A DNA stretch of 61,201 nt, taken from positions 1 to 61,201 of the IMG/VR virus record IMGVR_UViG_3300009790_000010; one strand, 5' to 3'. Position 1 is the first letter of the stretch. Every line of letters starts with the position of its first letter. The position numbers and the translations under genes are program-made. Below, piece after piece: positions 1 through 61,201 of the stretch. The stretch comes from a virus. Lineage: Duplodnaviria; Caudoviricetes. The notes below the pieces were generated by a model that worked only from the letters and a program-made list of their open reading frames with translations, had not been told where the DNA came from and did no database searches.

Positions 1-90
1 CTACTGTTTAAGTTTACACGTAAAACAGTTACAATACACCTAACTTTGCACCATATATGCCCAACCCTGTACTCCCACCCTATATATAGC

Positions 91-113
91 AACACAAGGG
101 ACCGAAGTCCCCT
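91..113 (-). terminator. Probable intrinsic terminator of the leftward gene
   Basis: Minus strand reads AGGGGAC-TTCG-GTCCCTT-GTGTT: GC stem, C(UUCG)G tetraloop, short U-rich tail, about 20 nt past the stop at 134. Confidence 0.6.
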
Positions 114-133
114 GATATGCTAAAGGTTTGCTA

Positions 134-610
134 TTAGAACGCAACCAAAGTAGAAGGGTCAACAACTTCTTGCTCAAAGGTAGCATTAGCATTAGCGTAT
201 TCGCTTGCCTTGAATGCAATTCTCTGACCGCCTGTTGGCATTTGAATTTGCAGGAATTGCTCCCCTTTCTGTGTGAACGCTTCGTAAAGGTTGAAGTTGT
301 AAAGCTGTGGAATGCTGATAGTCTTATTCCTAAGACCTTCACTCACTGCAGGTGAGCAGTAAACCATAGCTCTCTCATCTTCATTCTTGTACAAGAACAC
401 AACACAACGGTTCTGAACTTCAAGACCTGTGATAGGGTCTATCTTGGTGCTCTTTTGCATATTAGCTTTAGATAGCTCTATCCAGCCGTCCTTGCCTACC
501 CCTTGGTAAACAGTTCCTAATTCAACTCTGTCGTTAGTATCAACGCTTGACCAGATACTTGGGTCTGTTAGCAGATTAACCCCTGCTTGGGCTTTTTTAG
601 TATTATCCAT
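134..610 (-). CDS. Hypothetical protein, 158 aa, probably the first gene of the leftward (early) unit
   Basis: ATG-started ORF with AT-rich leader and normal composition, followed by a UUCG hairpin; the only credible minus-strand gene. Confidence 0.75.
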   Translation of the reverse strand: MDNTKKAQAGVNLLTDPSIWSSVDTNDRVELGTVYQGVGKDGWIELSKANMQKSTKIDPITGLEVQNRCVVFLYKNEDERAMVYCSPAVSEGLRNKTISIPQLYNFNLYEAFTQKGEQFLQIQMPTGGQRIAFKASEYANANATFEQEVVDPSTLVAF

Positions 611-756
611 TGGATTAAATAATTTAAGTTAAGCGTGTTTTGTCAAAGGGGGACTACCCCCACCACGCAGTTTTTTTGTGGGGTTTCAAATGGTAGGGGT
701 CTCCTTCAGTACACACACGATGGGGGGGGTGGTTTTGAAAAAAGGGTAGTTAAAAA

Positions 757-789
757 TTTGGAAGTTTGGGGTAGAATGTTATACCTTTG
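757..789 (+). promoter_or_regulatory. Bacteroidetes sigma70-type promoter
   Basis: TTTG (757-760), 21 nt, TACCTTTG (782-789). Confidence 0.5.
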
Positions 790-896
790 GTGGGTGGGTG
801 GGATATTAAATCATAAGTATATAACTTATTTAGGTTCCTTGTAACCAGTAAAACAATGAATGTTCAGACATAATATAGCTTTTATACAAAGATTAT

Positions 897-929
897 TTTG
901 ATAAGTCATTTATTTTTTTTATATATTTG
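897..929 (+). promoter_or_regulatory. Bacteroidetes sigma70-type promoter for the rightward operon
   Basis: TTTG (897-900), 21 nt, TATATTTG (922-929), 28 nt before ATG 958. Confidence 0.7.
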
Positions 930-957
930 CATATAGTAAAGCCAATATAACTAAATA

Positions 958-1386
958 ATGGAAGCACAAAAATCAAAAGTAATACAGAAACTAGCAAAAA
1001 GCTATGATGACAAGTATGAACTTGCTCAACAGTACTATTCCATACTATCTGCATTAAACAATCTAAAGCTCACTGAAAGAGAGATACAATTGGTGGCATA
1101 CACGTCAATCAAAGGTACCATCACTTATGCTAACGCTAGAGCAGAGTTTTGTGAGAAGTATAACACTACAACAGCTACGATCAATAATATTGTGAGTAAG
1201 CTTAAGAAAGTGGGTGTATTTATCAAAGAAGATAGTAAGGTGAAGGTTAATCCGGTGATAGTGTTGGACTTTGAGAAACATATTAACCTGTTTATACAAT
1301 TACAGCATGAAGAAGATAGACAAGAAGCAAATGAGCCTAAGGGAACATATAGTGAAGAAGATGGCGATAGGGATGGTGGTGAGTGA
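958..1386 (+). CDS. Putative winged helix-turn-helix DNA-binding protein
   Basis: LTEREIQLV...RAEFCEKYNTTTATINNIVSKLKKVGVF resembles a wHTH; acidic tail overlaps the next gene. Confidence 0.65.
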   Translation: MEAQKSKVIQKLAKSYDDKYELAQQYYSILSALNNLKLTEREIQLVAYTSIKGTITYANARAEFCEKYNTTTATINNIVSKLKKVGVFIKEDSKVKVNPVIVLDFEKHINLFIQLQHEEDRQEANEPKGTYSEEDGDRDGGE

Positions 1387-1663
1387 GAGAGTGATTGATC
1401 AAGTGATAACACACCAGTTCAATTCTGCTGAAGATGCCACTAAGACTCAGAACAGTATAGAAATTTCTGGGTTTGGAAAATTTGTTTTTAATTCATCCAA
1501 GGCCGTTAAGAGAATAGAAAAGCTAGAAAAAATAAAAAAGAACTACGAACAGCAACTAGCCGAGAATACATTACCAACCAAGAAGTTGGATGTAATCAAG
1601 AGCAAGCTGAGTAATCTCAACCTAACTTTGAACTCAATAAAACCAAAAGTAAATGTCGAATAA
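1307..1663 (+). CDS. HU/IHF-like DNA-binding protein
   Basis: SIEISGFGKFVF matches the HU/IHF GFGxF signature; in-frame ATG 1307 preferred to TTG 1271. Confidence 0.7.
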   Translation: MKKIDKKQMSLREHIVKKMAIGMVVSERVIDQVITHQFNSAEDATKTQNSIEISGFGKFVFNSSKAVKRIEKLEKIKKNYEQQLAENTLPTKKLDVIKSKLSNLNLTLNSIKPKVNVE

Positions 1664-1781
1664 CAGTCCGAAGCAAAACATAGAACAAGTTAAAGCTTGG
1701 ATGAAGACACTGAAGAGTCACAAGAATGTACAAAAATCTAAAGATAAACGTAGGTCAAATCTACGAAGGATGGAAAAATAA
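1653..1781 (+). CDS. Possible small basic protein, 42 aa (MSNNSPKQNIEQVKAWMKTLKSH...)
   Basis: ATG 1653 to TAA 1781, fills the gap between flanking genes; below the ORF-track cutoff. Confidence 0.35.
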   Translation: MSNNSPKQNIEQVKAWMKTLKSHKNVQKSKDKRRSNLRRMEK

Positions 1782-2028
1782 GCTACTCCCTGATGCTGAT
1801 ATGGTGGAGCAGATAGAACTAGTTAGTGCAGAAAGGATGTCTATATGTGACGCATGTCCTAATCATTCTAGTAAACATAAGACTGCTAGACCAGATGCAC
1901 ATTGTGTTAGTTGTGGATGTACTTTGTCAGCTAAAACAAAATGCTTATCTTGCACATGTCCAATCAATAAATGGACAGCTGTGTTAACAGATGCACAACA
2001 AGATGTAATTGAAGACCATAAGTTATGA
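1726..2028 (+). CDS. Cys-rich putative zinc-binding protein
   Basis: ERMSICDACP...CVSCGCTLSAKTKCLSCTCPINKW. Confidence 0.75.
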   Translation: MYKNLKINVGQIYEGWKNKLLPDADMVEQIELVSAERMSICDACPNHSSKHKTARPDAHCVSCGCTLSAKTKCLSCTCPINKWTAVLTDAQQDVIEDHKL

Positions 2029-2303
2029 GTGAAGAAAAGAAATTTAAAGGTTTAAGAAAGGTGTCCATCATAGGATTGATAGATATGCTTAAAAAGATCT
2101 ATGATGATGGAGCAGATTTCATTGATATAATGGGACATCAGGCTGAAGAGGGTAAAGAAGACGTGATTAAAATTGAAGTAAAACCGGAGTATTATACAAC
2201 TGACCTGAATGATACAGATCCAGAGTATCTGGTAACCGAACAAGACTATGAGGAAGAGTTTCCTCCTATATCTGATGAGGATATAAATGATTTAATCAAA
2301 TAA
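2025..2303 (+). CDS. Hypothetical acidic protein
   Basis: ORF with ATGA overlap to the previous stop. Confidence 0.75.
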   Translation: MSEEKKFKGLRKVSIIGLIDMLKKIYDDGADFIDIMGHQAEEGKEDVIKIEVKPEYYTTDLNDTDPEYLVTEQDYEEEFPPISDEDINDLIK

Positions 2304-2307
2304 ACCA

Positions 2308-2544
2308 ATGTACATAACTAAAATAATAAACATAATAAAACACCTAAAGGAACTTCATCCTAAGATGAATATAGGCAAACATATAGCTACAGCCTTAGAT
2401 GGAGAAGATGTATGGTCTATAACAGATAAAAAGTTTCATCAATTACTAAGTAATTATCAAGCTAAACTAGATATAGTGGAAGTGGAAGATGATAACTTTG
2501 AAGTTGATAAGATTATCAAGGATGGATTATCAATAGGTAAATAA
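2308..2544 (+). CDS. Hypothetical protein
   Basis: Tightly packed ORF in the operon. Confidence 0.7.
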   Translation: MYITKIINIIKHLKELHPKMNIGKHIATALDGEDVWSITDKKFHQLLSNYQAKLDIVEVEDDNFEVDKIIKDGLSIGK

Positions 2545-2551
2545 CAACTGC

Positions 2552-2881
2552 ATGGCAGTAAAGAAAACTACATACATAAACGCAGAGTTAGACTGGGCCG
2601 AAGGACAATTGGTTCAATGGAAAGCCTATGTAGATGCTAATCCTCTCCCTGCACTGAAAGATAGAATAGAGTATAAACAAACTGCTAATGGTGGATCTAT
2701 ACCTATGGTGGTAGCATCTATTGAATCTCAGGGTAAGTTTATTCAAGATACTATGAAAAACTACTTAGCCCTACTGGGTCAAGTTGATAGTTTACGTGAG
2801 AGAGAAGTCAAGAAGGTGGAAACTAGAGGTGGGGCAGCATTAGGTAGTATGGCTGAAGACTTTTTAAAAAGTAGAGGGTAA
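2552..2881 (+). CDS. Hypothetical protein, candidate terminase small subunit
   Basis: 109 aa, helical-looking, directly upstream of TerL; function from position only. Confidence 0.45.
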   Translation: MAVKKTTYINAELDWAEGQLVQWKAYVDANPLPALKDRIEYKQTANGGSIPMVVASIESQGKFIQDTMKNYLALLGQVDSLREREVKKVETRGGAALGSMAEDFLKSRG

Positions 2882-2883
2882 GT

Positions 2884-4905
2884 ATGGACTACAAAAACTT
2901 ACAATACTCTGAATGGTTTATAAATCAAAAACGTATTCCAGACAAAGAATCAAAAGAACATAAAGAGTTCTTTGATTTCCATAAAGAAGTGTGCATGAAT
3001 GGATGTGTAGTAGATGGAGCATATATCAATCCATTCTTATATTGGCATCTAAACTTCTGGCACACAGAAGTAGATACTATAGATGAGTATGGTAGAATCA
3101 ATCAGAAATATGCTAATCCATTACTTCGTGATAATGAATGGTTAGTAACCAATGAGATAGACAGAGCTCATAAAGAAAAGAAAGGTCTAGTTATATTAGG
3201 TATTAGACGTTTTGCAAAGTCTGTAATAGAAGCCAGTTACATTGGTCATGGTGCTACATTTGATGAAAACTCACAGAATATTATAGCAGGTTTGAATGCA
3301 CCTGATATAAAACTTATTACAGACAAAATAGATAAAGGTCTAAACTTTCTACCTAAAGAATGGAGATGGCAGAGAGTAGAAGATAACTGGAAAAACCAAG
3401 TCACCTTAGGTATAAAAACTAAAGGTGGAACAAGAATACCTTTCTCACAAATCCTCATTCGTAATTTAGATGGAGGTAATAATGAAGAAGCTATTGCAGG
3501 TACAAAACCTAGAAGGCTGATCATTGATGAGATAGGTAAAGGTAACTTTCTACGTGGATTACAAGCTGCAATACCAGGATTCACCACACCATTTGGATGG
3601 GGGTGTAGTCCAATATTAACTGGTACAGGTGGAGACATGAAGATGTTTATGGATGCAAAGTCTTTAATGTTTGATGTAGATAATTTTAATTTTCTAACAT
3701 ACAACAATGCAAAAGACGAAAAAAGAATCCACGGATTATTCATTTCTCATAAGTATAGAATGGAGGCAAAAGAAGAGTCCACGTTGGGTTCTTTTTTACA
3801 CAAGAAAAAAGATTCCATACTTCACAAGATACCTATGTTAGTATCGGATGAAGAGAAAGCCACAACAATTACAAACGAAATACTAGAAAGATTAAAAAAA
3901 GCTGGTGATAGAGTTGCATATCTCAAAGAAAAAATGTATTATCCACAAGATGTAGATGATATATTCTTAAATGAGGATACAAACATATTTGATATAGAAG
4001 CAGCTAAACGTCAGAAGTATAGAATATCTGAACAAGAGAAAACAGGAACACCTGTTATATTGTATGATGATGGGGAAGGTGTAAAGCATGACTTTACCGA
4101 TAAGATAGCTATAACTAATTTTCCACTAAAGCAAACTGATATGAAGGATGCACCGGTGGTTATATATGAGTTTCCTATAGAAAACCCTCCATATGGCTTA
4201 TATGTTGCAGGTATTGACCCTTATAGACAGGGTAAATCAGCATATAGCTCCTCATTAGGGTCTGTATACATATATAAACGTATGCATGCAATATCTGGGG
4301 AAAAGTACCAAGATATGTTCGTTGCAAGTTATTGTGCACGTCCAGACAAGAAAGAAACTTGGGAAGAGCAGGCTAGATACCTAATAAAGTACTATAATGC
4401 AAGAGCATTATGTGAAAACGATGAGATATCTTTTATTGACTATATGATTAATAAAGGAGATGCTCATTATCTAGAAAAGCAACCTCAATGGTTGAAGGAG
4501 ATTGTACCAAACACTACAGTGAGACGTGATTATGGTATACATAGATCTTCGGAAAAGATAAGAGACTTCTTGCACAGTTGTTTAAAGAAATATACTGAAG
4601 AAGTAGTACACACTGAAACCAATGAAGAAGGAGAAATCGTATCTGAAGTAAAAGGGATGTCTAAAATATTAGATCCTGTATTACTAGAAGAAATGATACA
4701 GTACAATGAGTCAGGTAACTTTGACCGTATTATTGCAGCTGAATTAGCTATTGGGTTAGCAATGAAACTAGATCCAATGATAGGTAGAGTTGGTGATAAG
4801 GAAGATGAAAGATTTTCATCCTTTCGTAAACAAAATAAAAAAAACATTCTATTCACAGAGTCAAGAGGACTCTTTGGAAGAAAAAGAAATAAACTTTTTT
4901 CATAA
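2884..4905 (+). CDS. terL: Terminase large subunit
   Basis: Walker A-like GIRRFAKS, Walker B LIIDEIG, coupling motif TGTGG, nuclease residues AGIDPY and FDRIIA; precedes the portal. Confidence 0.93.
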   Translation: MDYKNLQYSEWFINQKRIPDKESKEHKEFFDFHKEVCMNGCVVDGAYINPFLYWHLNFWHTEVDTIDEYGRINQKYANPLLRDNEWLVTNEIDRAHKEKKGLVILGIRRFAKSVIEASYIGHGATFDENSQNIIAGLNAPDIKLITDKIDKGLNFLPKEWRWQRVEDNWKNQVTLGIKTKGGTRIPFSQILIRNLDGGNNEEAIAGTKPRRLIIDEIGKGNFLRGLQAAIPGFTTPFGWGCSPILTGTGGDMKMFMDAKSLMFDVDNFNFLTYNNAKDEKRIHGLFISHKYRMEAKEESTLGSFLHKKKDSILHKIPMLVSDEEKATTITNEILERLKKAGDRVAYLKEKMYYPQDVDDIFLNEDTNIFDIEAAKRQKYRISEQEKTGTPVILYDDGEGVKHDFTDKIAITNFPLKQTDMKDAPVVIYEFPIENPPYGLYVAGIDPYRQGKSAYSSSLGSVYIYKRMHAISGEKYQDMFVASYCARPDKKETWEEQARYLIKYYNARALCENDEISFIDYMINKGDAHYLEKQPQWLKEIVPNTTVRRDYGIHRSSEKIRDFLHSCLKKYTEEVVHTETNEEGEIVSEVKGMSKILDPVLLEEMIQYNESGNFDRIIAAELAIGLAMKLDPMIGRVGDKEDERFSSFRKQNKKNILFTESRGLFGRKRNKLFS

Positions 4906-7487
4906 TGGCAATTATAAGATATTCAAACGATTCAACAGTTAAGTACGCATACTTAAACATCTTTCCTGATCAGTTTAAAACTGCGAAGCAAAAGCAAGAT
5001 GACAGTTGGGTTAAAAACACAATGGACTACTTTGCAAATCAAGCATATGCAATGTATATAAGAAACAGGGACACATTTGTAAAGAACTATGATTTAATGA
5101 AAGGAATCTTACGTAGAGAAGATTTCTATCAAGAACCAGAAGTAAGAAGCTTTACTGATCAGTTAGTATCAGATGCAGACCTACCTGCATACGTAAAAAT
5201 GTATTCTATTGTAACTACACCAGTTAATGAGTTAGTAGGAGAGATATCTAAACGTCCAGATTCATTTAGAGTAAAAGCTTTTGATGATGATAGTCAAGCA
5301 GAAGAGTTACAGTTTAAAACAGATACACTACAAAACTACGTAGTAAGTAAAGTAAAAAACCAGATAGCAGCAAAAGCAGCAATAGCTGGAGAAGAAATAA
5401 ATCAAGAAGACTTAGAGAAACTTACATTCGATCAAGTAAAAGATGAACTAGATAGTTATACATCTGTTGCAGAGAAATGGGCTAATCATGTCTTAACTGC
5501 ACAAAAAGCTGACTTTAATTTAAAAGAAAAGTCCGAAGAAGCATTTAGAGATTTACTTATTTCTGCTAGACAGTTTTATCATATATATGAAGATAACTCT
5601 AAATTAGGATACAATATCGAGGTAACTAATCCACGAAACACATGGTATCTAACTACTCCTAATAAGAAATATATATCAGATCCTACAGGAAGAAAGCAAG
5701 GATCTTATGCTGCAGGTACAGTAGAAGTGATGGAGTTATCAGAAATAATTGAAGCAGTTCCTGAATTAACTAAAGAAGAGATTGATCACTTAAGATCCTC
5801 TTTAGAAAACTATGGACTATTAAATGTTTCGGAATCTAATTTAACTAATCCTGATGTTACACCAGGTATTGATTCTATTACATACGATACTTATGATCCT
5901 CTTGTATTACAGACACGTATGATTATTGAGTCTGAGATGAAGGAGAATGATGATGGATTAAGAGACTTTCTTGGCCTAACTAATAATGTTTCTGCATTTG
6001 GTTACAAGTATGTAGTTGTAAGAGCATATTGGATTTCTAAAAAGAAGATAGGTAGACTTATCTATCTTGACGATATGGGTATGGAACAATCCACGCTAGT
6101 AGATGAGAATTATAAAAATGGAATGATGCCTACACAAATCTCACTAGAATGGGGATGGGTTAATCAATGGTACCAAGGAATTAAAATAGGTGCAGACATT
6201 TATCATGTTAAACCTTATAAACTATTAGACTACTGTCCTATCATAGGTACAGTTTATGAGCAAAAGAATACAGAAGCTAAATCTTTAGTAGACTTAATGA
6301 AACCTTTCCAGGTTATTTACAATGTTTGTATGAATCAGTTATATAAACTGCTAGAAAAGGAAATGGGTAAGGTACAACTTATGTCACTACGTCATATTCC
6401 TATACCTAAAGATGGAGATGCACAAGATGCACTCGAGATGTGGGAGATGGAAGCGAGAAATCGAGGTGTAGTGTTTGTAGATGATAGCCCAGAGAATTTA
6501 AAAGCTCCAAGCTCATTTAATCAGTTTACATCACTAGATCTTACACGTACTCAGGAAATACAGTCCAGATATACCCTAGCACAACAAATGAAAGTAGAAT
6601 GTTGGGAACTTATCGGTATGTCGAAACAACGTATGGGATCTATAGCTGCATCAGAAACAGCAACAGGTACAAGAACAGCAATGCAACAGAGTTACTCTCA
6701 GACAGAGCCTCTATTTGTTGCTCACGAGTATGTACAAGGGCAGTTATATCAAGCAATTGTAGATGCTTCACTATATATAGAGAGTTCAAAACCACAATCT
6801 ACTTTATCTTACATAACTAGCGAAGGTGAGTCTGCATTTGTACAAGTTAATGGTAATGACTTATCATTACGTGATCTTCAAGTGTTCTTAACTAATAGAC
6901 CTGAAGACACTCAAATGTTTAATGAACTTAGACAATTATCTCAAGCTGTTATTCAAAATGGTGGTACACTTTATGATGTAATCGAATTATATAGCACCAA
7001 GTCGATGAGAGAGATGAAGAAGACCTTTAAAGACCTCAGAGATAAGATGGATGCTCAACAACAACAGCAACTTCAATTGCAACAGCAAGCACAACAGGCT
7101 CAACAACAGCAAGCTCAAGCAGCCTTAGAGCAAGCTAAGCAAATGAAGATGGAAGATCAGATTAACTCCGATAGACAAAATGAACTTGACAGAGTAAACA
7201 AGAAAGAAGTTGCTCTTATCAATGCAATGGCTAAAGGTCCTGCAATAGTAGGGGCTGATGATGATGGTTCTGGTGTTCCTGATATTGTAGAGATGTCTAG
7301 ACTAGAAGCTGAAACAAATAAAGCTAATAAAGCTTATCAAGGAAAGATGGCAGAGATACAAGGTAGAAATACTGTTGCTTCTCAAAAGTTACAAATTGAA
7401 AGAGATAAAATAAAATTAGCTCGTGAAAATATGGATAATGATTTAGCTGTCGCTAAAATGAATGCTAAAGGAAGAAAAAAGGATTAA
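4905..7487 (+). CDS. Portal protein (crAss-like)
   Basis: 860 aa after TerL with TAATG coupling; Q-rich C-terminal coiled coil; crAss-like size and order. Confidence 0.88.
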   Translation: MAIIRYSNDSTVKYAYLNIFPDQFKTAKQKQDDSWVKNTMDYFANQAYAMYIRNRDTFVKNYDLMKGILRREDFYQEPEVRSFTDQLVSDADLPAYVKMYSIVTTPVNELVGEISKRPDSFRVKAFDDDSQAEELQFKTDTLQNYVVSKVKNQIAAKAAIAGEEINQEDLEKLTFDQVKDELDSYTSVAEKWANHVLTAQKADFNLKEKSEEAFRDLLISARQFYHIYEDNSKLGYNIEVTNPRNTWYLTTPNKKYISDPTGRKQGSYAAGTVEVMELSEIIEAVPELTKEEIDHLRSSLENYGLLNVSESNLTNPDVTPGIDSITYDTYDPLVLQTRMIIESEMKENDDGLRDFLGLTNNVSAFGYKYVVVRAYWISKKKIGRLIYLDDMGMEQSTLVDENYKNGMMPTQISLEWGWVNQWYQGIKIGADIYHVKPYKLLDYCPIIGTVYEQKNTEAKSLVDLMKPFQVIYNVCMNQLYKLLEKEMGKVQLMSLRHIPIPKDGDAQDALEMWEMEARNRGVVFVDDSPENLKAPSSFNQFTSLDLTRTQEIQSRYTLAQQMKVECWELIGMSKQRMGSIAASETATGTRTAMQQSYSQTEPLFVAHEYVQGQLYQAIVDASLYIESSKPQSTLSYITSEGESAFVQVNGNDLSLRDLQVFLTNRPEDTQMFNELRQLSQAVIQNGGTLYDVIELYSTKSMREMKKTFKDLRDKMDAQQQQQLQLQQQAQQAQQQQAQAALEQAKQMKMEDQINSDRQNELDRVNKKEVALINAMAKGPAIVGADDDGSGVPDIVEMSRLEAETNKANKAYQGKMAEIQGRNTVASQKLQIERDKIKLARENMDNDLAVAKMNAKGRKKD

Positions 7488-7564
7488 ATAATTATCTTCA
7501 TTATAGAGAAGAAAATATTAATGCTATATTATCTCAACTATTTACAAAAATATATAAATAAAGT

Positions 7565-7595
7565 TTTGTAAATTAAAATGACTGGTTTAAATTTA
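7565..7595 (+). promoter_or_regulatory. Variant Bacteroidetes-type promoter before the head genes
   Basis: TTTG (7565-7568), 19 nt, TAAATTTA (7588-7595), in an AT-rich gap. Confidence 0.4.
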
Positions 7596-7643
7596 CAGTC
7601 AAATACGGAATAAAAACCAATTTTTAATAAAAAATAACTACAT

Positions 7644-8927
7644 ATGTCTGATAATTTACAGCCACAAGGTAATTTTGGCATCCAGGACACCATGAATGTT
7701 GGTGGTGCTGGTGATACTCAATTACTAAACGATTTAATGGCTCCAGAAACTGCTCAAGCAGATCCTGAAGCTGTAGAACCTATAATCTCGGAAGTAGAGG
7801 ATACGATCCCTGAAAAGAAAACTCCTAAAGGGAAAGAAATTATTCCTCCTAAAAGTGTAGACGGAAAGACTGAAGAAGAAAAGCAAACTGGAGAATCTCT
7901 AATTGCTGACTTTTTAAGTGATGATCCAGATGCAGAAACTGAAGAGGAACAGGTGGTAGAAGAAAAAGCTGCTGAACCAGAGTCTAAAGATGTTTTAGAT
8001 GAGGTGGTAGAAGAAGAAGAAACTGAAACAGGTACTCCTAACTTCGAAGCTCTAGCTAATGATCTATTCAATCTAGGTGTATTTAATAAGGAAGGTGAAG
8101 AGGAAGTATCCATTTCAACTCCTGAGGATTTCTTAGCAAGATTTGAATCTGAAAAGAAAAAAGGTGCACAGGATTTAGTACAACAATTCATAGGTCAGTT
8201 TGGTGAAGATTATCAACAAGCATTTGAATCCATCTTTGTAAAGGGTGTTAACCCACAACAATATTTCGGAACTTACAATAACATTGTAAACTTTACCGAA
8301 ATGGACTTATCCAAAGAAACTAATCAGAAACAAGTGATGAAACAAGCACTTAGTGATCAAGGATTTGAAGCAGAAGACATAGATAAAGAGGTTGAAAGAT
8401 TAAAAAGTTATGGAGATCTAGAAGCCGTATCTACCAGACATCATAAGGTGTTGGTAAAAAAAGAAGCTAAGAAGCTTCAACAACTAGAAGCCCAGTCTCA
8501 ACAAGAGTTACAACAAAAGAATGCTATTAAGCAACAATATCAAACTAATGTTCAGACTATACTTTCAGATAAAGTAAAAGAAAAAGAGTTCGATGGAATA
8601 CCTATCAACTCTAATTTAGCAAACGAACTACAAGACTTCTTACTAGTGGATAAATGGAAAACACCTAGTGGAGAAACCCTAACCGATTTTGATCGTTCTA
8701 TCTTAGATTTGAAAAGACCAGAGAATCATGAATTAAAAGTAAAAGTGGGATTACTCCTTAAGATGTTAGAAAAAGATCCATCATTATCTACGATACAAAG
8801 AGCAGGTGTGACTAAAAAATCTAACCAGTTATTTGGAGAAGTTGCAAGACAAGTTACTAAAGCTAAAACCGTTGCTTCTAAAAAACCTAGTAGTAACAAT
8901 AAGAAACCTAATTCATGGTTCTTGTAA
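7644..8927 (+). CDS. Putative scaffolding/head assembly protein
   Basis: Very acidic N-half, coiled-coil middle, located between portal and capsid genes. Confidence 0.65.
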   Translation: MSDNLQPQGNFGIQDTMNVGGAGDTQLLNDLMAPETAQADPEAVEPIISEVEDTIPEKKTPKGKEIIPPKSVDGKTEEEKQTGESLIADFLSDDPDAETEEEQVVEEKAAEPESKDVLDEVVEEEETETGTPNFEALANDLFNLGVFNKEGEEEVSISTPEDFLARFESEKKKGAQDLVQQFIGQFGEDYQQAFESIFVKGVNPQQYFGTYNNIVNFTEMDLSKETNQKQVMKQALSDQGFEAEDIDKEVERLKSYGDLEAVSTRHHKVLVKKEAKKLQQLEAQSQQELQQKNAIKQQYQTNVQTILSDKVKEKEFDGIPINSNLANELQDFLLVDKWKTPSGETLTDFDRSILDLKRPENHELKVKVGLLLKMLEKDPSLSTIQRAGVTKKSNQLFGEVARQVTKAKTVASKKPSSNNKKPNSWFL

Positions 8928-8956
8928 ATTTTAATTAATAATAAAAAACGAATAAA

Positions 8957-10522
8957 ATGGCAATTCAAACAATCCCAGGTTTAACTGGCTTTACTTATGC
9001 ACGTGTGGCGTCTATGGATGCACGAGCTGTAGGTAAGCTGACTGATGCAAACCACTTAGAGTCTTTTCACTCTACAGAGCCTGCAGACTATGATAAGAAA
9101 ATTATTAGTCTGTACACTCAATCTTCATTGTATAGCAATGACTTCCTAGACATGATTAATAAGAGTACGCCATATTTCATCGACACAAACAGTGATGCTT
9201 GGAAATGGAATATTGCAGTACCATACAAATTCCCTAAAATTGTTGACATTCCAAAATCTACCCAAGATGTAATCGATGGTGGTGGTAAAGTTGGTATTGA
9301 TGGTCAAGAGTTTGAACTTATCTTAAGTTCTAACGAGTTCTCTAAGAACGCTATCATTTCAGTTGGAACACGTCAGTATGGACCACGTTTCTACGTAATT
9401 AAAGATCCACAACCATGGAACATGGGATGGATTTATAAATTTACGTTAGTAAGTGATAACCCAATTGTAGACTTCGTTAATCCTACATTCTTAGTACAAG
9501 GAATTGAACTAGAATTAGTTGACGCTGCTATTGGTGAATTTGATCAAGACTTATTAGGTCTTCCTAAATTAGGTGAAGAAATCACTATGTTTGAATCATT
9601 AGGTTCTGCATATGGATATGAGCACAAAATTACGGAATGGGCTGATGACAAAATGTTACGTGATGCTTCTGGTAAGCCACTAGATATCTTAGTATATGCT
9701 CCACAAAGACGTAATCAACTTCCTTTAAGAAGAGAAGACGTTAAGTGGGAACCATTTATTGAGTTCTGGATGCGTAAATCTATGTTAGAACTAAAAGTTA
9801 AAAGAATGATCTGGGCTTCTCCAGGTACTGTTAAAACTAATGGTTCTCAACAAAACTTAAAAAGAACTTCTGCTGGTGTATACCACAGAATGAGAAACAA
9901 CGGAAACTTAGTACAGTATAACAGAGGTGAATTCTCTGCTAACTTAATACGTGCGGTTTTCGGTGATCTATTCTATCGTAGAGTCGATGTTAAAGATCGT
10001 AGAGTTAAGATGTATACTAATGAGGCTGGATTCGATGTATTCCAACAAGCTCTTAAAGATGATGCACTTAATTCAGGTCTTACTTTCGTTGCAGATTCTG
10101 GAAACAGATATCTACAAGGTGAAGGACAAAACATCACTTATAACTTTGCTTTCGATGCAATGGTTACGAGAGAAACAGGTCGTGTTGAATTAATTCACTT
10201 AAAAGAACTTGATTTACCACAAACTAATTTAGAATTTGGACAAAACATGAAGTCTACACCTGTATTTATGGTGTTTGATGTTTCTCCATTATCTGATGGT
10301 GCAATGGTAAACAACATCCGTGAAGTTCGTATGAAGGGTGCTCCTTCTATGACTTGGGGTTATATTGATGGAACTCGTTCTCACTTAGGCTTTGCGAAGT
10401 CTCAGGGAATGCAGTCTGCTAATAAATTCCCAGGATACGAAATCTGGATGAAAGATCGTTGTGATGTATTCATCGAGGATTTATCAAGAACTGTACTTAT
10501 TGAGGAAATACCACAGTTCTAA
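8957..10522 (+). CDS. Major capsid protein (crAss-like)
   Basis: 521 aa, strongly biased codon usage (TTC, AAC, CGT, GCT), position after the putative scaffold. Confidence 0.88.
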   Translation: MAIQTIPGLTGFTYARVASMDARAVGKLTDANHLESFHSTEPADYDKKIISLYTQSSLYSNDFLDMINKSTPYFIDTNSDAWKWNIAVPYKFPKIVDIPKSTQDVIDGGGKVGIDGQEFELILSSNEFSKNAIISVGTRQYGPRFYVIKDPQPWNMGWIYKFTLVSDNPIVDFVNPTFLVQGIELELVDAAIGEFDQDLLGLPKLGEEITMFESLGSAYGYEHKITEWADDKMLRDASGKPLDILVYAPQRRNQLPLRREDVKWEPFIEFWMRKSMLELKVKRMIWASPGTVKTNGSQQNLKRTSAGVYHRMRNNGNLVQYNRGEFSANLIRAVFGDLFYRRVDVKDRRVKMYTNEAGFDVFQQALKDDALNSGLTFVADSGNRYLQGEGQNITYNFAFDAMVTRETGRVELIHLKELDLPQTNLEFGQNMKSTPVFMVFDVSPLSDGAMVNNIREVRMKGAPSMTWGYIDGTRSHLGFAKSQGMQSANKFPGYEIWMKDRCDVFIEDLSRTVLIEEIPQF

Positions 10523-10526
10523 AAAA

Positions 10527-10660
10527 AGAAGAATCAGGTGATTCAATTCACCTTTCTCAGAGAAGTGTCCCCTCACCCACACTGTCCCTCCTCAGAGGGG
10601 ACCACTTTCTCTACCCAGAGTGACGATTAAGTTCTACCCATTCAATTGGATCACTCTACT
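10527..10660 (+). other. Three tandem stem-loops after the capsid gene (structured RNA element)
   Basis: AGGTGA/TCACCT; GAGAAGTG-TCCCCTC/GAGGGGA-CCACTTTCTC; AGAGTGA/TCACTCT; no U-tract. Confidence 0.55.
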
Positions 10661-10698
10661 AAAATTATAAACCAAAGAATAATTAATTAAACTACATT

Positions 10699-11667
10699 AT
10701 GGGTAAATTAGGAAAAATCTCTACGATTAAAAAAGAGTATAATAGCAGCCAATTGCAGACCTTACAAAGTGGTCTATCAAAACAAGGTATGACAAGAATT
10801 CCTGGAACAGGAGTTTTTAAATATCCTTACAAAGAGTTAGATGGTAAATACAGAACAGGTTTAGATCCTGAAGCTGGTTACATTAAAAGAATTCAAGATC
10901 CACTTGAAAAAGAGTTAGAGATCGAAAGAGTTACAGCACTGAAAGATAAACTTCAAAATGCTTTAGGTGATATAGACTTAGGACCAAGATCAAAGTTTTG
11001 GAACTATGGATTATCTACAGGAACTCAAGACAACTTACATGTAAAAGCTGTTAAACTCTTAGATGGTGATAACTTATATGATTTAGGTGTCCCTATTCAA
11101 GAGCTTTCTTTTGCCTGGTTAAGAGTGCATCCAACAATTGCATCTTCATACCAAGCATGGGAAAGAGGTGATTTTCCAGCAGATACACAATTTTATGTTG
11201 TAAATGATGAGATTGAAAGTCAAATAGTTTATAAGAAGAAACAACAAATCAATAAAGCTATCATTAAATTTGATGGTATGAGTATGGAGAAGAAGAGAAA
11301 AGTTGCAAGACTTCTCGGATTACCAGTAACAAATGAATCTAAAGAGGAAGTTGTTTATAACTTAGTTGATAACATGTTAAAACAATCTGAAGTTAAGAGT
11401 GGAACCTTTAAAGGATTAAATCCTGTAGAAGTTTTCAGTAGATTTGCTGATATGAAAGATAATTTACTCCATATTAAAGATTTAGTTAAACAAGCAATAC
11501 AACATTCTATCTATAGAGTTAAGCCAAGTGGCAAGATATATGAAGGAGACTATGAGGTAGCGATGGATGAAGACGAGTTAGTTAAGTATCTAGTTGATGA
11601 AGATCATCAAGATGACCTAATAGTACTCGAAAAGAAATTGAAATCTAAGAAACTAGCTGCGGTATAA
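10699..11667 (+). CDS. crAss-like protein following the capsid gene, function unknown
   Basis: 322-aa ORF in the head module; position. Confidence 0.7.
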   Translation: MGKLGKISTIKKEYNSSQLQTLQSGLSKQGMTRIPGTGVFKYPYKELDGKYRTGLDPEAGYIKRIQDPLEKELEIERVTALKDKLQNALGDIDLGPRSKFWNYGLSTGTQDNLHVKAVKLLDGDNLYDLGVPIQELSFAWLRVHPTIASSYQAWERGDFPADTQFYVVNDEIESQIVYKKKQQINKAIIKFDGMSMEKKRKVARLLGLPVTNESKEEVVYNLVDNMLKQSEVKSGTFKGLNPVEVFSRFADMKDNLLHIKDLVKQAIQHSIYRVKPSGKIYEGDYEVAMDEDELVKYLVDEDHQDDLIVLEKKLKSKKLAAV

Positions 11668-11680
11668 GTAGCTAGTTTTT
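11650..11680 (+). terminator. Terminator-like hairpin overlapping the stop codon
   Basis: AAACTAGCTGC-GGTATAA-GTAGCTAGTTT followed by TT. Confidence 0.5.
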
Positions 11681-11696
11681 ATAAAACTAGTTAAAT

Positions 11697-12428
11697 ATGA
11701 TACCAGTCGATAGTTTATTATACAAGATTGACCAAAAACTAAATAAACTATCAACTAATGAGCATCAACAAATTGCACTAGAAGACAAAATCTTGAGTTT
11801 GAATGAGGCTCAGATTAAGTTGATAAAACAAAAAGTTGATGGTTTTCCTATCCCTAATAAGTTAGGGTTTGATGCCTTTAAAAAAAGGTATGAAGATTTA
11901 CAGAATCTAGTTGTAGATTTTACCAACCAGCCACTATCTTTAGTGGAAACAAATAAAGAATTACATCAGTGGGATGCTGACCTTACACAGCTCAAACCTA
12001 AATACATGTTTTATGTAGATAGTTATGTGTTAGCTAATAAAGGAAGATGCAAAGACCGTAAGATTTGGATTAATAAAGATCTAAGTAAACATGGAGATAT
12101 ATCTCTATTACTTAATAACGATCATTATAAACCAAGCTTTGAGTATCAAGAAACAATGAATGCATTGTCTTCTAACAATATAAGTATCTATACGGACGGT
12201 ACATTTACCCCCACAATGATATACATAATGTACATGAGATATCCTGTCTATATAAACAAAGCAGGTTACATCATGTTAGATGGTACGCCATCAACAAATG
12301 TTAATTGTGAACTAGAAGAATATCTAGAGGACGAAATTGTAGATTTAACAGTTCAGAATCTAGCTATGTACACAGAGAATGCTGCTGCTGTACAAAGTGC
12401 ACAATTCAGAATTCAAACAAATGAATAA
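11697..12428 (+). CDS. Putative tail ring/head-tail adaptor protein
   Basis: Pattern LNEAQ...YMRYP...CEL...EIVDLTV is typical of crAss-like ring proteins. Confidence 0.65.
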   Translation: MIPVDSLLYKIDQKLNKLSTNEHQQIALEDKILSLNEAQIKLIKQKVDGFPIPNKLGFDAFKKRYEDLQNLVVDFTNQPLSLVETNKELHQWDADLTQLKPKYMFYVDSYVLANKGRCKDRKIWINKDLSKHGDISLLLNNDHYKPSFEYQETMNALSSNNISIYTDGTFTPTMIYIMYMRYPVYINKAGYIMLDGTPSTNVNCELEEYLEDEIVDLTVQNLAMYTENAAAVQSAQFRIQTNE

Positions 12429-12458
12429 TATTAATATAACCCTTAAATACAATAAATT

Positions 12459-13610
12459 ATGAGTACATTCGCGTTAACCACATTATTCGTGGTGCCAGTA
12501 GGGCAGACATCTGTTCCTAACTCTGGTTCGACTCAAGACCTAACTGCGGGTCAAGTAGGATTTTTTAAGAGTGACTATACTGCTGCAACTGCTGCAAATA
12601 TAGCTGCTGCTCCCTATTGGTACGTAGCCCAAGGTAGAGAAAACACCTACTTACAAGGATCTAAAAGATCTGACAAAATTAAAGGTTGCCCAGGAGCAGG
12701 ATCTTCTGTGACAACTTGCAACTCTAACGTAACTGAGTGGTATAAAGCCTCCGGTTGTGCACAAGCTGCTAATCAAATTACTGACATCACAGACTTCAAA
12801 GTAACTTGTGGTGAAATACTAACTGTAACACTTAGAGCATTTTCTTCTTACATTAATACATTATACTTTAACGGATTTACACGTTCGGTAACAGTACAAG
12901 CACCTTGTTGTGATTGTGGTGGTGACCCATGTGTTGAAGTTGATGTTAATGCATTAATCGATTCACTTATCGTTGCTTTCAACAAGAAAGCTCCTGGTAA
13001 TAACCCAGACAATGTTTCTTTCGATAGTTTCTTTACTTTCGAAAATGTTGGTGGAACAATCTTAAGAATTCATGGTAAGCCATTAACTAAATATGGTCAA
13101 CCTTGTGATGTTGCTGCATTCCCATTTGAATATGACAGAATGTACTTCAATTCTTTTGTATACGAAGGACCAGCTACAACTGCTGACTTTATTGTTGCTG
13201 ACGCTTGTAATATCGTTGCTACATCTTCTGTAATCCAAAATTCTAGCTACCCTTCAGGACTCGCTGCTGAGTGGAAGCAAGCAGAAATCAATTACTATAG
13301 CTACCAAGCTGGGTACTTGAAGTCTCTATATAGAATGGGAGGATACAATGAGAACTTTGAGTCTTATGTATCTGATGGAGTTGTTTATGATAGCTATTAC
13401 ATTCGCTTCAATGAGTTTGACAAAGCTGCATACCAATGGGGTGACTACATACATATGGATAACATAGTTATGATAGCTGTACCTAATGCTGACACTGATG
13501 GTGGAAGTGGTATTGCTGCTGATGTAGAAGCTATTCTAGTCGCTGGATTAGGAACGGTGGTTGATAATAATACTTGTATAACTACAACTACTACTACAAC
13601 TGCTCCGTAA
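12459..13610 (+). CDS. Putative auxiliary capsid/structural protein ending in poly-Thr
   Basis: 383 aa, beta-rich, high-expression codon bias, crAss-like position; ends CITTTTTTTAP. Confidence 0.6.
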   Translation: MSTFALTTLFVVPVGQTSVPNSGSTQDLTAGQVGFFKSDYTAATAANIAAAPYWYVAQGRENTYLQGSKRSDKIKGCPGAGSSVTTCNSNVTEWYKASGCAQAANQITDITDFKVTCGEILTVTLRAFSSYINTLYFNGFTRSVTVQAPCCDCGGDPCVEVDVNALIDSLIVAFNKKAPGNNPDNVSFDSFFTFENVGGTILRIHGKPLTKYGQPCDVAAFPFEYDRMYFNSFVYEGPATTADFIVADACNIVATSSVIQNSSYPSGLAAEWKQAEINYYSYQAGYLKSLYRMGGYNENFESYVSDGVVYDSYYIRFNEFDKAAYQWGDYIHMDNIVMIAVPNADTDGGSGIAADVEAILVAGLGTVVDNNTCITTTTTTTAP

Positions 13611-13642
13611 TAAGAGAGTTACATAAAACAATACTAACCTAT

Positions 13643-13692
13643 AATACCAGAGGTGAGAGGATTAAACGCTCAATCCTCTGGTATTTTTTTTT
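13643..13692 (+). terminator. Intrinsic terminator
   Basis: AATACCAGAGG...CCTCTGGTATT stem running into a 9-T run. Confidence 0.8.
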
Positions 13693-13703
13693 AATCAATC
13701 CTT

Positions 13704-14270
13704 ATGGCAGTCAATTTACAGTTAGATATTATTGTTCCTCCTAGTTACAGTGTAAAGTTACTTGCAGTTACTGATGCGTCAGTCTATCCAGATGACCCAC
13801 CATTAGTTTCATCTCCTACAATTGAGATAGAGATACCTAGCTTTGGGACACAAATCTTACCCTTTAAACCCTTAGAGACAAACATCTTTGCATCCGATAC
13901 TTTAGGAATTACTGAAGCTGGATGTAAACAAGATATTCCAGATGGTATATACTATCTGAAATACTCTGTAGCCCCTGCATATAAGAATTATGTAGAAAAA
14001 ACTATAATGCGTGTTGATAAACTTCAGGAGAAGTTTGACAATGCGTTTTTAAAGTTAAATATGATGGAATGTGATAGTGCTCTAAGAGAACAATCAAACG
14101 TTACATTAAATACTATTAACTTCTTTATTCAAGGATCATTAGCAGCAGCTAATAATTGTGCGGAAAAAGAAGCACTAAAACTATACAATCAAGCTGATAA
14201 TATGCTTGATACATTTATAAAATCAAATTGTGGTTGTACAGGAAACAACTACAAAGTAAACTTTAGATAA
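13704..14270 (+). CDS. Putative virion structural protein (vertex or fibre attachment)
   Basis: Ig-like N-half (IPDGIYYLKYSV), helical Cys-containing C-half. Confidence 0.6.
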   Translation: MAVNLQLDIIVPPSYSVKLLAVTDASVYPDDPPLVSSPTIEIEIPSFGTQILPFKPLETNIFASDTLGITEAGCKQDIPDGIYYLKYSVAPAYKNYVEKTIMRVDKLQEKFDNAFLKLNMMECDSALREQSNVTLNTINFFIQGSLAAANNCAEKEALKLYNQADNMLDTFIKSNCGCTGNNYKVNFR

Positions 14271-14271
14271 T

Positions 14272-14382
14272 ATGGCACAGTGTGCATCGTGTGGAGCTAA
14301 GGTGGGATGTGGATGTAGATTAAAAGACGGTCTATGTGCTGCTTGTAGATCTAAACTAGAGAAAGAAAAAGGTAAAAAGTAA
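14272..14382 (+). CDS. 36-aa Cys-rich microprotein MAQCASCGAKVGCGCRLKDGLCAACRSKLEKEKGKK
   Basis: ATG 1 nt after the previous stop, TAA 5 nt before the next ATG; six Cys; absent from the ORF track. Confidence 0.75.
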   Translation: MAQCASCGAKVGCGCRLKDGLCAACRSKLEKEKGKK

Positions 14383-14387
14383 GATAA

Positions 14388-17300
14388 ATGATATCACCCA
14401 AACTAACCAATTGTAAGGAGTGTGCAAACATTCCTGATTTACTTAGGAAGATAGACTGCAAATTAGCAGAGCTTGGAAACAACTTATACAACAATGTTGT
14501 ATTTATGTTGAATAAGCCTATTGCTAATAGCGAGATATCTCAATTGTTAGTATATAAACGTGTTTTACAACACAGATTTTGTGATACTCATTATGCTGAA
14601 AGTTGTCCCACTGTAAGTACAGAGGATATTGCTAGCAAAGTTATTCGTCTTACAGCTGGTTGTGTACCATTCTGTAACGAACCAACTGTATGTGAAATAA
14701 CTACATGTGCTCTTAATCCATGTCCTAATCCTACAACTACTACTACTAGTACGTCAAGTTCAAGTACAACTACTACAACAACTTTAGCACCAACTACTAC
14801 AACAACTACAACTCTTAACTGTAACTTTAGTGGTTCTATTGATTGTAGCATCACTACAACAACTACCACCACTCCAGCACCTACAACAACTACCACAACA
14901 ACTTATTTCCCAGATCCATTTGGTGTACCATGTCTATGGTCTACTAACGGTGGTGATCCAGGACTAATTGGCGTATATGACTTTGAAACAAACACAGCTA
15001 CGGATGTATTAGTTCCTAATGACTTTAATGAGACATACGGTATTGAAAGACCTATATGTGCTACAGAAGATAAAGTTTGGTTAGCTAGTGTGGTTGATAT
15101 AGCACCTAATTCTCAGTCTAATGATAAGGTGTATATTAGAGAGTGGGATATAGATGCTACAGGTGTAGTCCCTGTATTGATTTATGTAAGAGAAATAACA
15201 GTGTACATGGATACATACCAAGGATATAATCTTGGAGGTACTTCTATATGGGCCATGACTGCAAAAGACAATGATACACTTATCGTTGGAACAGGTAATG
15301 AATATGGAGCACCAGCAGGTACTGGTGGAACTGGTCAATTCTATGGTATTAAGTTGGACATCTCAACTGCAGGAGATTTTACAATAGATGATATTCCTAC
15401 TGAGAATTCTGAATCTATAGGTACGACAACTAGTGGTACAGGTAAAATAAGTAATATTACTTATACAAACTCAGGACACTTTATATTATCATATAGATAT
15501 GATTTAAAACCTGATGGAGCTGGACAAGCTAGTAAAGTAGGTAATTGGATAAGAGTGTTCCCTACATATCCAGGTGATCCTAACTGGGTGCATGGTGAAG
15601 TTGTTATTCAACCAATTAAACTTCAACTTAATGGATATCCAGAATTTACAAATAATTATACAGGAGTAAAAGATGCACCTTTCTGGGGTGTGAATGGATT
15701 AGCACAAGTATTACACCCAGAAACTTTAGAGGTGTACACAATAGATCAATTACCTCCTTATAACTTAACATTGACAACTAGTGTAAATAGTTCTAATGAC
15801 TGGTTAAGTTCAGCTACACATTGTTCTAACGTTGAATTTGAAATATTAGATAATCCTGATTGTGGTCTTACATATTTCCCTCCTTTCTTCTTTGATGCAG
15901 AGGGTAATCCAGCTGATCCTAATTTTGGTGGTGTATATGATCCTACCCCTCAGGAATTCCAATATTTTGGAATGACATGTACAGCAACGATAGCAAATAA
16001 TGTTGATGCATTAAGATGGGTAGCCCAATCCACTGACCCTTACCCAGTACCTATAGGATGTAGTGGACTTGTACGACCACCATCTGTGGGTGTGCCTTTT
16101 ACACGTATAGTCCAAGGTAATGACTTTAGTATTACAATTGAGTTCCCTGAACCGATGAACGATGTTCCAATTAGAGCTTCTGTTCTAAATAGTAATGAAG
16201 ACGGTACAAGTGGAGATGTATATTATGTAGAAACTAATGGTGGAACTCCAACACTTTCTATAAATACAGGATGTTTCGTTCAAGTTAATGGTAATAGATT
16301 ATTCGGTGGAGTAGCAAATCCTCCATTTGAAACTGCATATAATAATGAAGGAGATGGAGAGTTTAAAGTTACTGCTCCTGCTAACTATACATCTATGACT
16401 ATATATGGGAATGCACCAACTGGTGGGAACCTGTTCTTAGGATGTCCTCCTCCTAATTGTAAGAACATGGTGTATATACAACAAGGAGCAACTTCTTGTT
16501 CTGATCCTGAAAGTGCAGGACGTTGTGTGAGTCCTCCTGATGTTCCAGTAGAGCAGCCTACTTGGACTCCAATTCTAGTTTGGAATAAAGATACAGGTGT
16601 ATGTACAGAAGTAGGACCTCCACCAGGTACAGCTTTCAGCTCAGGTGATGTTTCTATAGGAGATAATATAGTTGTAACATCATCTAATTTTAGCCTTACC
16701 CCCTCTACTAGAGATCAGTGCTTTGTTAAATACGACTGTACTGTTACAGACGGAGTTCCTTCAAATCTACAATGGGATGAGAAGAGGTACGTACTACCTC
16801 CTTTCTGGGATAATTTTAATAATGATACATTTATTCCAAACCTTGAAGTAATTAACGATAATCAAATAGGTGTAACAGTAAGTAAATTTAGCGTAGGAGC
16901 ACCATGTTGGTATGATGTAAGATTTTTAATCTGTACCTTCCCTGAAATCGGTGAGGAAATGATAGTGGAGGAGAAGTTCCAATTTGCATGTGCAAGTACA
17001 AACACTGGAGACATAGTAGTAACATATAAACCAGACGGTGTAACACTTAATAAATTAATAGCATTACAAGGTGTAGAGGTAGCTGTGGAGGATGGTGTTT
17101 TGGTAAATAAACTTGCAGTTACTCAATATGATATAGCAACAGGAGCTTTAGAGGTAGTTACTAAAGCAGAAGATTTTATAGATCCTAGTGGTATTGGTGC
17201 ATCTCTTGCCATAGTGGACGGAGAACTTTATGCAGGTTCGGCAGTTTGGGCTAAAATAGACTGGAACTATCCATATGCATGGACTCTACTTGCTAATAAT

Positions 17301-17489
17301 GAAAAACCATGTCCAGCTGGAGGAGCTGGTACAGTACCTGCTTGTAGAATAACTGATGGTTTTGTACCTAGTCCAGTAAGTACAACTACTACTACTACAG
17401 ATCCTAATACAACAACCACTACAACCACTACAGTTCCAGGAGTAAGAACAATATTTACTAAATTTAACCTTTTTAACCAATCAGTATAA
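14388..17489 (+). CDS. Thr-linker fibre/decoration protein with two probable beta-propeller modules
   Basis: Cys-rich helical N-domain, several poly-Thr runs, two mutually similar beta-rich repeats. Confidence 0.65.
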   Translation: MISPKLTNCKECANIPDLLRKIDCKLAELGNNLYNNVVFMLNKPIANSEISQLLVYKRVLQHRFCDTHYAESCPTVSTEDIASKVIRLTAGCVPFCNEPTVCEITTCALNPCPNPTTTTTSTSSSSTTTTTTLAPTTTTTTTLNCNFSGSIDCSITTTTTTTPAPTTTTTTTYFPDPFGVPCLWSTNGGDPGLIGVYDFETNTATDVLVPNDFNETYGIERPICATEDKVWLASVVDIAPNSQSNDKVYIREWDIDATGVVPVLIYVREITVYMDTYQGYNLGGTSIWAMTAKDNDTLIVGTGNEYGAPAGTGGTGQFYGIKLDISTAGDFTIDDIPTENSESIGTTTSGTGKISNITYTNSGHFILSYRYDLKPDGAGQASKVGNWIRVFPTYPGDPNWVHGEVVIQPIKLQLNGYPEFTNNYTGVKDAPFWGVNGLAQVLHPETLEVYTIDQLPPYNLTLTTSVNSSNDWLSSATHCSNVEFEILDNPDCGLTYFPPFFFDAEGNPADPNFGGVYDPTPQEFQYFGMTCTATIANNVDALRWVAQSTDPYPVPIGCSGLVRPPSVGVPFTRIVQGNDFSITIEFPEPMNDVPIRASVLNSNEDGTSGDVYYVETNGGTPTLSINTGCFVQVNGNRLFGGVANPPFETAYNNEGDGEFKVTAPANYTSMTIYGNAPTGGNLFLGCPPPNCKNMVYIQQGATSCSDPESAGRCVSPPDVPVEQPTWTPILVWNKDTGVCTEVGPPPGTAFSSGDVSIGDNIVVTSSNFSLTPSTRDQCFVKYDCTVTDGVPSNLQWDEKRYVLPPFWDNFNNDTFIPNLEVINDNQIGVTVSKFSVGAPCWYDVRFLICTFPEIGEEMIVEEKFQFACASTNTGDIVVTYKPDGVTLNKLIALQGVEVAVEDGVLVNKLAVTQYDIATGALEVVTKAEDFIDPSGIGASLAIVDGELYAGSAVWAKIDWNYPYAWTLLANNEKPCPAGGAGTVPACRITDGFVPSPVSTTTTTTDPNTTTTTTTTVPGVRTIFTKFNLFNQSV

Positions 17490-17490
17490 G

Positions 17491-20058
17491 ATGGAAGTAA
17501 CACAAGCAGTACATGATAAGATTTTAGAGCTACACAAACTGTATCCTAAAGCTACTGGTATTGGGCTAGGGAAGAAGATAGTTAATGGAGTGGACACTGG
17601 AGAGTTTGCTATTCAAATAGCAGTTCCAGAAAAGAAACCAATTTCTCAAATACCAGCAGATGAGTTAGTGAGTGCTGAAGTGGATATAGATGGTTTAAAA
17701 ATAAAAACTGATGTCGTAGAAATATCTTATAATATACGTATGACATGTGACAGTGATTGTGGTAATATAAATCCTAATCCACATAATGCAGACAATAGAG
17801 CTACTCAAAGACCTTTAAAAAGTGGAATAGCTGTATCAAGTAGAAATAATGATTCAACTGTAGGAACTCTAGGAGGTTTTGTAATACATAGTGAAACTAA
17901 TGGTGTAGTTGGTTTAACAAACAATCACGTTTCAATCAATGATGCTTTCTTTACATCTGATAGAGACATTAATGGCTTTTTATTAAATGACGCATTTCCT
18001 GTAAATAGAGTTTATAATAATGTACAAGGTCCTAGTACACCTACATCTAATAACTTCGGAGTAAGTTTAAGATATGTTCCTATACATTCTATTGCTTCAG
18101 GACAAGTAAATCAAGTGGATGCTGCTATATGTTCAGTAGCACAGGAAGATTTTTCATCAACTGCATCTTGGTTACAAGTAGGACTGGAATCTATAATGGG
18201 ACCAGACGCTCCACCTTTTGCAAGCACTCAAGAGTTAGATAATATATTAGCTACAAATCCTCCTTTATATACAGCTGGTTACAGAACTGGTGCTAAAGGA
18301 TTGGAACCTGAGTGTCCTCTAAGAGTAAGTTCTTCTCCTCAGTTAGTAAGTCCAATATGCTATCAAATGCAAAATCCTACACAAGCTGATTTAAATCTTC
18401 TATGTGTTGATAGTGATTATGCTGTACCATGTACATTTACAAGATCTATACAGTTTGTAAAACCTACACAAGAAGATCCTAATTCTCAAACTCCAGGATG
18501 TTATAACCCTATATATAGTGGTGATTCCGGATCTATGTTATTAGCAGATTTTAACGGAGTAATTAAAATAGTAGGACTAGTTTATGCTGGTTCAGGTGAT
18601 GCTACTGGTACTATATATGGTCTCGCATGTAGAATAGATGATGTAGCTGATCAGTTAGGAATAGAACAATATGTAACCACTGGAGGAGTAGGATCATCAT
18701 TAATGATAGACCCTGATAGTGTTACATACATAACTATTGATGGTGCAAGTGATGAGAAAATTATATATTGTGAGAATGAAGAATACTGGCAAGTAGGATT
18801 TACAGGTTCACTAGAAGCTAATTGTGGTCCAACCACTACTACTACCACCACTCCTATACCTACCACTACAACAACAAGTAGTTCTACAAGTACAAGTACG
18901 TCCACTACAACAACTACTGCAGTTCCAACTGTTAAATTAAATTGGTATCTTGAGACTGATACTCCTGCAGATATAGATACTGTGAGTATGGAGATATCTA
19001 GAAATGGTGTATCTGAAGCCACCTCATCTATTACAACAGCAACAACCCCAACTACTGGATTCGTAGACTGTAATACAGGTGATACTATAGCTGTAACAAT
19101 AACCAACACTAAGGCTGGTACAAATAATCTTAATAATAGAGGAATTCTTGATGGTGTTGTTCTATTAAACGACACATCACTAGAAACTGGATCAAAAGTT
19201 TCTACATTCTCCTTTACAAAAACAGGAGCTACAGAGGATTTAGAAATGAAGGGAAATGTTGAACCTACAACCACTACTACTTCTACTACTACATCTTTTG
19301 TAATGACTTGGGAGTTTGAAGGTGTAGAGCCTAGTACTACTAAGTCTTGGAGAGATACAACACTTGAAATATTTAATAACGGAGTTACAGTAGTAGGTCC
19401 TCTAACATTTGATGCAGGTACTCCTACAGGTAGTGGAACATTCACAGTGAGTCCAGGAGACAAGATAACTCAAAGTCTTACTACAGATAACAACCCTTCA
19501 TCATACCCACAATATGCAGAACATGAACAGTATAAAGGAAGTGTATCAGGAGGTATAACTTTACTGGATACGGATTCAGGTTTTATAGCAGCTAATGCTT
19601 CTAAGACAGATACCTTAACTTTATTAACAATAGGTGCTACACCAACAGATCCAAAGATAAAATATAAAGTTATTGTAACTGCTGCTTCAACATCGAGTAT
19701 TACTGTAGATATGGAAGATATAGGAAGTACGGCTCAGTTTTTAAGTATTACTGATACAACAGATTCTAATATAGGAAAGTTCTTTGAGAAGACATCTACT
19801 ACAGCAAGTGATGGAACCTACACTACTGAGTTCTTCCAAGAAGGTCACGTATATGAATTAGAAATGTCTTATCAGAAATCAGCTCCTGGAGATGATGATA
19901 CAATATTACAAACAGCAGTAGGGGCAGGTGCTTCATTAGTTTCAGACAGTGATACAGGTGTAGCTCAAAGTATAATAGGACCTATTACTACTACATTTAG
20001 TCCAACTAATGTAACTGGTGGAACTATAACAATCGGATTTAGTCAAACATCACCATAA
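17491..20058 (+). CDS. Trypsin-like serine protease fused to Thr linkers and Ig-like domains
   Basis: GTLGGF, LTNNHV (His 17926), QVDAAI (Asp 18118), GDSGS (Ser 18526), IVGLVYAG. Confidence 0.82.
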   Translation: MEVTQAVHDKILELHKLYPKATGIGLGKKIVNGVDTGEFAIQIAVPEKKPISQIPADELVSAEVDIDGLKIKTDVVEISYNIRMTCDSDCGNINPNPHNADNRATQRPLKSGIAVSSRNNDSTVGTLGGFVIHSETNGVVGLTNNHVSINDAFFTSDRDINGFLLNDAFPVNRVYNNVQGPSTPTSNNFGVSLRYVPIHSIASGQVNQVDAAICSVAQEDFSSTASWLQVGLESIMGPDAPPFASTQELDNILATNPPLYTAGYRTGAKGLEPECPLRVSSSPQLVSPICYQMQNPTQADLNLLCVDSDYAVPCTFTRSIQFVKPTQEDPNSQTPGCYNPIYSGDSGSMLLADFNGVIKIVGLVYAGSGDATGTIYGLACRIDDVADQLGIEQYVTTGGVGSSLMIDPDSVTYITIDGASDEKIIYCENEEYWQVGFTGSLEANCGPTTTTTTTPIPTTTTTSSSTSTSTSTTTTTAVPTVKLNWYLETDTPADIDTVSMEISRNGVSEATSSITTATTPTTGFVDCNTGDTIAVTITNTKAGTNNLNNRGILDGVVLLNDTSLETGSKVSTFSFTKTGATEDLEMKGNVEPTTTTTSTTTSFVMTWEFEGVEPSTTKSWRDTTLEIFNNGVTVVGPLTFDAGTPTGSGTFTVSPGDKITQSLTTDNNPSSYPQYAEHEQYKGSVSGGITLLDTDSGFIAANASKTDTLTLLTIGATPTDPKIKYKVIVTAASTSSITVDMEDIGSTAQFLSITDTTDSNIGKFFEKTSTTASDGTYTTEFFQEGHVYELEMSYQKSAPGDDDTILQTAVGAGASLVSDSDTGVAQSIIGPITTTFSPTNVTGGTITIGFSQTSP

Positions 20059-20083
20059 GGTGAACAAATAAAATAATAAAATT

Positions 20084-21220
20084 ATGTCAACACAAAATTG
20101 CTCAAACTGTTATAACGGCTGTACTGAAATTACTTCAGACAAGTGCGTTAAATATACAGGTGTAGACGTTCCTATAATGGGAATAAAGAATGGTGATTCT
20201 CTATCTTATGTAGAGCAAGCACTTATTACCTTTTTAGGTTCTACACTTGATGGCACAGGAATACATCCTGTTGTCCCACCATCAGATATATGTCCTGAAG
20301 TACAGGCTTATCTAGATGATTGTAATCCTCTATCATTAAATAACTATCTAACAGCTATAATTAAAGTTATCTGTGATTTAAATACAGAGATAGAAGAGAT
20401 AGAAGGAAATCAACCTAGTACCCCTTATAATGTCGAGTGTGTATCTGGAGTTTCAGATAATACTAGTACACAAGATGTGTTACAACAAACCATAGTAAAG
20501 TTATGTGAAGTTGAGCAATCACTGAATACTTTTATTACTGATGTTACTACTAACTATGTACAAATTGTTGACATAAATACATACATAGAGAATTATTTAA
20601 ATACTAATCCGGAACAACAGTTGATAAGTAATAGTATGGTTCCATACTCTGCTCAACCATATTTTGGACCCTTAACACCATTTGATGCATCTGGTGCGGG
20701 TATAGGAGTATGGGATAGAATATTCTTATGTAATGGATCCAATGGGACACCAGACTTAAGAGGAAGAGTTCCTGTAGGAGCAACAGATATGCCTGGAGTA
20801 TCAATGGATGTACAAGTAGACCCTGCTATAGTGGGTAATCCTACATACAATTTAAATGATCTTAATGGAGTTAACCAAGTAACATTATTAACAACACAGA
20901 TCCCATCTCATACTCATACAGGTACAGTAGGAGCTCCTGATCCTGTAACTCATACTCACCAGATGTTAGTTAAACCAGGTGTAATGGGACAAGGAGGAGC
21001 TACTGTTTACACTGATTACTCTAATCCTGGAGGAAGAGGAGAAGGTGGTAGAAGAACAATGGATAGTGGTGTTGCTGGTAATGGAGGTATACAGGCAGCA
21101 TACACTGAAGAGGGAGGAGATCATTCCCACACTCTTACTATTAACGCTACTGGTGGAGGTTTATCTCACGATAATTTCCAACCTGGAATTGGAGCATATT
21201 ATATAATTTATTTACCTTAA
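20084..21220 (+). CDS. Tail fibre/collar-domain protein
   Basis: FLCNGSNGTPDLRGRVPVG collar motif, three HxH motifs, terminal HDNFQPGIGAYYII. Confidence 0.78.
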   Translation: MSTQNCSNCYNGCTEITSDKCVKYTGVDVPIMGIKNGDSLSYVEQALITFLGSTLDGTGIHPVVPPSDICPEVQAYLDDCNPLSLNNYLTAIIKVICDLNTEIEEIEGNQPSTPYNVECVSGVSDNTSTQDVLQQTIVKLCEVEQSLNTFITDVTTNYVQIVDINTYIENYLNTNPEQQLISNSMVPYSAQPYFGPLTPFDASGAGIGVWDRIFLCNGSNGTPDLRGRVPVGATDMPGVSMDVQVDPAIVGNPTYNLNDLNGVNQVTLLTTQIPSHTHTGTVGAPDPVTHTHQMLVKPGVMGQGGATVYTDYSNPGGRGEGGRRTMDSGVAGNGGIQAAYTEEGGDHSHTLTINATGGGLSHDNFQPGIGAYYIIYLP

Positions 21221-21230
21221 CACTAAAACA

Positions 21231-21539
21231 ATGGCATACTTACCTACTAATCCTTGTTGTACTGATGTAGTTGTGAACACTCCTTGCGGATGTTCCAGCA
21301 CTGTAACGTGTGATCCATGTGAAACTGGAGTACATTTTTCTAAATCTATTACATACAATGGACCGATATTACCTTGTTCTAATGTTCAACCTTGCGATGA
21401 TTTAAACGTTGCTTTATCTAAAATTGATGAACTTCTTTGTACATTGAAGAATCAACAACTTACAAACACACAAGAGATTGCATTAATGAAACAAAACATA
21501 ATTGATATAAATAATACATTAAGTACTTGTTGCCCATAA
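21231..21539 (+). CDS. Small Cys-rich fibre-associated protein
   Basis: ITYNGPILPC...DDLNVALSKIDELLC resembles the N-terminus of the preceding fibre (VKYTGVDVP...GDSLSYVEQAL). Confidence 0.65.
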   Translation: MAYLPTNPCCTDVVVNTPCGCSSTVTCDPCETGVHFSKSITYNGPILPCSNVQPCDDLNVALSKIDELLCTLKNQQLTNTQEIALMKQNIIDINNTLSTCCP

Positions 21540-21540
21540 T

Positions 21541-21789
21541 ATGGAAGCATTTATAAAACTAACCACTGCAGGAAACAACACTGGACCCTTCAATCTGTTC
21601 TCAGATGTGGATGGGTTCACTGCTGCTTTTGAAACTAGTATAAGTAAAGCTAGTTTATTAGCAGGATACACTAGTACGGTAGTTCCTGATTTTACTACTA
21701 CAATCAAAGTGGCATCAGATTCACTATGTGAGAATAGTTTTGATATTATATTACAACAACCAACAACAACAACAACCACAACAGTATAA
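21541..21789 (+). CDS. Small structural protein, GPFxLFS domain family copy 1
   Basis: GPFNLFSDVDGFTAAFET; poly-Thr tail. Confidence 0.75.
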   Translation: MEAFIKLTTAGNNTGPFNLFSDVDGFTAAFETSISKASLLAGYTSTVVPDFTTTIKVASDSLCENSFDIILQQPTTTTTTTV

Positions 21790-21791
21790 TT

Positions 21792-22925
21792 ATGGCTTTA
21801 ATAGAGATAACATTAACAATAGACGGACAAGCAGGACCATTTGATTTATTTTCAAATGTAGATGGCTATACAGCAGCTTTTGATACACAAGTACCTGCAG
21901 CAAGTTTAATTGCTGGATACGTAGTAGCAGCTCCTGCAGGCACCTCTACTGTTAGAGTTTGTTCTACAGGTGTATGTACTAACTGTGTAGATATTCCTAC
22001 TAACTGTCCTACTACAACTACAACAACTAGTTCTAGTACGTCAACCACTACAAGTACTTCAACATCTACTTCAACTACTACAACAGAAGTACCACCAAAT
22101 AAACTTAACTGGGAGCTGATAACGAACACTCCAGGTTCTCTACTTGCAGCAGATCCACAAAGTAGTAACTTAAAAATAGATGTTAATGGAGTTAATGTAG
22201 TAGATGCAACTATCACAGGTAATGCTTCTACACAAAGTGGAAGTATACAAATCTTACCAGGAGATGTAGTTTCTGCTACGATAGATAGTGATAGAACAGG
22301 TATATACAACTTTATTAATACTATTCAAAAAGATGGTTTATTATATCAGGCACAAGATGTATGTAATTTGTGTAGTAATACTTTTGTAACTCTTATGAGT
22401 CCGGATTATACTGGAGCAGGAGTTGATGTAGACTTTAGTTTTGTTGCTGATACATATAAAGAACTTACAACAACAACTACAAGTTCTAGTTCTAGTACTA
22501 GTACTACAACGACCAGTACTTCTTCTTCAACAACTACAACTACTACAACATGTGATTGTTCATTAAATGGTGCAAGTGCAGTTACAACAGGAACTACAAC
22601 TACTAAATTTCCTCCACCAACAACAACTACTACTACTACAAATAATCTATGGGCAGGATTGAGATCAATAAACTCTACACCTACTTCCTCACCAGGAGCA
22701 GCTTGTGACTTTGATTTAGTTTCTTTTGTATGGAAAAATGGAGTAGCATCTACACCTGAGGTAGGAGATATATTATATAATAACGCAGGAGGTACTGTTA
22801 CATTTAACGGAAATAATGAGTTTTGGCACTATGAGCCTTCAATAGCAAATCCACTAAGTACTTCTTACAATATTGAAGTAGATACAAATGGTGTAATATT
22901 GTCTAAATTTCCTTGTACCGCTTAA
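21792..22925 (+). CDS. Structural protein, GPFxLFS domain copy 2 with Thr linkers and Ig-like domains
   Basis: GPFDLFSNVDGYTAAFDT, three Thr/Ser runs. Confidence 0.75.
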   Translation: MALIEITLTIDGQAGPFDLFSNVDGYTAAFDTQVPAASLIAGYVVAAPAGTSTVRVCSTGVCTNCVDIPTNCPTTTTTTSSSTSTTTSTSTSTSTTTTEVPPNKLNWELITNTPGSLLAADPQSSNLKIDVNGVNVVDATITGNASTQSGSIQILPGDVVSATIDSDRTGIYNFINTIQKDGLLYQAQDVCNLCSNTFVTLMSPDYTGAGVDVDFSFVADTYKELTTTTTSSSSSTSTTTTSTSSSTTTTTTTCDCSLNGASAVTTGTTTTKFPPPTTTTTTTNNLWAGLRSINSTPTSSPGAACDFDLVSFVWKNGVASTPEVGDILYNNAGGTVTFNGNNEFWHYEPSIANPLSTSYNIEVDTNGVILSKFPCTA

Positions 22926-22937
22926 AATAAATTAGAT

Positions 22938-23168
22938 ATGGCTTTAACAAATATAAAATTAACATCAGCAGGAGTATGCTCAGGACCTTGTGATCTTTAT
23001 TCAGATGCAGATGGTTATACGGTTGCTTTTGAAACTGGTATATCTACCACTGTATTAACAAGTATACTGGGATATAGTACATTTAATGTACCTGCTGGAA
23101 GTACAATTATTAGAATACAAAATAACAATGCAGACTGTAGTAATTTTGTAGATACTCCTATAACATAA
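22938..23168 (+). CDS. Small structural protein, GPFxLFS domain copy 3 (stand-alone)
   Basis: GPCDLYSDADGYTVAFET. Confidence 0.72.
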   Translation: MALTNIKLTSAGVCSGPCDLYSDADGYTVAFETGISTTVLTSILGYSTFNVPAGSTIIRIQNNNADCSNFVDTPIT

Positions 23169-23177
23169 CAACATAAC

Positions 23178-23840
23178 ATGGCAATACTTATACAAGCTAG
23201 TAGCATAGGAAGTGATGCAGAACCTTTTAACTTATTTTCTCAAGTAAATGGTTTCACACAAGCTTTTGAAACAGGTATAACAGCAGCTCAGTTGCTCATA
23301 GGGTTTGTTTCTTATAATGCTCCTGTAGGAACTACAGTAGTCCGAATTATATCTGACAATCCTGAGTGCCAAAACTATGTAGATGTTGATATAAATGTAC
23401 CCCCAGTTTGTCCTAATCAAACAATAGTTATCTCTATATGTAATAGTGGTGCAACTACACAAGATAATTTTGATATAGTATTAAACGGAGTGACAATAGG
23501 ATCAGTTGATTTAAGTGCAGCATCTCAAGATGGATCAGTAATGGTTGCTAGTAATGTTCCTCAAATTATAACCCAACCTAACTTTGCATGTCCCCTAGGT
23601 AATATGACTTTATCGTTTTTTGATCCCTCTCTTATTAGTTATAGAAATACTATAGAGATGGTAAACACTCAGAACAATGGAAACGGTAATATAGGAACAC
23701 TTAATATAAGTAACTACGATATAGTAGGAAATCAATTAGAAACTCCTTGTAATGTTGCTGACTTTGATTTTAGTGGAGTTTCAGGAGATGATTTTGAATT
23801 TACATGGTTTCATCAAAGCTGTTGTAACGATCCTGTATAA
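23178..23840 (+). CDS. Structural protein, GPFxLFS domain copy 4 plus a C-terminal beta domain
   Basis: EPFNLFSQVNGFTQAFET. Confidence 0.75.
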   Translation: MAILIQASSIGSDAEPFNLFSQVNGFTQAFETGITAAQLLIGFVSYNAPVGTTVVRIISDNPECQNYVDVDINVPPVCPNQTIVISICNSGATTQDNFDIVLNGVTIGSVDLSAASQDGSVMVASNVPQIITQPNFACPLGNMTLSFFDPSLISYRNTIEMVNTQNNGNGNIGTLNISNYDIVGNQLETPCNVADFDFSGVSGDDFEFTWFHQSCCNDPV

Positions 23841-23878
23841 GATATAAAAAGTTCTCTTTTGTTGGTTTTAGAGAACTT

Positions 23879-23915
23879 CTCCTAGGGGCTATAATGCCCT
23901 TGGGAGTTTTTATTT
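23879..23915 (+). terminator. Intrinsic terminator closing the fibre/decoration block
   Basis: CTCCTAGGGGC-TATAAT-GCCCTTGGGAG then TTTTTATTT; preceded by a second hairpin AAGTTCTCT/AGAGAACTT. Confidence 0.8.
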
Positions 23916-23983
23916 ATAACGAAACTAATTATAAAGAATAACACTCGTGGTTAATTTTTTTATGTTTACTCAAATAATTTATC

Positions 23984-23991
23984 TATCTTTG
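23984..23991 (+). promoter_or_regulatory. Bacteroidetes -7 promoter box
   Basis: TATCTTTG 28 nt before ATG 24020, downstream of a terminator. Confidence 0.6.
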
Positions 23992-24019
23992 GGATATTTA
24001 CTAATTAAATACAACAAAT

Positions 24020-25264
24020 ATGTCTGAGAATCAGAGTCTTCTTAATCAGCTTAAAGAGCTATTGAGAAGAAAAAGGAGTAAACAATGGTATGCAGATAAA
24101 CTAAGCATAACTGTTGATGAAGTAAACGAACTAATAAAAGAACTAAAGGGTAAGAAATACGAGGATGGAGATAAGTTCTTAGATAATGCAACCAACAGTA
24201 AACAATTTGAAGAAGCAGTAAGAAAGGTTAGCAATGAACAAGGGACAATAGAAAGCACAATAACTCTAGACTTTGAACCAAAAAGTGATATAGAGTTAGC
24301 TAAATTACACAAGATAGACCTAGAAAGGTATGTTATTACAAACTATTGGTCTAAAGTTCTTCCCAGTGGGAAGTTCACATCTTCAGTCTTTTCTAGAAGA
24401 AAAGGTGCGAAAGATTATACAGCTGAAGATTTCAGCAAGTTCTTAAAGAACTATAAATCAAACTACATTCCAATCCCTTCCCCTAAACGCAATGAGTCTA
24501 AACTAAAAGCAGATATAGAGTTATCTATTTCTGATTACCATTTAGCTAAGAGACATGTGGATGGGGATAATGATCCGGAGGTTAGAGTTATGAGATTCTT
24601 TGATGTTGCAGAGAACCTCACAGAGAAGGTTAGATCAGTTTATGATATAAATAAAGTGGTGTTTCCTATATCTAATGATTTCTTTCATACAGATAATTAT
24701 CAGAAGTCTACTACTAATGGCACTCCTCAAGATATAATGATGGATTATGCTACAGAGTATGAACAAGGATTTAATGTTCTTGTAGATACTATAAAGATGT
24801 TAAAGGCTAATAGTGAACATGTAGAAGTAATACTTGTACAAGGTAATCACGATCGAACTAAGTCTTATTATTTGGCTCATGCTTTGGATATATATTTTAA
24901 AGCTGATGACAATATAACTTTTGTAAGAGAAGAAGGTCTTATAAAGGCTACGGTAGTTGGTAATACATTTATTGGTTTTCATCATGGAAACTGTAAACTT
25001 GATGCTCTACCTCTGTTATTTGCAACACATCCAACATATAGTAAATGGTTTGGAGATGCTACATATAGAGAAGTACATACAGGTGATAAACATCACTACA
25101 TGGCTAAAGAGATAAAGGGAGTGAGAATACAACAAATGCCTAGTTTATCTGGAGCAGATAGATGGCATAAAGATAATAACTTTGTACACAGTGTACGAGC
25201 TGCTTTAGCCTTAGTGTATGATAATAAGGTAGGAAAGGTAGCTGAATTTGAAGAAAGAATATAA
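24020..25264 (+). CDS. Calcineurin-like metallophosphoesterase with an N-terminal HTH-like segment
   Basis: SDYH, NDFFH, GNHD, HHG and HTGDKHH motifs in the expected order. Confidence 0.85.
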   Translation: MSENQSLLNQLKELLRRKRSKQWYADKLSITVDEVNELIKELKGKKYEDGDKFLDNATNSKQFEEAVRKVSNEQGTIESTITLDFEPKSDIELAKLHKIDLERYVITNYWSKVLPSGKFTSSVFSRRKGAKDYTAEDFSKFLKNYKSNYIPIPSPKRNESKLKADIELSISDYHLAKRHVDGDNDPEVRVMRFFDVAENLTEKVRSVYDINKVVFPISNDFFHTDNYQKSTTNGTPQDIMMDYATEYEQGFNVLVDTIKMLKANSEHVEVILVQGNHDRTKSYYLAHALDIYFKADDNITFVREEGLIKATVVGNTFIGFHHGNCKLDALPLLFATHPTYSKWFGDATYREVHTGDKHHYMAKEIKGVRIQQMPSLSGADRWHKDNNFVHSVRAALALVYDNKVGKVAEFEERI

Positions 25265-25266
25265 TT

Positions 25267-25407
25267 ATGGCAACAAAATATGGAAAACCTACACCAGGTA
25301 AAAATGTAAAAGCTCCTAAGGTTCGTCCTTATAATATGAAAAAGAATTATATGAGAGAAGCTGACCAAGAGGGAGGAATAAAAGGATTCGGTAATTATAA
25401 AAAATAA
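25267..25407 (+). CDS. Small basic protein, 46 aa (MATKYGKPTPGKNVKAPKVRPYNMKK...)
   Basis: Fills the gap between 25264 and 25409; absent from the ORF track. Confidence 0.65.
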   Translation: MATKYGKPTPGKNVKAPKVRPYNMKKNYMREADQEGGIKGFGNYKK

Positions 25408-25408
25408 A

Positions 25409-25612
25409 ATGGCACCAAAATTAAAACCAAGCACAAAAGAATATTTAAGAGATTCAAGAGGTAGGATGTTACAGAAGTGGGAATGGAAACATTACACAGT
25501 TGCAAGTACTTCTACTGCTGAACTTAAAAAACTATTAATTAGTCCCTCTATGACCAGAAAAAAGAATGTCATACAGAGAGAGCTTGACAAAAGAAAATTA
25601 TGGCAACATTAA
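25409..25612 (+). CDS. Small basic hypothetical protein
   Basis: Packed ORF overlapping the next gene. Confidence 0.6.
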   Translation: MAPKLKPSTKEYLRDSRGRMLQKWEWKHYTVASTSTAELKKLLISPSMTRKKNVIQRELDKRKLWQH

Positions 25613-26328
25613 GAAAATTAGTTTCAGACGTTCGTGGAACGCATAAGATTTTATCAACAGATGCTCTTATTACAGACCGAGTTATTGCGTCTGAAATAAA
25701 GAATGCATCTCAAATGTTGATAAAGAGAGAAACTAATTTGAGAAAACTATGGGCTAGTGATACATTATACACTACTATTCCATGTTTAGAGATGAAGGAA
25801 GTTCCTATCTCAGAGTGTTGTGAGTATGCAGATGAATGTAATGTGTCTAGAACTGTACATAAGTTACCAAGAATATCAGAAGGTAACTATCAGTATGTAA
25901 TACAAGGTGTATATTCTATAGATGCTATGGGAGGAAGAGGCAGTAAACTAAAAGAAATAACAATAAATAGGTATTTAAACTTACTTAAATTACCTATAGT
26001 AAAAAATGATTATTACTTCTGGATATCTAATGGATATCTATATGTAAATAATCCTTTACTAAAAGCAATAAGACTAGCTGCATTCTTTGAAGAAGATGTA
26101 CCTAGTGAAATTATGTATCCAGATTGTGATTGTGGAGGTGTAGAATATACGGATGAAGAGTATTGTAAAAACCCTTTAGACAAAGAATATGCACTACCAG
26201 GTTATCTAGAGTCTTCAGCTCTTGGATTAGTATCTCAGAAACTTCTAGCTACATATTTCCAAATTAAAACCGATATGAGTAATGAAGGCATAGATGGACA
26301 AGCTCCAAATGCCCAACCAACTCAGTAA
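25600..26328 (+). CDS. Putative tail ring protein
   Basis: crAss ring-like pattern (LCLE-like PCLE, YFWISNGYLYV, PLDKEYALP); position before IHF-ring-muzzle. Confidence 0.65.
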   Translation: MATLRKLVSDVRGTHKILSTDALITDRVIASEIKNASQMLIKRETNLRKLWASDTLYTTIPCLEMKEVPISECCEYADECNVSRTVHKLPRISEGNYQYVIQGVYSIDAMGGRGSKLKEITINRYLNLLKLPIVKNDYYFWISNGYLYVNNPLLKAIRLAAFFEEDVPSEIMYPDCDCGGVEYTDEEYCKNPLDKEYALPGYLESSALGLVSQKLLATYFQIKTDMSNEGIDGQAPNAQPTQ

Positions 26329-26338
26329 TAAATTATAT

Positions 26339-26818
26339 ATGTCACGAGTAGCAGTTGACTGGCGAAGTGCAAGTAAAAAGAATTACGAGGACTTCTGTAA
26401 GAAGCACCCTTTAATATCCTTAACTTTTGATGAGTGGAGGAATATTCTTTATGGTTTTAATGAGTCATTTAAACACTACATTTTAGAGACAGGAGAAAAA
26501 GAAAAACTCCCTACAGGTTTTGGAGAGTTTTCAATTAATAAAAAGAAAAGAAGAAGAACTAAAGGTATTAATGGAAAAGAGTTTATAAATCTTCCTATTG
26601 ATTGGCAGAAGACCAGAGAGAAAGGAAAGGTTGTTTACAATTTTAATTATCATACCGAAGGATATTTTTTTGGATGGATGTGGTTTAAACAAACTGCTAG
26701 ATTTAGAAACTCAGATCTTTGGTACTTTAAACCATCTAGGAAAACATCAAGAGATCTTTCTCAGTATATAAAAGCAGATCCTAAATACCAACATACCTAT
26801 CATGAATGGAAAAAATAA
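26339..26818 (+). CDS. IHF-like protein of the crAss tail module
   Basis: KLPTGFGEFSINKKK and IDWQKT; ATG 26339 avoids overlap with the previous gene. Confidence 0.7.
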   Translation: MSRVAVDWRSASKKNYEDFCKKHPLISLTFDEWRNILYGFNESFKHYILETGEKEKLPTGFGEFSINKKKRRRTKGINGKEFINLPIDWQKTREKGKVVYNFNYHTEGYFFGWMWFKQTARFRNSDLWYFKPSRKTSRDLSQYIKADPKYQHTYHEWKK

Positions 26819-26821
26819 GTT

Positions 26822-27838
26822 ATGTCATACTACTATAAATACGATTTTGTATCCCCAGAGCCTCTATATGCTACAGTAAAAGAAGAGCTTAAAAGTTATT
26901 TTGATACTGGTGCTGTAGATGATTTATTATTCCCTACCTATCTAGACAAATGTCTAAGAAAGATGGGCAGAACAACTTATAAAATTACTACAGAAGTTTT
27001 ATTTATAGAAGACTTTCAGGCAAGATTACCAGATAACTTTCATGCAGTGAGAGAAGCATGGATGTGTGCTGTAATTCCAGGGAACCCTTATCCAGCAGCA
27101 TCTTCTTTCTACACTCAAGCTGCAAATGCTACTACTATTCAAGTGGCACCTCTAACTATAGGTGGTACACCTTGTAATAATCCTAAATGTCAACATCCTA
27201 ACTGTGATGGAACATGTATGCCTGAAGTGGTACAAGCTGTATATAAAACAAACAGTGAAATACCTAGAGCGTACAGAAGAACCTACTTACTTAAACCAGG
27301 AAATATATCTGCACGTAAAAGTTGTAATGTAGACTACACTAGTTCGTGGAGTCAATATAATCAACTAGCTGTAGCAGGTCGTGAATTTACTCCTGGATCT
27401 TCCACTTACGATTCTTTTGATATAAGAGATAATAAGTTTGTTACAAACTTTAGAAGAGGAGTAGTTCATTTAGTATTCTATTCTACTGATTATGATAAAA
27501 TAGGTAATCAATTAGTACCAGACAACTATCGTGTAAGAGAATACATAGAATCATTTATTAAATTTAAAGTATTTGAAACTCTAACTAATCAAACCAATGA
27601 TGAAACATTTAATCAATTACAAACAAAGTTAGTCTATTATAAACAATTAGCAGACGAAGCTTGGGTTATGGCAGAAACAGAACTTAAAAAAGAGACAACT
27701 TATCAAAAACAAAGAAGAGTTGTAACTGATCTTAATCGTAATAACATGTATGAATTACCTGATGCAAAGTCTCAAGTATCAGGAAGATACTCAAATAGAT
27801 ACGGGTATGGTTTATGGAGACGTAATGGTTGGAGTTAA
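26822..27838 (+). CDS. Tail tubular/ring protein (P22 gp4-like position)
   Basis: Directly before the muzzle; IEDFQARLPDNF; Cys-rich insert CNNPKCQHPNCDGTC. Confidence 0.65.
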   Translation: MSYYYKYDFVSPEPLYATVKEELKSYFDTGAVDDLLFPTYLDKCLRKMGRTTYKITTEVLFIEDFQARLPDNFHAVREAWMCAVIPGNPYPAASSFYTQAANATTIQVAPLTIGGTPCNNPKCQHPNCDGTCMPEVVQAVYKTNSEIPRAYRRTYLLKPGNISARKSCNVDYTSSWSQYNQLAVAGREFTPGSSTYDSFDIRDNKFVTNFRRGVVHLVFYSTDYDKIGNQLVPDNYRVREYIESFIKFKVFETLTNQTNDETFNQLQTKLVYYKQLADEAWVMAETELKKETTYQKQRRVVTDLNRNNMYELPDAKSQVSGRYSNRYGYGLWRRNGWS

Positions 27839-27848
27839 TAAATAGTAT

Positions 27849-30800
27849 ATGGCTACTAAAAAAGAAAAAGACGACATTGCTTCAGGTTTAAGTGCGGCTA
27901 AGAAAAAAGTTGCTGCTGCTCAGAAGATGGATGCTGCTCAGAAAGGACAGGTAAGGCTTGAATATAATCAAGCTCAGACTGGTCTTAATATGGATAGCAC
28001 TATCAATCAAGTAAAGACAGGTAGTCTTACTTATGCATTGAATGCTACTGTAGAAAACTTTGATTCTAGTTCTGTAAACTATCAAAACGAACCTGGTAAT
28101 GAACCGTGTCTCTCCTTTCCTAATGGGTATGAACTTATAGGAAAACATACTATTCCTGAGAAAAAGATAAACATATTCTTTCTAACTAATCCTGCCACTA
28201 GTGATAGTGAAATTGGCTTCATGTATAATAATGATTGTCAATATCGCAAGCTAGTAAATGCTCCTTGTTTAAATTTTAGTATTGATCATCCTATACCAAA
28301 GGTGGTACATCGAATAACAAACTGTACTACAGAGATATATTGGACTGATGGATTTAATCCTCGAAGATATTTAGATGTAGAATTAGATGAAAATTTAGTA
28401 CCTATTAATCTTCCTTATGTATTACTAAGTGGGTCTCCTGATTGTTTTCCTGTATATAGTGATGAGTTAGACTGTAATCAATTAAAGATACAGCCGAACT
28501 TTGATATACCTTTATTAGAAATTAGTAGTGTTTTAAATGTAGGGAGTTTAGTGGCTGGAACTTATCAGTTTGCTGTGCAATATGCAGATGCATTAGGTAA
28601 TGACTTAACTTCTTATTATTCTGTTACCAATCCTACACCAATTGCTGATCCTCTTATCACTACTGTAAACTTCAATTATCCTGTGGGTAAATCAATAGAA
28701 GTAAAAGTATCAAACATAGATATTTCAGGACAATATGGATACTATAATATTGCTGTAATAAAAACTATAAATGATATTTCATCAGTAGAATTAGTAGGCA
28801 CTTACAGTATTACTGAAAAGGAGGAGGTTATAACATATACAGGAGCAGATGCAAGTCCTATTCAATTATCTATTGCTGATATCTTTGAGAAATATCCTTA
28901 TTATGATGTAGCGGGAGATCTAACTACTGTTCAAGATATATTAGTGTGGGACAATTTAACATCTATAGATAGAATCAACTATCAAGGTATAGCAAATCAA
29001 ATAAATTTAGATTGGCAGACACATAGATTACCTCCAGACGAAAATTATTCTGATGAGTTAAATGCTACTAATCTTCGTGGATATATGCGTGATGAGATAT
29101 ATGCATTTGAAATAGCTTTCCTTTTAAGAAATGGAAAACAAACAGATTCGTTCCACATACCTGGACCTGCTAATCCTGGAGTATTATATCCTGATGTACC
29201 TAATACCAATGATGACTTTATTGGAGAACCTGATTATTATCAAAATGGTATAGGATACAGTGCATATTGGAAGATATATAATACTGCTCGATTAATAGAT
29301 TATGAGGCATCTGCAGACCAACAAGCAGATCCTAACTATAAAGGACCTTGGCAATACGGAGAATTTGCATACTGGGAATCTACAGAGAAGTATCCCTGTA
29401 ACGAAGATATGTGGGGAGAGTTAGCTGATAAACCTATTAGACATCATAAGTTTCCAGATGTATTGGTAAGCCCTATTGTAGAGAATAGTGAAATTGTATA
29501 TCAAGATGGACAAATAGTTCCTGACATGCAAGACAGTGCAGTGTTTCCTCTGGGAGTAAAAATTGATAATACTCAAATATCAACTTTAATAGCAACCTCA
29601 GGTTTAACACAAGATCAAAAAGATGATATTGTAGGATACAAAATTGTTAGAGGAGATCGTGGTACAAACAAATCAGTAATAGCAAAAGGTATACTTAGAA
29701 ACATGAATAAGTATACTAGAGAAGATCAAGAATATTACTATCCTAATTATCCTTACAACCAAGTATCTGGACAAGATGCATTTATACAAGAGAATAATAA
29801 TGCTTATAACATAGATTCTAAACCATGGCTTGTATATTTCCCTAAGCAAGAAGTTATTCCTAGTTGGGAGGATGGATATGATCTGGATGATCCATACGAG
29901 GAGATGGAATGGTGGCAAGAGATTGGTGACTTTATCGAACAAGAAGATGGAGTTTTTCAATATACCAGTGTAGAAAATGGTAAACCTACTCCAGCACCTA
30001 TTAAGCCAGGATGTGTGGTAGAAGTATGTTCTCTCACAAGACCTATAGGCCTTAGAGGAATAATGACAATAGGTCCTGGTGATTATGATGCATGGAGATG
30101 TTATAATGGTAGTAATGCTATTGCTGGTTTCAGAACTATATCTCAAAACCCTTTCAATACTCTAAACTTTGATGGCACTATTGCAGCACGTAAATTCTGG
30201 GAGACTGATGTAGTGTTTGGTCTCATCGGTACGGATGAGAAAGGAACTGTCCTAACTCCTATAGATCCTGACTTTGATTATGCAGATGGAGCTGCAGTTG
30301 GTACTAATGCTCATGATCATATATGGCGTCCAGAGATTCAAAGACCAGGTCCTGATTATTTAACTGCTGCAAGAGTAAAATTACACAACTATAATCAAGC
30401 TTCAGAGTGTCCAGATTCTTCAAATATAGCATCATGGCCAATTGGATGTTTTGATCAATTAGAGGGAGATGATGTTCCGTGTAGTGGTGGTTCGAGTAAT
30501 AGTGCTTGTCAATGTTGTGAGGGAAGAAATGAACCAGGTCTTCCGGCATTTGGACTACCTACTAATCCTCTTCCTGAAATAGAACCTAATCCAACTACCA
30601 GTGAAAATACTTTTAAACCTCAAACAGCTTTCACTGATGGTGGGAGTGGGGCACTGAGCGGTTATAGTAGACACGGTAGAAGGTCTTGTTTAAAGTGTGA
30701 TAGAAATGTACCTATTAAACCATTAGATGGTCAGGATGCAGAGGATGTAAAAAATCTTCTAGATAAAGTAGTTTTTAATTCTCCTGATACTTCATTCGGA

Positions 30801-33800
30801 CAACCCTTCTTAGGAAGTGTATTGAAGTTAGAAAGTGTAATGTTTGGAGGGGGTAAAGGGCACTTTGTAGAGGTTAAAGATAATGCTAAATATAAACTAC
30901 TTAGTAAGGAGGCTCAACAAGATGCATTAGATAGTTCAGAAAGAGTAGCTAACATGGGCTCCGATGGATTCAATGCTGGTATAATGTTTACAGTGTATCA
31001 GTCCTATCTTACTATCTATATCAATGGTATAACAAGACAGAATTATGCAATGTCTTTTAACTCAAGAGCTAACTATGATTATTCTTTTCCTATTGACAAT
31101 AATGTTAGCGGTGGTATCAAACAAAGAGAAATAGAACTTACTAGATATTTAATACCAGGAGTACAATCATTTAATAATAATGACTTCCCTATAAATAATT
31201 GGAATAGAGAATCTTCAGTATATATAAAAACTAAAGCTAGAACAATTACTACTGAACCTCTACCTCTTCCACAAAATACAGATAGTCTTCTAGATACTGA
31301 TGGTAATCCTAGTATTGTAGAGTTTTCAAGATTCAATATTGGGCAGATAGGTAATTGTGATAAACCTAGTAAAGAAGAAGACATAAAGGTAGTATCTTAT
31401 TATGCTTCAATGAAGAATATAATACCTAACCAATGGGGACAAATAAACTCCTTCCAAAGAATAGATACTGGTTATCAGAGTCTTGTTACAGCAGAAGGAA
31501 CATCTAGTATATTTGGAGGAGATGTATACATCTCTCGTTTTGCATTTAAAACTAAACTACCATTCTTTATTGATAATAGAGTAAATGCTCCTGATGATTC
31601 TGATATATTCTTTGATGAAATAAGTAATGTGGCCTATGCTAAATACTGGCATTCAGCTAGGTCTATATTGTCCAACTATACTGTGACCTCAGGAGACGAT
31701 GCACCTCAAAATATGTTCAATCTTATATCTACTAAGGCTCATAATTTAGATTGTGCTTCTGATCCTTCGACTTATACTCAGGGTACATTTAATAATATAG
31801 CAGGTACTTACAGAACTTTCTATGATGGATATATGTATTTGTTTGCATACGGTATTCCTAACTTCTATTGTGAAAGTGTATATAATACCGACTTACGTCA
31901 AGCATTTAATACTAAAGAAGGAGACTTCTGGCCTCATGTAAATAGTAGTATTCCGGATGATTGGGTTCAAGAAAGTAATGTACCTATCGCACAAGATAAT
32001 ACATACTATTATAATGTTACATTCTCTAAACAAAACAAAGAAAATGTATTTACTCAACTACCTTTAGATTGGTCCGATGTATGTTTTACATTCTTTCCAT
32101 TTAGAGCTATCTATTCAGATACACAAACAGACAGTCCAGATAATAGAGTGAATAATTGGTTGGTATATAGAGCTGCATCTTTCTTTGACTTCCCACAAAA
32201 CTATGGAGCTTTAACATCATTAGATGGTATTGAAGATAAGGGAGTACTAGCAAGATTTGAAAACAAAGCCCTATTATATAATAAACTACTTACAATAGAT
32301 ACAAGTAATCCTCAAGCAGCTTACATAGGTAATCCTAGATTGTTTTCTAGTTCTCCTCCAATAGACTTTGCTGAAACTGATCTTGGTTATGTAGGTTCTC
32401 AACATAAATTCTTACTTAAGTTACCATATGGTCAAGTTACTGCAGATGCTAAAAGAGGACAAATTTTTCTTATATCAGGAGGAAAGTCTATTGACCTAAC
32501 AGGAGTGCAATCAGGAGTAAATCGATTTATAACAAACAGTTTACCTTTTGAAATACTAGAGTACTTCCCAGAGGTAAATGTAGATAACCACTTTGCTGGA
32601 ATAGGACTACACGGAGTTTATGATAGTAAGTTTGATAGAATAATTATTACCAAACTAGATTATATTCCTCTAAATGATGGGATATATTATGACCCATCAG
32701 ATAAAAACTTTTATATAGATATACCAGATGATCCTTCTACGCCAGAAGAAGATAGTGTAAGACAAGAGGTATTCTTATTTGATGAAAATTATTTCTGTAA
32801 TAAGTCATGGACTATGTCTTTTGATTTTAGTACTAAGAGTTGGATATCATTTCACTCTTACTTACCTAATTTCTATATTGGGGAAAATAATTTCTACTAT
32901 TCAGGCATCAATGAATGCTGTTCAAATTTTACTGCAGTACTTGAAACTCCTGATAGAAGTAAAATTGGAGATGAGGAACCTGCTCTTGATATGATAATAG
33001 GAGTGCTGGATCCTGTTGCTCTTATTACAACTAGTACAACTACTACTTCTAATCCTTTATTTACCACTACTACAACTACTGCATATATACCTGACTGCTC
33101 TATTAACATAGCGATATCAGAAGAACTAGGATGTGAGATAGATGGAGTAGGGTATATAACTGTACCTAGTCCTACCACTACAACAATATGTGTGAGACCT
33201 GAACCTCTCGCATCAAATATATTTGTAGAAGGGTATCAAATAAAAGGAACTGCTACTCCAGTAGTAGGAACAGCCACTGCAGAAAGAGCATGTGCTGTAG
33301 CTTCGTTTGCTTTTAATGCTACATCAAACGATGAGATTATTCCTATTAACTTTAATTATGAACATTATGTATTCCCTGCAACAAATAGTATTGTTAATGC
33401 TCAAGTATGGTTAGGTTTAGGTGATGATTGTACATCTGTTCCTGATGGTTGGTATAGTAATCAAGGAGAACCTAACAATGTCTACTATGTAGAAAATGGG
33501 TTTATAAGACAAGAAGTACCGTGTGATTGTAATACTACTGCACCTACCACCACTGCATATACAGGAAGCTTTAATGAATGTTGTGCATGGTTATTAAATG
33601 ATGATGATGGTAATGTTAAATTATATGACTCTTTCCATTATACTGGTGTTCCAATTACAATACCTGGATATACTGCTGGTACTAAACTAGCAATTGGACC
33701 GAATACTTTATATGCATGGGATGGTAGTTTAGCATTTAACAAATGGACTATAAATACAACTAACTGGAGTGCAGTAAAAGAGTTAGATATAACACCAGCT

Positions 33801-34022
33801 GGATTTAATACAACAGCTGGAGTGGTAGTTAAAGATGATAATACACTAATAGCACTAGACACAACTGCAGGTGATGTAGTAGAGATAGATACTTCAACAG
33901 CAGCAGTAACAGTTAAGTTTACTTTACCAGTTGGTTATACATGGACAACAAATCTACTATATACTAGAACAGGTAAACTAATAACAATAGGAAAAAACAC
34001 TGGAACAACAGATTTCCATTAA
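27849..34022 (+). CDS. Muzzle/tail stabilization protein, N-terminal part with insertions
   Basis: IYWTDGFNPRRY, GTYQFAVQY, GYMRDEIYAF, IRHHKFPD, GGDVYISRF, WISFHSYLP; size and position match the crAss muzzle. Confidence 0.82.
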   Translation: MATKKEKDDIASGLSAAKKKVAAAQKMDAAQKGQVRLEYNQAQTGLNMDSTINQVKTGSLTYALNATVENFDSSSVNYQNEPGNEPCLSFPNGYELIGKHTIPEKKINIFFLTNPATSDSEIGFMYNNDCQYRKLVNAPCLNFSIDHPIPKVVHRITNCTTEIYWTDGFNPRRYLDVELDENLVPINLPYVLLSGSPDCFPVYSDELDCNQLKIQPNFDIPLLEISSVLNVGSLVAGTYQFAVQYADALGNDLTSYYSVTNPTPIADPLITTVNFNYPVGKSIEVKVSNIDISGQYGYYNIAVIKTINDISSVELVGTYSITEKEEVITYTGADASPIQLSIADIFEKYPYYDVAGDLTTVQDILVWDNLTSIDRINYQGIANQINLDWQTHRLPPDENYSDELNATNLRGYMRDEIYAFEIAFLLRNGKQTDSFHIPGPANPGVLYPDVPNTNDDFIGEPDYYQNGIGYSAYWKIYNTARLIDYEASADQQADPNYKGPWQYGEFAYWESTEKYPCNEDMWGELADKPIRHHKFPDVLVSPIVENSEIVYQDGQIVPDMQDSAVFPLGVKIDNTQISTLIATSGLTQDQKDDIVGYKIVRGDRGTNKSVIAKGILRNMNKYTREDQEYYYPNYPYNQVSGQDAFIQENNNAYNIDSKPWLVYFPKQEVIPSWEDGYDLDDPYEEMEWWQEIGDFIEQEDGVFQYTSVENGKPTPAPIKPGCVVEVCSLTRPIGLRGIMTIGPGDYDAWRCYNGSNAIAGFRTISQNPFNTLNFDGTIAARKFWETDVVFGLIGTDEKGTVLTPIDPDFDYADGAAVGTNAHDHIWRPEIQRPGPDYLTAARVKLHNYNQASECPDSSNIASWPIGCFDQLEGDDVPCSGGSSNSACQCCEGRNEPGLPAFGLPTNPLPEIEPNPTTSENTFKPQTAFTDGGSGALSGYSRHGRRSCLKCDRNVPIKPLDGQDAEDVKNLLDKVVFNSPDTSFGQPFLGSVLKLESVMFGGGKGHFVEVKDNAKYKLLSKEAQQDALDSSERVANMGSDGFNAGIMFTVYQSYLTIYINGITRQNYAMSFNSRANYDYSFPIDNNVSGGIKQREIELTRYLIPGVQSFNNNDFPINNWNRESSVYIKTKARTITTEPLPLPQNTDSLLDTDGNPSIVEFSRFNIGQIGNCDKPSKEEDIKVVSYYASMKNIIPNQWGQINSFQRIDTGYQSLVTAEGTSSIFGGDVYISRFAFKTKLPFFIDNRVNAPDDSDIFFDEISNVAYAKYWHSARSILSNYTVTSGDDAPQNMFNLISTKAHNLDCASDPSTYTQGTFNNIAGTYRTFYDGYMYLFAYGIPNFYCESVYNTDLRQAFNTKEGDFWPHVNSSIPDDWVQESNVPIAQDNTYYYNVTFSKQNKENVFTQLPLDWSDVCFTFFPFRAIYSDTQTDSPDNRVNNWLVYRAASFFDFPQNYGALTSLDGIEDKGVLARFENKALLYNKLLTIDTSNPQAAYIGNPRLFSSSPPIDFAETDLGYVGSQHKFLLKLPYGQVTADAKRGQIFLISGGKSIDLTGVQSGVNRFITNSLPFEILEYFPEVNVDNHFAGIGLHGVYDSKFDRIIITKLDYIPLNDGIYYDPSDKNFYIDIPDDPSTPEEDSVRQEVFLFDENYFCNKSWTMSFDFSTKSWISFHSYLPNFYIGENNFYYSGINECCSNFTAVLETPDRSKIGDEEPALDMIIGVLDPVALITTSTTTTSNPLFTTTTTTAYIPDCSINIAISEELGCEIDGVGYITVPSPTTTTICVRPEPLASNIFVEGYQIKGTATPVVGTATAERACAVASFAFNATSNDEIIPINFNYEHYVFPATNSIVNAQVWLGLGDDCTSVPDGWYSNQGEPNNVYYVENGFIRQEVPCDCNTTAPTTTAYTGSFNECCAWLLNDDDGNVKLYDSFHYTGVPITIPGYTAGTKLAIGPNTLYAWDGSLAFNKWTINTTNWSAVKELDITPAGFNTTAGVVVKDDNTLIALDTTAGDVVEIDTSTAAVTVKFTLPVGYTWTTNLLYTRTGKLITIGKNTGTTDFH

Positions 34023-34565
34023 TTCCAATGGGATTATGATAATGCAACGGTAGTACCAGAAATTGATTCCACAATTACCAGTTCAGAGTTTGTAGATTGT
34101 AGATGGATAGCAGAATGTGATTGTATTATAAGTATTATGGCTGAAGGTTCTACTTGTGAGAATTTTGCCTTTAGAGTAGAGAATGTATCTCCCTATACTG
34201 TAGTTGAACAAGGATGTCAAGACTATGTTCCAGATCCTGTAGAGCTGGATGATAACGATATACCTGTATGGAGTACTATGAGTGTTACTAATTCTACTCA
34301 ACAAATGGCTTGTGTTAATAAAGATACAGACCAATGGGGCACTACTACTACTAGTACTACAGCATCCCCAACTACTACCACTACAACTTCTGTCTACCCA
34401 TGTTATGGTTATGAAGTAGTAGGACCACAAGTGGTGTGGTATCCAAATTGTGTAGGAGAAGAACAAACAATATCTGTACCTAGTGGAGAAACTCTCGAAT
34501 TCTGTTCATCCGATAATACTATTACCGGAGCAGGAATAACCTTATTAGGAGCATGTAATTTATAA
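34023..34565 (+). CDS. In-frame continuation of the muzzle ORF beyond TAA 34020-34022 (includes ORF 34137..34565)
   Basis: Same frame, no further stop: DFH*FQWDYDNATVVPEID...IISIMAEGSTC. Confidence 0.65.
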   Translation, partial: FQWDYDNATVVPEIDSTITSSEFVDCRWIAECDCIISIMAEGSTCENFAFRVENVSPYTVVEQGCQDYVPDPVELDDNDIPVWSTMSVTNSTQQMACVNKDTDQWGTTTTSTTASPTTTTTTSVYPCYGYEVVGPQVVWYPNCVGEEQTISVPSGETLEFCSSDNTITGAGITLLGACNL

Positions 34566-34569
34566 CAAT

Positions 34570-35439
34570 ATGTCAAAAGTAATAAATTTAAAAATAACAG
34601 CAGCTACCCCTAGATCAGGACCTTTTGATATAATTCTTGATAACGGAGATATTATAGCTATTGGTTTAAGCTTAAGTGATTTAGTACACGGTGTAAGTTA
34701 TGAGGTACCTTCAGCTGTGGCTGCAGTTACTGTACGTTCTACAGGAGATTGTGAGTTCACAAAAACCTTTTTAGTAAGAGACAGTATTCCTAATCAAGAG
34801 TACATAAATGCAACATTTACTAAACTAAGAACAGGTTGTTTGTGGACCCATTTGAGAAACGATACTTTGTATAATTATTACTACGGAGATATTGCTCCTT
34901 ATATAATTGAGTATCCTTTTGCATATAAGTATCATGACCAGATACTACAGAATATAAAAGATTATAGTAAGGTGTATACATATATACCATCAACTCTAGG
35001 ATCATTTGATTCTAATAGTAAAATACAAACAGACGATAAATACTTTAATAAGGCTGTGTTATATAATGGACAACAGTCAACTGGTATAATAGAACTTGTA
35101 CCTAAACCAATGAATAACTTAAGTGAATATCTACAATACCCTATATTAAATAGTGATAGTAAAACTATTACATTTGCAAAGACAGATAGTTTCTATCAAT
35201 ATAATACTTTCTGGGCATTACAAAAAGATGATAAAGTACCTCTGTTTAAAACATCCTGTGAATCTAAATCAATAGATAAGGTGGTTAATCAGGACAACAT
35301 GAACTATGGTGACTTATCATTTAAGAAGTCACAACTAAGAGCTAAGAACGTAAAGGTGAGACACATATTAGACAACTCCTCTACTACACATATTGTGAGT
35401 CAGTTTATTGTAGCACCAGCACAAATATCATATAAATAA
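34570..35439 (+). CDS. GPFxLFS-like domain copy 5 fused to the probable muzzle C-terminal part
   Basis: N-terminal SGPFDI...VTVRSTGDC; then LWTH...YYG...PYIIEY, FNKAVLYNGQQSTG and LRAK. Confidence 0.7.
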   Translation: MSKVINLKITAATPRSGPFDIILDNGDIIAIGLSLSDLVHGVSYEVPSAVAAVTVRSTGDCEFTKTFLVRDSIPNQEYINATFTKLRTGCLWTHLRNDTLYNYYYGDIAPYIIEYPFAYKYHDQILQNIKDYSKVYTYIPSTLGSFDSNSKIQTDDKYFNKAVLYNGQQSTGIIELVPKPMNNLSEYLQYPILNSDSKTITFAKTDSFYQYNTFWALQKDDKVPLFKTSCESKSIDKVVNQDNMNYGDLSFKKSQLRAKNVKVRHILDNSSTTHIVSQFIVAPAQISYK

Positions 35440-37586
35440 TGGCATTAACACCAGGTAAAGCAAAGAAAATGTTAGACGATGGAACTGTCCATGGTAGATC
35501 TCTGACTGATAAGCAGAAGAGATACTTCGGTGCTATAGCTGGAGGTGCAACACCTATGAAAAAGATCAACGGTGGTTGGTTAGACAAGTATGCAATGGGA
35601 GGTAGTCTTCCTGGTGCATCAGGTATGATGTACGGACGTTCTAATACAATGCCTCCATTATTTACTCAATCAGAAATGAAAGCTCCTTCATTTGCAGATT
35701 CATTAACTAAAGCTCAAAAGGGAACAAAAGAAGAAGTAGGCGATTTAGTTATGTATGGAACTCCAGAGTATGAAGCTGCATATAAAGAAGGAAGAATTAT
35801 TGGAAGAGATGGAACTATACCACTAGATGAAGTAGTTGTTAGAGCAGGTGTTGATTATGAAAAGCATTCTCGTTATAATCTTCTATCTCCACAACAGAAA
35901 GAGTATTATTTCGATGATGGACCAATTGGTAGAGGTGTACAAAGAGCTGCTCGAACAGACAGAGGATTATATGAAGACACACTAGATGTTGTTAATCCTA
36001 TATTATATACAGCAATAGGTACTGCTGCTCTTATGTCCCCACTAGGACAACCTATCACACAAGCACTTGGAGGTGCTGGTCGTGGAATATATAGTAAGGT
36101 TGCTCCTTGGGTTTCAAAAGCATGGAACTATACACCATTTAAAGGTCCTGGGTTTCAGCCTACAGTAGGGAACGTAGTGAATACAGGATTTTTAGCTGAT
36201 GGTATTAGAAGGTTCCCACAGAGTTATCGTAATATGCGTGATGATCCTTCTTGGTCTAATGCTGGTTGGTTAGGACTTAATGCTCTAGAAGTTGGGATAC
36301 CAGGTAACACTGGATTTCAATATATTAGACCACAAACCAGTGGAATTTCTCCTTTTATAGATGACCTAGGAAGAACTATAACAGCTAATACTAAAGCAGG
36401 ACGAGAGTATCAAAGAGTAGCTCAAAAACACTTGCAGTCAGCAGATATGTGGGGCCAGAGATATTTTAATAATCCTATAACAACAACAAGGATGTCTGAT
36501 GAAATGCTAACAGGTTTTAATTCTGCTCCTCCTATATCTCCACCAGGAGTGACTTCATTTAACTTCGCAATGAGTCCAGTTGAAGTAGTTAATGATTACA
36601 AAAAGCTGAGGGCGGGTTTACCTGATGATGAGGTGATTGATATGGTTTTAAAATATCAAAAGCTAAATCCTAACATGGTAGTAACTCCTCAGAACTTAGC
36701 TAATCAACTTAGTGTAAATGTGTCTAGGTATAATCGAATGAACCCTGGGGTTACTCACTCAACACTGAGTCCTTTAGACAATTCAGCTGGTGTTTCTAAT
36801 GTTTTAGGTAGATACTCTCATATCCATAATGATCGTGTGATAGATATAGGTAATCCTATTTTTACAGGTTTAAAGAATTATAAAGATTTTCGTATCAACC
36901 CCTTTGGAAAAAGTAAACTATATGATAATGCCAATTTCGATAAGATCTATCAAACTGCAATTCATGAAGGAGATCACTTCTACAGAGTTGGATCAAGAGG
37001 AAACTTAACAGCTACTGATATAAAATTACTTATGCCTTTTAAACAAGGTCTAATAAATAAGTATGGTAAATACATGAATGAGTCTGGTGAAATAATATTG
37101 AAATCTGATGCTGCAAAAGCTTTAAAGAAAAGTGATCCTGAGGCATTCGCAAAACTTGAGTTTGCAAAATATGCAGGTACAGCACCAGAAATAAATGCTC
37201 GAATAACACAAATAAGAAACCTGTATAATATTAAACCAGGGCAACAGGTGGATATGAGTACAGTAGAAGAAATTATTAGAGCTGGAAAAGCTGGGGAACT
37301 TGGTACAGGATTGGGTGGAGGTAAAAAAGGATTCTCAGAATTCTTCGACTTTATAGATGACGTGCAAGGAAATGTACCTGGTAGTGTAGCTACTACAAAA
37401 GAATGGTTGCAAGGTATATTAATGAACATGTCCAAAACTGGTTCAAAAATAAAACCTCTTAAATATGGAGGTAATGTTGATAAAGCACAAGAGGGAGAAG
37501 TTTTAGGATTTGATAATATACTAGATTATATAGTAGAAACTAGAGACGGAACTAGAGATATGTGGGAGAGGTTGCAGATACAATAG
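35439..37586 (+). CDS. Ejection/cargo polyprotein, part 1 (hydrophobic segment, HExxH module)
   Basis: Follows the muzzle; GGWLDKY, KAQKG, LDEVVV, HEGDH; ends in the only TAG stop among the called genes. Confidence 0.7.
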   Translation: MALTPGKAKKMLDDGTVHGRSLTDKQKRYFGAIAGGATPMKKINGGWLDKYAMGGSLPGASGMMYGRSNTMPPLFTQSEMKAPSFADSLTKAQKGTKEEVGDLVMYGTPEYEAAYKEGRIIGRDGTIPLDEVVVRAGVDYEKHSRYNLLSPQQKEYYFDDGPIGRGVQRAARTDRGLYEDTLDVVNPILYTAIGTAALMSPLGQPITQALGGAGRGIYSKVAPWVSKAWNYTPFKGPGFQPTVGNVVNTGFLADGIRRFPQSYRNMRDDPSWSNAGWLGLNALEVGIPGNTGFQYIRPQTSGISPFIDDLGRTITANTKAGREYQRVAQKHLQSADMWGQRYFNNPITTTRMSDEMLTGFNSAPPISPPGVTSFNFAMSPVEVVNDYKKLRAGLPDDEVIDMVLKYQKLNPNMVVTPQNLANQLSVNVSRYNRMNPGVTHSTLSPLDNSAGVSNVLGRYSHIHNDRVIDIGNPIFTGLKNYKDFRINPFGKSKLYDNANFDKIYQTAIHEGDHFYRVGSRGNLTATDIKLLMPFKQGLINKYGKYMNESGEIILKSDAAKALKKSDPEAFAKLEFAKYAGTAPEINARITQIRNLYNIKPGQQVDMSTVEEIIRAGKAGELGTGLGGGKKGFSEFFDFIDDVQGNVPGSVATTKEWLQGILMNMSKTGSKIKPLKYGGNVDKAQEGEVLGFDNILDYIVETRDGTRDMWERLQIQ

Positions 37587-39226
37587 CTTACCATGAATCT
37601 GGACATACTATGAACCCTAAGCAAAAACAAATAGGTGGAGGCCCAGGTAGAGGTGCGTTTCAATTTGAAGGTCCTTCACTTATTACAGCACAGAACAGAT
37701 ACAAGACTGTTGCTAATGTAATGGGTCTAGATTTTAATCCTAACATCTTGAATGCTAAATCAGCAGATGAACTATCACTAGAAGATCAGTATACTTTATT
37801 CTATGTAAACCTGTTAGAAGGTGATGCAGAATTAGGAAAATATCCAAAAGGTGAACTAGATCTAATAGATCTATGGTTACAAGGACATAAGAATGTAGAA
37901 GTTCCAGGTAATAGAGAATCTTTTTTACACAGTAGAGAAACAGCTAAAGAGAAAGGTATAGAAGGGGGATATAAAACTTTCAAAACAGGAGGATGGTTAG
38001 ATAAGTATGAAGTGATAGAAGATGACATGGGACAGTTAACCAACCCAGGAAAGATAACTAAAATAAACTCCAACAACATAACAATGAAAGGAGTAGACTT
38101 TCCTGTGCTAGGAATATCTGACACTGGTGATAAGAAGATGATGCAACCAGGTAAAGATTACAAGTTTGATGGTAACTCTGTTACAGAGTATCCTATGGCA
38201 CAAGGTGGTATGAATGTACCTCTTAAAACGGTTAATAAGTTTGGCGAACTAGAAAGACTAACTTACCCAAGTAGTGTATGGAAAGACAAAGAAGGTAATC
38301 CTGAACAACTCGTTATGTTAGATGAAGTAGTTGTTGATTCAAAAGGTCCTATAGCATTAGCTAAAGAACAAATGGAAGAGTATGGAATTCCTAATTTTCA
38401 AACAGCAGGTTATGTTAAAGGTAAGTCTGAAAGAGCATATAATAATATAACTCCTGAAGGTTATGGAAACATACTAAAAAATCTTGATAGAAAAAAGAGA
38501 TATGATGAAGACCTAGGACGTGATCCAGAAGCTTTGTGGCATTCGGGCCCCAAAGATAATAAGAGACACTACATTATACCTAACCGAGAAGATGCATTTA
38601 GACTATATCTAGGAATGCCACAAGTTAATAATAGTTTTGCTGTAAGTGATTACAGACCGGGTGACTCAGAAGATAAGAGTATGGTTTATTTAAAACCTAA
38701 TTACTTTAATGAAGCTCCTATTAGACAGGCATTAGTAGATCAGTATTTTCAAAGAAAGAAAGATGGATATGTTGATAAAGATAAAAAAACAATAGGTAAT
38801 GAAAGAGGACTACCAAGAGGAAAATATCAAGGAGATGGTACAACATGGCCTGAGGCAGATAACTCTTTAGGAGATTTTACATTTGATATGGGAGAGGATG
38901 AAAAAGGAACTTACATATCTATATATGATATATGGGACTTGAATCCATTCCAACAGGGAGAGGGATCATCTGTAAATAAGGCAGGTCGGGCTTTGTTAAA
39001 TTGGTTTAATAAACAAAGTAAGAACAAAGCTACTTCAGAATCAGAAGTATCTGCTTTATTTGGAGCAGGAAAACCATTTGAAATATATGAAAGAATATAT
39101 ATTGACCCAGAAACCAAGAAAATAATACAGATGAAACAGGGAGGATCTTTGGTCAGATTAGATCAATTGACTAACTTTACAAACTATAATACCCCACAAC
39201 CAGGCGGCTGGTTAGATAAATACTAA
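37562..39226 (+). CDS. Ejection/cargo polyprotein, part 2 (lysozyme-like module and others), probably continuous with part 1
   Basis: Weak GTG start mid-domain; IAYHES...GGGPGRGAFQFE; two further GGWLDKY. Confidence 0.7.
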   Translation: MGEVADTIAYHESGHTMNPKQKQIGGGPGRGAFQFEGPSLITAQNRYKTVANVMGLDFNPNILNAKSADELSLEDQYTLFYVNLLEGDAELGKYPKGELDLIDLWLQGHKNVEVPGNRESFLHSRETAKEKGIEGGYKTFKTGGWLDKYEVIEDDMGQLTNPGKITKINSNNITMKGVDFPVLGISDTGDKKMMQPGKDYKFDGNSVTEYPMAQGGMNVPLKTVNKFGELERLTYPSSVWKDKEGNPEQLVMLDEVVVDSKGPIALAKEQMEEYGIPNFQTAGYVKGKSERAYNNITPEGYGNILKNLDRKKRYDEDLGRDPEALWHSGPKDNKRHYIIPNREDAFRLYLGMPQVNNSFAVSDYRPGDSEDKSMVYLKPNYFNEAPIRQALVDQYFQRKKDGYVDKDKKTIGNERGLPRGKYQGDGTTWPEADNSLGDFTFDMGEDEKGTYISIYDIWDLNPFQQGEGSSVNKAGRALLNWFNKQSKNKATSESEVSALFGAGKPFEIYERIYIDPETKKIIQMKQGGSLVRLDQLTNFTNYNTPQPGGWLDKY

Positions 39227-39230
39227 TAAT

Positions 39231-42200
39231 ATGAAAGCTCAAATATTAAAAATAGCAGGCGTAAAGTCTGAAAAAGAATTCTACAAAAAGTTCCCTACAG
39301 AGGCAGCTTTTATGAAGAAACACGGAAAAGAACTAGCTAAGCTTAAGAAGGCTGCAGTAGGTGATGTTATCCAATACACTGATGTAGCACCAACTAATAA
39401 CCGTAAAGTAATTGATGGTACAGAACTTATACAGGATGTTAACAAAGATGTCCTTTCTCAATTTGATCAGTTTAAAGATAGAGCCTATGAGCTGGGCCTT
39501 GATTCTATGACTACTGAAGATGAGAAAGAAGACTATGAATATAAAGCAAAAATAGATGCTCTATATGCTAACGCTTTAAATAAAGATGATAAGAAGGGAC
39601 CATTAGGAGGCTTAGATATTGGGAGTGCTATAGGTGCAATAGGTGGTTTATTTGGTGGAGGTGGAGGTGGTGCCACAGGATCTGTTGAAGTTGGTGAATT
39701 AGAAATGTTACCTATTGGTAAGAAAGGTGGTAAGTTTAAACCACATATGATGTATGATCCTAAGACTAAGAAGAGTAAGAAAGTTATGACTTACAAAGAG
39801 CACTTAGCACTTAAGAAAAAAGGTTGGGGACATGAAGTACCTAAAGGACAAGAGGGAGTGGAGTTCGAAGTTCCTGATGGAATGATTCAAGATAGTGCAG
39901 GTAACTTGAGAAGAGCTAATGCTGATGGTACAGATATAGCTTTTGGTGGAAAACTTGCAGATCAACTTAAGAGTGCTCCTGTTATTGGGGATATAGTGAT
40001 GGGTATAAGTAAGATAAAGGATCAGAAAGATGCTTTAAAAGACTTAAAACAAATGTCACAAGTCACTGGTATTGCAAGAGCTGCTGCTATGACTAAACCA
40101 GAAGAGATAGAAAGAGAATATGTACGTCCTGAAGATATTCAAAATACAGGAGAAGAATTCTTTCCTATCTATGGTGTAGGTACAAATGTACTTGCTAAGC
40201 ATGGTAGAACTATGAATATGTTTGATAATCCTGGATTCACTCCATTAACAAACCTAAATCAAGTAAAGAAATTTCAAGAAGGTGGTGGTGTGCCTTGGGG
40301 AAAAATAATTGAAGCTGGAGGAGACTTAGCATATGGACCTAAAGCTGAGAGAGATGCAGGTAGTAACATTGGTGGTGGTATTGGAAATGCTATTGGTTAT
40401 GCGATTGGAGGACCTCTAGGTGGTGCTATTGGTGAGTTTGCTGGTGCTGGTATTGGTGACTTATTAGATAGAAATGATAGTAGACAAAAAAGAGAAAGAT
40501 CTAAAATAGATGACAATATTCAGGACATGACTAATATGCAGATAGGACCTCAGATACATGCAGGTTATGCCTCTCATATGAAAAAAGGTGGAAAACTTCC
40601 TGGTCCTAATAATGATTATGGAATGATAGGAGCACCAGGCCCACAAATCTTAAAAACCTTTGATGGAAAGAACTTAAACAACATGTTGCAAAAAGCTTCT
40701 AGAATGCCTGATACCCTTAAGACAGGTGGATCAGTAGCAGGCAATGGTAATGTCAAAACTCTATGGGGTGGAGATGTAAGTGCTGTAGCATATAATCCAT
40801 ATGCTGGTGGTGAAAGTCTATATTTCTCTGGTAACTCTCATGAAAATAAAGATCCTAAAACAGGTCAAACTGGAATAGGTGTGGCATATGGACCGCAGTC
40901 TATGGCTACAAATCAACCAGTAGTTGAAGTGGAAAATGAACCAGCTCAAATACTTAACGAGAATGGAGAAGAGAATCTAGTTATATATGGAGATCTAAAG
41001 ATACCTAACGAGTATGTAAATGAGATAGGTGATCCAGACGCTGGAGGTAAGAAATTTAAGCATTATGTAAATAATCTTAATGATGAGGAGGCAAGAATAA
41101 ATAAACAAATGGGCAAAGCTGTAGTGAGTGCTGGTGAAAGTGATAATACTAAATGGGGAGAACTAGAAAGATCTACATCTGAAGCTATTATACAAGGTGG
41201 TGATATGAAACTACAAGACATTGCAAACAAGAAAACTATATTAGCTGATTTACAAGAAGCTTTAAATGATACGTTTAATGAACGTGGTATAGATGGTAAC
41301 AAGTTTATCTCTAAAGGTGAGATAGAAGCTGTTAAGGATACAGAAGACTACGCTAAGAAGGGTAGTAAGATACCTAAAGCACAAGGAGATGGTCAACAAA
41401 ATACTAATCCAGATCAAGGTCTTGAATTAAATGAACTTCCTACAATATTTAAAACTGAAGAAGAAGCTATTGAAGCAGGTTATGAGTTTGATGAAGAGGC
41501 TAAGAAATGGAGAAAAATTAAAGCGGAGAAAGTAGAAGGTGCAGATGCTACTGGTTCTGATATAGGTGATATGCCTGAAGGACAGAAGTATGATGATAAA
41601 ACAGGACTGGCTGGTAATGTAACGGAAGCAGACTATGAAAAACTTGTAACAGAAAATCCTTGGTTTGATTGGGAGAACTTTGATCGTAGAAAGAAAGAAG
41701 ATGTAAAAAGATTCCAAAAAGAATTCAATAAAAGAAACAAAGATGCAGGTATAGATGTGTCATTAAGTGTAGATGGTATTGTTGGTGAAGAAACTGTTAG
41801 TGCTAGATTCTCTCCTATGCAAGAAGCTGCAGGTCCTGAGTATGAATATGCAGAAGTAGAAGAAGAAGAAATAACAACTGAAACAACTACAACAGTAAAA
41901 CCAAACACTCCATTTGATGCAAATCTACTTAAACGACTTTTCCCTAGAGAAATAGATAATGATCTGGATTACAATCAGATACTACCTGAAATAAATGCTG
42001 CTGCAAACAATCAACTTGATCCTGTATATGCACAATCTTTCCAACCTAGACTAAGAGTTCCTTACGATATTAGTTTACAGGATAGGAGAAATCAAATTAC
42101 AGGAGCTTATAGAGCTATGAGTCAGAACCCAGCTGTTCAAAATAATCCTGCATTAGCAGCTGCTATGGCTGCTCCTATGTATGATGCAATAAACACTACA

Positions 42201-42716
42201 ACGGCTGAAGAGTTTAGACTTAACCAAGCAATGAAAGATAGTGTATACTCTGGTAATTTAGATACTCTTAATCAGGCAAGACTTACTAATATGGGTATAT
42301 ATGATCAACAACAACAAAGGCAAGCTCAGGCTGTAGCTAATACAAAAGAAACACAGCAAGAAATTGTTAAGTCTATATCTGATAAGTATCAGCAAAATAA
42401 ACTAGAGAACAGAAGAGAGAAAGTTCTGCGTGAATTATATCCTAACTTTAGATTTACGGAAGACTTAGATTTATTTAATCAAGGAAATGCACAATTCAAT
42501 ATACCTGGTGGAGGACAGACATCTCCTTTCGGCCCATATCAAACTATCTTTGATTGGATGACTGGTGGTGGAATTGGTGGTGGACAAAATAATACTACTA
42601 CAGACACCACTACTATTGCAGAGAGTGCATACGGGACAAGACTAAAACCTATCAAGAAAAAAGTAAAAAGGAATCAGAAAAATAGTAATATTTTGAGACA
42701 ATTCAAAAAACAATAA
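39231..42716 (+). CDS. Ejection/cargo protein with glycine zippers and a peptidoglycan-binding-like motif
   Basis: GGGIGNAIGYAIGGPLGGAIGEFAGAGIG; FSGNSHE...GIGV...VEVENE; DVKRFQ...VDGIVGEET. Confidence 0.7.
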   Translation: MKAQILKIAGVKSEKEFYKKFPTEAAFMKKHGKELAKLKKAAVGDVIQYTDVAPTNNRKVIDGTELIQDVNKDVLSQFDQFKDRAYELGLDSMTTEDEKEDYEYKAKIDALYANALNKDDKKGPLGGLDIGSAIGAIGGLFGGGGGGATGSVEVGELEMLPIGKKGGKFKPHMMYDPKTKKSKKVMTYKEHLALKKKGWGHEVPKGQEGVEFEVPDGMIQDSAGNLRRANADGTDIAFGGKLADQLKSAPVIGDIVMGISKIKDQKDALKDLKQMSQVTGIARAAAMTKPEEIEREYVRPEDIQNTGEEFFPIYGVGTNVLAKHGRTMNMFDNPGFTPLTNLNQVKKFQEGGGVPWGKIIEAGGDLAYGPKAERDAGSNIGGGIGNAIGYAIGGPLGGAIGEFAGAGIGDLLDRNDSRQKRERSKIDDNIQDMTNMQIGPQIHAGYASHMKKGGKLPGPNNDYGMIGAPGPQILKTFDGKNLNNMLQKASRMPDTLKTGGSVAGNGNVKTLWGGDVSAVAYNPYAGGESLYFSGNSHENKDPKTGQTGIGVAYGPQSMATNQPVVEVENEPAQILNENGEENLVIYGDLKIPNEYVNEIGDPDAGGKKFKHYVNNLNDEEARINKQMGKAVVSAGESDNTKWGELERSTSEAIIQGGDMKLQDIANKKTILADLQEALNDTFNERGIDGNKFISKGEIEAVKDTEDYAKKGSKIPKAQGDGQQNTNPDQGLELNELPTIFKTEEEAIEAGYEFDEEAKKWRKIKAEKVEGADATGSDIGDMPEGQKYDDKTGLAGNVTEADYEKLVTENPWFDWENFDRRKKEDVKRFQKEFNKRNKDAGIDVSLSVDGIVGEETVSARFSPMQEAAGPEYEYAEVEEEEITTETTTTVKPNTPFDANLLKRLFPREIDNDLDYNQILPEINAAANNQLDPVYAQSFQPRLRVPYDISLQDRRNQITGAYRAMSQNPAVQNNPALAAAMAAPMYDAINTTTAEEFRLNQAMKDSVYSGNLDTLNQARLTNMGIYDQQQQRQAQAVANTKETQQEIVKSISDKYQQNKLENRREKVLRELYPNFRFTEDLDLFNQGNAQFNIPGGGQTSPFGPYQTIFDWMTGGGIGGGQNNTTTDTTTIAESAYGTRLKPIKKKVKRNQKNSNILRQFKKQ

Positions 42717-42758
42717 CTAATCTGATTATAAAGAATTACCAAAAGAGATTAGTCTACC

Positions 42759-42789
42759 TTGGATAATTCTGTAAATAATAATACATTTG
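42759..42789 (+). promoter_or_regulatory. Bacteroidetes-type promoter for the cargo/RNAP genes, nearly leaderless
   Basis: TTG (42759-42761), 20 nt, TACATTTG (42782-42789), 7 nt before ATG 42797. Confidence 0.6.
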
Positions 42790-42796
42790 TGAAATT

Positions 42797-45652
42797 ATGG
42801 CATCATATCTCGATAACATACCTACCTTTAATGAATATGTAGAGCAACGTCCTCAGGATGATATGCTCAAGGTTGGTCTGTTCAAACAACAAGCATATAA
42901 TGAGGGAGTAAAGAAGATTCAAGACAGTATAGATAATATTGCTGGACTGGATATTATTCAACCAGAACAAAGAGAATATCTTCAATCTAAGCTTAATGCT
43001 TTAGGAGGACAGCTCAATAGTATTGCAGCGTCCGATTTCTCAAACTTCCAACTTGTTAACTCAGTTGATGGTATGACTAAGCAATTAGTTAATGATCCTA
43101 TTATTTTAAATGCTGTAGCTTCTACAGGTTATTATAGAAAACAAAAAGAAAACCAAGAAAAAATTAATGCTGAAGGAAAAGGTTCAGCTTCTAATGATGC
43201 TTTCTTCAATCAACAAGTGGAAGACTGGATGGGGGGAGGTTTAGATGCTCAGTTTACAGGACAGTATACACCATATGTAGACTTTAACAAAGAAGCTAGA
43301 GAGATAATAAAAGGTTTAGTCAAAACAGAAGATGTTCAAGAGATAGCTTTTGAACAAGATGCAAATGGTAAATGGAGAATAATGGATGCTATAACACGTG
43401 TAGAAGTAGAGGGGGTTAGTGCAGATAGAATTCAAACAGCATTACAAGCTGGTCTTACACCAGAAGCAAAAAGACAAATGAGCATAGATGGATTATATCA
43501 ATACTCAGGAGTAAGTCCAGAACAATTTTCTCAAGACTTAAATACCAGATACAGTGATACATTTGATGCATTAGTACAACAAAGAGACGAACTAGTAGGA
43601 CTAAAGAAATTAGCAAAATCACCAGAGGAAAAAGATAATATTCAATTGCAAATAGATGCTCTTGATAATCAAACTAAATATCTACAATCAGAATATGACA
43701 GTATATCTGAAGGATTTGCAAATGGAGATGTAGAAGCTGCAAAAGCTAATTTGTATGCAACTGATTGGATGAAGAACTTTAGTAATGCATATTCCTATAG
43801 AAATGTATCAGAAACTTACAAAACTAATCCATGGTTCGAAGCTGACTTTAAGAAAAAGAAAGAACTTCAAAGACAACAAGAATGGTTAGCTACTTATAAT
43901 CAAAGAGAAGCACATCATCGAGAGGATTATAATCTTAAAGTACAAGAGATGCAGTTTAATGGTGTATGGGGAGTACCAGTGGGTGTAACTGACTTTACAG
44001 AAAAAGACAATGATGAAGTTGCTGCCATCTATAAAAGTAACTTAGCATCTAAAAAGAAAGAGTTAAATGACTGGAAGTCTATGATGGAATCCAAATATGG
44101 AATAAATGATATGACTCTTAATGAAGCAGATGCAGCTGATAAAACAAATAGATTATTTAATAGAGCTGACTTCACAGCAGATTTAGCTCAATATAATCTA
44201 CTTAAGAAAGATCTTGAGAGATCAGAACTTCTGGATTACACTTTAGCAGTAGAAGCAGATCTACAATTTCCTACACAGTATTTAGAGAATGGAGAAGTTA
44301 ATCCACGTTTCTTATTACAGTATGCAGATGATAGTAATAATAAAAAAGTTTATATACCTAGTGGCGGTGTAAATAATGAAACCGGTGATGGTTATATATA
44401 TCCAACTCAAACAATGGAGGATGGTGGCACTATGATGCCTAACACAGATTATGCACAGTTAGCTACAGCCTTTTCATACTTTGATAATAACTATTGGGTA
44501 TCAGATGGTTCTGGTTCACTATACGATCCTACTGTACCTTATTCAGACTACACACCATCACGGCTGATTCCAGAAGGTGACATGGGAACTTATCCTGAAG
44601 ATCTTGATCCATCAATGAGAGGTATGTATGATATATGGAGAGCTGGAAGGTTAGATGATGCAGAGGCTTTCCAATGGAATGATGACTTTACACGATTAGT
44701 TGGAGACCATCGAATAGGAGATAAATACGAGAACTTATATACACAAGTAAAACAGTTCCAAGAGAAGACATATAGAAGAGATGAGATTAATGCTGATTTA
44801 AGATCTAAATATATAGCCGATGGTATAAAGGAAAATAATATTATGTCTCAGAGTATGAGATATGAAGTACCATTAGCTAATGCAGCTCAGAAAGCTAGAA
44901 TGAAATCTAAACTTCTAGCTCTTTACCAAGAAGCAGGAAGTGATGGGGGTGGTGAAGGAGGTATACTGCTCGATAATATAGATAACTTTCCAAACCTTAT
45001 AGATGGATTAGATGCAGCTAGTGTTGTAACAGATGGAGAAGATGATTTTAGATTAACTGTTAGAGGAGGAGGTCTTCAAGGATCACAATATACAGAAGAA
45101 ATAAATCTAACCAAAGCTCAATTTGATATGTTATTTCCAGGTGGACAGTATTATCAGTCCCCAGCCATACAAACATTTAATGAGGAGTATTTACCTCTGA
45201 TGTTGAAATCAAGAACCCCATTGATGGAAAGTTATCCTAACGGACCAGATAGCTTTCCAGTATACTATAGAGAACCACAATCATTCTGGACTACTGCTAC
45301 AGATAGTTCATATGAGACTAAAATTGGTAATGCTGGTATACCTCAATCTCATTTTATGGAAGTACTTTACTATGGTGTAGAAGGAAATTTAGTAAGTGAG
45401 GGAAATCCTAAAGAGACAAATCGTTTTAGATTATTTTTAAATATAACCGACCCTATTACTGGTATCGTACATGAAAATATTATGATGGTGCCTCCTTCTG
45501 GAGGTGCTGGTATAGTAGATAAATCTAAAGTAGCATTTACTATTTCACAATTAAACGATCAATTTATATGGCAATTATTAAATCCGAACACCCCATACAC
45601 TCGTAGTTCTCAAAACCAATTAATACAAGCTGCTAACACACCTAAAAAGTAA
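42797..45652 (+). CDS. Virion cargo protein preceding the RNA polymerase gene
   Basis: 951 aa, coiled-coil N-half; crAss-like order. Confidence 0.7.
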   Translation: MASYLDNIPTFNEYVEQRPQDDMLKVGLFKQQAYNEGVKKIQDSIDNIAGLDIIQPEQREYLQSKLNALGGQLNSIAASDFSNFQLVNSVDGMTKQLVNDPIILNAVASTGYYRKQKENQEKINAEGKGSASNDAFFNQQVEDWMGGGLDAQFTGQYTPYVDFNKEAREIIKGLVKTEDVQEIAFEQDANGKWRIMDAITRVEVEGVSADRIQTALQAGLTPEAKRQMSIDGLYQYSGVSPEQFSQDLNTRYSDTFDALVQQRDELVGLKKLAKSPEEKDNIQLQIDALDNQTKYLQSEYDSISEGFANGDVEAAKANLYATDWMKNFSNAYSYRNVSETYKTNPWFEADFKKKKELQRQQEWLATYNQREAHHREDYNLKVQEMQFNGVWGVPVGVTDFTEKDNDEVAAIYKSNLASKKKELNDWKSMMESKYGINDMTLNEADAADKTNRLFNRADFTADLAQYNLLKKDLERSELLDYTLAVEADLQFPTQYLENGEVNPRFLLQYADDSNNKKVYIPSGGVNNETGDGYIYPTQTMEDGGTMMPNTDYAQLATAFSYFDNNYWVSDGSGSLYDPTVPYSDYTPSRLIPEGDMGTYPEDLDPSMRGMYDIWRAGRLDDAEAFQWNDDFTRLVGDHRIGDKYENLYTQVKQFQEKTYRRDEINADLRSKYIADGIKENNIMSQSMRYEVPLANAAQKARMKSKLLALYQEAGSDGGGEGGILLDNIDNFPNLIDGLDAASVVTDGEDDFRLTVRGGGLQGSQYTEEINLTKAQFDMLFPGGQYYQSPAIQTFNEEYLPLMLKSRTPLMESYPNGPDSFPVYYREPQSFWTTATDSSYETKIGNAGIPQSHFMEVLYYGVEGNLVSEGNPKETNRFRLFLNITDPITGIVHENIMMVPPSGGAGIVDKSKVAFTISQLNDQFIWQLLNPNTPYTRSSQNQLIQAANTPKK

Positions 45653-48600
45653 TGAAGAAAAGCCCTAAGAACGCCCAAAAAGGTAAATCAGTTTCCTCTG
45701 GTATACCTAACTTACCACCAGTGATGTCTGGAGGAAGTGCTCCTTTACAAAATCAAAAGTATATGGAAGAAGCGTTTGGTGGATACCAACAACCTTCACG
45801 TTCATTAATGGGTGGTATGAATTTAAGTCCTGACTTCCAACCTATGGGTGTTCCTAGAGTAGCAGGTAATTTAAACTTTGAAAACTTCATGCAAAATGCA
45901 GCTACTCCAGGTGATTATGGAGCAGGTGGAAGAGTTATTACAGAAAATGAAATGGATGGCTCAGGAAGATATGATTACTTTATGCCTTCTAGTATAGGTG
46001 TTAATAATGAAGAGGTAGCTGCTGCTAATCAAGGATGGGGAGAGAAAGCTGTTAACGGTTTATTAAAAGGTACATATCTTGTAGGAAGTACTTTTCTACA
46101 AGGTACCGTAGGAGCAGTTAACGGTCTTTATCAATGGGCTGATACTGGACAGTTTAGTTCTTTCTATGATAATGAATTTAATCGAACATTAGATGAAGGT
46201 AGAGCATATTTAGAAGATGCATTACCTAATTATTATTCTCAAGCTGAACTAGATGCAGATTGGTATTCTCCTACCTATTGGATGACAGGAAATTTTCTAT
46301 GGGATGGTATTGTCAAGAACTTAGGTTTTGCTGTAGGTGCATACTATACAGGTGCAGCTTACGCTGGTGTCCTGAGAGCACTTAGTTTAAGTGCTCGTAT
46401 GGTAGTAACTGGACAACCTAATGCAGCAGCAACATTGGCTGCTACAGAAAAAGGATTATCTGCAGCTAATAGAGGAGCTGGTGTATATGGTGAACTTGAG
46501 AGTCTTTCAAAAAACTTCTTAAGTCAATATAATGTTTTAAATCCAGCTCAGAGAATCGCAGTAGCAGGACTATCTACACAAGGTGAAGCTGGTATTGAAG
46601 CACTCCATAACAGTAATGAATTTAGACAAACCTTAATAGACGAATATAAACAGGAGTATGGAGTAATGCCTGGTGGACAAGCGATGGCGGATATAAATGC
46701 TGCAGTAGAAGGTGCAGGTAATGTTTCTTTCTGGGCTAACGTAGGTGTTCTAACTGCAAGTAACTATATTATGTTCCCTCGTATTGCACGTAATGGTTAT
46801 ACATCACAAAAGGCAGCTCTTAATAATACCATAAAGAGAACTAATGGTATAGTTGCTAGAGGAGGAACGTTTGCTCCAGATGTTAAGAAAATTCATCCTT
46901 ATCTTCGTACACTAAATAACATCCGACCTTATTTATTTTCCACTACAGAAGCACTAGAAGAAGTTTCTCAATATGGAATTAGTGTTACAACAAAAGATTA
47001 TTACAATAAACAATATAATAACGAAGCAACCAGTTGGATAAGTTCTATGGGGGTAGGACTAACAGACGGTGTGTTTAGTAATGAAGGTGCTAAGAATGCA
47101 TTAATTGGTGGTATCTCTGGTAGAATAATGACTATTAGAGGAATGAACAGAGAGCGTATAGGTAGAAATACTAATACAGCTAATGCAATTAGGGAACTTA
47201 ATGATTCTCCAACACTATCTAAATTTACTCAAGAGACAATTTATTCAGTTAACAGAGCAGGAGTATTAGGAGATGAGTTAAATGCGGCAGTAGAAAGAGG
47301 AGATGAATATGCTTACAAGAGTTTAGAAAGTGACTTTATAATAAACTATCTAACTCCTAGAATAAAGTATGGTAGATATGATTTAGTAAAATATGATATA
47401 AAAACTCTTAGAGATGTAGCTGTAGGAGACTTTACACAGCTACAAGCTGAAGGAAAAATTGCACCTGGAGATACAAAACAAAGATACATTGATCGTTTAG
47501 ATAATCTAAGTGATGTGGCTGATCAAGTTAACACTTTATATCAAGCACTTAATTTAAGATATGGAGGTATCCAAAGACTAAACAAGACTACTGGTAAAAT
47601 GGAAACAGTGTACGATGAAGGTGTTATAAATCAAATGATATATGCAGCTGCTACAGTACAAAACTTTGACAAACGTCTACAAGATGTAATAAGTGAATTT
47701 AATACAGCTTTACCAGGAGTAGACTTTGATACTATGATAAAAGATATTCTTGCTGGAGATGGAGCAAGTCTATCTAATGCAATGGATCTTATAGAGGCAC
47801 AGAACATACTATCAGATACTAAAAATAGTCAAAAACAAGCTCTAGAAGATCTTGCTAAGATGGTTATACAGAGAGAACAATTTCTTACAGAGTATGACAA
47901 GATTAAAGACAATCCTGACATGTATTCCTCTGCTCCTACCGGAGTAGAACCAGATGATGAGGAGGAGGAAACAGATATTGAAGATAGTTCTGTTGTAGTA
48001 ACTACTAAAGATGGAGAAAGAACATTAGATATAGGAGGGAGATATTATGTAGGAAGAGGAGTAGACTTTAAGGGAGATACAGCAATAGACCAACCTATTG
48101 TAATATCTGAGATTGAAGTACTAGGAAAGAATGAAGATGGGACTATAAAAATAAAAGATAACAATGGACTGGTTAAAGATATTTCACAGGAAGAGTTACT
48201 TAATTTAAAAGTAGCACCACTTTCCAGTCTAGAGAATGATAAAGCTGCAGCATATTACTTTGAGAACAGAAATAAAGTATTTGAATTTAACTTACCTACT
48301 ACTCAAGGAGGTGCTCGTCAAGGTAGATTACAATACTCCGATGGAAAAATGTATTTTGTTTACAAGGACTCTAATGGAACTGTGCTTAGAAAGCAGATTA
48401 CAGGGAAGTTTTTTAAAGATGGAATTATTAAACCAGTAGGAGTTCTAAGTGAAAATCAAGGAAGAGCTAGTGAGGAATATTTATCTGATGATAACCTAGC
48501 ACAAGAACAAGAATCTTTAGCAGCGAGTAGAGAAGCTCGATTAGAGATTATGCGTGACTTAGGTATAGAATCTAAAAGAAGATTAGAAGAGATAAATAGA

Positions 48601-51600
48601 CAGATAGAGAAAGATAATAAAACTTTAGATCTAATTAAGAAAGACTTAGACGCTATAGCTTCTATGCAAGAGGGTGGAGAAACTATTAAGTTGACTTACT
48701 CCAAGGCATCAAAGAGCTTTACTAGAACAATCAATAGGCTCACTAAGATGCAGGCTGATACACAAAAACGTGTAGAGGAATTACAACTAGAGCAACAAGA
48801 AAATACCTTAAACGTAGAATACTTTGATACATTCACAAAAGACTTAGTAGATATACCTGGTAACAATGAAACATTCTTAAATGAATTAAAACAACAACTA
48901 AAGTTATTAGAAGACAATGGTAAGGCTGTAAACAAAGAGATTGCTGAGAACAAAAAACTTATAGATAAATTAATAGACGCTGCTAAATCTGCAGCTAAAT
49001 TACTAAAATCTGCTATCAAGTCTGGATATAAAGTAGGAGAAGACTTTACAATAGACATGGATCTTCTATTAAAAAAAGCTGCAAAAGGAGAAGACCTAGA
49101 ATCTACCTGGCCTTTGTTAAAACAAATGCTAGCAGACTTTAATCTTACAAATGACTTACTTAAAGAAGTTACCATATCAGAGAAGGCTGCATTTGAAGCC
49201 TTAGAAAAGACTGAAGAGTTAGAGAATCAACTCGATGCACTCAGACAAGAATACAAAGTAAAGAGAGAAATAGTAAATAGATTTCAACAGTATATAGATC
49301 AGGCTAATAAAGAAAGAGCAGAGCAAGATCAAATATCTAAAGATATAAAAACACAACAGGAACTTGAAAACAATAGAGATAAGTCTGTTGTTATAGAAGC
49401 TGTACCTAAAACTTTTGACCCTGTAGCTAAGAAGTCAAATGAAGTGATATCTAGGTCTACAATCCCTCTGGATGATATACAAAAAGATCCTACTGATGCA
49501 GTGATTAGAGCTAATGAGTTTGGTTTTAATCTTCCTACTATGGAGAGAAGGGATGAGATGCGTGGAGTGTATGTAACATCTAGCACTCAAAGTGAATTAC
49601 TACCTGGCGTTATAGAAAAGATGTTAGAGGGAGCACCAGAAGAGAACTTAGAAAACTTTAAGAAAACAGCTATAGCTATGGTTATAGTTGACACAGATGG
49701 TGATCTTGTAGGTAAAGATGGAGCAAAGATACCAGAAGGTGAAAATGTACTAGATAATGCTATCTATATGTTTATGCCTGAGAACGGATTCAAGTCTAAG
49801 TACTATGAAAATGGTAGCATGTTTAGAAATCCCGACTCTAATCAAGCTAAACAAATAGTAGAGGAGTATAAAGAGTGGAGATCAAATATTTTAAACAATC
49901 CATTAGGTGAACCTTTTACAATATCACCTTCCTTTGGTATTACTGAATCAACACCTTCTCCTGTTAGTGTTTGGGAAGCAGGATTAGTAGAAGAACAAGG
50001 TAGTATAAAAGACAAAGTTATCTACATTCCTACAAATAATAATACTTTTTCTTCAGAGAATGGATCTCAATCTTTTGAGCAACCTTTAGGTAGTGTATTT
50101 ATAAAAACATCTAATGGTTATGTGCAGGCACAAAATAGAAAACATACTCGTGAGGAAGCTAAAGCTATCTATGATGCTATTTTAACTTATGCCACAGAAC
50201 TATTTGCAAAAAGAAAAGGATCAGACTTAGCACAAAATGCATTAAAGTTTCTAAGAGGAGTTACTTATTGGGGTAAACCAAGTAATGCTGCAGGACAGAA
50301 CAGTGTATACTTTGAGTTTATTAAGACCAGTACGTTTAGTGGTGTGGAGATGTTTGAAAAAGCAGTTATAAACTTTGGAGTAGAGAATCAAAGAGATCCT
50401 ATAGACTTTAATGTAAGGAGTTTACAAGCTAACGAAGAGCTTATCATCACTACGTTGATGGATATGTATTCTAACATTAATAACTCCTATGTTAAATCTG
50501 ATGAGCCATTCTTTCAAATTAAAAGTATAGATGCTGGAGGTAATATAGAACAAGTAAAATGGAGAAACTATCAAGACTACCTTCTAGCTTCTCAAGACCC
50601 AAGTGGACAAACTAGATCTGCTTCTGATCTTCCTTTATATGTAAACATACAGCCTTCTAGAGATGTTCTCAATCCAGATGCTCCTAAGCAAATAAATAGG
50701 AGAGCTATATATCTTGTAGACACAAGTAGAGAAATAGATTTAAATGTAGAGGAAGAGGTTATGATTGTAGATCCTGCTGATGTTCCTGTACTAGACGGAA
50801 AGACAATTAATGTCTTTACTTCTGTTAATGGTAATAGATTAAATTATACAGTTAGTCCTAGTATTAATTCTCAAAACTACATGCAAGCTATTCAAATGCG
50901 TGCTGGTTTGGATTTTGAAAAGGTTAAAAAAGATCTTAGAGAAGCTAAAGGTATGACTAGCGAGAAAGCTAATCAAACAGTAAAGGCTGCTATATATAAC
51001 TATGTTAATCCTCTTATTGCTAAAGCAAAAAGAAATGATCAACAAGAGAAGGATATAAATGAAAAAGCATCTGCCCTTAATAAGAAACTAAACTTTACAA
51101 AGTTTAAAGAACAACCAAAACAACAAACTAGTGTTGAAAAATATCGAAACAAAGGAAAGGTAACTATTAAATCTAAAGTAAGGAAAGCTCCAAATGGAAC
51201 TACGTACAATGATTTATCAGTTAAACCAGATATGTCTATTGAAAATTCACATCAAGATGTTTTAAATGTCGTATTAGATATAGTTAATGAAGTATCTAAA
51301 ACACCTCATAAAACCAACATCTACGGAGGTATAGTAAGAGTATGGGAATCTTCCTATATTTGGGAACCTTTAGTATATTTAAATGACTATTTAAACGATG
51401 AAAGATGGGGTAGAACTATAGACGATTTTTTAAACATATTAGAAGCTGACGCATTAACTAAAAAAGCAATAAAAGATTCATTAGAAAATAGAACTCCTAT
51501 TCAACTAACACAACAAACTAGTAAAGAGGTAGTAGAAGATAATCAAGAGGCAGAACTCAAAAGAAGACTTAACAATGGAAGAGGTGGTAGTGATCCAGTG

Positions 51601-54600
51601 CTACGTGAGATTACTGATCGTGCTGTAAAAAGAATGTCTGATAAAAACTGGAATGAAGTTACCAGTTGGATGAAAACAAACCTACCTAGTGTTCCAGTAT
51701 TTAGAGTTAAGAATATTATAGAGAACGGAAACGGTAAACAAGCATGGGGTATGTTCCAAGATGCAGCTATGTATATCTATGAAAATGCAGAGGTGGGTAC
51801 AGCCTATCACGAAGCATTTGAAGCTGTGTATGGAATGTTCTTAGATAGTAAGGAGAAAGCTAATTTATATAATGAGTTTAAACAACGTAAAGGTACGTTT
51901 GTAGATAGACCTACAGGTAAAAATATAAAGTTCTCTGAGGCTACTCAAGACGAAATGAGAGAACACTTAGCAGAGGAGTTTAAAGACTATGTACAATATA
52001 ACCAAAAACCTTTTTACGTAAAGATATTTAAACAACTAAAAGATCTTATAACTAGTTGGTTTAGAAGTCCAGACTCTAGTAAGTTTACTAAAGAATTATT
52101 TGATAGAATAGGAGATGGATATTATGCTACACCTGGTCCTGCTCTCTTCATGGACATAGATACAGTAACCGTAACAGATGGAGTATTTAGTTTAGGAGGA
52201 AGGATAGGTGGTAAAGAGATGCGTGACATACTTCATCAAATGACCTATGATATGATCACTCCTCTGGTAAGTACCAAAAGAGACTTACTTAGTGGATTTA
52301 CACAAGATCTAACAGGGCTTTATGATAAGTTAAAAGACGGAGTTCAGAAAAAGATTGACCAACGTATATATCAATTAGAAGAGGATAGAAAAAATGAAGA
52401 CTACAATTCAGGAAGTATTCAGGATTATATAACTGTTCTACAAGAAAAGTACTTAACTCTAGGATCTGATGTAAATACCTTATGGCCTGAGATTATAGAA
52501 AAACATAAAGAGTTCTTGAGACAATTCTCTATCACCTTTGATGAGCAAGGTCAACTAGAACTTCAAGAGGTAAAATCAAACAAGGGATGGAATACGGATA
52601 TTACTCTTGTAGATAATTACAAACAAACTAATTCAGGATTCAGATTACTTCTTAGTACCATCCCTAGAGTACAAGTAAGCAGTGAGGGTAGTATAGCAGT
52701 ATCTCCTAGTAGTATAGGAGGAGTTCAGTTACTACCTCAGAGTCAAACTTATATAACTCTTCTATCTAAACTGGCTAGTGCAGTTAGTATAACAGACATG
52801 TTATCTAAACTTAGAGACTTAGCTTTAGAAGATATCAATTATGACAGTTTTTATAGACGTGTAGTAGGAGCTAAACCCGAACCTAATGTTATACCTAACT
52901 TAGATAATATAACACAAGATCATCAACTAGCTTTAATAACTACACTATGGAAAACATTTAACAAAGCTGGAAATAAGGTTCCAGTGGTAAATGTGTTAGA
53001 AGGTAATGAAGTTCAGGTAACTGAAGCAAGTGTTGCTCCAGCTGCTCGTCAGATAGCAAAAGAGTTTGTTAATAATATTATTACCCAATCTAGATCTGGC
53101 TCTGGTGCGTTTATAAATACAGATGGTATATTTAATCCTAATCCTGTTATATTAAAAAAGCCTATTGGAACAGTTTCTCAAAATCTTTCGTTCTTAAAAG
53201 CTATAGGTATAAATATAAGTAGAGGAGCTATTAATAATGCTGTTAATGGAGCTGCTATATTAAATGAAGCAGTAGGAGGAATTAAATCAAGTATTCTTCA
53301 ATCAAGAAACATACGTATATTTAATTCTAAGGCCTTAGATATGGCAGGTAGACTTATGGAATTAGCTATTGTAAAATCTGCTTTCCAAAATCCTGAGGTA
53401 AGAAGTACCTTTACTAATGTAGAAGGACAAAAGGCTCAAACATATATAGCTCCAAACTCGTTCTCTAAATTACATGACTGGATAAAAAGTATTTCTAATA
53501 TATCTGAATTAGCTGGTACACCTTTTTCTTATTTACTTACAGATGTATTTGCTCAAGGATCTAGTACCCTCAAGAGAATATTCGACATAGATGGAAATAA
53601 GTTACCAGGATCTAATGAGTTATTATCTTCAGTAACTGCAGGAGGTATAATAAATCAAGCTAATGGTAGAAATACTAAATCTACTCAACTATCTATTCCT
53701 CAAAGATTAACACAAGAGCTAAACTTAAATATAAATGGAATATATCTAAATTTAGTTCCTGGTGATTCTTCATTAGAATGGGCATTAGAGATGGGTAATC
53801 CAGTTACAGAAAGTGATCTGCGAACTGATAAAGCTGTGTTTAATTCTATTATGAAAGACTTCTTTATAGCAGAGGTGAATTTAGCTAAAGAACAACGTGA
53901 TAATCTAGAGTTAATAGACGGTAGAAAGTCTACAGATTTAAGATTCTTTAAAGGTATATTGACAGAGGAAACAAATAAGGAAATAGAAAAACAAATCTTA
54001 GATCCTTTACAGGATGCAGAAACTATATACGACAGTCAGGAAGCAGCAATTAAAACTCAAACATTTGAGTATGTATTAAAGAATACTTCTAAAACTATAG
54101 CTGAATTAGTAAAAAATGGAATTGTCCAAGAACAATATGATAATCTAGGTAATCCAGCTGGATATACAATAAACAATGTTCAAGGGATGAGAACTATACA
54201 ACCTGAAGGTCTCACTACCGTTATGGCAACAATGACTGCTAATTATATAATTGCGAATATAGACCAACACAAATTAGTATACGGTGACCCTTATCAATAT
54301 AAGGATGAATTAAAGCGTACTAAAAGTTTCTTATCTCCTAGACAGCCTGTAATTAATAGTTCTCCTGAATGGAACAATAAAGCTAATGACTTATATAACA
54401 GAGACTACACACCTGAAACAATAGGTTATACAGACTTTACAAAAGATTATTTCTCTACCGTCACATATGGAGATGTCTTAGGTGTATCGGAATTATATGA
54501 TGGTAATTTTGAAGAGACAGATGGTGGGGGATTAATAACAGAAAAAGCAGATCGTAACTTCCAACTTAGAACAGGTACATGGAATGCAGATAAAGAAAGA

Positions 54601-57600
54601 CAATATAGATATAATGTTGCATGGGAAAAGAGAGACAAAAAACAAAAGCTAACTCGTAGAGAACGAGATATTCTTAAGGAAGGTAACCCTCGAGTAAATA
54701 TAGTTGCTTTAAAACCTATAGTATCAGGAGCTAGACTTGGATATGAAGGAGGAGACAACTTTATAAACGAAACAGTACTAGATAAATTTGCATTGTTCCC
54801 AATCTCTTATAGAATAATGAAGGAACTTGATCCTGATTCTAATATGGTGAAGCTATATAATAAGATGCAGGATGAAAATATAGACTACATAGTATTTAAA
54901 AGTGGTAGAAAGGTAGGAGCTGGACCAGTACATGCACCTTATGTAGATGGAGAGTTTAATGATGCTCCATATAGCAATACGGTAAACGTACCTTTCTCTA
55001 TAATGGGTCTTCAATCAGATGTACCTTCTAAAACTAGTGGTACAGTTACTAGAGGTAGTCAGGTTACTAAATTGGTAACTTTAGATCTTTTAGATAATAG
55101 TGTACCTTATGATTATGACGGTACATTCGATGAATGGAATAAACTGAGTGAAGAACAGAAGATAGCTGATTCTGCAATCTATAGAGAAATAGATAGAAAC
55201 ACAAGGTTAGTTAATGCTCTTACAGAAGAAGCAGGTAAACAAGTGTTGAATAGACTGGGTATAGAAAGAACAAAAGATGGATTCCAAGTAAAAGACTTAA
55301 GTAAAATAGCTACTACTCTACGTGAAGAAATGTTTAAAAGAGAATCAAATGATAATCTTAGTCAGGCTATTACAGGTTTCTTAGAAGGGCAATCTGTACT
55401 AGAATCTACCCCTGCGTATAATGAGGTAAGAAATATTTTATACTCTATTGTACAGAAAAACATAGTAAGACCTAAAATATCTGGAGGAGAGAAAGTACAA
55501 ATGCCTTCTGCTTATTTAGAAAGCAAACGTGCAGAATTTAATGAAGAATTAAATGGATACACCTCAGATATACTTAAGTTCTATGAGAATGAAGATGGAG
55601 AAAGAGTAATGGAAATTATGGTGGGACGTTGGTTTAATAGTCCAATGTCTGATACAGAGCTACTAGAATATCTTAACAATACAGAAGAAGGACAACAAGC
55701 TTTACGTGGTGTTGCGTATCGTATACCTACACAGAAACAAAACTCTATAGATGTTATAAAGATAAAACAATTCTTACCTCAAGAGTATTCAGATCAAGTT
55801 ATTGTACCGTCAGCTATAGTCAAGAAAGTAGGATCGGATTTTGATATTGATAAATTAAATCTATTCCTAAAAAACATGCGTGTGATAGGTGGTAGGCTAA
55901 AACCTGTACCTTTCTATGGTATAGGAGAGGATGCTAAAGTAAAGATCACAGAAGACTATGATAAGGGAGAGTTTATATCACCTGCTCAAGAAAAAGAACT
56001 CAATCAAATTGTAAGAGAGATGGATAGAGTAGAGCAATCATTACAGAAAGCTCAAGATAGCGATTCAGCTGATCCAGGTAATTTAATTAATCTACTTAAA
56101 GAGGTTGGTTTATTTGATAGTGAAGAAACTACTTTAGACTTTGTTGATGAAATAAGAGATAAAGGAGCTAAGAAAACATTTATCGATAAGATATATAAAG
56201 AGTCCCTAGAGAATGAGTATATAAACTCTATGGAAAATTTAATCACCTTACCAGAAAACTTTGAGAGACTAATTCTTCCAAATAATGCTGATCAAGCTAA
56301 AGCCCTTGCAGCTGAAATTGTAGAGAGAAAAGGACAAACATCTTTCAATTCTAATAATATAGACAATTTATTAGATAGACCATTTATGCAGAGATTGAGA
56401 AATGCATTTGTAGCAGGTAAGAAGGCTATTGGTATTGCAGCTATTGGTCAAACTAGTTTAGCTCTAGCACAACGTATAACATTATTTCTTCCTACAAATT
56501 ACATTTCTTTCAAGAACAAGAATACAGTGAACATAGAAGGTGAAGAGATGATTAGTTTTTCTGGTAGAAAAAATGCAGCTGATAATTTTATATCCGATAT
56601 AATGGGACAGTTTATGGATGGTTATGTAGACATTGCAAAAGATCCATGGATATATGCCCTAGGTGCTACACGTAGAAATGTATCTACCTGGTTGTATTTA
56701 CTCAGAGCTGGTGTACCTTTAAGAGATGTAGCATTCTTTATTAATCAACCAGCTATACAAGAGTATCTACAAACTATAGAGAATCAAGGAGGAATAACAA
56801 TAGTAAGAGAGGATATTAAAGATGAAATTTTAAAAAGTATAAATGTTCAAGGAATAAATTTCACAGGTAGTACTATTCCGGCACCTAACTATCTAAGAAA
56901 GTATATAGGTAAAAGTTTAGAAAGCTTAAGTGTTCAAGAGAAGAAGGTTCAAGGATATATGTTAGAGGAGTTTGTAAAATATGCAGAGCAATCGAAAATG
57001 TTATTTGATTTAAACAGTGGTACCAACTGGGATGTAACTGTATTTAATGATCCTTATATAGTGTTTAAGAAAACAGTACAACAAATGCAGGCCAAGGATA
57101 TTGAGATAAAAGCTTATGTAAATGGTCAAGTAATAGATGCACCAGATGCTACTATGGAGTCTACATTTTTAGCTACTACAGCGGATACAGTGGTGAATGC
57201 AAGAAGAGGAATATCCACTGCTTTAACTGCCGATCAACCAGCTGTAACAAGTGTACTACACAAGGTGCTTCTTCCATATGTCAATACTTCAGATTACAAC
57301 TTTGTAAGAATAGCTAGAGCAGCCACTAATGCTTTGTTTGACTATGCTGTACAGACAAATCAACAATTAAATACATTACTAAAAGAATATCTGACAGGAA
57401 AGACAAACGTTGCAAGAGAGGTTATAAATTTTGTTAATGATGTAAAACAAGATGTTGATCATCCTTTATATAACAATGAGGTTATAAATTTATTTACAAC
57501 TAATCCTTCCAGAAGAGTAGGAGTAGTTCCTATTAATCTGACACTTAAAAGTAACGATAGAAAAGTATATGATCAAAATGCTATCATCTATGGCTTTGAA

Positions 57601-58512
57601 CAACTTAAAGAATATCTATCTTCAGACAGCAATCTTTATAATAAAATTGTACTAACATCAATATTACAATCTGGATTAAATAACAGTAATCTATCATTTA
57701 CCTCCTTAATACCTTATGAAGATTTTCAAAAAGTGTATAATAAAACCTTGTCTAGGTTAGATAATAATGGTAACTTAGAAGACTTCTATACACTGGGTAT
57801 GTTTGAAAGAAATGCTTGGGCTCTAAGTAACGGTCCTGTAATTTCAATGAAGGAGAAAAATGTTAAAACTGCAAGAGGACTAATTAGAAATATTGGTATG
57901 AAATTCATGCCAACAGAAGTTAGTATAGCAATTGAAACTAATGATATTCCTCAACTACTAAAAGTTCCTACTTATATGCGTAGTGCTAACGAAAGGTTTA
58001 TTATGTATAGTTGGACTAATGAAAGTATTTCTGATACCGAAAGAAGGGAAATGGCTTCTAGAGGAGACTTTTCATTTATAAACAGAGGTCTTTTTGAAAT
58101 GGTAACTAATGATAATGGTACTCCATATATTTATGAGACTAAATATAGAGGGAAGGTATATAAAAATGTAATCTATAAACATGTAAATGCATTAGGTAAT
58201 GGTTTCAGAGCTGTAGAATATTATGATGGGGCACAACCTTCAGTTTTTGATAATGGTACTTTAAAAGCTATAGAGAAAAGAAATGAAGAAATTATTTATT
58301 ACTTTGAGGCAGCTCAGTCTAATTTATCTAGTAACAGTGGATACAGAGCAGCAACAAATGTAAGACAATGGGAAGTAAGAGGTGATAAGTTCTTAGCCTT
58401 CCGACCTTTTCAAGAGTTTTCAGTAGAAGAAATAAAAGATAACGCACCTCTCTTAACTCAGTTAGGATATTCTGAAGAACAAATAGGTGCAATTAATAAA
58501 AGACTTTGCTAA
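45652..58512 (+). CDS. Giant virion-packaged RNA polymerase protein (crAss/phi14:2 gp66-like two-barrel RNAP with N-terminal extensions)
   Basis: GSDFDIDKL with DxDxD at 55837-55851, YRIPTQ, ETDGGG, MDGYVDIAKDP; zincin-like HEAFE at 51808. Confidence 0.88.
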   Translation: MKKSPKNAQKGKSVSSGIPNLPPVMSGGSAPLQNQKYMEEAFGGYQQPSRSLMGGMNLSPDFQPMGVPRVAGNLNFENFMQNAATPGDYGAGGRVITENEMDGSGRYDYFMPSSIGVNNEEVAAANQGWGEKAVNGLLKGTYLVGSTFLQGTVGAVNGLYQWADTGQFSSFYDNEFNRTLDEGRAYLEDALPNYYSQAELDADWYSPTYWMTGNFLWDGIVKNLGFAVGAYYTGAAYAGVLRALSLSARMVVTGQPNAAATLAATEKGLSAANRGAGVYGELESLSKNFLSQYNVLNPAQRIAVAGLSTQGEAGIEALHNSNEFRQTLIDEYKQEYGVMPGGQAMADINAAVEGAGNVSFWANVGVLTASNYIMFPRIARNGYTSQKAALNNTIKRTNGIVARGGTFAPDVKKIHPYLRTLNNIRPYLFSTTEALEEVSQYGISVTTKDYYNKQYNNEATSWISSMGVGLTDGVFSNEGAKNALIGGISGRIMTIRGMNRERIGRNTNTANAIRELNDSPTLSKFTQETIYSVNRAGVLGDELNAAVERGDEYAYKSLESDFIINYLTPRIKYGRYDLVKYDIKTLRDVAVGDFTQLQAEGKIAPGDTKQRYIDRLDNLSDVADQVNTLYQALNLRYGGIQRLNKTTGKMETVYDEGVINQMIYAAATVQNFDKRLQDVISEFNTALPGVDFDTMIKDILAGDGASLSNAMDLIEAQNILSDTKNSQKQALEDLAKMVIQREQFLTEYDKIKDNPDMYSSAPTGVEPDDEEEETDIEDSSVVVTTKDGERTLDIGGRYYVGRGVDFKGDTAIDQPIVISEIEVLGKNEDGTIKIKDNNGLVKDISQEELLNLKVAPLSSLENDKAAAYYFENRNKVFEFNLPTTQGGARQGRLQYSDGKMYFVYKDSNGTVLRKQITGKFFKDGIIKPVGVLSENQGRASEEYLSDDNLAQEQESLAASREARLEIMRDLGIESKRRLEEINRQIEKDNKTLDLIKKDLDAIASMQEGGETIKLTYSKASKSFTRTINRLTKMQADTQKRVEELQLEQQENTLNVEYFDTFTKDLVDIPGNNETFLNELKQQLKLLEDNGKAVNKEIAENKKLIDKLIDAAKSAAKLLKSAIKSGYKVGEDFTIDMDLLLKKAAKGEDLESTWPLLKQMLADFNLTNDLLKEVTISEKAAFEALEKTEELENQLDALRQEYKVKREIVNRFQQYIDQANKERAEQDQISKDIKTQQELENNRDKSVVIEAVPKTFDPVAKKSNEVISRSTIPLDDIQKDPTDAVIRANEFGFNLPTMERRDEMRGVYVTSSTQSELLPGVIEKMLEGAPEENLENFKKTAIAMVIVDTDGDLVGKDGAKIPEGENVLDNAIYMFMPENGFKSKYYENGSMFRNPDSNQAKQIVEEYKEWRSNILNNPLGEPFTISPSFGITESTPSPVSVWEAGLVEEQGSIKDKVIYIPTNNNTFSSENGSQSFEQPLGSVFIKTSNGYVQAQNRKHTREEAKAIYDAILTYATELFAKRKGSDLAQNALKFLRGVTYWGKPSNAAGQNSVYFEFIKTSTFSGVEMFEKAVINFGVENQRDPIDFNVRSLQANEELIITTLMDMYSNINNSYVKSDEPFFQIKSIDAGGNIEQVKWRNYQDYLLASQDPSGQTRSASDLPLYVNIQPSRDVLNPDAPKQINRRAIYLVDTSREIDLNVEEEVMIVDPADVPVLDGKTINVFTSVNGNRLNYTVSPSINSQNYMQAIQMRAGLDFEKVKKDLREAKGMTSEKANQTVKAAIYNYVNPLIAKAKRNDQQEKDINEKASALNKKLNFTKFKEQPKQQTSVEKYRNKGKVTIKSKVRKAPNGTTYNDLSVKPDMSIENSHQDVLNVVLDIVNEVSKTPHKTNIYGGIVRVWESSYIWEPLVYLNDYLNDERWGRTIDDFLNILEADALTKKAIKDSLENRTPIQLTQQTSKEVVEDNQEAELKRRLNNGRGGSDPVLREITDRAVKRMSDKNWNEVTSWMKTNLPSVPVFRVKNIIENGNGKQAWGMFQDAAMYIYENAEVGTAYHEAFEAVYGMFLDSKEKANLYNEFKQRKGTFVDRPTGKNIKFSEATQDEMREHLAEEFKDYVQYNQKPFYVKIFKQLKDLITSWFRSPDSSKFTKELFDRIGDGYYATPGPALFMDIDTVTVTDGVFSLGGRIGGKEMRDILHQMTYDMITPLVSTKRDLLSGFTQDLTGLYDKLKDGVQKKIDQRIYQLEEDRKNEDYNSGSIQDYITVLQEKYLTLGSDVNTLWPEIIEKHKEFLRQFSITFDEQGQLELQEVKSNKGWNTDITLVDNYKQTNSGFRLLLSTIPRVQVSSEGSIAVSPSSIGGVQLLPQSQTYITLLSKLASAVSITDMLSKLRDLALEDINYDSFYRRVVGAKPEPNVIPNLDNITQDHQLALITTLWKTFNKAGNKVPVVNVLEGNEVQVTEASVAPAARQIAKEFVNNIITQSRSGSGAFINTDGIFNPNPVILKKPIGTVSQNLSFLKAIGINISRGAINNAVNGAAILNEAVGGIKSSILQSRNIRIFNSKALDMAGRLMELAIVKSAFQNPEVRSTFTNVEGQKAQTYIAPNSFSKLHDWIKSISNISELAGTPFSYLLTDVFAQGSSTLKRIFDIDGNKLPGSNELLSSVTAGGIINQANGRNTKSTQLSIPQRLTQELNLNINGIYLNLVPGDSSLEWALEMGNPVTESDLRTDKAVFNSIMKDFFIAEVNLAKEQRDNLELIDGRKSTDLRFFKGILTEETNKEIEKQILDPLQDAETIYDSQEAAIKTQTFEYVLKNTSKTIAELVKNGIVQEQYDNLGNPAGYTINNVQGMRTIQPEGLTTVMATMTANYIIANIDQHKLVYGDPYQYKDELKRTKSFLSPRQPVINSSPEWNNKANDLYNRDYTPETIGYTDFTKDYFSTVTYGDVLGVSELYDGNFEETDGGGLITEKADRNFQLRTGTWNADKERQYRYNVAWEKRDKKQKLTRRERDILKEGNPRVNIVALKPIVSGARLGYEGGDNFINETVLDKFALFPISYRIMKELDPDSNMVKLYNKMQDENIDYIVFKSGRKVGAGPVHAPYVDGEFNDAPYSNTVNVPFSIMGLQSDVPSKTSGTVTRGSQVTKLVTLDLLDNSVPYDYDGTFDEWNKLSEEQKIADSAIYREIDRNTRLVNALTEEAGKQVLNRLGIERTKDGFQVKDLSKIATTLREEMFKRESNDNLSQAITGFLEGQSVLESTPAYNEVRNILYSIVQKNIVRPKISGGEKVQMPSAYLESKRAEFNEELNGYTSDILKFYENEDGERVMEIMVGRWFNSPMSDTELLEYLNNTEEGQQALRGVAYRIPTQKQNSIDVIKIKQFLPQEYSDQVIVPSAIVKKVGSDFDIDKLNLFLKNMRVIGGRLKPVPFYGIGEDAKVKITEDYDKGEFISPAQEKELNQIVREMDRVEQSLQKAQDSDSADPGNLINLLKEVGLFDSEETTLDFVDEIRDKGAKKTFIDKIYKESLENEYINSMENLITLPENFERLILPNNADQAKALAAEIVERKGQTSFNSNNIDNLLDRPFMQRLRNAFVAGKKAIGIAAIGQTSLALAQRITLFLPTNYISFKNKNTVNIEGEEMISFSGRKNAADNFISDIMGQFMDGYVDIAKDPWIYALGATRRNVSTWLYLLRAGVPLRDVAFFINQPAIQEYLQTIENQGGITIVREDIKDEILKSINVQGINFTGSTIPAPNYLRKYIGKSLESLSVQEKKVQGYMLEEFVKYAEQSKMLFDLNSGTNWDVTVFNDPYIVFKKTVQQMQAKDIEIKAYVNGQVIDAPDATMESTFLATTADTVVNARRGISTALTADQPAVTSVLHKVLLPYVNTSDYNFVRIARAATNALFDYAVQTNQQLNTLLKEYLTGKTNVAREVINFVNDVKQDVDHPLYNNEVINLFTTNPSRRVGVVPINLTLKSNDRKVYDQNAIIYGFEQLKEYLSSDSNLYNKIVLTSILQSGLNNSNLSFTSLIPYEDFQKVYNKTLSRLDNNGNLEDFYTLGMFERNAWALSNGPVISMKEKNVKTARGLIRNIGMKFMPTEVSIAIETNDIPQLLKVPTYMRSANERFIMYSWTNESISDTERREMASRGDFSFINRGLFEMVTNDNGTPYIYETKYRGKVYKNVIYKHVNALGNGFRAVEYYDGAQPSVFDNGTLKAIEKRNEEIIYYFEAAQSNLSSNSGYRAATNVRQWEVRGDKFLAFRPFQEFSVEEIKDNAPLLTQLGYSEEQIGAINKRLC
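51120..51522 (+). repeat. 13-nt direct repeat ACAACAAACTAGT (QQTS) spaced 390 nt apart
   Basis: Exact copies at 51120-51132 and 51510-51522. Confidence 0.7.
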
Positions 58513-61201
58513 TGGCGATATGTCCTAACATAAATAGTCCACAATGGAAAGAGCTAGTTAAAGCTCAAGGTGAAGAGAAAGCATACTTCCTATGGAATAT
58601 GTTTGATGGTAATGTGCCTGGAGAGTATACTAACACTGTACCAGTAGAGAGTAATATTTCTAAAGTAAAAGAGCTTATAGCTAAGATGGGTGTTAACTTA
58701 ACTGATCTACAAACCTATGCATCAGAAAATCCTGACATGGATATTAGAGGAGCAAACTCTATTGCAGATGCTGTAGGTAAACTTATTGCAGTTAGTGAAG
58801 GAGCAACTCAAGAAGATATAACAGAGGAGATGGTACACATTGCCACTCAAATATTAGAACAAAAGAATCCTGAGTTAGTTACAGAAATGATATCTAAGAT
58901 AGGTGGTTTTAAAATATATAATGAAACTTTAGAAAAGTATAGAGAAATACCAGCTTATCAACTACCAGATGGAAGACCAAATATAAGAAAGATAAAGAAA
59001 GAAGCAGCTGATAAACTTATAGCATATATTGTAGGCCAACAGTTATCTGATGTTGAAGCTTCTGATACAGTAGTAGAACCAGAAGAGTTAACAGAACAAG
59101 ATAGATCTTTATTTAAAAGAATATGGGATGCTATAACTGGCTGGTTTAGAGGCGTTTACGCAGAATCTAATGTAGATATATTTCAAAAGATTGCTGGTAT
59201 AATTACAACAGAAGGAGTAGAAGGAGAACTATTAGATGGTACTCCTAGAGAACTATACTTTACACTTACGGATCCTCAAAAGAAAATACAGGATCGTCTT
59301 CTTAATACTAAAAAGAATATAAGAAAGATAGAAAGTAATGAAGCAATAAATCCTTTACTTCAAGATGAAGAAAATGGTAATAGTTTCTATGAGGTAAAGC
59401 AGGGAGATGAGTATGTAAGAGTAAAGAATAGAGTAACAGATAGAGTAAAGCAGTGGTACAGACAAAGATTTCGAGGTGGAATGGAATTTACCGAACAAGA
59501 GAAGATAGATAATAATGTTAAGAGAGAACTAGGAGTTGAATTTCATGATATGTTTGAACAGATACATGCTAGATTCTTTAATCCTGATGGAACTAGAAGA
59601 CAGATACCTGGTCAAAGAATGTACATAGCTGACAGACAGAGAGCTGAAGTTCACACTAAATTAGAAAAATACTATACAGATTTAATTGCAAGTTTTTCTA
59701 AGAATGGAAGAAATCCTCTAGTGTTTTCTGAAGTAATGGTATATGATCCTACTAACGATGAAGCAGGTACCATAGATCTTCTTATAGTAGAACAAGACGG
59801 AAAGACACATATATATGATTGGAAGTTCATAAGTATGGGTAAGAACACTCAAGATGTAGCTTGGTATAAACAAGGAGCATTTAATGAACAACTTAAAACA
59901 TATCGTGCTATACTACAAAATGTCTATGGTGTAAAGAAGGTAGGAAAGACCAGAGCTGTACCTATTGCACTTAACTTAAAAAGAGAAAACTTTCAGGATC
60001 AAACTTCTGAGCTTATGTTAACAAGTATAGCTATAGGTTCTGTAGTTCCCAAGAAAGGAGAAGAGACTCCTTTATATCTTACAGTTGTTCCAGTAACAGA
60101 CGAGAGTACTAATATACCAGGATTAGATCAACTTTTAACAAAACTTAATAAGTTATATGATGTTATATCAGGTGAGACTGCAACCGATGAGGCATCTAAA
60201 AGTTCTAAAAAAGATCGTTTAAACATTATAAAGAAAGCAGTTAGACTTACACAAGCTAACTTAAATGTTAAGGGAATTATAGATGCAATATCAGTAATGA
60301 AAAATGAAGGAGATTCTATTGTAGCTGAGTATATTACCACTTATGAAGGTGTTAAACCAAGTGAAAATACTTTTGATAACCAACAATTAAATGAATTTTC
60401 TGATAGAATGAATGACTACTTAGATCAGTCTATAGCATTTGAGAAAATAAATGTAGAAATTGCACCGTTAATTCCATTTCTAAATATTGCTGAGTCCCAG
60501 AAACAACAGGTTCAAGATGAGATAAATAGAAAGCAACAAGAGATAATGGCCAATAGAGAAGAGGTTCAAAGAATTACAGGAGAGTTTGCTGACAAATTTA
60601 TTGGGAATAAATATAATGTTACAGGACTTTTAAATCCTACAAAAATTATAAAGAGTTTATCTTTCAGCAGACTATTTACACGTCTATCAGATTTACCTTT
60701 ACCTTCTTTAAGAATACTATCAAGGTCAGCTAGAAGAGCACAAGATGATGCAGATAGTGAGTCTAGAGGTTATGTAGAAAGGTTAATGGCTATTAGAAAA
60801 AAGCTAGTAGATAGAGGGGGTAATCTTAAAGAAATAGTAAGAAAAATATATCGACAAGAAGAGGGATCTTTAGTAAATCAGTTAATATATAAATATCAGA
60901 GAGAGTTTTATAATAAAATGAGAGACAATGCTGCTGAGGGGAATAGAAGTAAACAGTGGTTATTTGACAATGTAGATATAGAAGCATATAAAAAAGAAGC
61001 TATTCCTATTATGCAACGTGAGATTGCTAGGCATAAGTCTCTGTATGCTACTGAAGATCTAAGGAGTTTAAGAGACAAAGCTATTCAAGATACTAGACAG
61101 AAGTATGATATCTCTAGAAGAGATTTTAATGGTTGGGCTAACGAGATACTAGCAAAACATCCTAAAGATAAATGGTTATCTCAAGAGTACAAGGATCTCA
61201 C
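58512..61201 (+). CDS. Large virion cargo protein, 3' truncated, with a PD-(D/E)xK nuclease domain
   Basis: TAATG coupling; starts MAICPNINSPQWKEL; no stop seen and not in the ORF track, consistent with running off the window; GVEFH...FSEVMVYD...AGTIDLLIV...IYDWKF...QLKTY. Confidence 0.82.
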   Translation, partial: MAICPNINSPQWKELVKAQGEEKAYFLWNMFDGNVPGEYTNTVPVESNISKVKELIAKMGVNLTDLQTYASENPDMDIRGANSIADAVGKLIAVSEGATQEDITEEMVHIATQILEQKNPELVTEMISKIGGFKIYNETLEKYREIPAYQLPDGRPNIRKIKKEAADKLIAYIVGQQLSDVEASDTVVEPEELTEQDRSLFKRIWDAITGWFRGVYAESNVDIFQKIAGIITTEGVEGELLDGTPRELYFTLTDPQKKIQDRLLNTKKNIRKIESNEAINPLLQDEENGNSFYEVKQGDEYVRVKNRVTDRVKQWYRQRFRGGMEFTEQEKIDNNVKRELGVEFHDMFEQIHARFFNPDGTRRQIPGQRMYIADRQRAEVHTKLEKYYTDLIASFSKNGRNPLVFSEVMVYDPTNDEAGTIDLLIVEQDGKTHIYDWKFISMGKNTQDVAWYKQGAFNEQLKTYRAILQNVYGVKKVGKTRAVPIALNLKRENFQDQTSELMLTSIAIGSVVPKKGEETPLYLTVVPVTDESTNIPGLDQLLTKLNKLYDVISGETATDEASKSSKKDRLNIIKKAVRLTQANLNVKGIIDAISVMKNEGDSIVAEYITTYEGVKPSENTFDNQQLNEFSDRMNDYLDQSIAFEKINVEIAPLIPFLNIAESQKQQVQDEINRKQQEIMANREEVQRITGEFADKFIGNKYNVTGLLNPTKIIKSLSFSRLFTRLSDLPLPSLRILSRSARRAQDDADSESRGYVERLMAIRKKLVDRGGNLKEIVRKIYRQEEGSLVNQLIYKYQREFYNKMRDNAAEGNRSKQWLFDNVDIEAYKKEAIPIMQREIARHKSLYATEDLRSLRDKAIQDTRQKYDISRRDFNGWANEILAKHPKDKWLSQEYKDL

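What the first reader, a model, noticed from the sequence alone, without database searches (positions are those of the whole stretch)
35823..38335. TonB-box-like LDEVVV motifs at the start of two ejection-protein modules
Seen: LDEVVV occurs at 35823-35840 and 38318-38335 with an identical 17-nt DNA core, each about 35-40 aa after an AQxG motif and ahead of an unrelated domain. Known: LDEVVVxG/A is the TonB-box consensus of Bacteroidetes SusC-like transporters, and group B colicins use their own TonB box to be pulled across the outer membrane. Inference: ejected phage proteins, or fragments released from them, may engage host TonB directly, a colicin-like delivery route I do not know to be described for phage ejection proteins.
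Basis: partly seen in the sequence, partly recalled or inferred. Interest (0 to 1): 0.85.

Follow-up and report, generated by a model that had tools for sequence, protein, structure and literature searches.

The report
Host-type TonB boxes in phage cargo protein
A crAss-like phage carries, in the flexible linkers of a protein it probably injects into its host, two exact copies of the short peptide that Bacteroidota outer-membrane transporters use to dock onto the energy-transducing protein TonB, which suggests that the phage hooks its injected proteins onto the host's own molecular winch.

Summary

- **In the window:** LDEVVV occurs twice (35823-35840, 38318-38335), where 0.0015 copies are expected by chance.
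- **Gene context:** The two ORFs sit at the crassvirus cargo-gene position. In relatives they are one mosaic gene; a 1-nt difference in a G-run splits them here.
- **Conservation:** The hexapeptide is kept in 57 of 58 homologous modules of one type and 6 of 6 of the other. It heads at least 9 unrelated downstream modules, 3-80 aa after an AQxG junction motif, in AlphaFold low-confidence linkers.
- **Match to the host box:** It equals the published Bacteroides SusC TonB-box consensus. In a Flavobacteriaceae genome, 27 of 32 sites encoding it lie just before a TonB-dependent transporter plug domain.
- **Complex model:** A model with a Flavobacteriaceae TonB C-domain passes (score 0.61, best control 0.00) and shows the canonical parallel strand pairing.
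- **Other phages:** LDEVV[VIM]T[AG] coding sites number 69 in IMG/VR, against 9 and 7 for composition-matched controls. They include tape-measure, internal-virion and crassvirus cargo proteins.

Binding, host identity and function are not shown. ΦcrAss001 and four other phages lack the motif.

The parts
35439..37586 (+). ORF P0001 (715 aa). It is the N-terminal part of a mosaic 'polyvalent' cargo-position protein: conserved 51-aa leader, disordered linker, Ton-box-like motif, then a helical module with a conserved HExxH.
37562..39226 (+). ORF P0002 (554 aa). In relatives it is the C-terminal continuation of the same gene. It holds a weakly lysozyme-like module, GGWLDKY, a small beta domain, AQGG, a linker with the Ton-box-like motif, a folded C-domain and a terminal GGWLDKY.
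35823..35840 (+). Ton-box-like motif 1, LDEVVV (P0001 aa 129-134).
   Evidence: Lies in low-confidence segment 118-138. Contacts TonB residues 222-233 in the complex model.
38318..38335 (+). Ton-box-like motif 2, LDEVVV (P0002 aa 253-258).
   Evidence: Lies in low-confidence segment 214-260, between the small beta domain and the folded domain that starts near aa 261. 6 of 6 homologous modules keep LDEVVV.
35712..35723 (+). AQKG junction motif, 37 aa upstream of box 1.
   Evidence: K91, A92 and G95 are invariant in alignment A2. 67 of 77 Ton-like boxes in the family are directly preceded by AQxG.
38198..38209 (+). AQGG junction motif, 40 aa upstream of box 2. Relative P0335 has an extra ~320-aa module inserted at this junction.
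35571..35591 (+). GGWLDKY motif 1, at the end of the conserved N-terminal leader.
37988..38008 (+). GGWLDKY motif 2, internal module boundary.
39203..39223 (+). GGWLDKY motif 3, the exact C-terminus of P0002.
   Evidence: 202 of 334 family proteins end with this motif within 2 aa of the C-terminus.
37564..37566 (+). GGG run where the P0001 frame (…RDMWERLQIQ*) and the P0002 frame (…GEVADTIAYHESG) part. Relatives read straight through (…RDMWGEVADTIAYHESG).
36963..36977 (+). HEGDH (HExxH, P0001 aa 509-513), a candidate zincin-type peptidase motif. No Pfam match.
   Evidence: HExxH in 13 of 14 aligned rows; no Pfam family
25600..27838 (+). Context: crassvirus tail ring protein 2 (25600-26328) and ring protein 1 (26822-27838).
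   Evidence: PF25702, E 5.4e-19; PF24228, E 1.6e-08
27849..34022 (+). Context: 2057-aa virion protein, weakly and colinearly similar to the ΦcrAss001 muzzle protein gp44.
   Evidence: phrog_37948, E 4e-115; BLASTP E 4e-5 and 0.002

Best explanation
The two LDEVVV hexapeptides are short linear motifs that mimic the TonB box of the host phylum's TonB-dependent transporters. They sit in flexible linkers at the N-terminal edge of two modules of one large mosaic protein, encoded at the cargo position of a crAss-like phage.

**Proposed mechanism.** The protein leaves the virion N-terminus first and partly unfolded, and so reaches the periplasm. Each box is then captured by the C-terminal domain of host TonB through parallel beta-strand addition. 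The TonB-ExbBD motor, driven by the proton-motive force, then pulls on or anchors the chain, helping to extract and position the module that follows. Group B colicins and pyocin S2 are pulled in the same way by their own TonB boxes.

**Shown here:**
- The motif and its conservation.
- Its location in linkers.
- Its identity to the Bacteroidota box.
- Its specificity for transporter TonB boxes in a Flavobacteriaceae genome.
- Its excess in phage proteins.

**Modelled only:** docking to TonB.

**Inferred:**
- A Bacteroidota host.
- Packaging and ejection of the protein.
- N-first exit from the virion.
- A pulling role.
- Possible cleavage at the AQxG or GGWLDKY junctions by the protein's own HExxH module, which would leave each box near a new N-terminus.
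For: **1. Match to the known box.**
- The published consensus for 100 B. theta SusC-like proteins is DEVVV(V/T/I).
- Bt1763 has 82-DEVVVTG-88, and deleting 81-VDEVVV-86 or changing it to alanines causes growth defects on levan similar to the ΔSusD strain (passages read).
- In Arenibacter nanhaiticus, 19 of 30 examined plug-domain loci show L[DE]E[VI][VI][VI]-type boxes such as ALDEVVVVGYG and DLEEVIVTGKS.
- In the same genome, 32 sites encode [LF][DE]EVV[VIM], against 4 for the reversed pattern. By my comparison of coordinates, 27 of the 32 lie 80 nt or less upstream of a Plug match on the same strand.

**2. Conservation at protein level.**
- 57 of 58 P0001-type modules keep LxE[VIM]Vx, and 6 of 6 P0002-type modules keep LDEVVV.
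- Synonymous codons vary: 14 DNA versions in 19 occurrences.

**3. Portability.**
- The box heads at least 9 unrelated downstream sequences.
- It is often followed by T-A/G and a basic stretch, as in transporters.
- 67 of 77 boxes directly follow an AQxG junction (median gap 24 aa), and the next motif is at least 148 aa away.

**4. Accessibility.** Both boxes lie in segments with pLDDT below 50, between better-modelled parts.

**5. Complex model.**
- Chains: Arenibacter TonB residues 118-233 with P0001 residues 100-160.
- Score 0.61 (runs 0.61, 0.84, 0.01); best of 3 controls 0.00.
- The runs agree in at least 34% of contacts, and partner pLDDT is at least 41.
- The mark was reached by 58 of 80 solved complexes and 2 of 110 mismatched pairs. 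These counts hold only roughly, because my own alignments were used.
- The best contacts pair TonB 222-230 with phage 126-134 in parallel register. That is the mode described for the BtuB, FhuA and FoxA complexes (PMC7014051 passage).

**6. Independent recurrence.**
- The IMG/VR scan for LDEVV[VIM]T[AG] (Leu as TTR) found 69 loci, 57 of them in open frames of 100 aa or more.
- Two composition-matched permuted controls found 9 loci (5 in such frames) and 7 loci (3 in such frames).
- Seventeen ORFs from these loci outside this family were put through PHROGs and/or Pfam. A tape measure protein, a PG-binding virion protein, a crAss_CARG1 cargo protein and an internal virion protein with endolysin domain carry the box.

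**7. Cargo position.** The ORFs follow ring proteins 2 and 1 and a muzzle-like gene. A family member, P0146, carries PF25725 crAss_CARG1 in the precomputed Pfam column. Others carry LysM, SLT, YkuD and PG_binding_1, which are periplasm-acting modules.
Against: - No binding measurement exists. The complex model can pass from memory of solved TonB/Ton-box complexes, and one of the three runs scored 0.01.
- The host is unknown. The closest terminase (41%) is from a phage recorded on the cyanobacterium Leptolyngbya, although 29 Flavobacterium and 9 Cellulophaga phage records are among the 77 hits. The TonB used is a stand-in.
- The box is not universal. Only 17 of 150 leader-defined representatives have the strict form. 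AQxG junctions (533) far outnumber boxes (77).
- ΦcrAss001 has none in gp45/gp46. 0 of 5 phage genomes (623,416 bases) have the coding pattern.
- Low pLDDT may reflect shallow alignments (16 and 18 rows) rather than disorder.
- Packaging, ejection and periplasmic exposure of P0001/P0002 are inferred. hhalign finds no relation between the P0001 family and ΦcrAss001 gp45 (probability 0.9%).
- One IMG/VR hit lies inside a tail sheath domain, which is not an ejected protein. Some of the other hits must be chance, since the controls gave 9 and 7.
- A virion carries few cargo copies, and no precedent for a phage protein with a TonB box was found in the literature searches.
Confidence: 0.42

Rival explanations
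1. The boxes do bind TonB, but as a decoy or anchor and not as a winch. They would occupy TonB to shut down TonB-dependent transporters (blocking nutrient import or superinfection through transporter receptors), or tether the ejectosome to the inner-membrane Ton complex.
For: All the TonB-likeness evidence applies equally. IMG/VR also holds small phage ORFs that consist only of a SusC-type N-terminal extension domain plus LDEVV[VI]TA, with no barrel (L123, 154 aa; L102, 140 aa; Pfam CarbopepD_reg_2). These look like free decoys.
Against: Cargo copy number per virion is small: up to about 12 copies of the smaller cargo proteins in ΦcrAss001 (PMC10172136 passage). Titrating cellular TonB from incoming virions therefore seems unlikely. 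The boxes always sit upstream of a large module (the next motif is at least 148 aa away), which fits pulling better than titration.
Confidence: 0.13
2. The hexapeptide is a phage-internal signal, and its likeness to the host Ton box is coincidental. It would be a beta-strand that docks the unfolded cargo onto portal, tail-barrel or muzzle proteins, or onto a packaging factor.
For: In ΦcrAss001, short structured stretches of cargo protein bind the portal, the tail barrel and the muzzle (PMC10172136 passages). The box travels with other family-specific motifs of unknown role (GGWLDKY, AQxG). Any V-rich strand can add to a sheet.
Against: The match is exact over 6-8 residues, including the Bacteroidota-specific Glu and the following T-A/G. 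The same octapeptide recurs in unrelated virion architectures, namely a siphophage-type tape measure, an internal virion protein and a crass cargo protein, which share no common internal partner. The reversed and permuted controls are 8-10 times rarer.
Confidence: 0.18
3. The motif is a proteolytic processing site. It would be cleaved either by a T4-type L-x-E| prohead protease or by the protein's own HExxH module, and would mark where modules are cut apart.
For: L-D-E fits the T4 gp21 rule, Leu/Ile-x-Glu (recalled, not from a call). P0001 carries a conserved HExxH (13 of 14 aligned rows). Many family proteins end exactly at GGWLDKY (202 of 334), which suggests processing at junctions.
Against: The three residues after the Glu (V-V-[VIM]) are as conserved as L-x-E, which an L-x-E| rule does not require. 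No prohead-protease family was found in the window by Pfam or PHROGs, though only about 54% of the genome is present. AQxG and GGWLDKY are better candidates for cleavage sites. Cleavage and TonB binding are not mutually exclusive.
Confidence: 0.1
4. The motif is a conserved junction sequence kept at DNA level because it promotes recombinational shuffling of modules. The identical 17 nt in the window would reflect this.
For: The two copies in the window use the same codons, with a chance of about 1-3% given the peptide. The proteins are extremely mosaic.
Against: Among relatives the codons vary freely: 14 DNA versions in 19 occurrences, with Leu as TTA, CTA or TTG, Glu as GAA or GAG, and Val as GTA, GTT or GTG. 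Selection therefore acts on the peptide. 18 nt is very short for homologous recombination.
Confidence: 0.04
5. Chance: two V-rich hexapeptides that happen to coincide.
For: Short motifs do recur by chance in large data sets. One IMG/VR hit lies in a sheath domain.
Against: Only 0.0015 copies are expected in the window's ORFs. The motif is kept in 57 of 58 and 6 of 6 orthologous positions. There are 0 hits in 623,416 bases of five other phage genomes.
Confidence: 0.01

Closest known systems
TonB boxes of group B colicins and S-type pyocins (e.g. pyocin S2 imported through FpvAI)
   Same: A foreign protein carries its own TonB box in an unstructured N-terminal region, upstream of domains that must cross the outer membrane partly unfolded. 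The box engages TonB and the proton-motive force drives translocation (PMC10994204 abstract and passages).
   Different: Here the carrier is a phage virion protein at the cargo locus, not a secreted bacteriocin. The outer-membrane conduit would be the phage tail and not a parasitised transporter. There are two or more boxes per polypeptide, one ahead of each of several modules. The box is of the Bacteroidota type (L[DE]EVV[VI]). Nothing has been tested experimentally.
TonB box of Bacteroidota SusC-like and other TonB-dependent transporters
   Same: Identical core sequence, L-[DE]-E-V-V-[VI], often followed by T-A/G. It lies in a flexible segment, and the model predicts parallel pairing with the last TonB strand.
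   Different: No plug or barrel follows, since Pfam finds no Plug or TonB_dep_Rec in P0001 or P0002. No CarboxypepD_reg N-terminal extension precedes it. The surrounding sequence is phage-specific (AQxG, YGTPEY, GGWLDKY).
Crassvirus cargo proteins C1/C2 (ΦcrAss001 gp45/gp46) and T7 internal core proteins gp14-gp16
   Same: Gene position after the ring and muzzle genes. These are large proteins expected to be stored in the capsid or tail and extruded partly unfolded before the DNA (PMC10172136 passages). Relatives carry peptidoglycan-acting modules.
   Different: There is no detectable homology of the P0001 family to gp45. ΦcrAss001 has no Ton-box-like motif. This family has its own leader and GGWLDKY/AQxG grammar and is far more mosaic.
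Filamentous phage g3p binding TolA, and the TonB-dependent phages T1, φ80 and H8 (recalled from general knowledge, not from a call; H8 is only cited in a reference list seen)
   Same: Phages exploit a periplasm-spanning protein energised by the proton-motive force (TolA or TonB) during entry.
   Different: g3p binds TolA through a folded domain, not a Ton box. T1, φ80 and H8 depend on TonB through their transporter receptor and are not known to carry a box of their own.
Polyvalent proteins of phages and conjugative elements (Iyer et al. 2017; recalled, not read here)
   Same: Very large mosaic proteins that combine many effector and enzyme modules and peptidase domains, and that are delivered with the DNA. 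PF18760 ART-PolyVal is precomputed for several relatives.
   Different: As far as my searches show, no conserved junction grammar (GGWLDKY, AQxG) and no host-type TonB box have been described for them.

Membership tests
TonB box (functional TonB-binding motif, as in TonB-dependent transporters and group B bacteriocins) | Sequence matches the lineage's Ton-box consensus. | tested here: met
   LDEVVV matches DEVVV(V/T/I) of B. theta SusC-like proteins, 82-DEVVVTG-88 of Bt1763, and the boxes of 19 of 30 Arenibacter plug loci. 27 of 32 genomic sites encoding the hexapeptide are transporter boxes.
TonB box (functional TonB-binding motif, as in TonB-dependent transporters and group B bacteriocins) | Lies in a flexible, exposed segment N-terminal to the part that is pulled. 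| tested here: met
   Both boxes lie in segments with pLDDT below 50 (118-138 and 214-260), ahead of modules of 150 aa or more. Caveat: the alignments are shallow.
TonB box (functional TonB-binding motif, as in TonB-dependent transporters and group B bacteriocins) | Forms a parallel beta-strand with strand beta3 of the TonB C-terminal domain. | tested here: inconclusive
   The model passes: 0.61 against a best control of 0.00, contacts TonB 222-230 with phage 126-134 in parallel register, which is the mode reported in PMC7014051. However, it is only a model, it uses a stand-in TonB, it may pass from memory, and only box 1 was tested.
TonB box (functional TonB-binding motif, as in TonB-dependent transporters and group B bacteriocins) | Function depends on TonB/ExbBD and the proton-motive force, and is lost on deleting the box. 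| not testable with these tools
   Needs the host, tonB mutants and phage box mutants.
Crassvirus cargo proteins (C1/C2) | Encoded directly after the tail ring and muzzle genes and before the giant RNAP-associated genes. | tested here: met
   Ring 2 (25600-26328), ring 1 (26822-27838), muzzle-like (27849-34022), two small ORFs, P0001, P0002, then ORFs of 1161, 951 and 4286 aa. The order matches ΦcrAss001 gp43-gp47.
Crassvirus cargo proteins (C1/C2) | Homology to gp45 (Pfam crAss_CARG1). | tested here: inconclusive
   No Pfam hit in P0001 or P0002. hhalign of A2 against gp45 gives probability 0.9%. A family member, P0146, carries PF25725 in the precomputed column.
Crassvirus cargo proteins (C1/C2) | Present in virions and ejected before the DNA. 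| not testable with these tools
   Needs virion mass spectrometry or cryo-EM.
Polyvalent (mosaic multi-module) phage proteins | Large proteins built from shuffled, unrelated modules, including enzymes and a peptidase. | tested here: met
   Hits share 5-40% of the query at 45-88% identity, alongside different partner modules (LysM, SLT, YkuD, PG_binding_1, ART-PolyVal). P0335 has an extra module inserted at the AQGG junction. HExxH is conserved.
T4-type prohead-protease cleavage site (L/I-x-E|) | Only P3-P1 are conserved, and a prohead protease is encoded. | tested here: not met
   The three residues after the Glu are as conserved as L-x-E. No prohead-protease family is found in the window, though the window is about 54% of the genome.

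The most novel reading that the evidence does not exclude
Several unrelated lineages of Bacteroidota phages have independently placed host-type TonB boxes in the disordered linkers of the proteins they eject. The lineages are crass-like podophages with mosaic cargo proteins, phages with CARG1 cargo proteins, phages with internal virion proteins, and tailed phages with tape measure proteins. The host TonB-ExbBD motor would serve as a winch driven by the proton-motive force. It would pull these unfolded proteins, module by module, out of the virion and across the envelope. This would be a general external energy source for phage protein ejection that has not been described.
Probability: 0.3. Interest if true: 0.92.

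Novelty: new variant of a known kind. Interest (0 to 1): 0.8.

Why it matters
How podophages and siphophages drive megadaltons of unfolded protein through a narrow tail and across the envelope before the DNA enters is an open problem. Capsid pressure is usually invoked.

A host-type TonB box on the ejected proteins would point to a concrete external energy source. It would be the same piracy of the Ton motor that bacteriocins use, and it makes the question directly testable with peptides, tonB/exbBD mutants, protonophores and box mutants.

It would also:
- explain a layer of host specificity, because the box must match the host's TonB;
- predict a new route of phage resistance through TonB paralogue variation, since Bacteroides encode many TonBs (PMC10350073 abstract);
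- give a simple sequence marker for finding ejected proteins in uncultured Bacteroidota phages.

If the motif proves to be a phage-internal signal instead, the family's strict junction grammar (leader, GGWLDKY, AQxG, box) is still an undescribed organising principle of a large group of mosaic virion proteins. The conserved leader alone matches 606 of the 50%-identity cluster representatives searched (E <= 0.001).

Tried and rejected
- **Known phages:** blastn and tblastn of the region, P0001 and P0002 against 50,697 phage records gave no match.
- **Bacterial and archaeal genomes:** The search for related loci found 9 pattern stretches and 0 confirmed relatives. There is thus no prophage or host clue.
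- **Protein families:** Pfam and PHROGs on P0001/P0002 gave nothing above threshold; the only hint was a weak Phage_lysozyme2 match (E 0.062) at P0002 aa 9-114. Five long family members had no Pfam family.
- **Solved structures by sequence:** The two P0002 modules had no match.
- **Fold searches of the P0002 model:** Foldseek found nothing at E <= 0.001. VIA-align gave a best Z of 5.3 for the small beta domain 143-221, which is within the noise range. The model has more than 400 residues and single domains were not folded alone, so no fold is excluded.
- **P0001 model:** It is poor (mean pLDDT 43.9) and was not searched.
- **Hydropathy:** The most hydrophobic 19-mer of P0001 (184-202) scores 1.34. 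That is below 1.6, the cut-off I recall as usual, so I do not claim a transmembrane helix.
- **Generality test with an E. coli-type box (DTIVVTA, recalled):** The 7-residue pattern is too unspecific. The result is inconclusive and was not analysed further.
- **Literature:** Searches for LDEVVV, GWLDKY, and 'TonB box' with phage, ejection, mimic or internal virion protein found no paper describing a TonB box in a phage ejection protein. The pelagiphage paper only mentions a phage gene annotated as a TonB-dependent receptor. Subscription journals and supplements were not searchable.
- **Box 2:** Only one complex-prediction job was allowed, so box 2 (P0002) was not modelled with TonB.

Full report
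**1.
- The window reads CTA/TTA GAT GAA GTA GTT GTT at 35823-35840 and 38318-38335.
- These are the only two LDEVVV in all six frames. From the composition of the window's ORFs, 0.0015 are expected.
- The motifs are aa 129-134 of ORF 35439-37586 (P0001, 715 aa) and aa 253-258 of ORF 37562-39226 (P0002, 554 aa).
- AQKG lies 37 aa before the first and AQGG 40 aa before the second.
- Apart from short motifs the two proteins are unrelated (best BLASTP E 0.038).
- A third motif, GGWLDKY, occurs three times, the last as the exact C-terminus of P0002.

**2. What the locus is.**
- The window is a 61,201-base viral record estimated to be 54% complete.
- It has a terminase, a portal and a major head protein, crassvirus ring proteins 2 and 1 (PF25702, PF24228), and a 2057-aa protein weakly colinear with the ΦcrAss001 muzzle gp44.
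- P0001 and P0002 follow, and are followed by ORFs of 1161, 951 and 4286 aa. In ΦcrAss001 this is the position of cargo proteins gp45/gp46 (PMC10172136 passages).
- The terminase is closest to a Leptolyngbya phage (41%), then to Cellulophaga phages (31%) and crAss-like phages (26-29%). Of 77 records hit, 29 are Flavobacterium and 9 Cellulophaga phages. A Bacteroidota host is therefore likely but not shown.
- In relatives the two ORFs are one gene. P0335 (1594 aa) reads …RDMWGEVADTIAYHESG… across the point where the window's frames part at a GGG run, 37564-37566.

**3. The protein family.**
- Homologues are extremely mosaic. Hits share 5-40% of the query at 45-88% identity and carry different partner modules, with precomputed Pfam LysM, SLT, YkuD, PG_binding_1, ART-PolyVal and crAss_CARG1.
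- The 54-aa leader alone finds 606 cluster representatives among 1.84 billion.
- GGW[L]x[KR][YF] occurs in 169 of the first 213 proteins. It lies within 2 aa of the C-terminus in 202 of 334 family proteins.
- The family is absent from 185,579 species genomes and from 50,697 phage records.
- P0001 has a conserved HExxH (13 of 14 aligned rows), so self-processing is conceivable.

**4. The motif in the family.**
- At the homologous position of P0001-type modules, 57 of 58 keep LxE[VIM]Vx: LDEVVI 22, LDEVVV 10 (three of them in a window offset by one residue), LDEVVM 9, LEEVVV 7, and eight other variants together making 9. All 6 P0002-type modules keep LDEVVV.
- Codons vary, with 14 DNA versions in 19 occurrences. 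Selection therefore acts on the peptide, not on the DNA.
- The box precedes at least 9 unrelated downstream sequences, often as LDEVV[VI]-T-[AG] followed by basic residues.
- Of 77 boxes in 334 proteins, 67 directly follow an AQxG junction (gap 3-80 aa, median 24) and 9 follow GGW. The next motif is at least 148 aa away. The box thus marks the N-terminal edge of a module.
- It is not universal: 17 of 150 leader-defined representatives have the strict form.
- In 33 loci of relatives, all 19 occurrences lie in family modules and none in the remaining roughly 175,000 six-frame residues. This set was, however, found through a neighbouring motif.

**5. Likeness to the host TonB box.**
- In passages I read, the consensus of 100 B. 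theta SusC-like proteins is DEVVV(V/T/I) (PMC10350073). Bt1763 has 82-DEVVVTG-88, whose deletion or alanine replacement causes growth defects on levan similar to the ΔSusD strain (PMC7782687).
- The window's 17-mer extended by T-G-Y-G codons hits 5 genome contigs, all Bacteroidota.
- In Arenibacter nanhaiticus, 19 of 30 plug loci examined show such boxes.
- In the same genome, of 32 sites encoding the hexapeptide (reversed control 4), 27 lie just upstream of a Plug match. There, the hexapeptide is nearly diagnostic of a transporter TonB box.

**6. Structure and docking.**
- AlphaFold2 puts both boxes in segments with pLDDT below 50 (P0002 214-260, between a small beta domain and a folded domain; P0001 118-138). 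The alignments were shallow.
- A complex model of Arenibacter TonB 118-233 with P0001 100-160 scored 0.61 (runs 0.61, 0.84, 0.01) against 0.00 for the best of three controls.
- The runs agree in at least 34% of contacts, and partner pLDDT is at least 41.
- The mark was reached by 58 of 80 solved and 2 of 110 mismatched pairs. These counts hold only roughly here.
- TonB 222-230 pairs with phage 126-134 in parallel register, as beta3 does with Ton boxes in solved complexes (PMC7014051).
- This shows likeness, not binding.

**7. Beyond this family.**
- An IMG/VR scan for LDEVV[VIM]T[AG] gave 69 loci, 57 of them in open frames of 100 aa or more. Two permuted controls gave 9 loci (5 in such frames) and 7 (3 in such frames).
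- The 69 loci break down as follows:

| Category | Loci |
|---|---|
| This family | 11 |
| Tape measure protein (L078 scanned; five others share its flanks) | 6 |
| Virion protein with PG_binding_1 (L129 scanned; L121 shares its flanks) | 2 |
| crAss_CARG1 cargo protein (L137) | 1 |
| Internal virion protein with endolysin domain (L138 scanned; L122 and L130 have similar flanks) | 3 |
| Transporters or transporter N-terminal fragments | 5 |
| Tail sheath | 1 |
| No annotation | 28 |
| Short frames | 12 |

- By contrast, ΦcrAss001 has no box in gp45/gp46, and five phage genomes (623,416 bases) have no coding site at all.

**8. Reading.**
- The best explanation is a host-type TonB box used by ejected proteins, working like the boxes of group B colicins and pyocin S2.
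- The box lies N-terminal to each module. In ΦcrAss001 the N-terminal 245 residues of gp45 sit in the tail barrel. Both facts fit N-first exit and pulling.
- The rivals are a decoy or anchor role, a phage-internal docking strand, a protease site, a recombination junction, and chance. They are weighed in their own sections.
- I found no report of a TonB box in a phage ejection protein. Supplements and subscription journals were not searchable.

Noticed in passing
window 37559-37590: P0001 and P0002 are separated only by a frame change at a GGG run (37564-37566). Relatives P0335 and P0034 read through as …WGEVADT… or …WGAVADT…. This could be an assembly error in a homopolymer, a real frameshift mutation, or programmed frameshifting.
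   Followed up: partly
window 35571-35591, 37988-38008, 39203-39223; family proteins P0003-P0454: GGWL[DSNE]K[YF] marks the end of a conserved 51-aa N-terminal leader and internal module ends. It is the exact C-terminus of 202 of 334 family proteins. Its role is unknown; it could be a cleavage site, a C-terminal recognition tag or a packaging signal. No paper contains the string GWLDKY.
   Followed up: partly
window 36963-36977 (P0001 aa 509-513): A conserved HExxH (13 of 14 aligned homologues) lies in the best-modelled part of P0001 (pLDDT 74-88 around aa 530-620), with no Pfam match. It may be an unclassified zincin peptidase that processes the mosaic protein.
   Followed up: partly
L123:5193-5654 (+), L102:1918-2337 (-), L127: Small phage-contig ORFs (154 and 140 aa) consist of a SusC-type N-terminal extension domain (CarbopepD_reg_2) followed by LDEVV[VI]TA and a short tail, without plug or barrel. 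They may be free TonB-box decoys encoded by phages.
   Followed up: no
L078:2213-6109 (-), L137:4160-7957 (+), L129:3171-7520 (+), L138:3496-6489 (+): The same octapeptide LDEVV[VI]T[AG], flanked by low-complexity and basic stretches, occurs in four other ejection-type proteins: a tape measure protein (aa 794), a crAss_CARG1 cargo protein (aa 551), a PG_binding_1 virion protein (aa 105, after a MAQDG junction) and an internal virion protein with endolysin domain (aa 672).
   Followed up: partly
L142:9893-13087 (+), L088:1-954 (-): Complete or partial TonB-dependent transporter genes (CarboxypepD_reg plus outer-membrane barrel) lie on IMG/VR viral contigs. They could be host flanks, contamination or phage-borne auxiliary genes.
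   Followed up: no
window 45652-58512: A 4286-aa ORF has no Pfam or PHROG family at all. It lies where crassviruses encode their giant virion RNA-polymerase-associated proteins.
   Followed up: partly
window 2884-4905: The closest terminase in the phage collection (41% identity) belongs to a phage recorded on the cyanobacterium Leptolyngbya boryana and not to a Bacteroidota phage. This is odd for a genome with crassvirus ring proteins and bears on host assignment.
   Followed up: no
P0335 aa 933-1255, compared with window 38198-38209: A relative has an extra ~320-aa module (with its own HELSH motif) inserted exactly at the AQ[GA]G junction. The AQxG motifs therefore behave as module-swap points.
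   Followed up: partly
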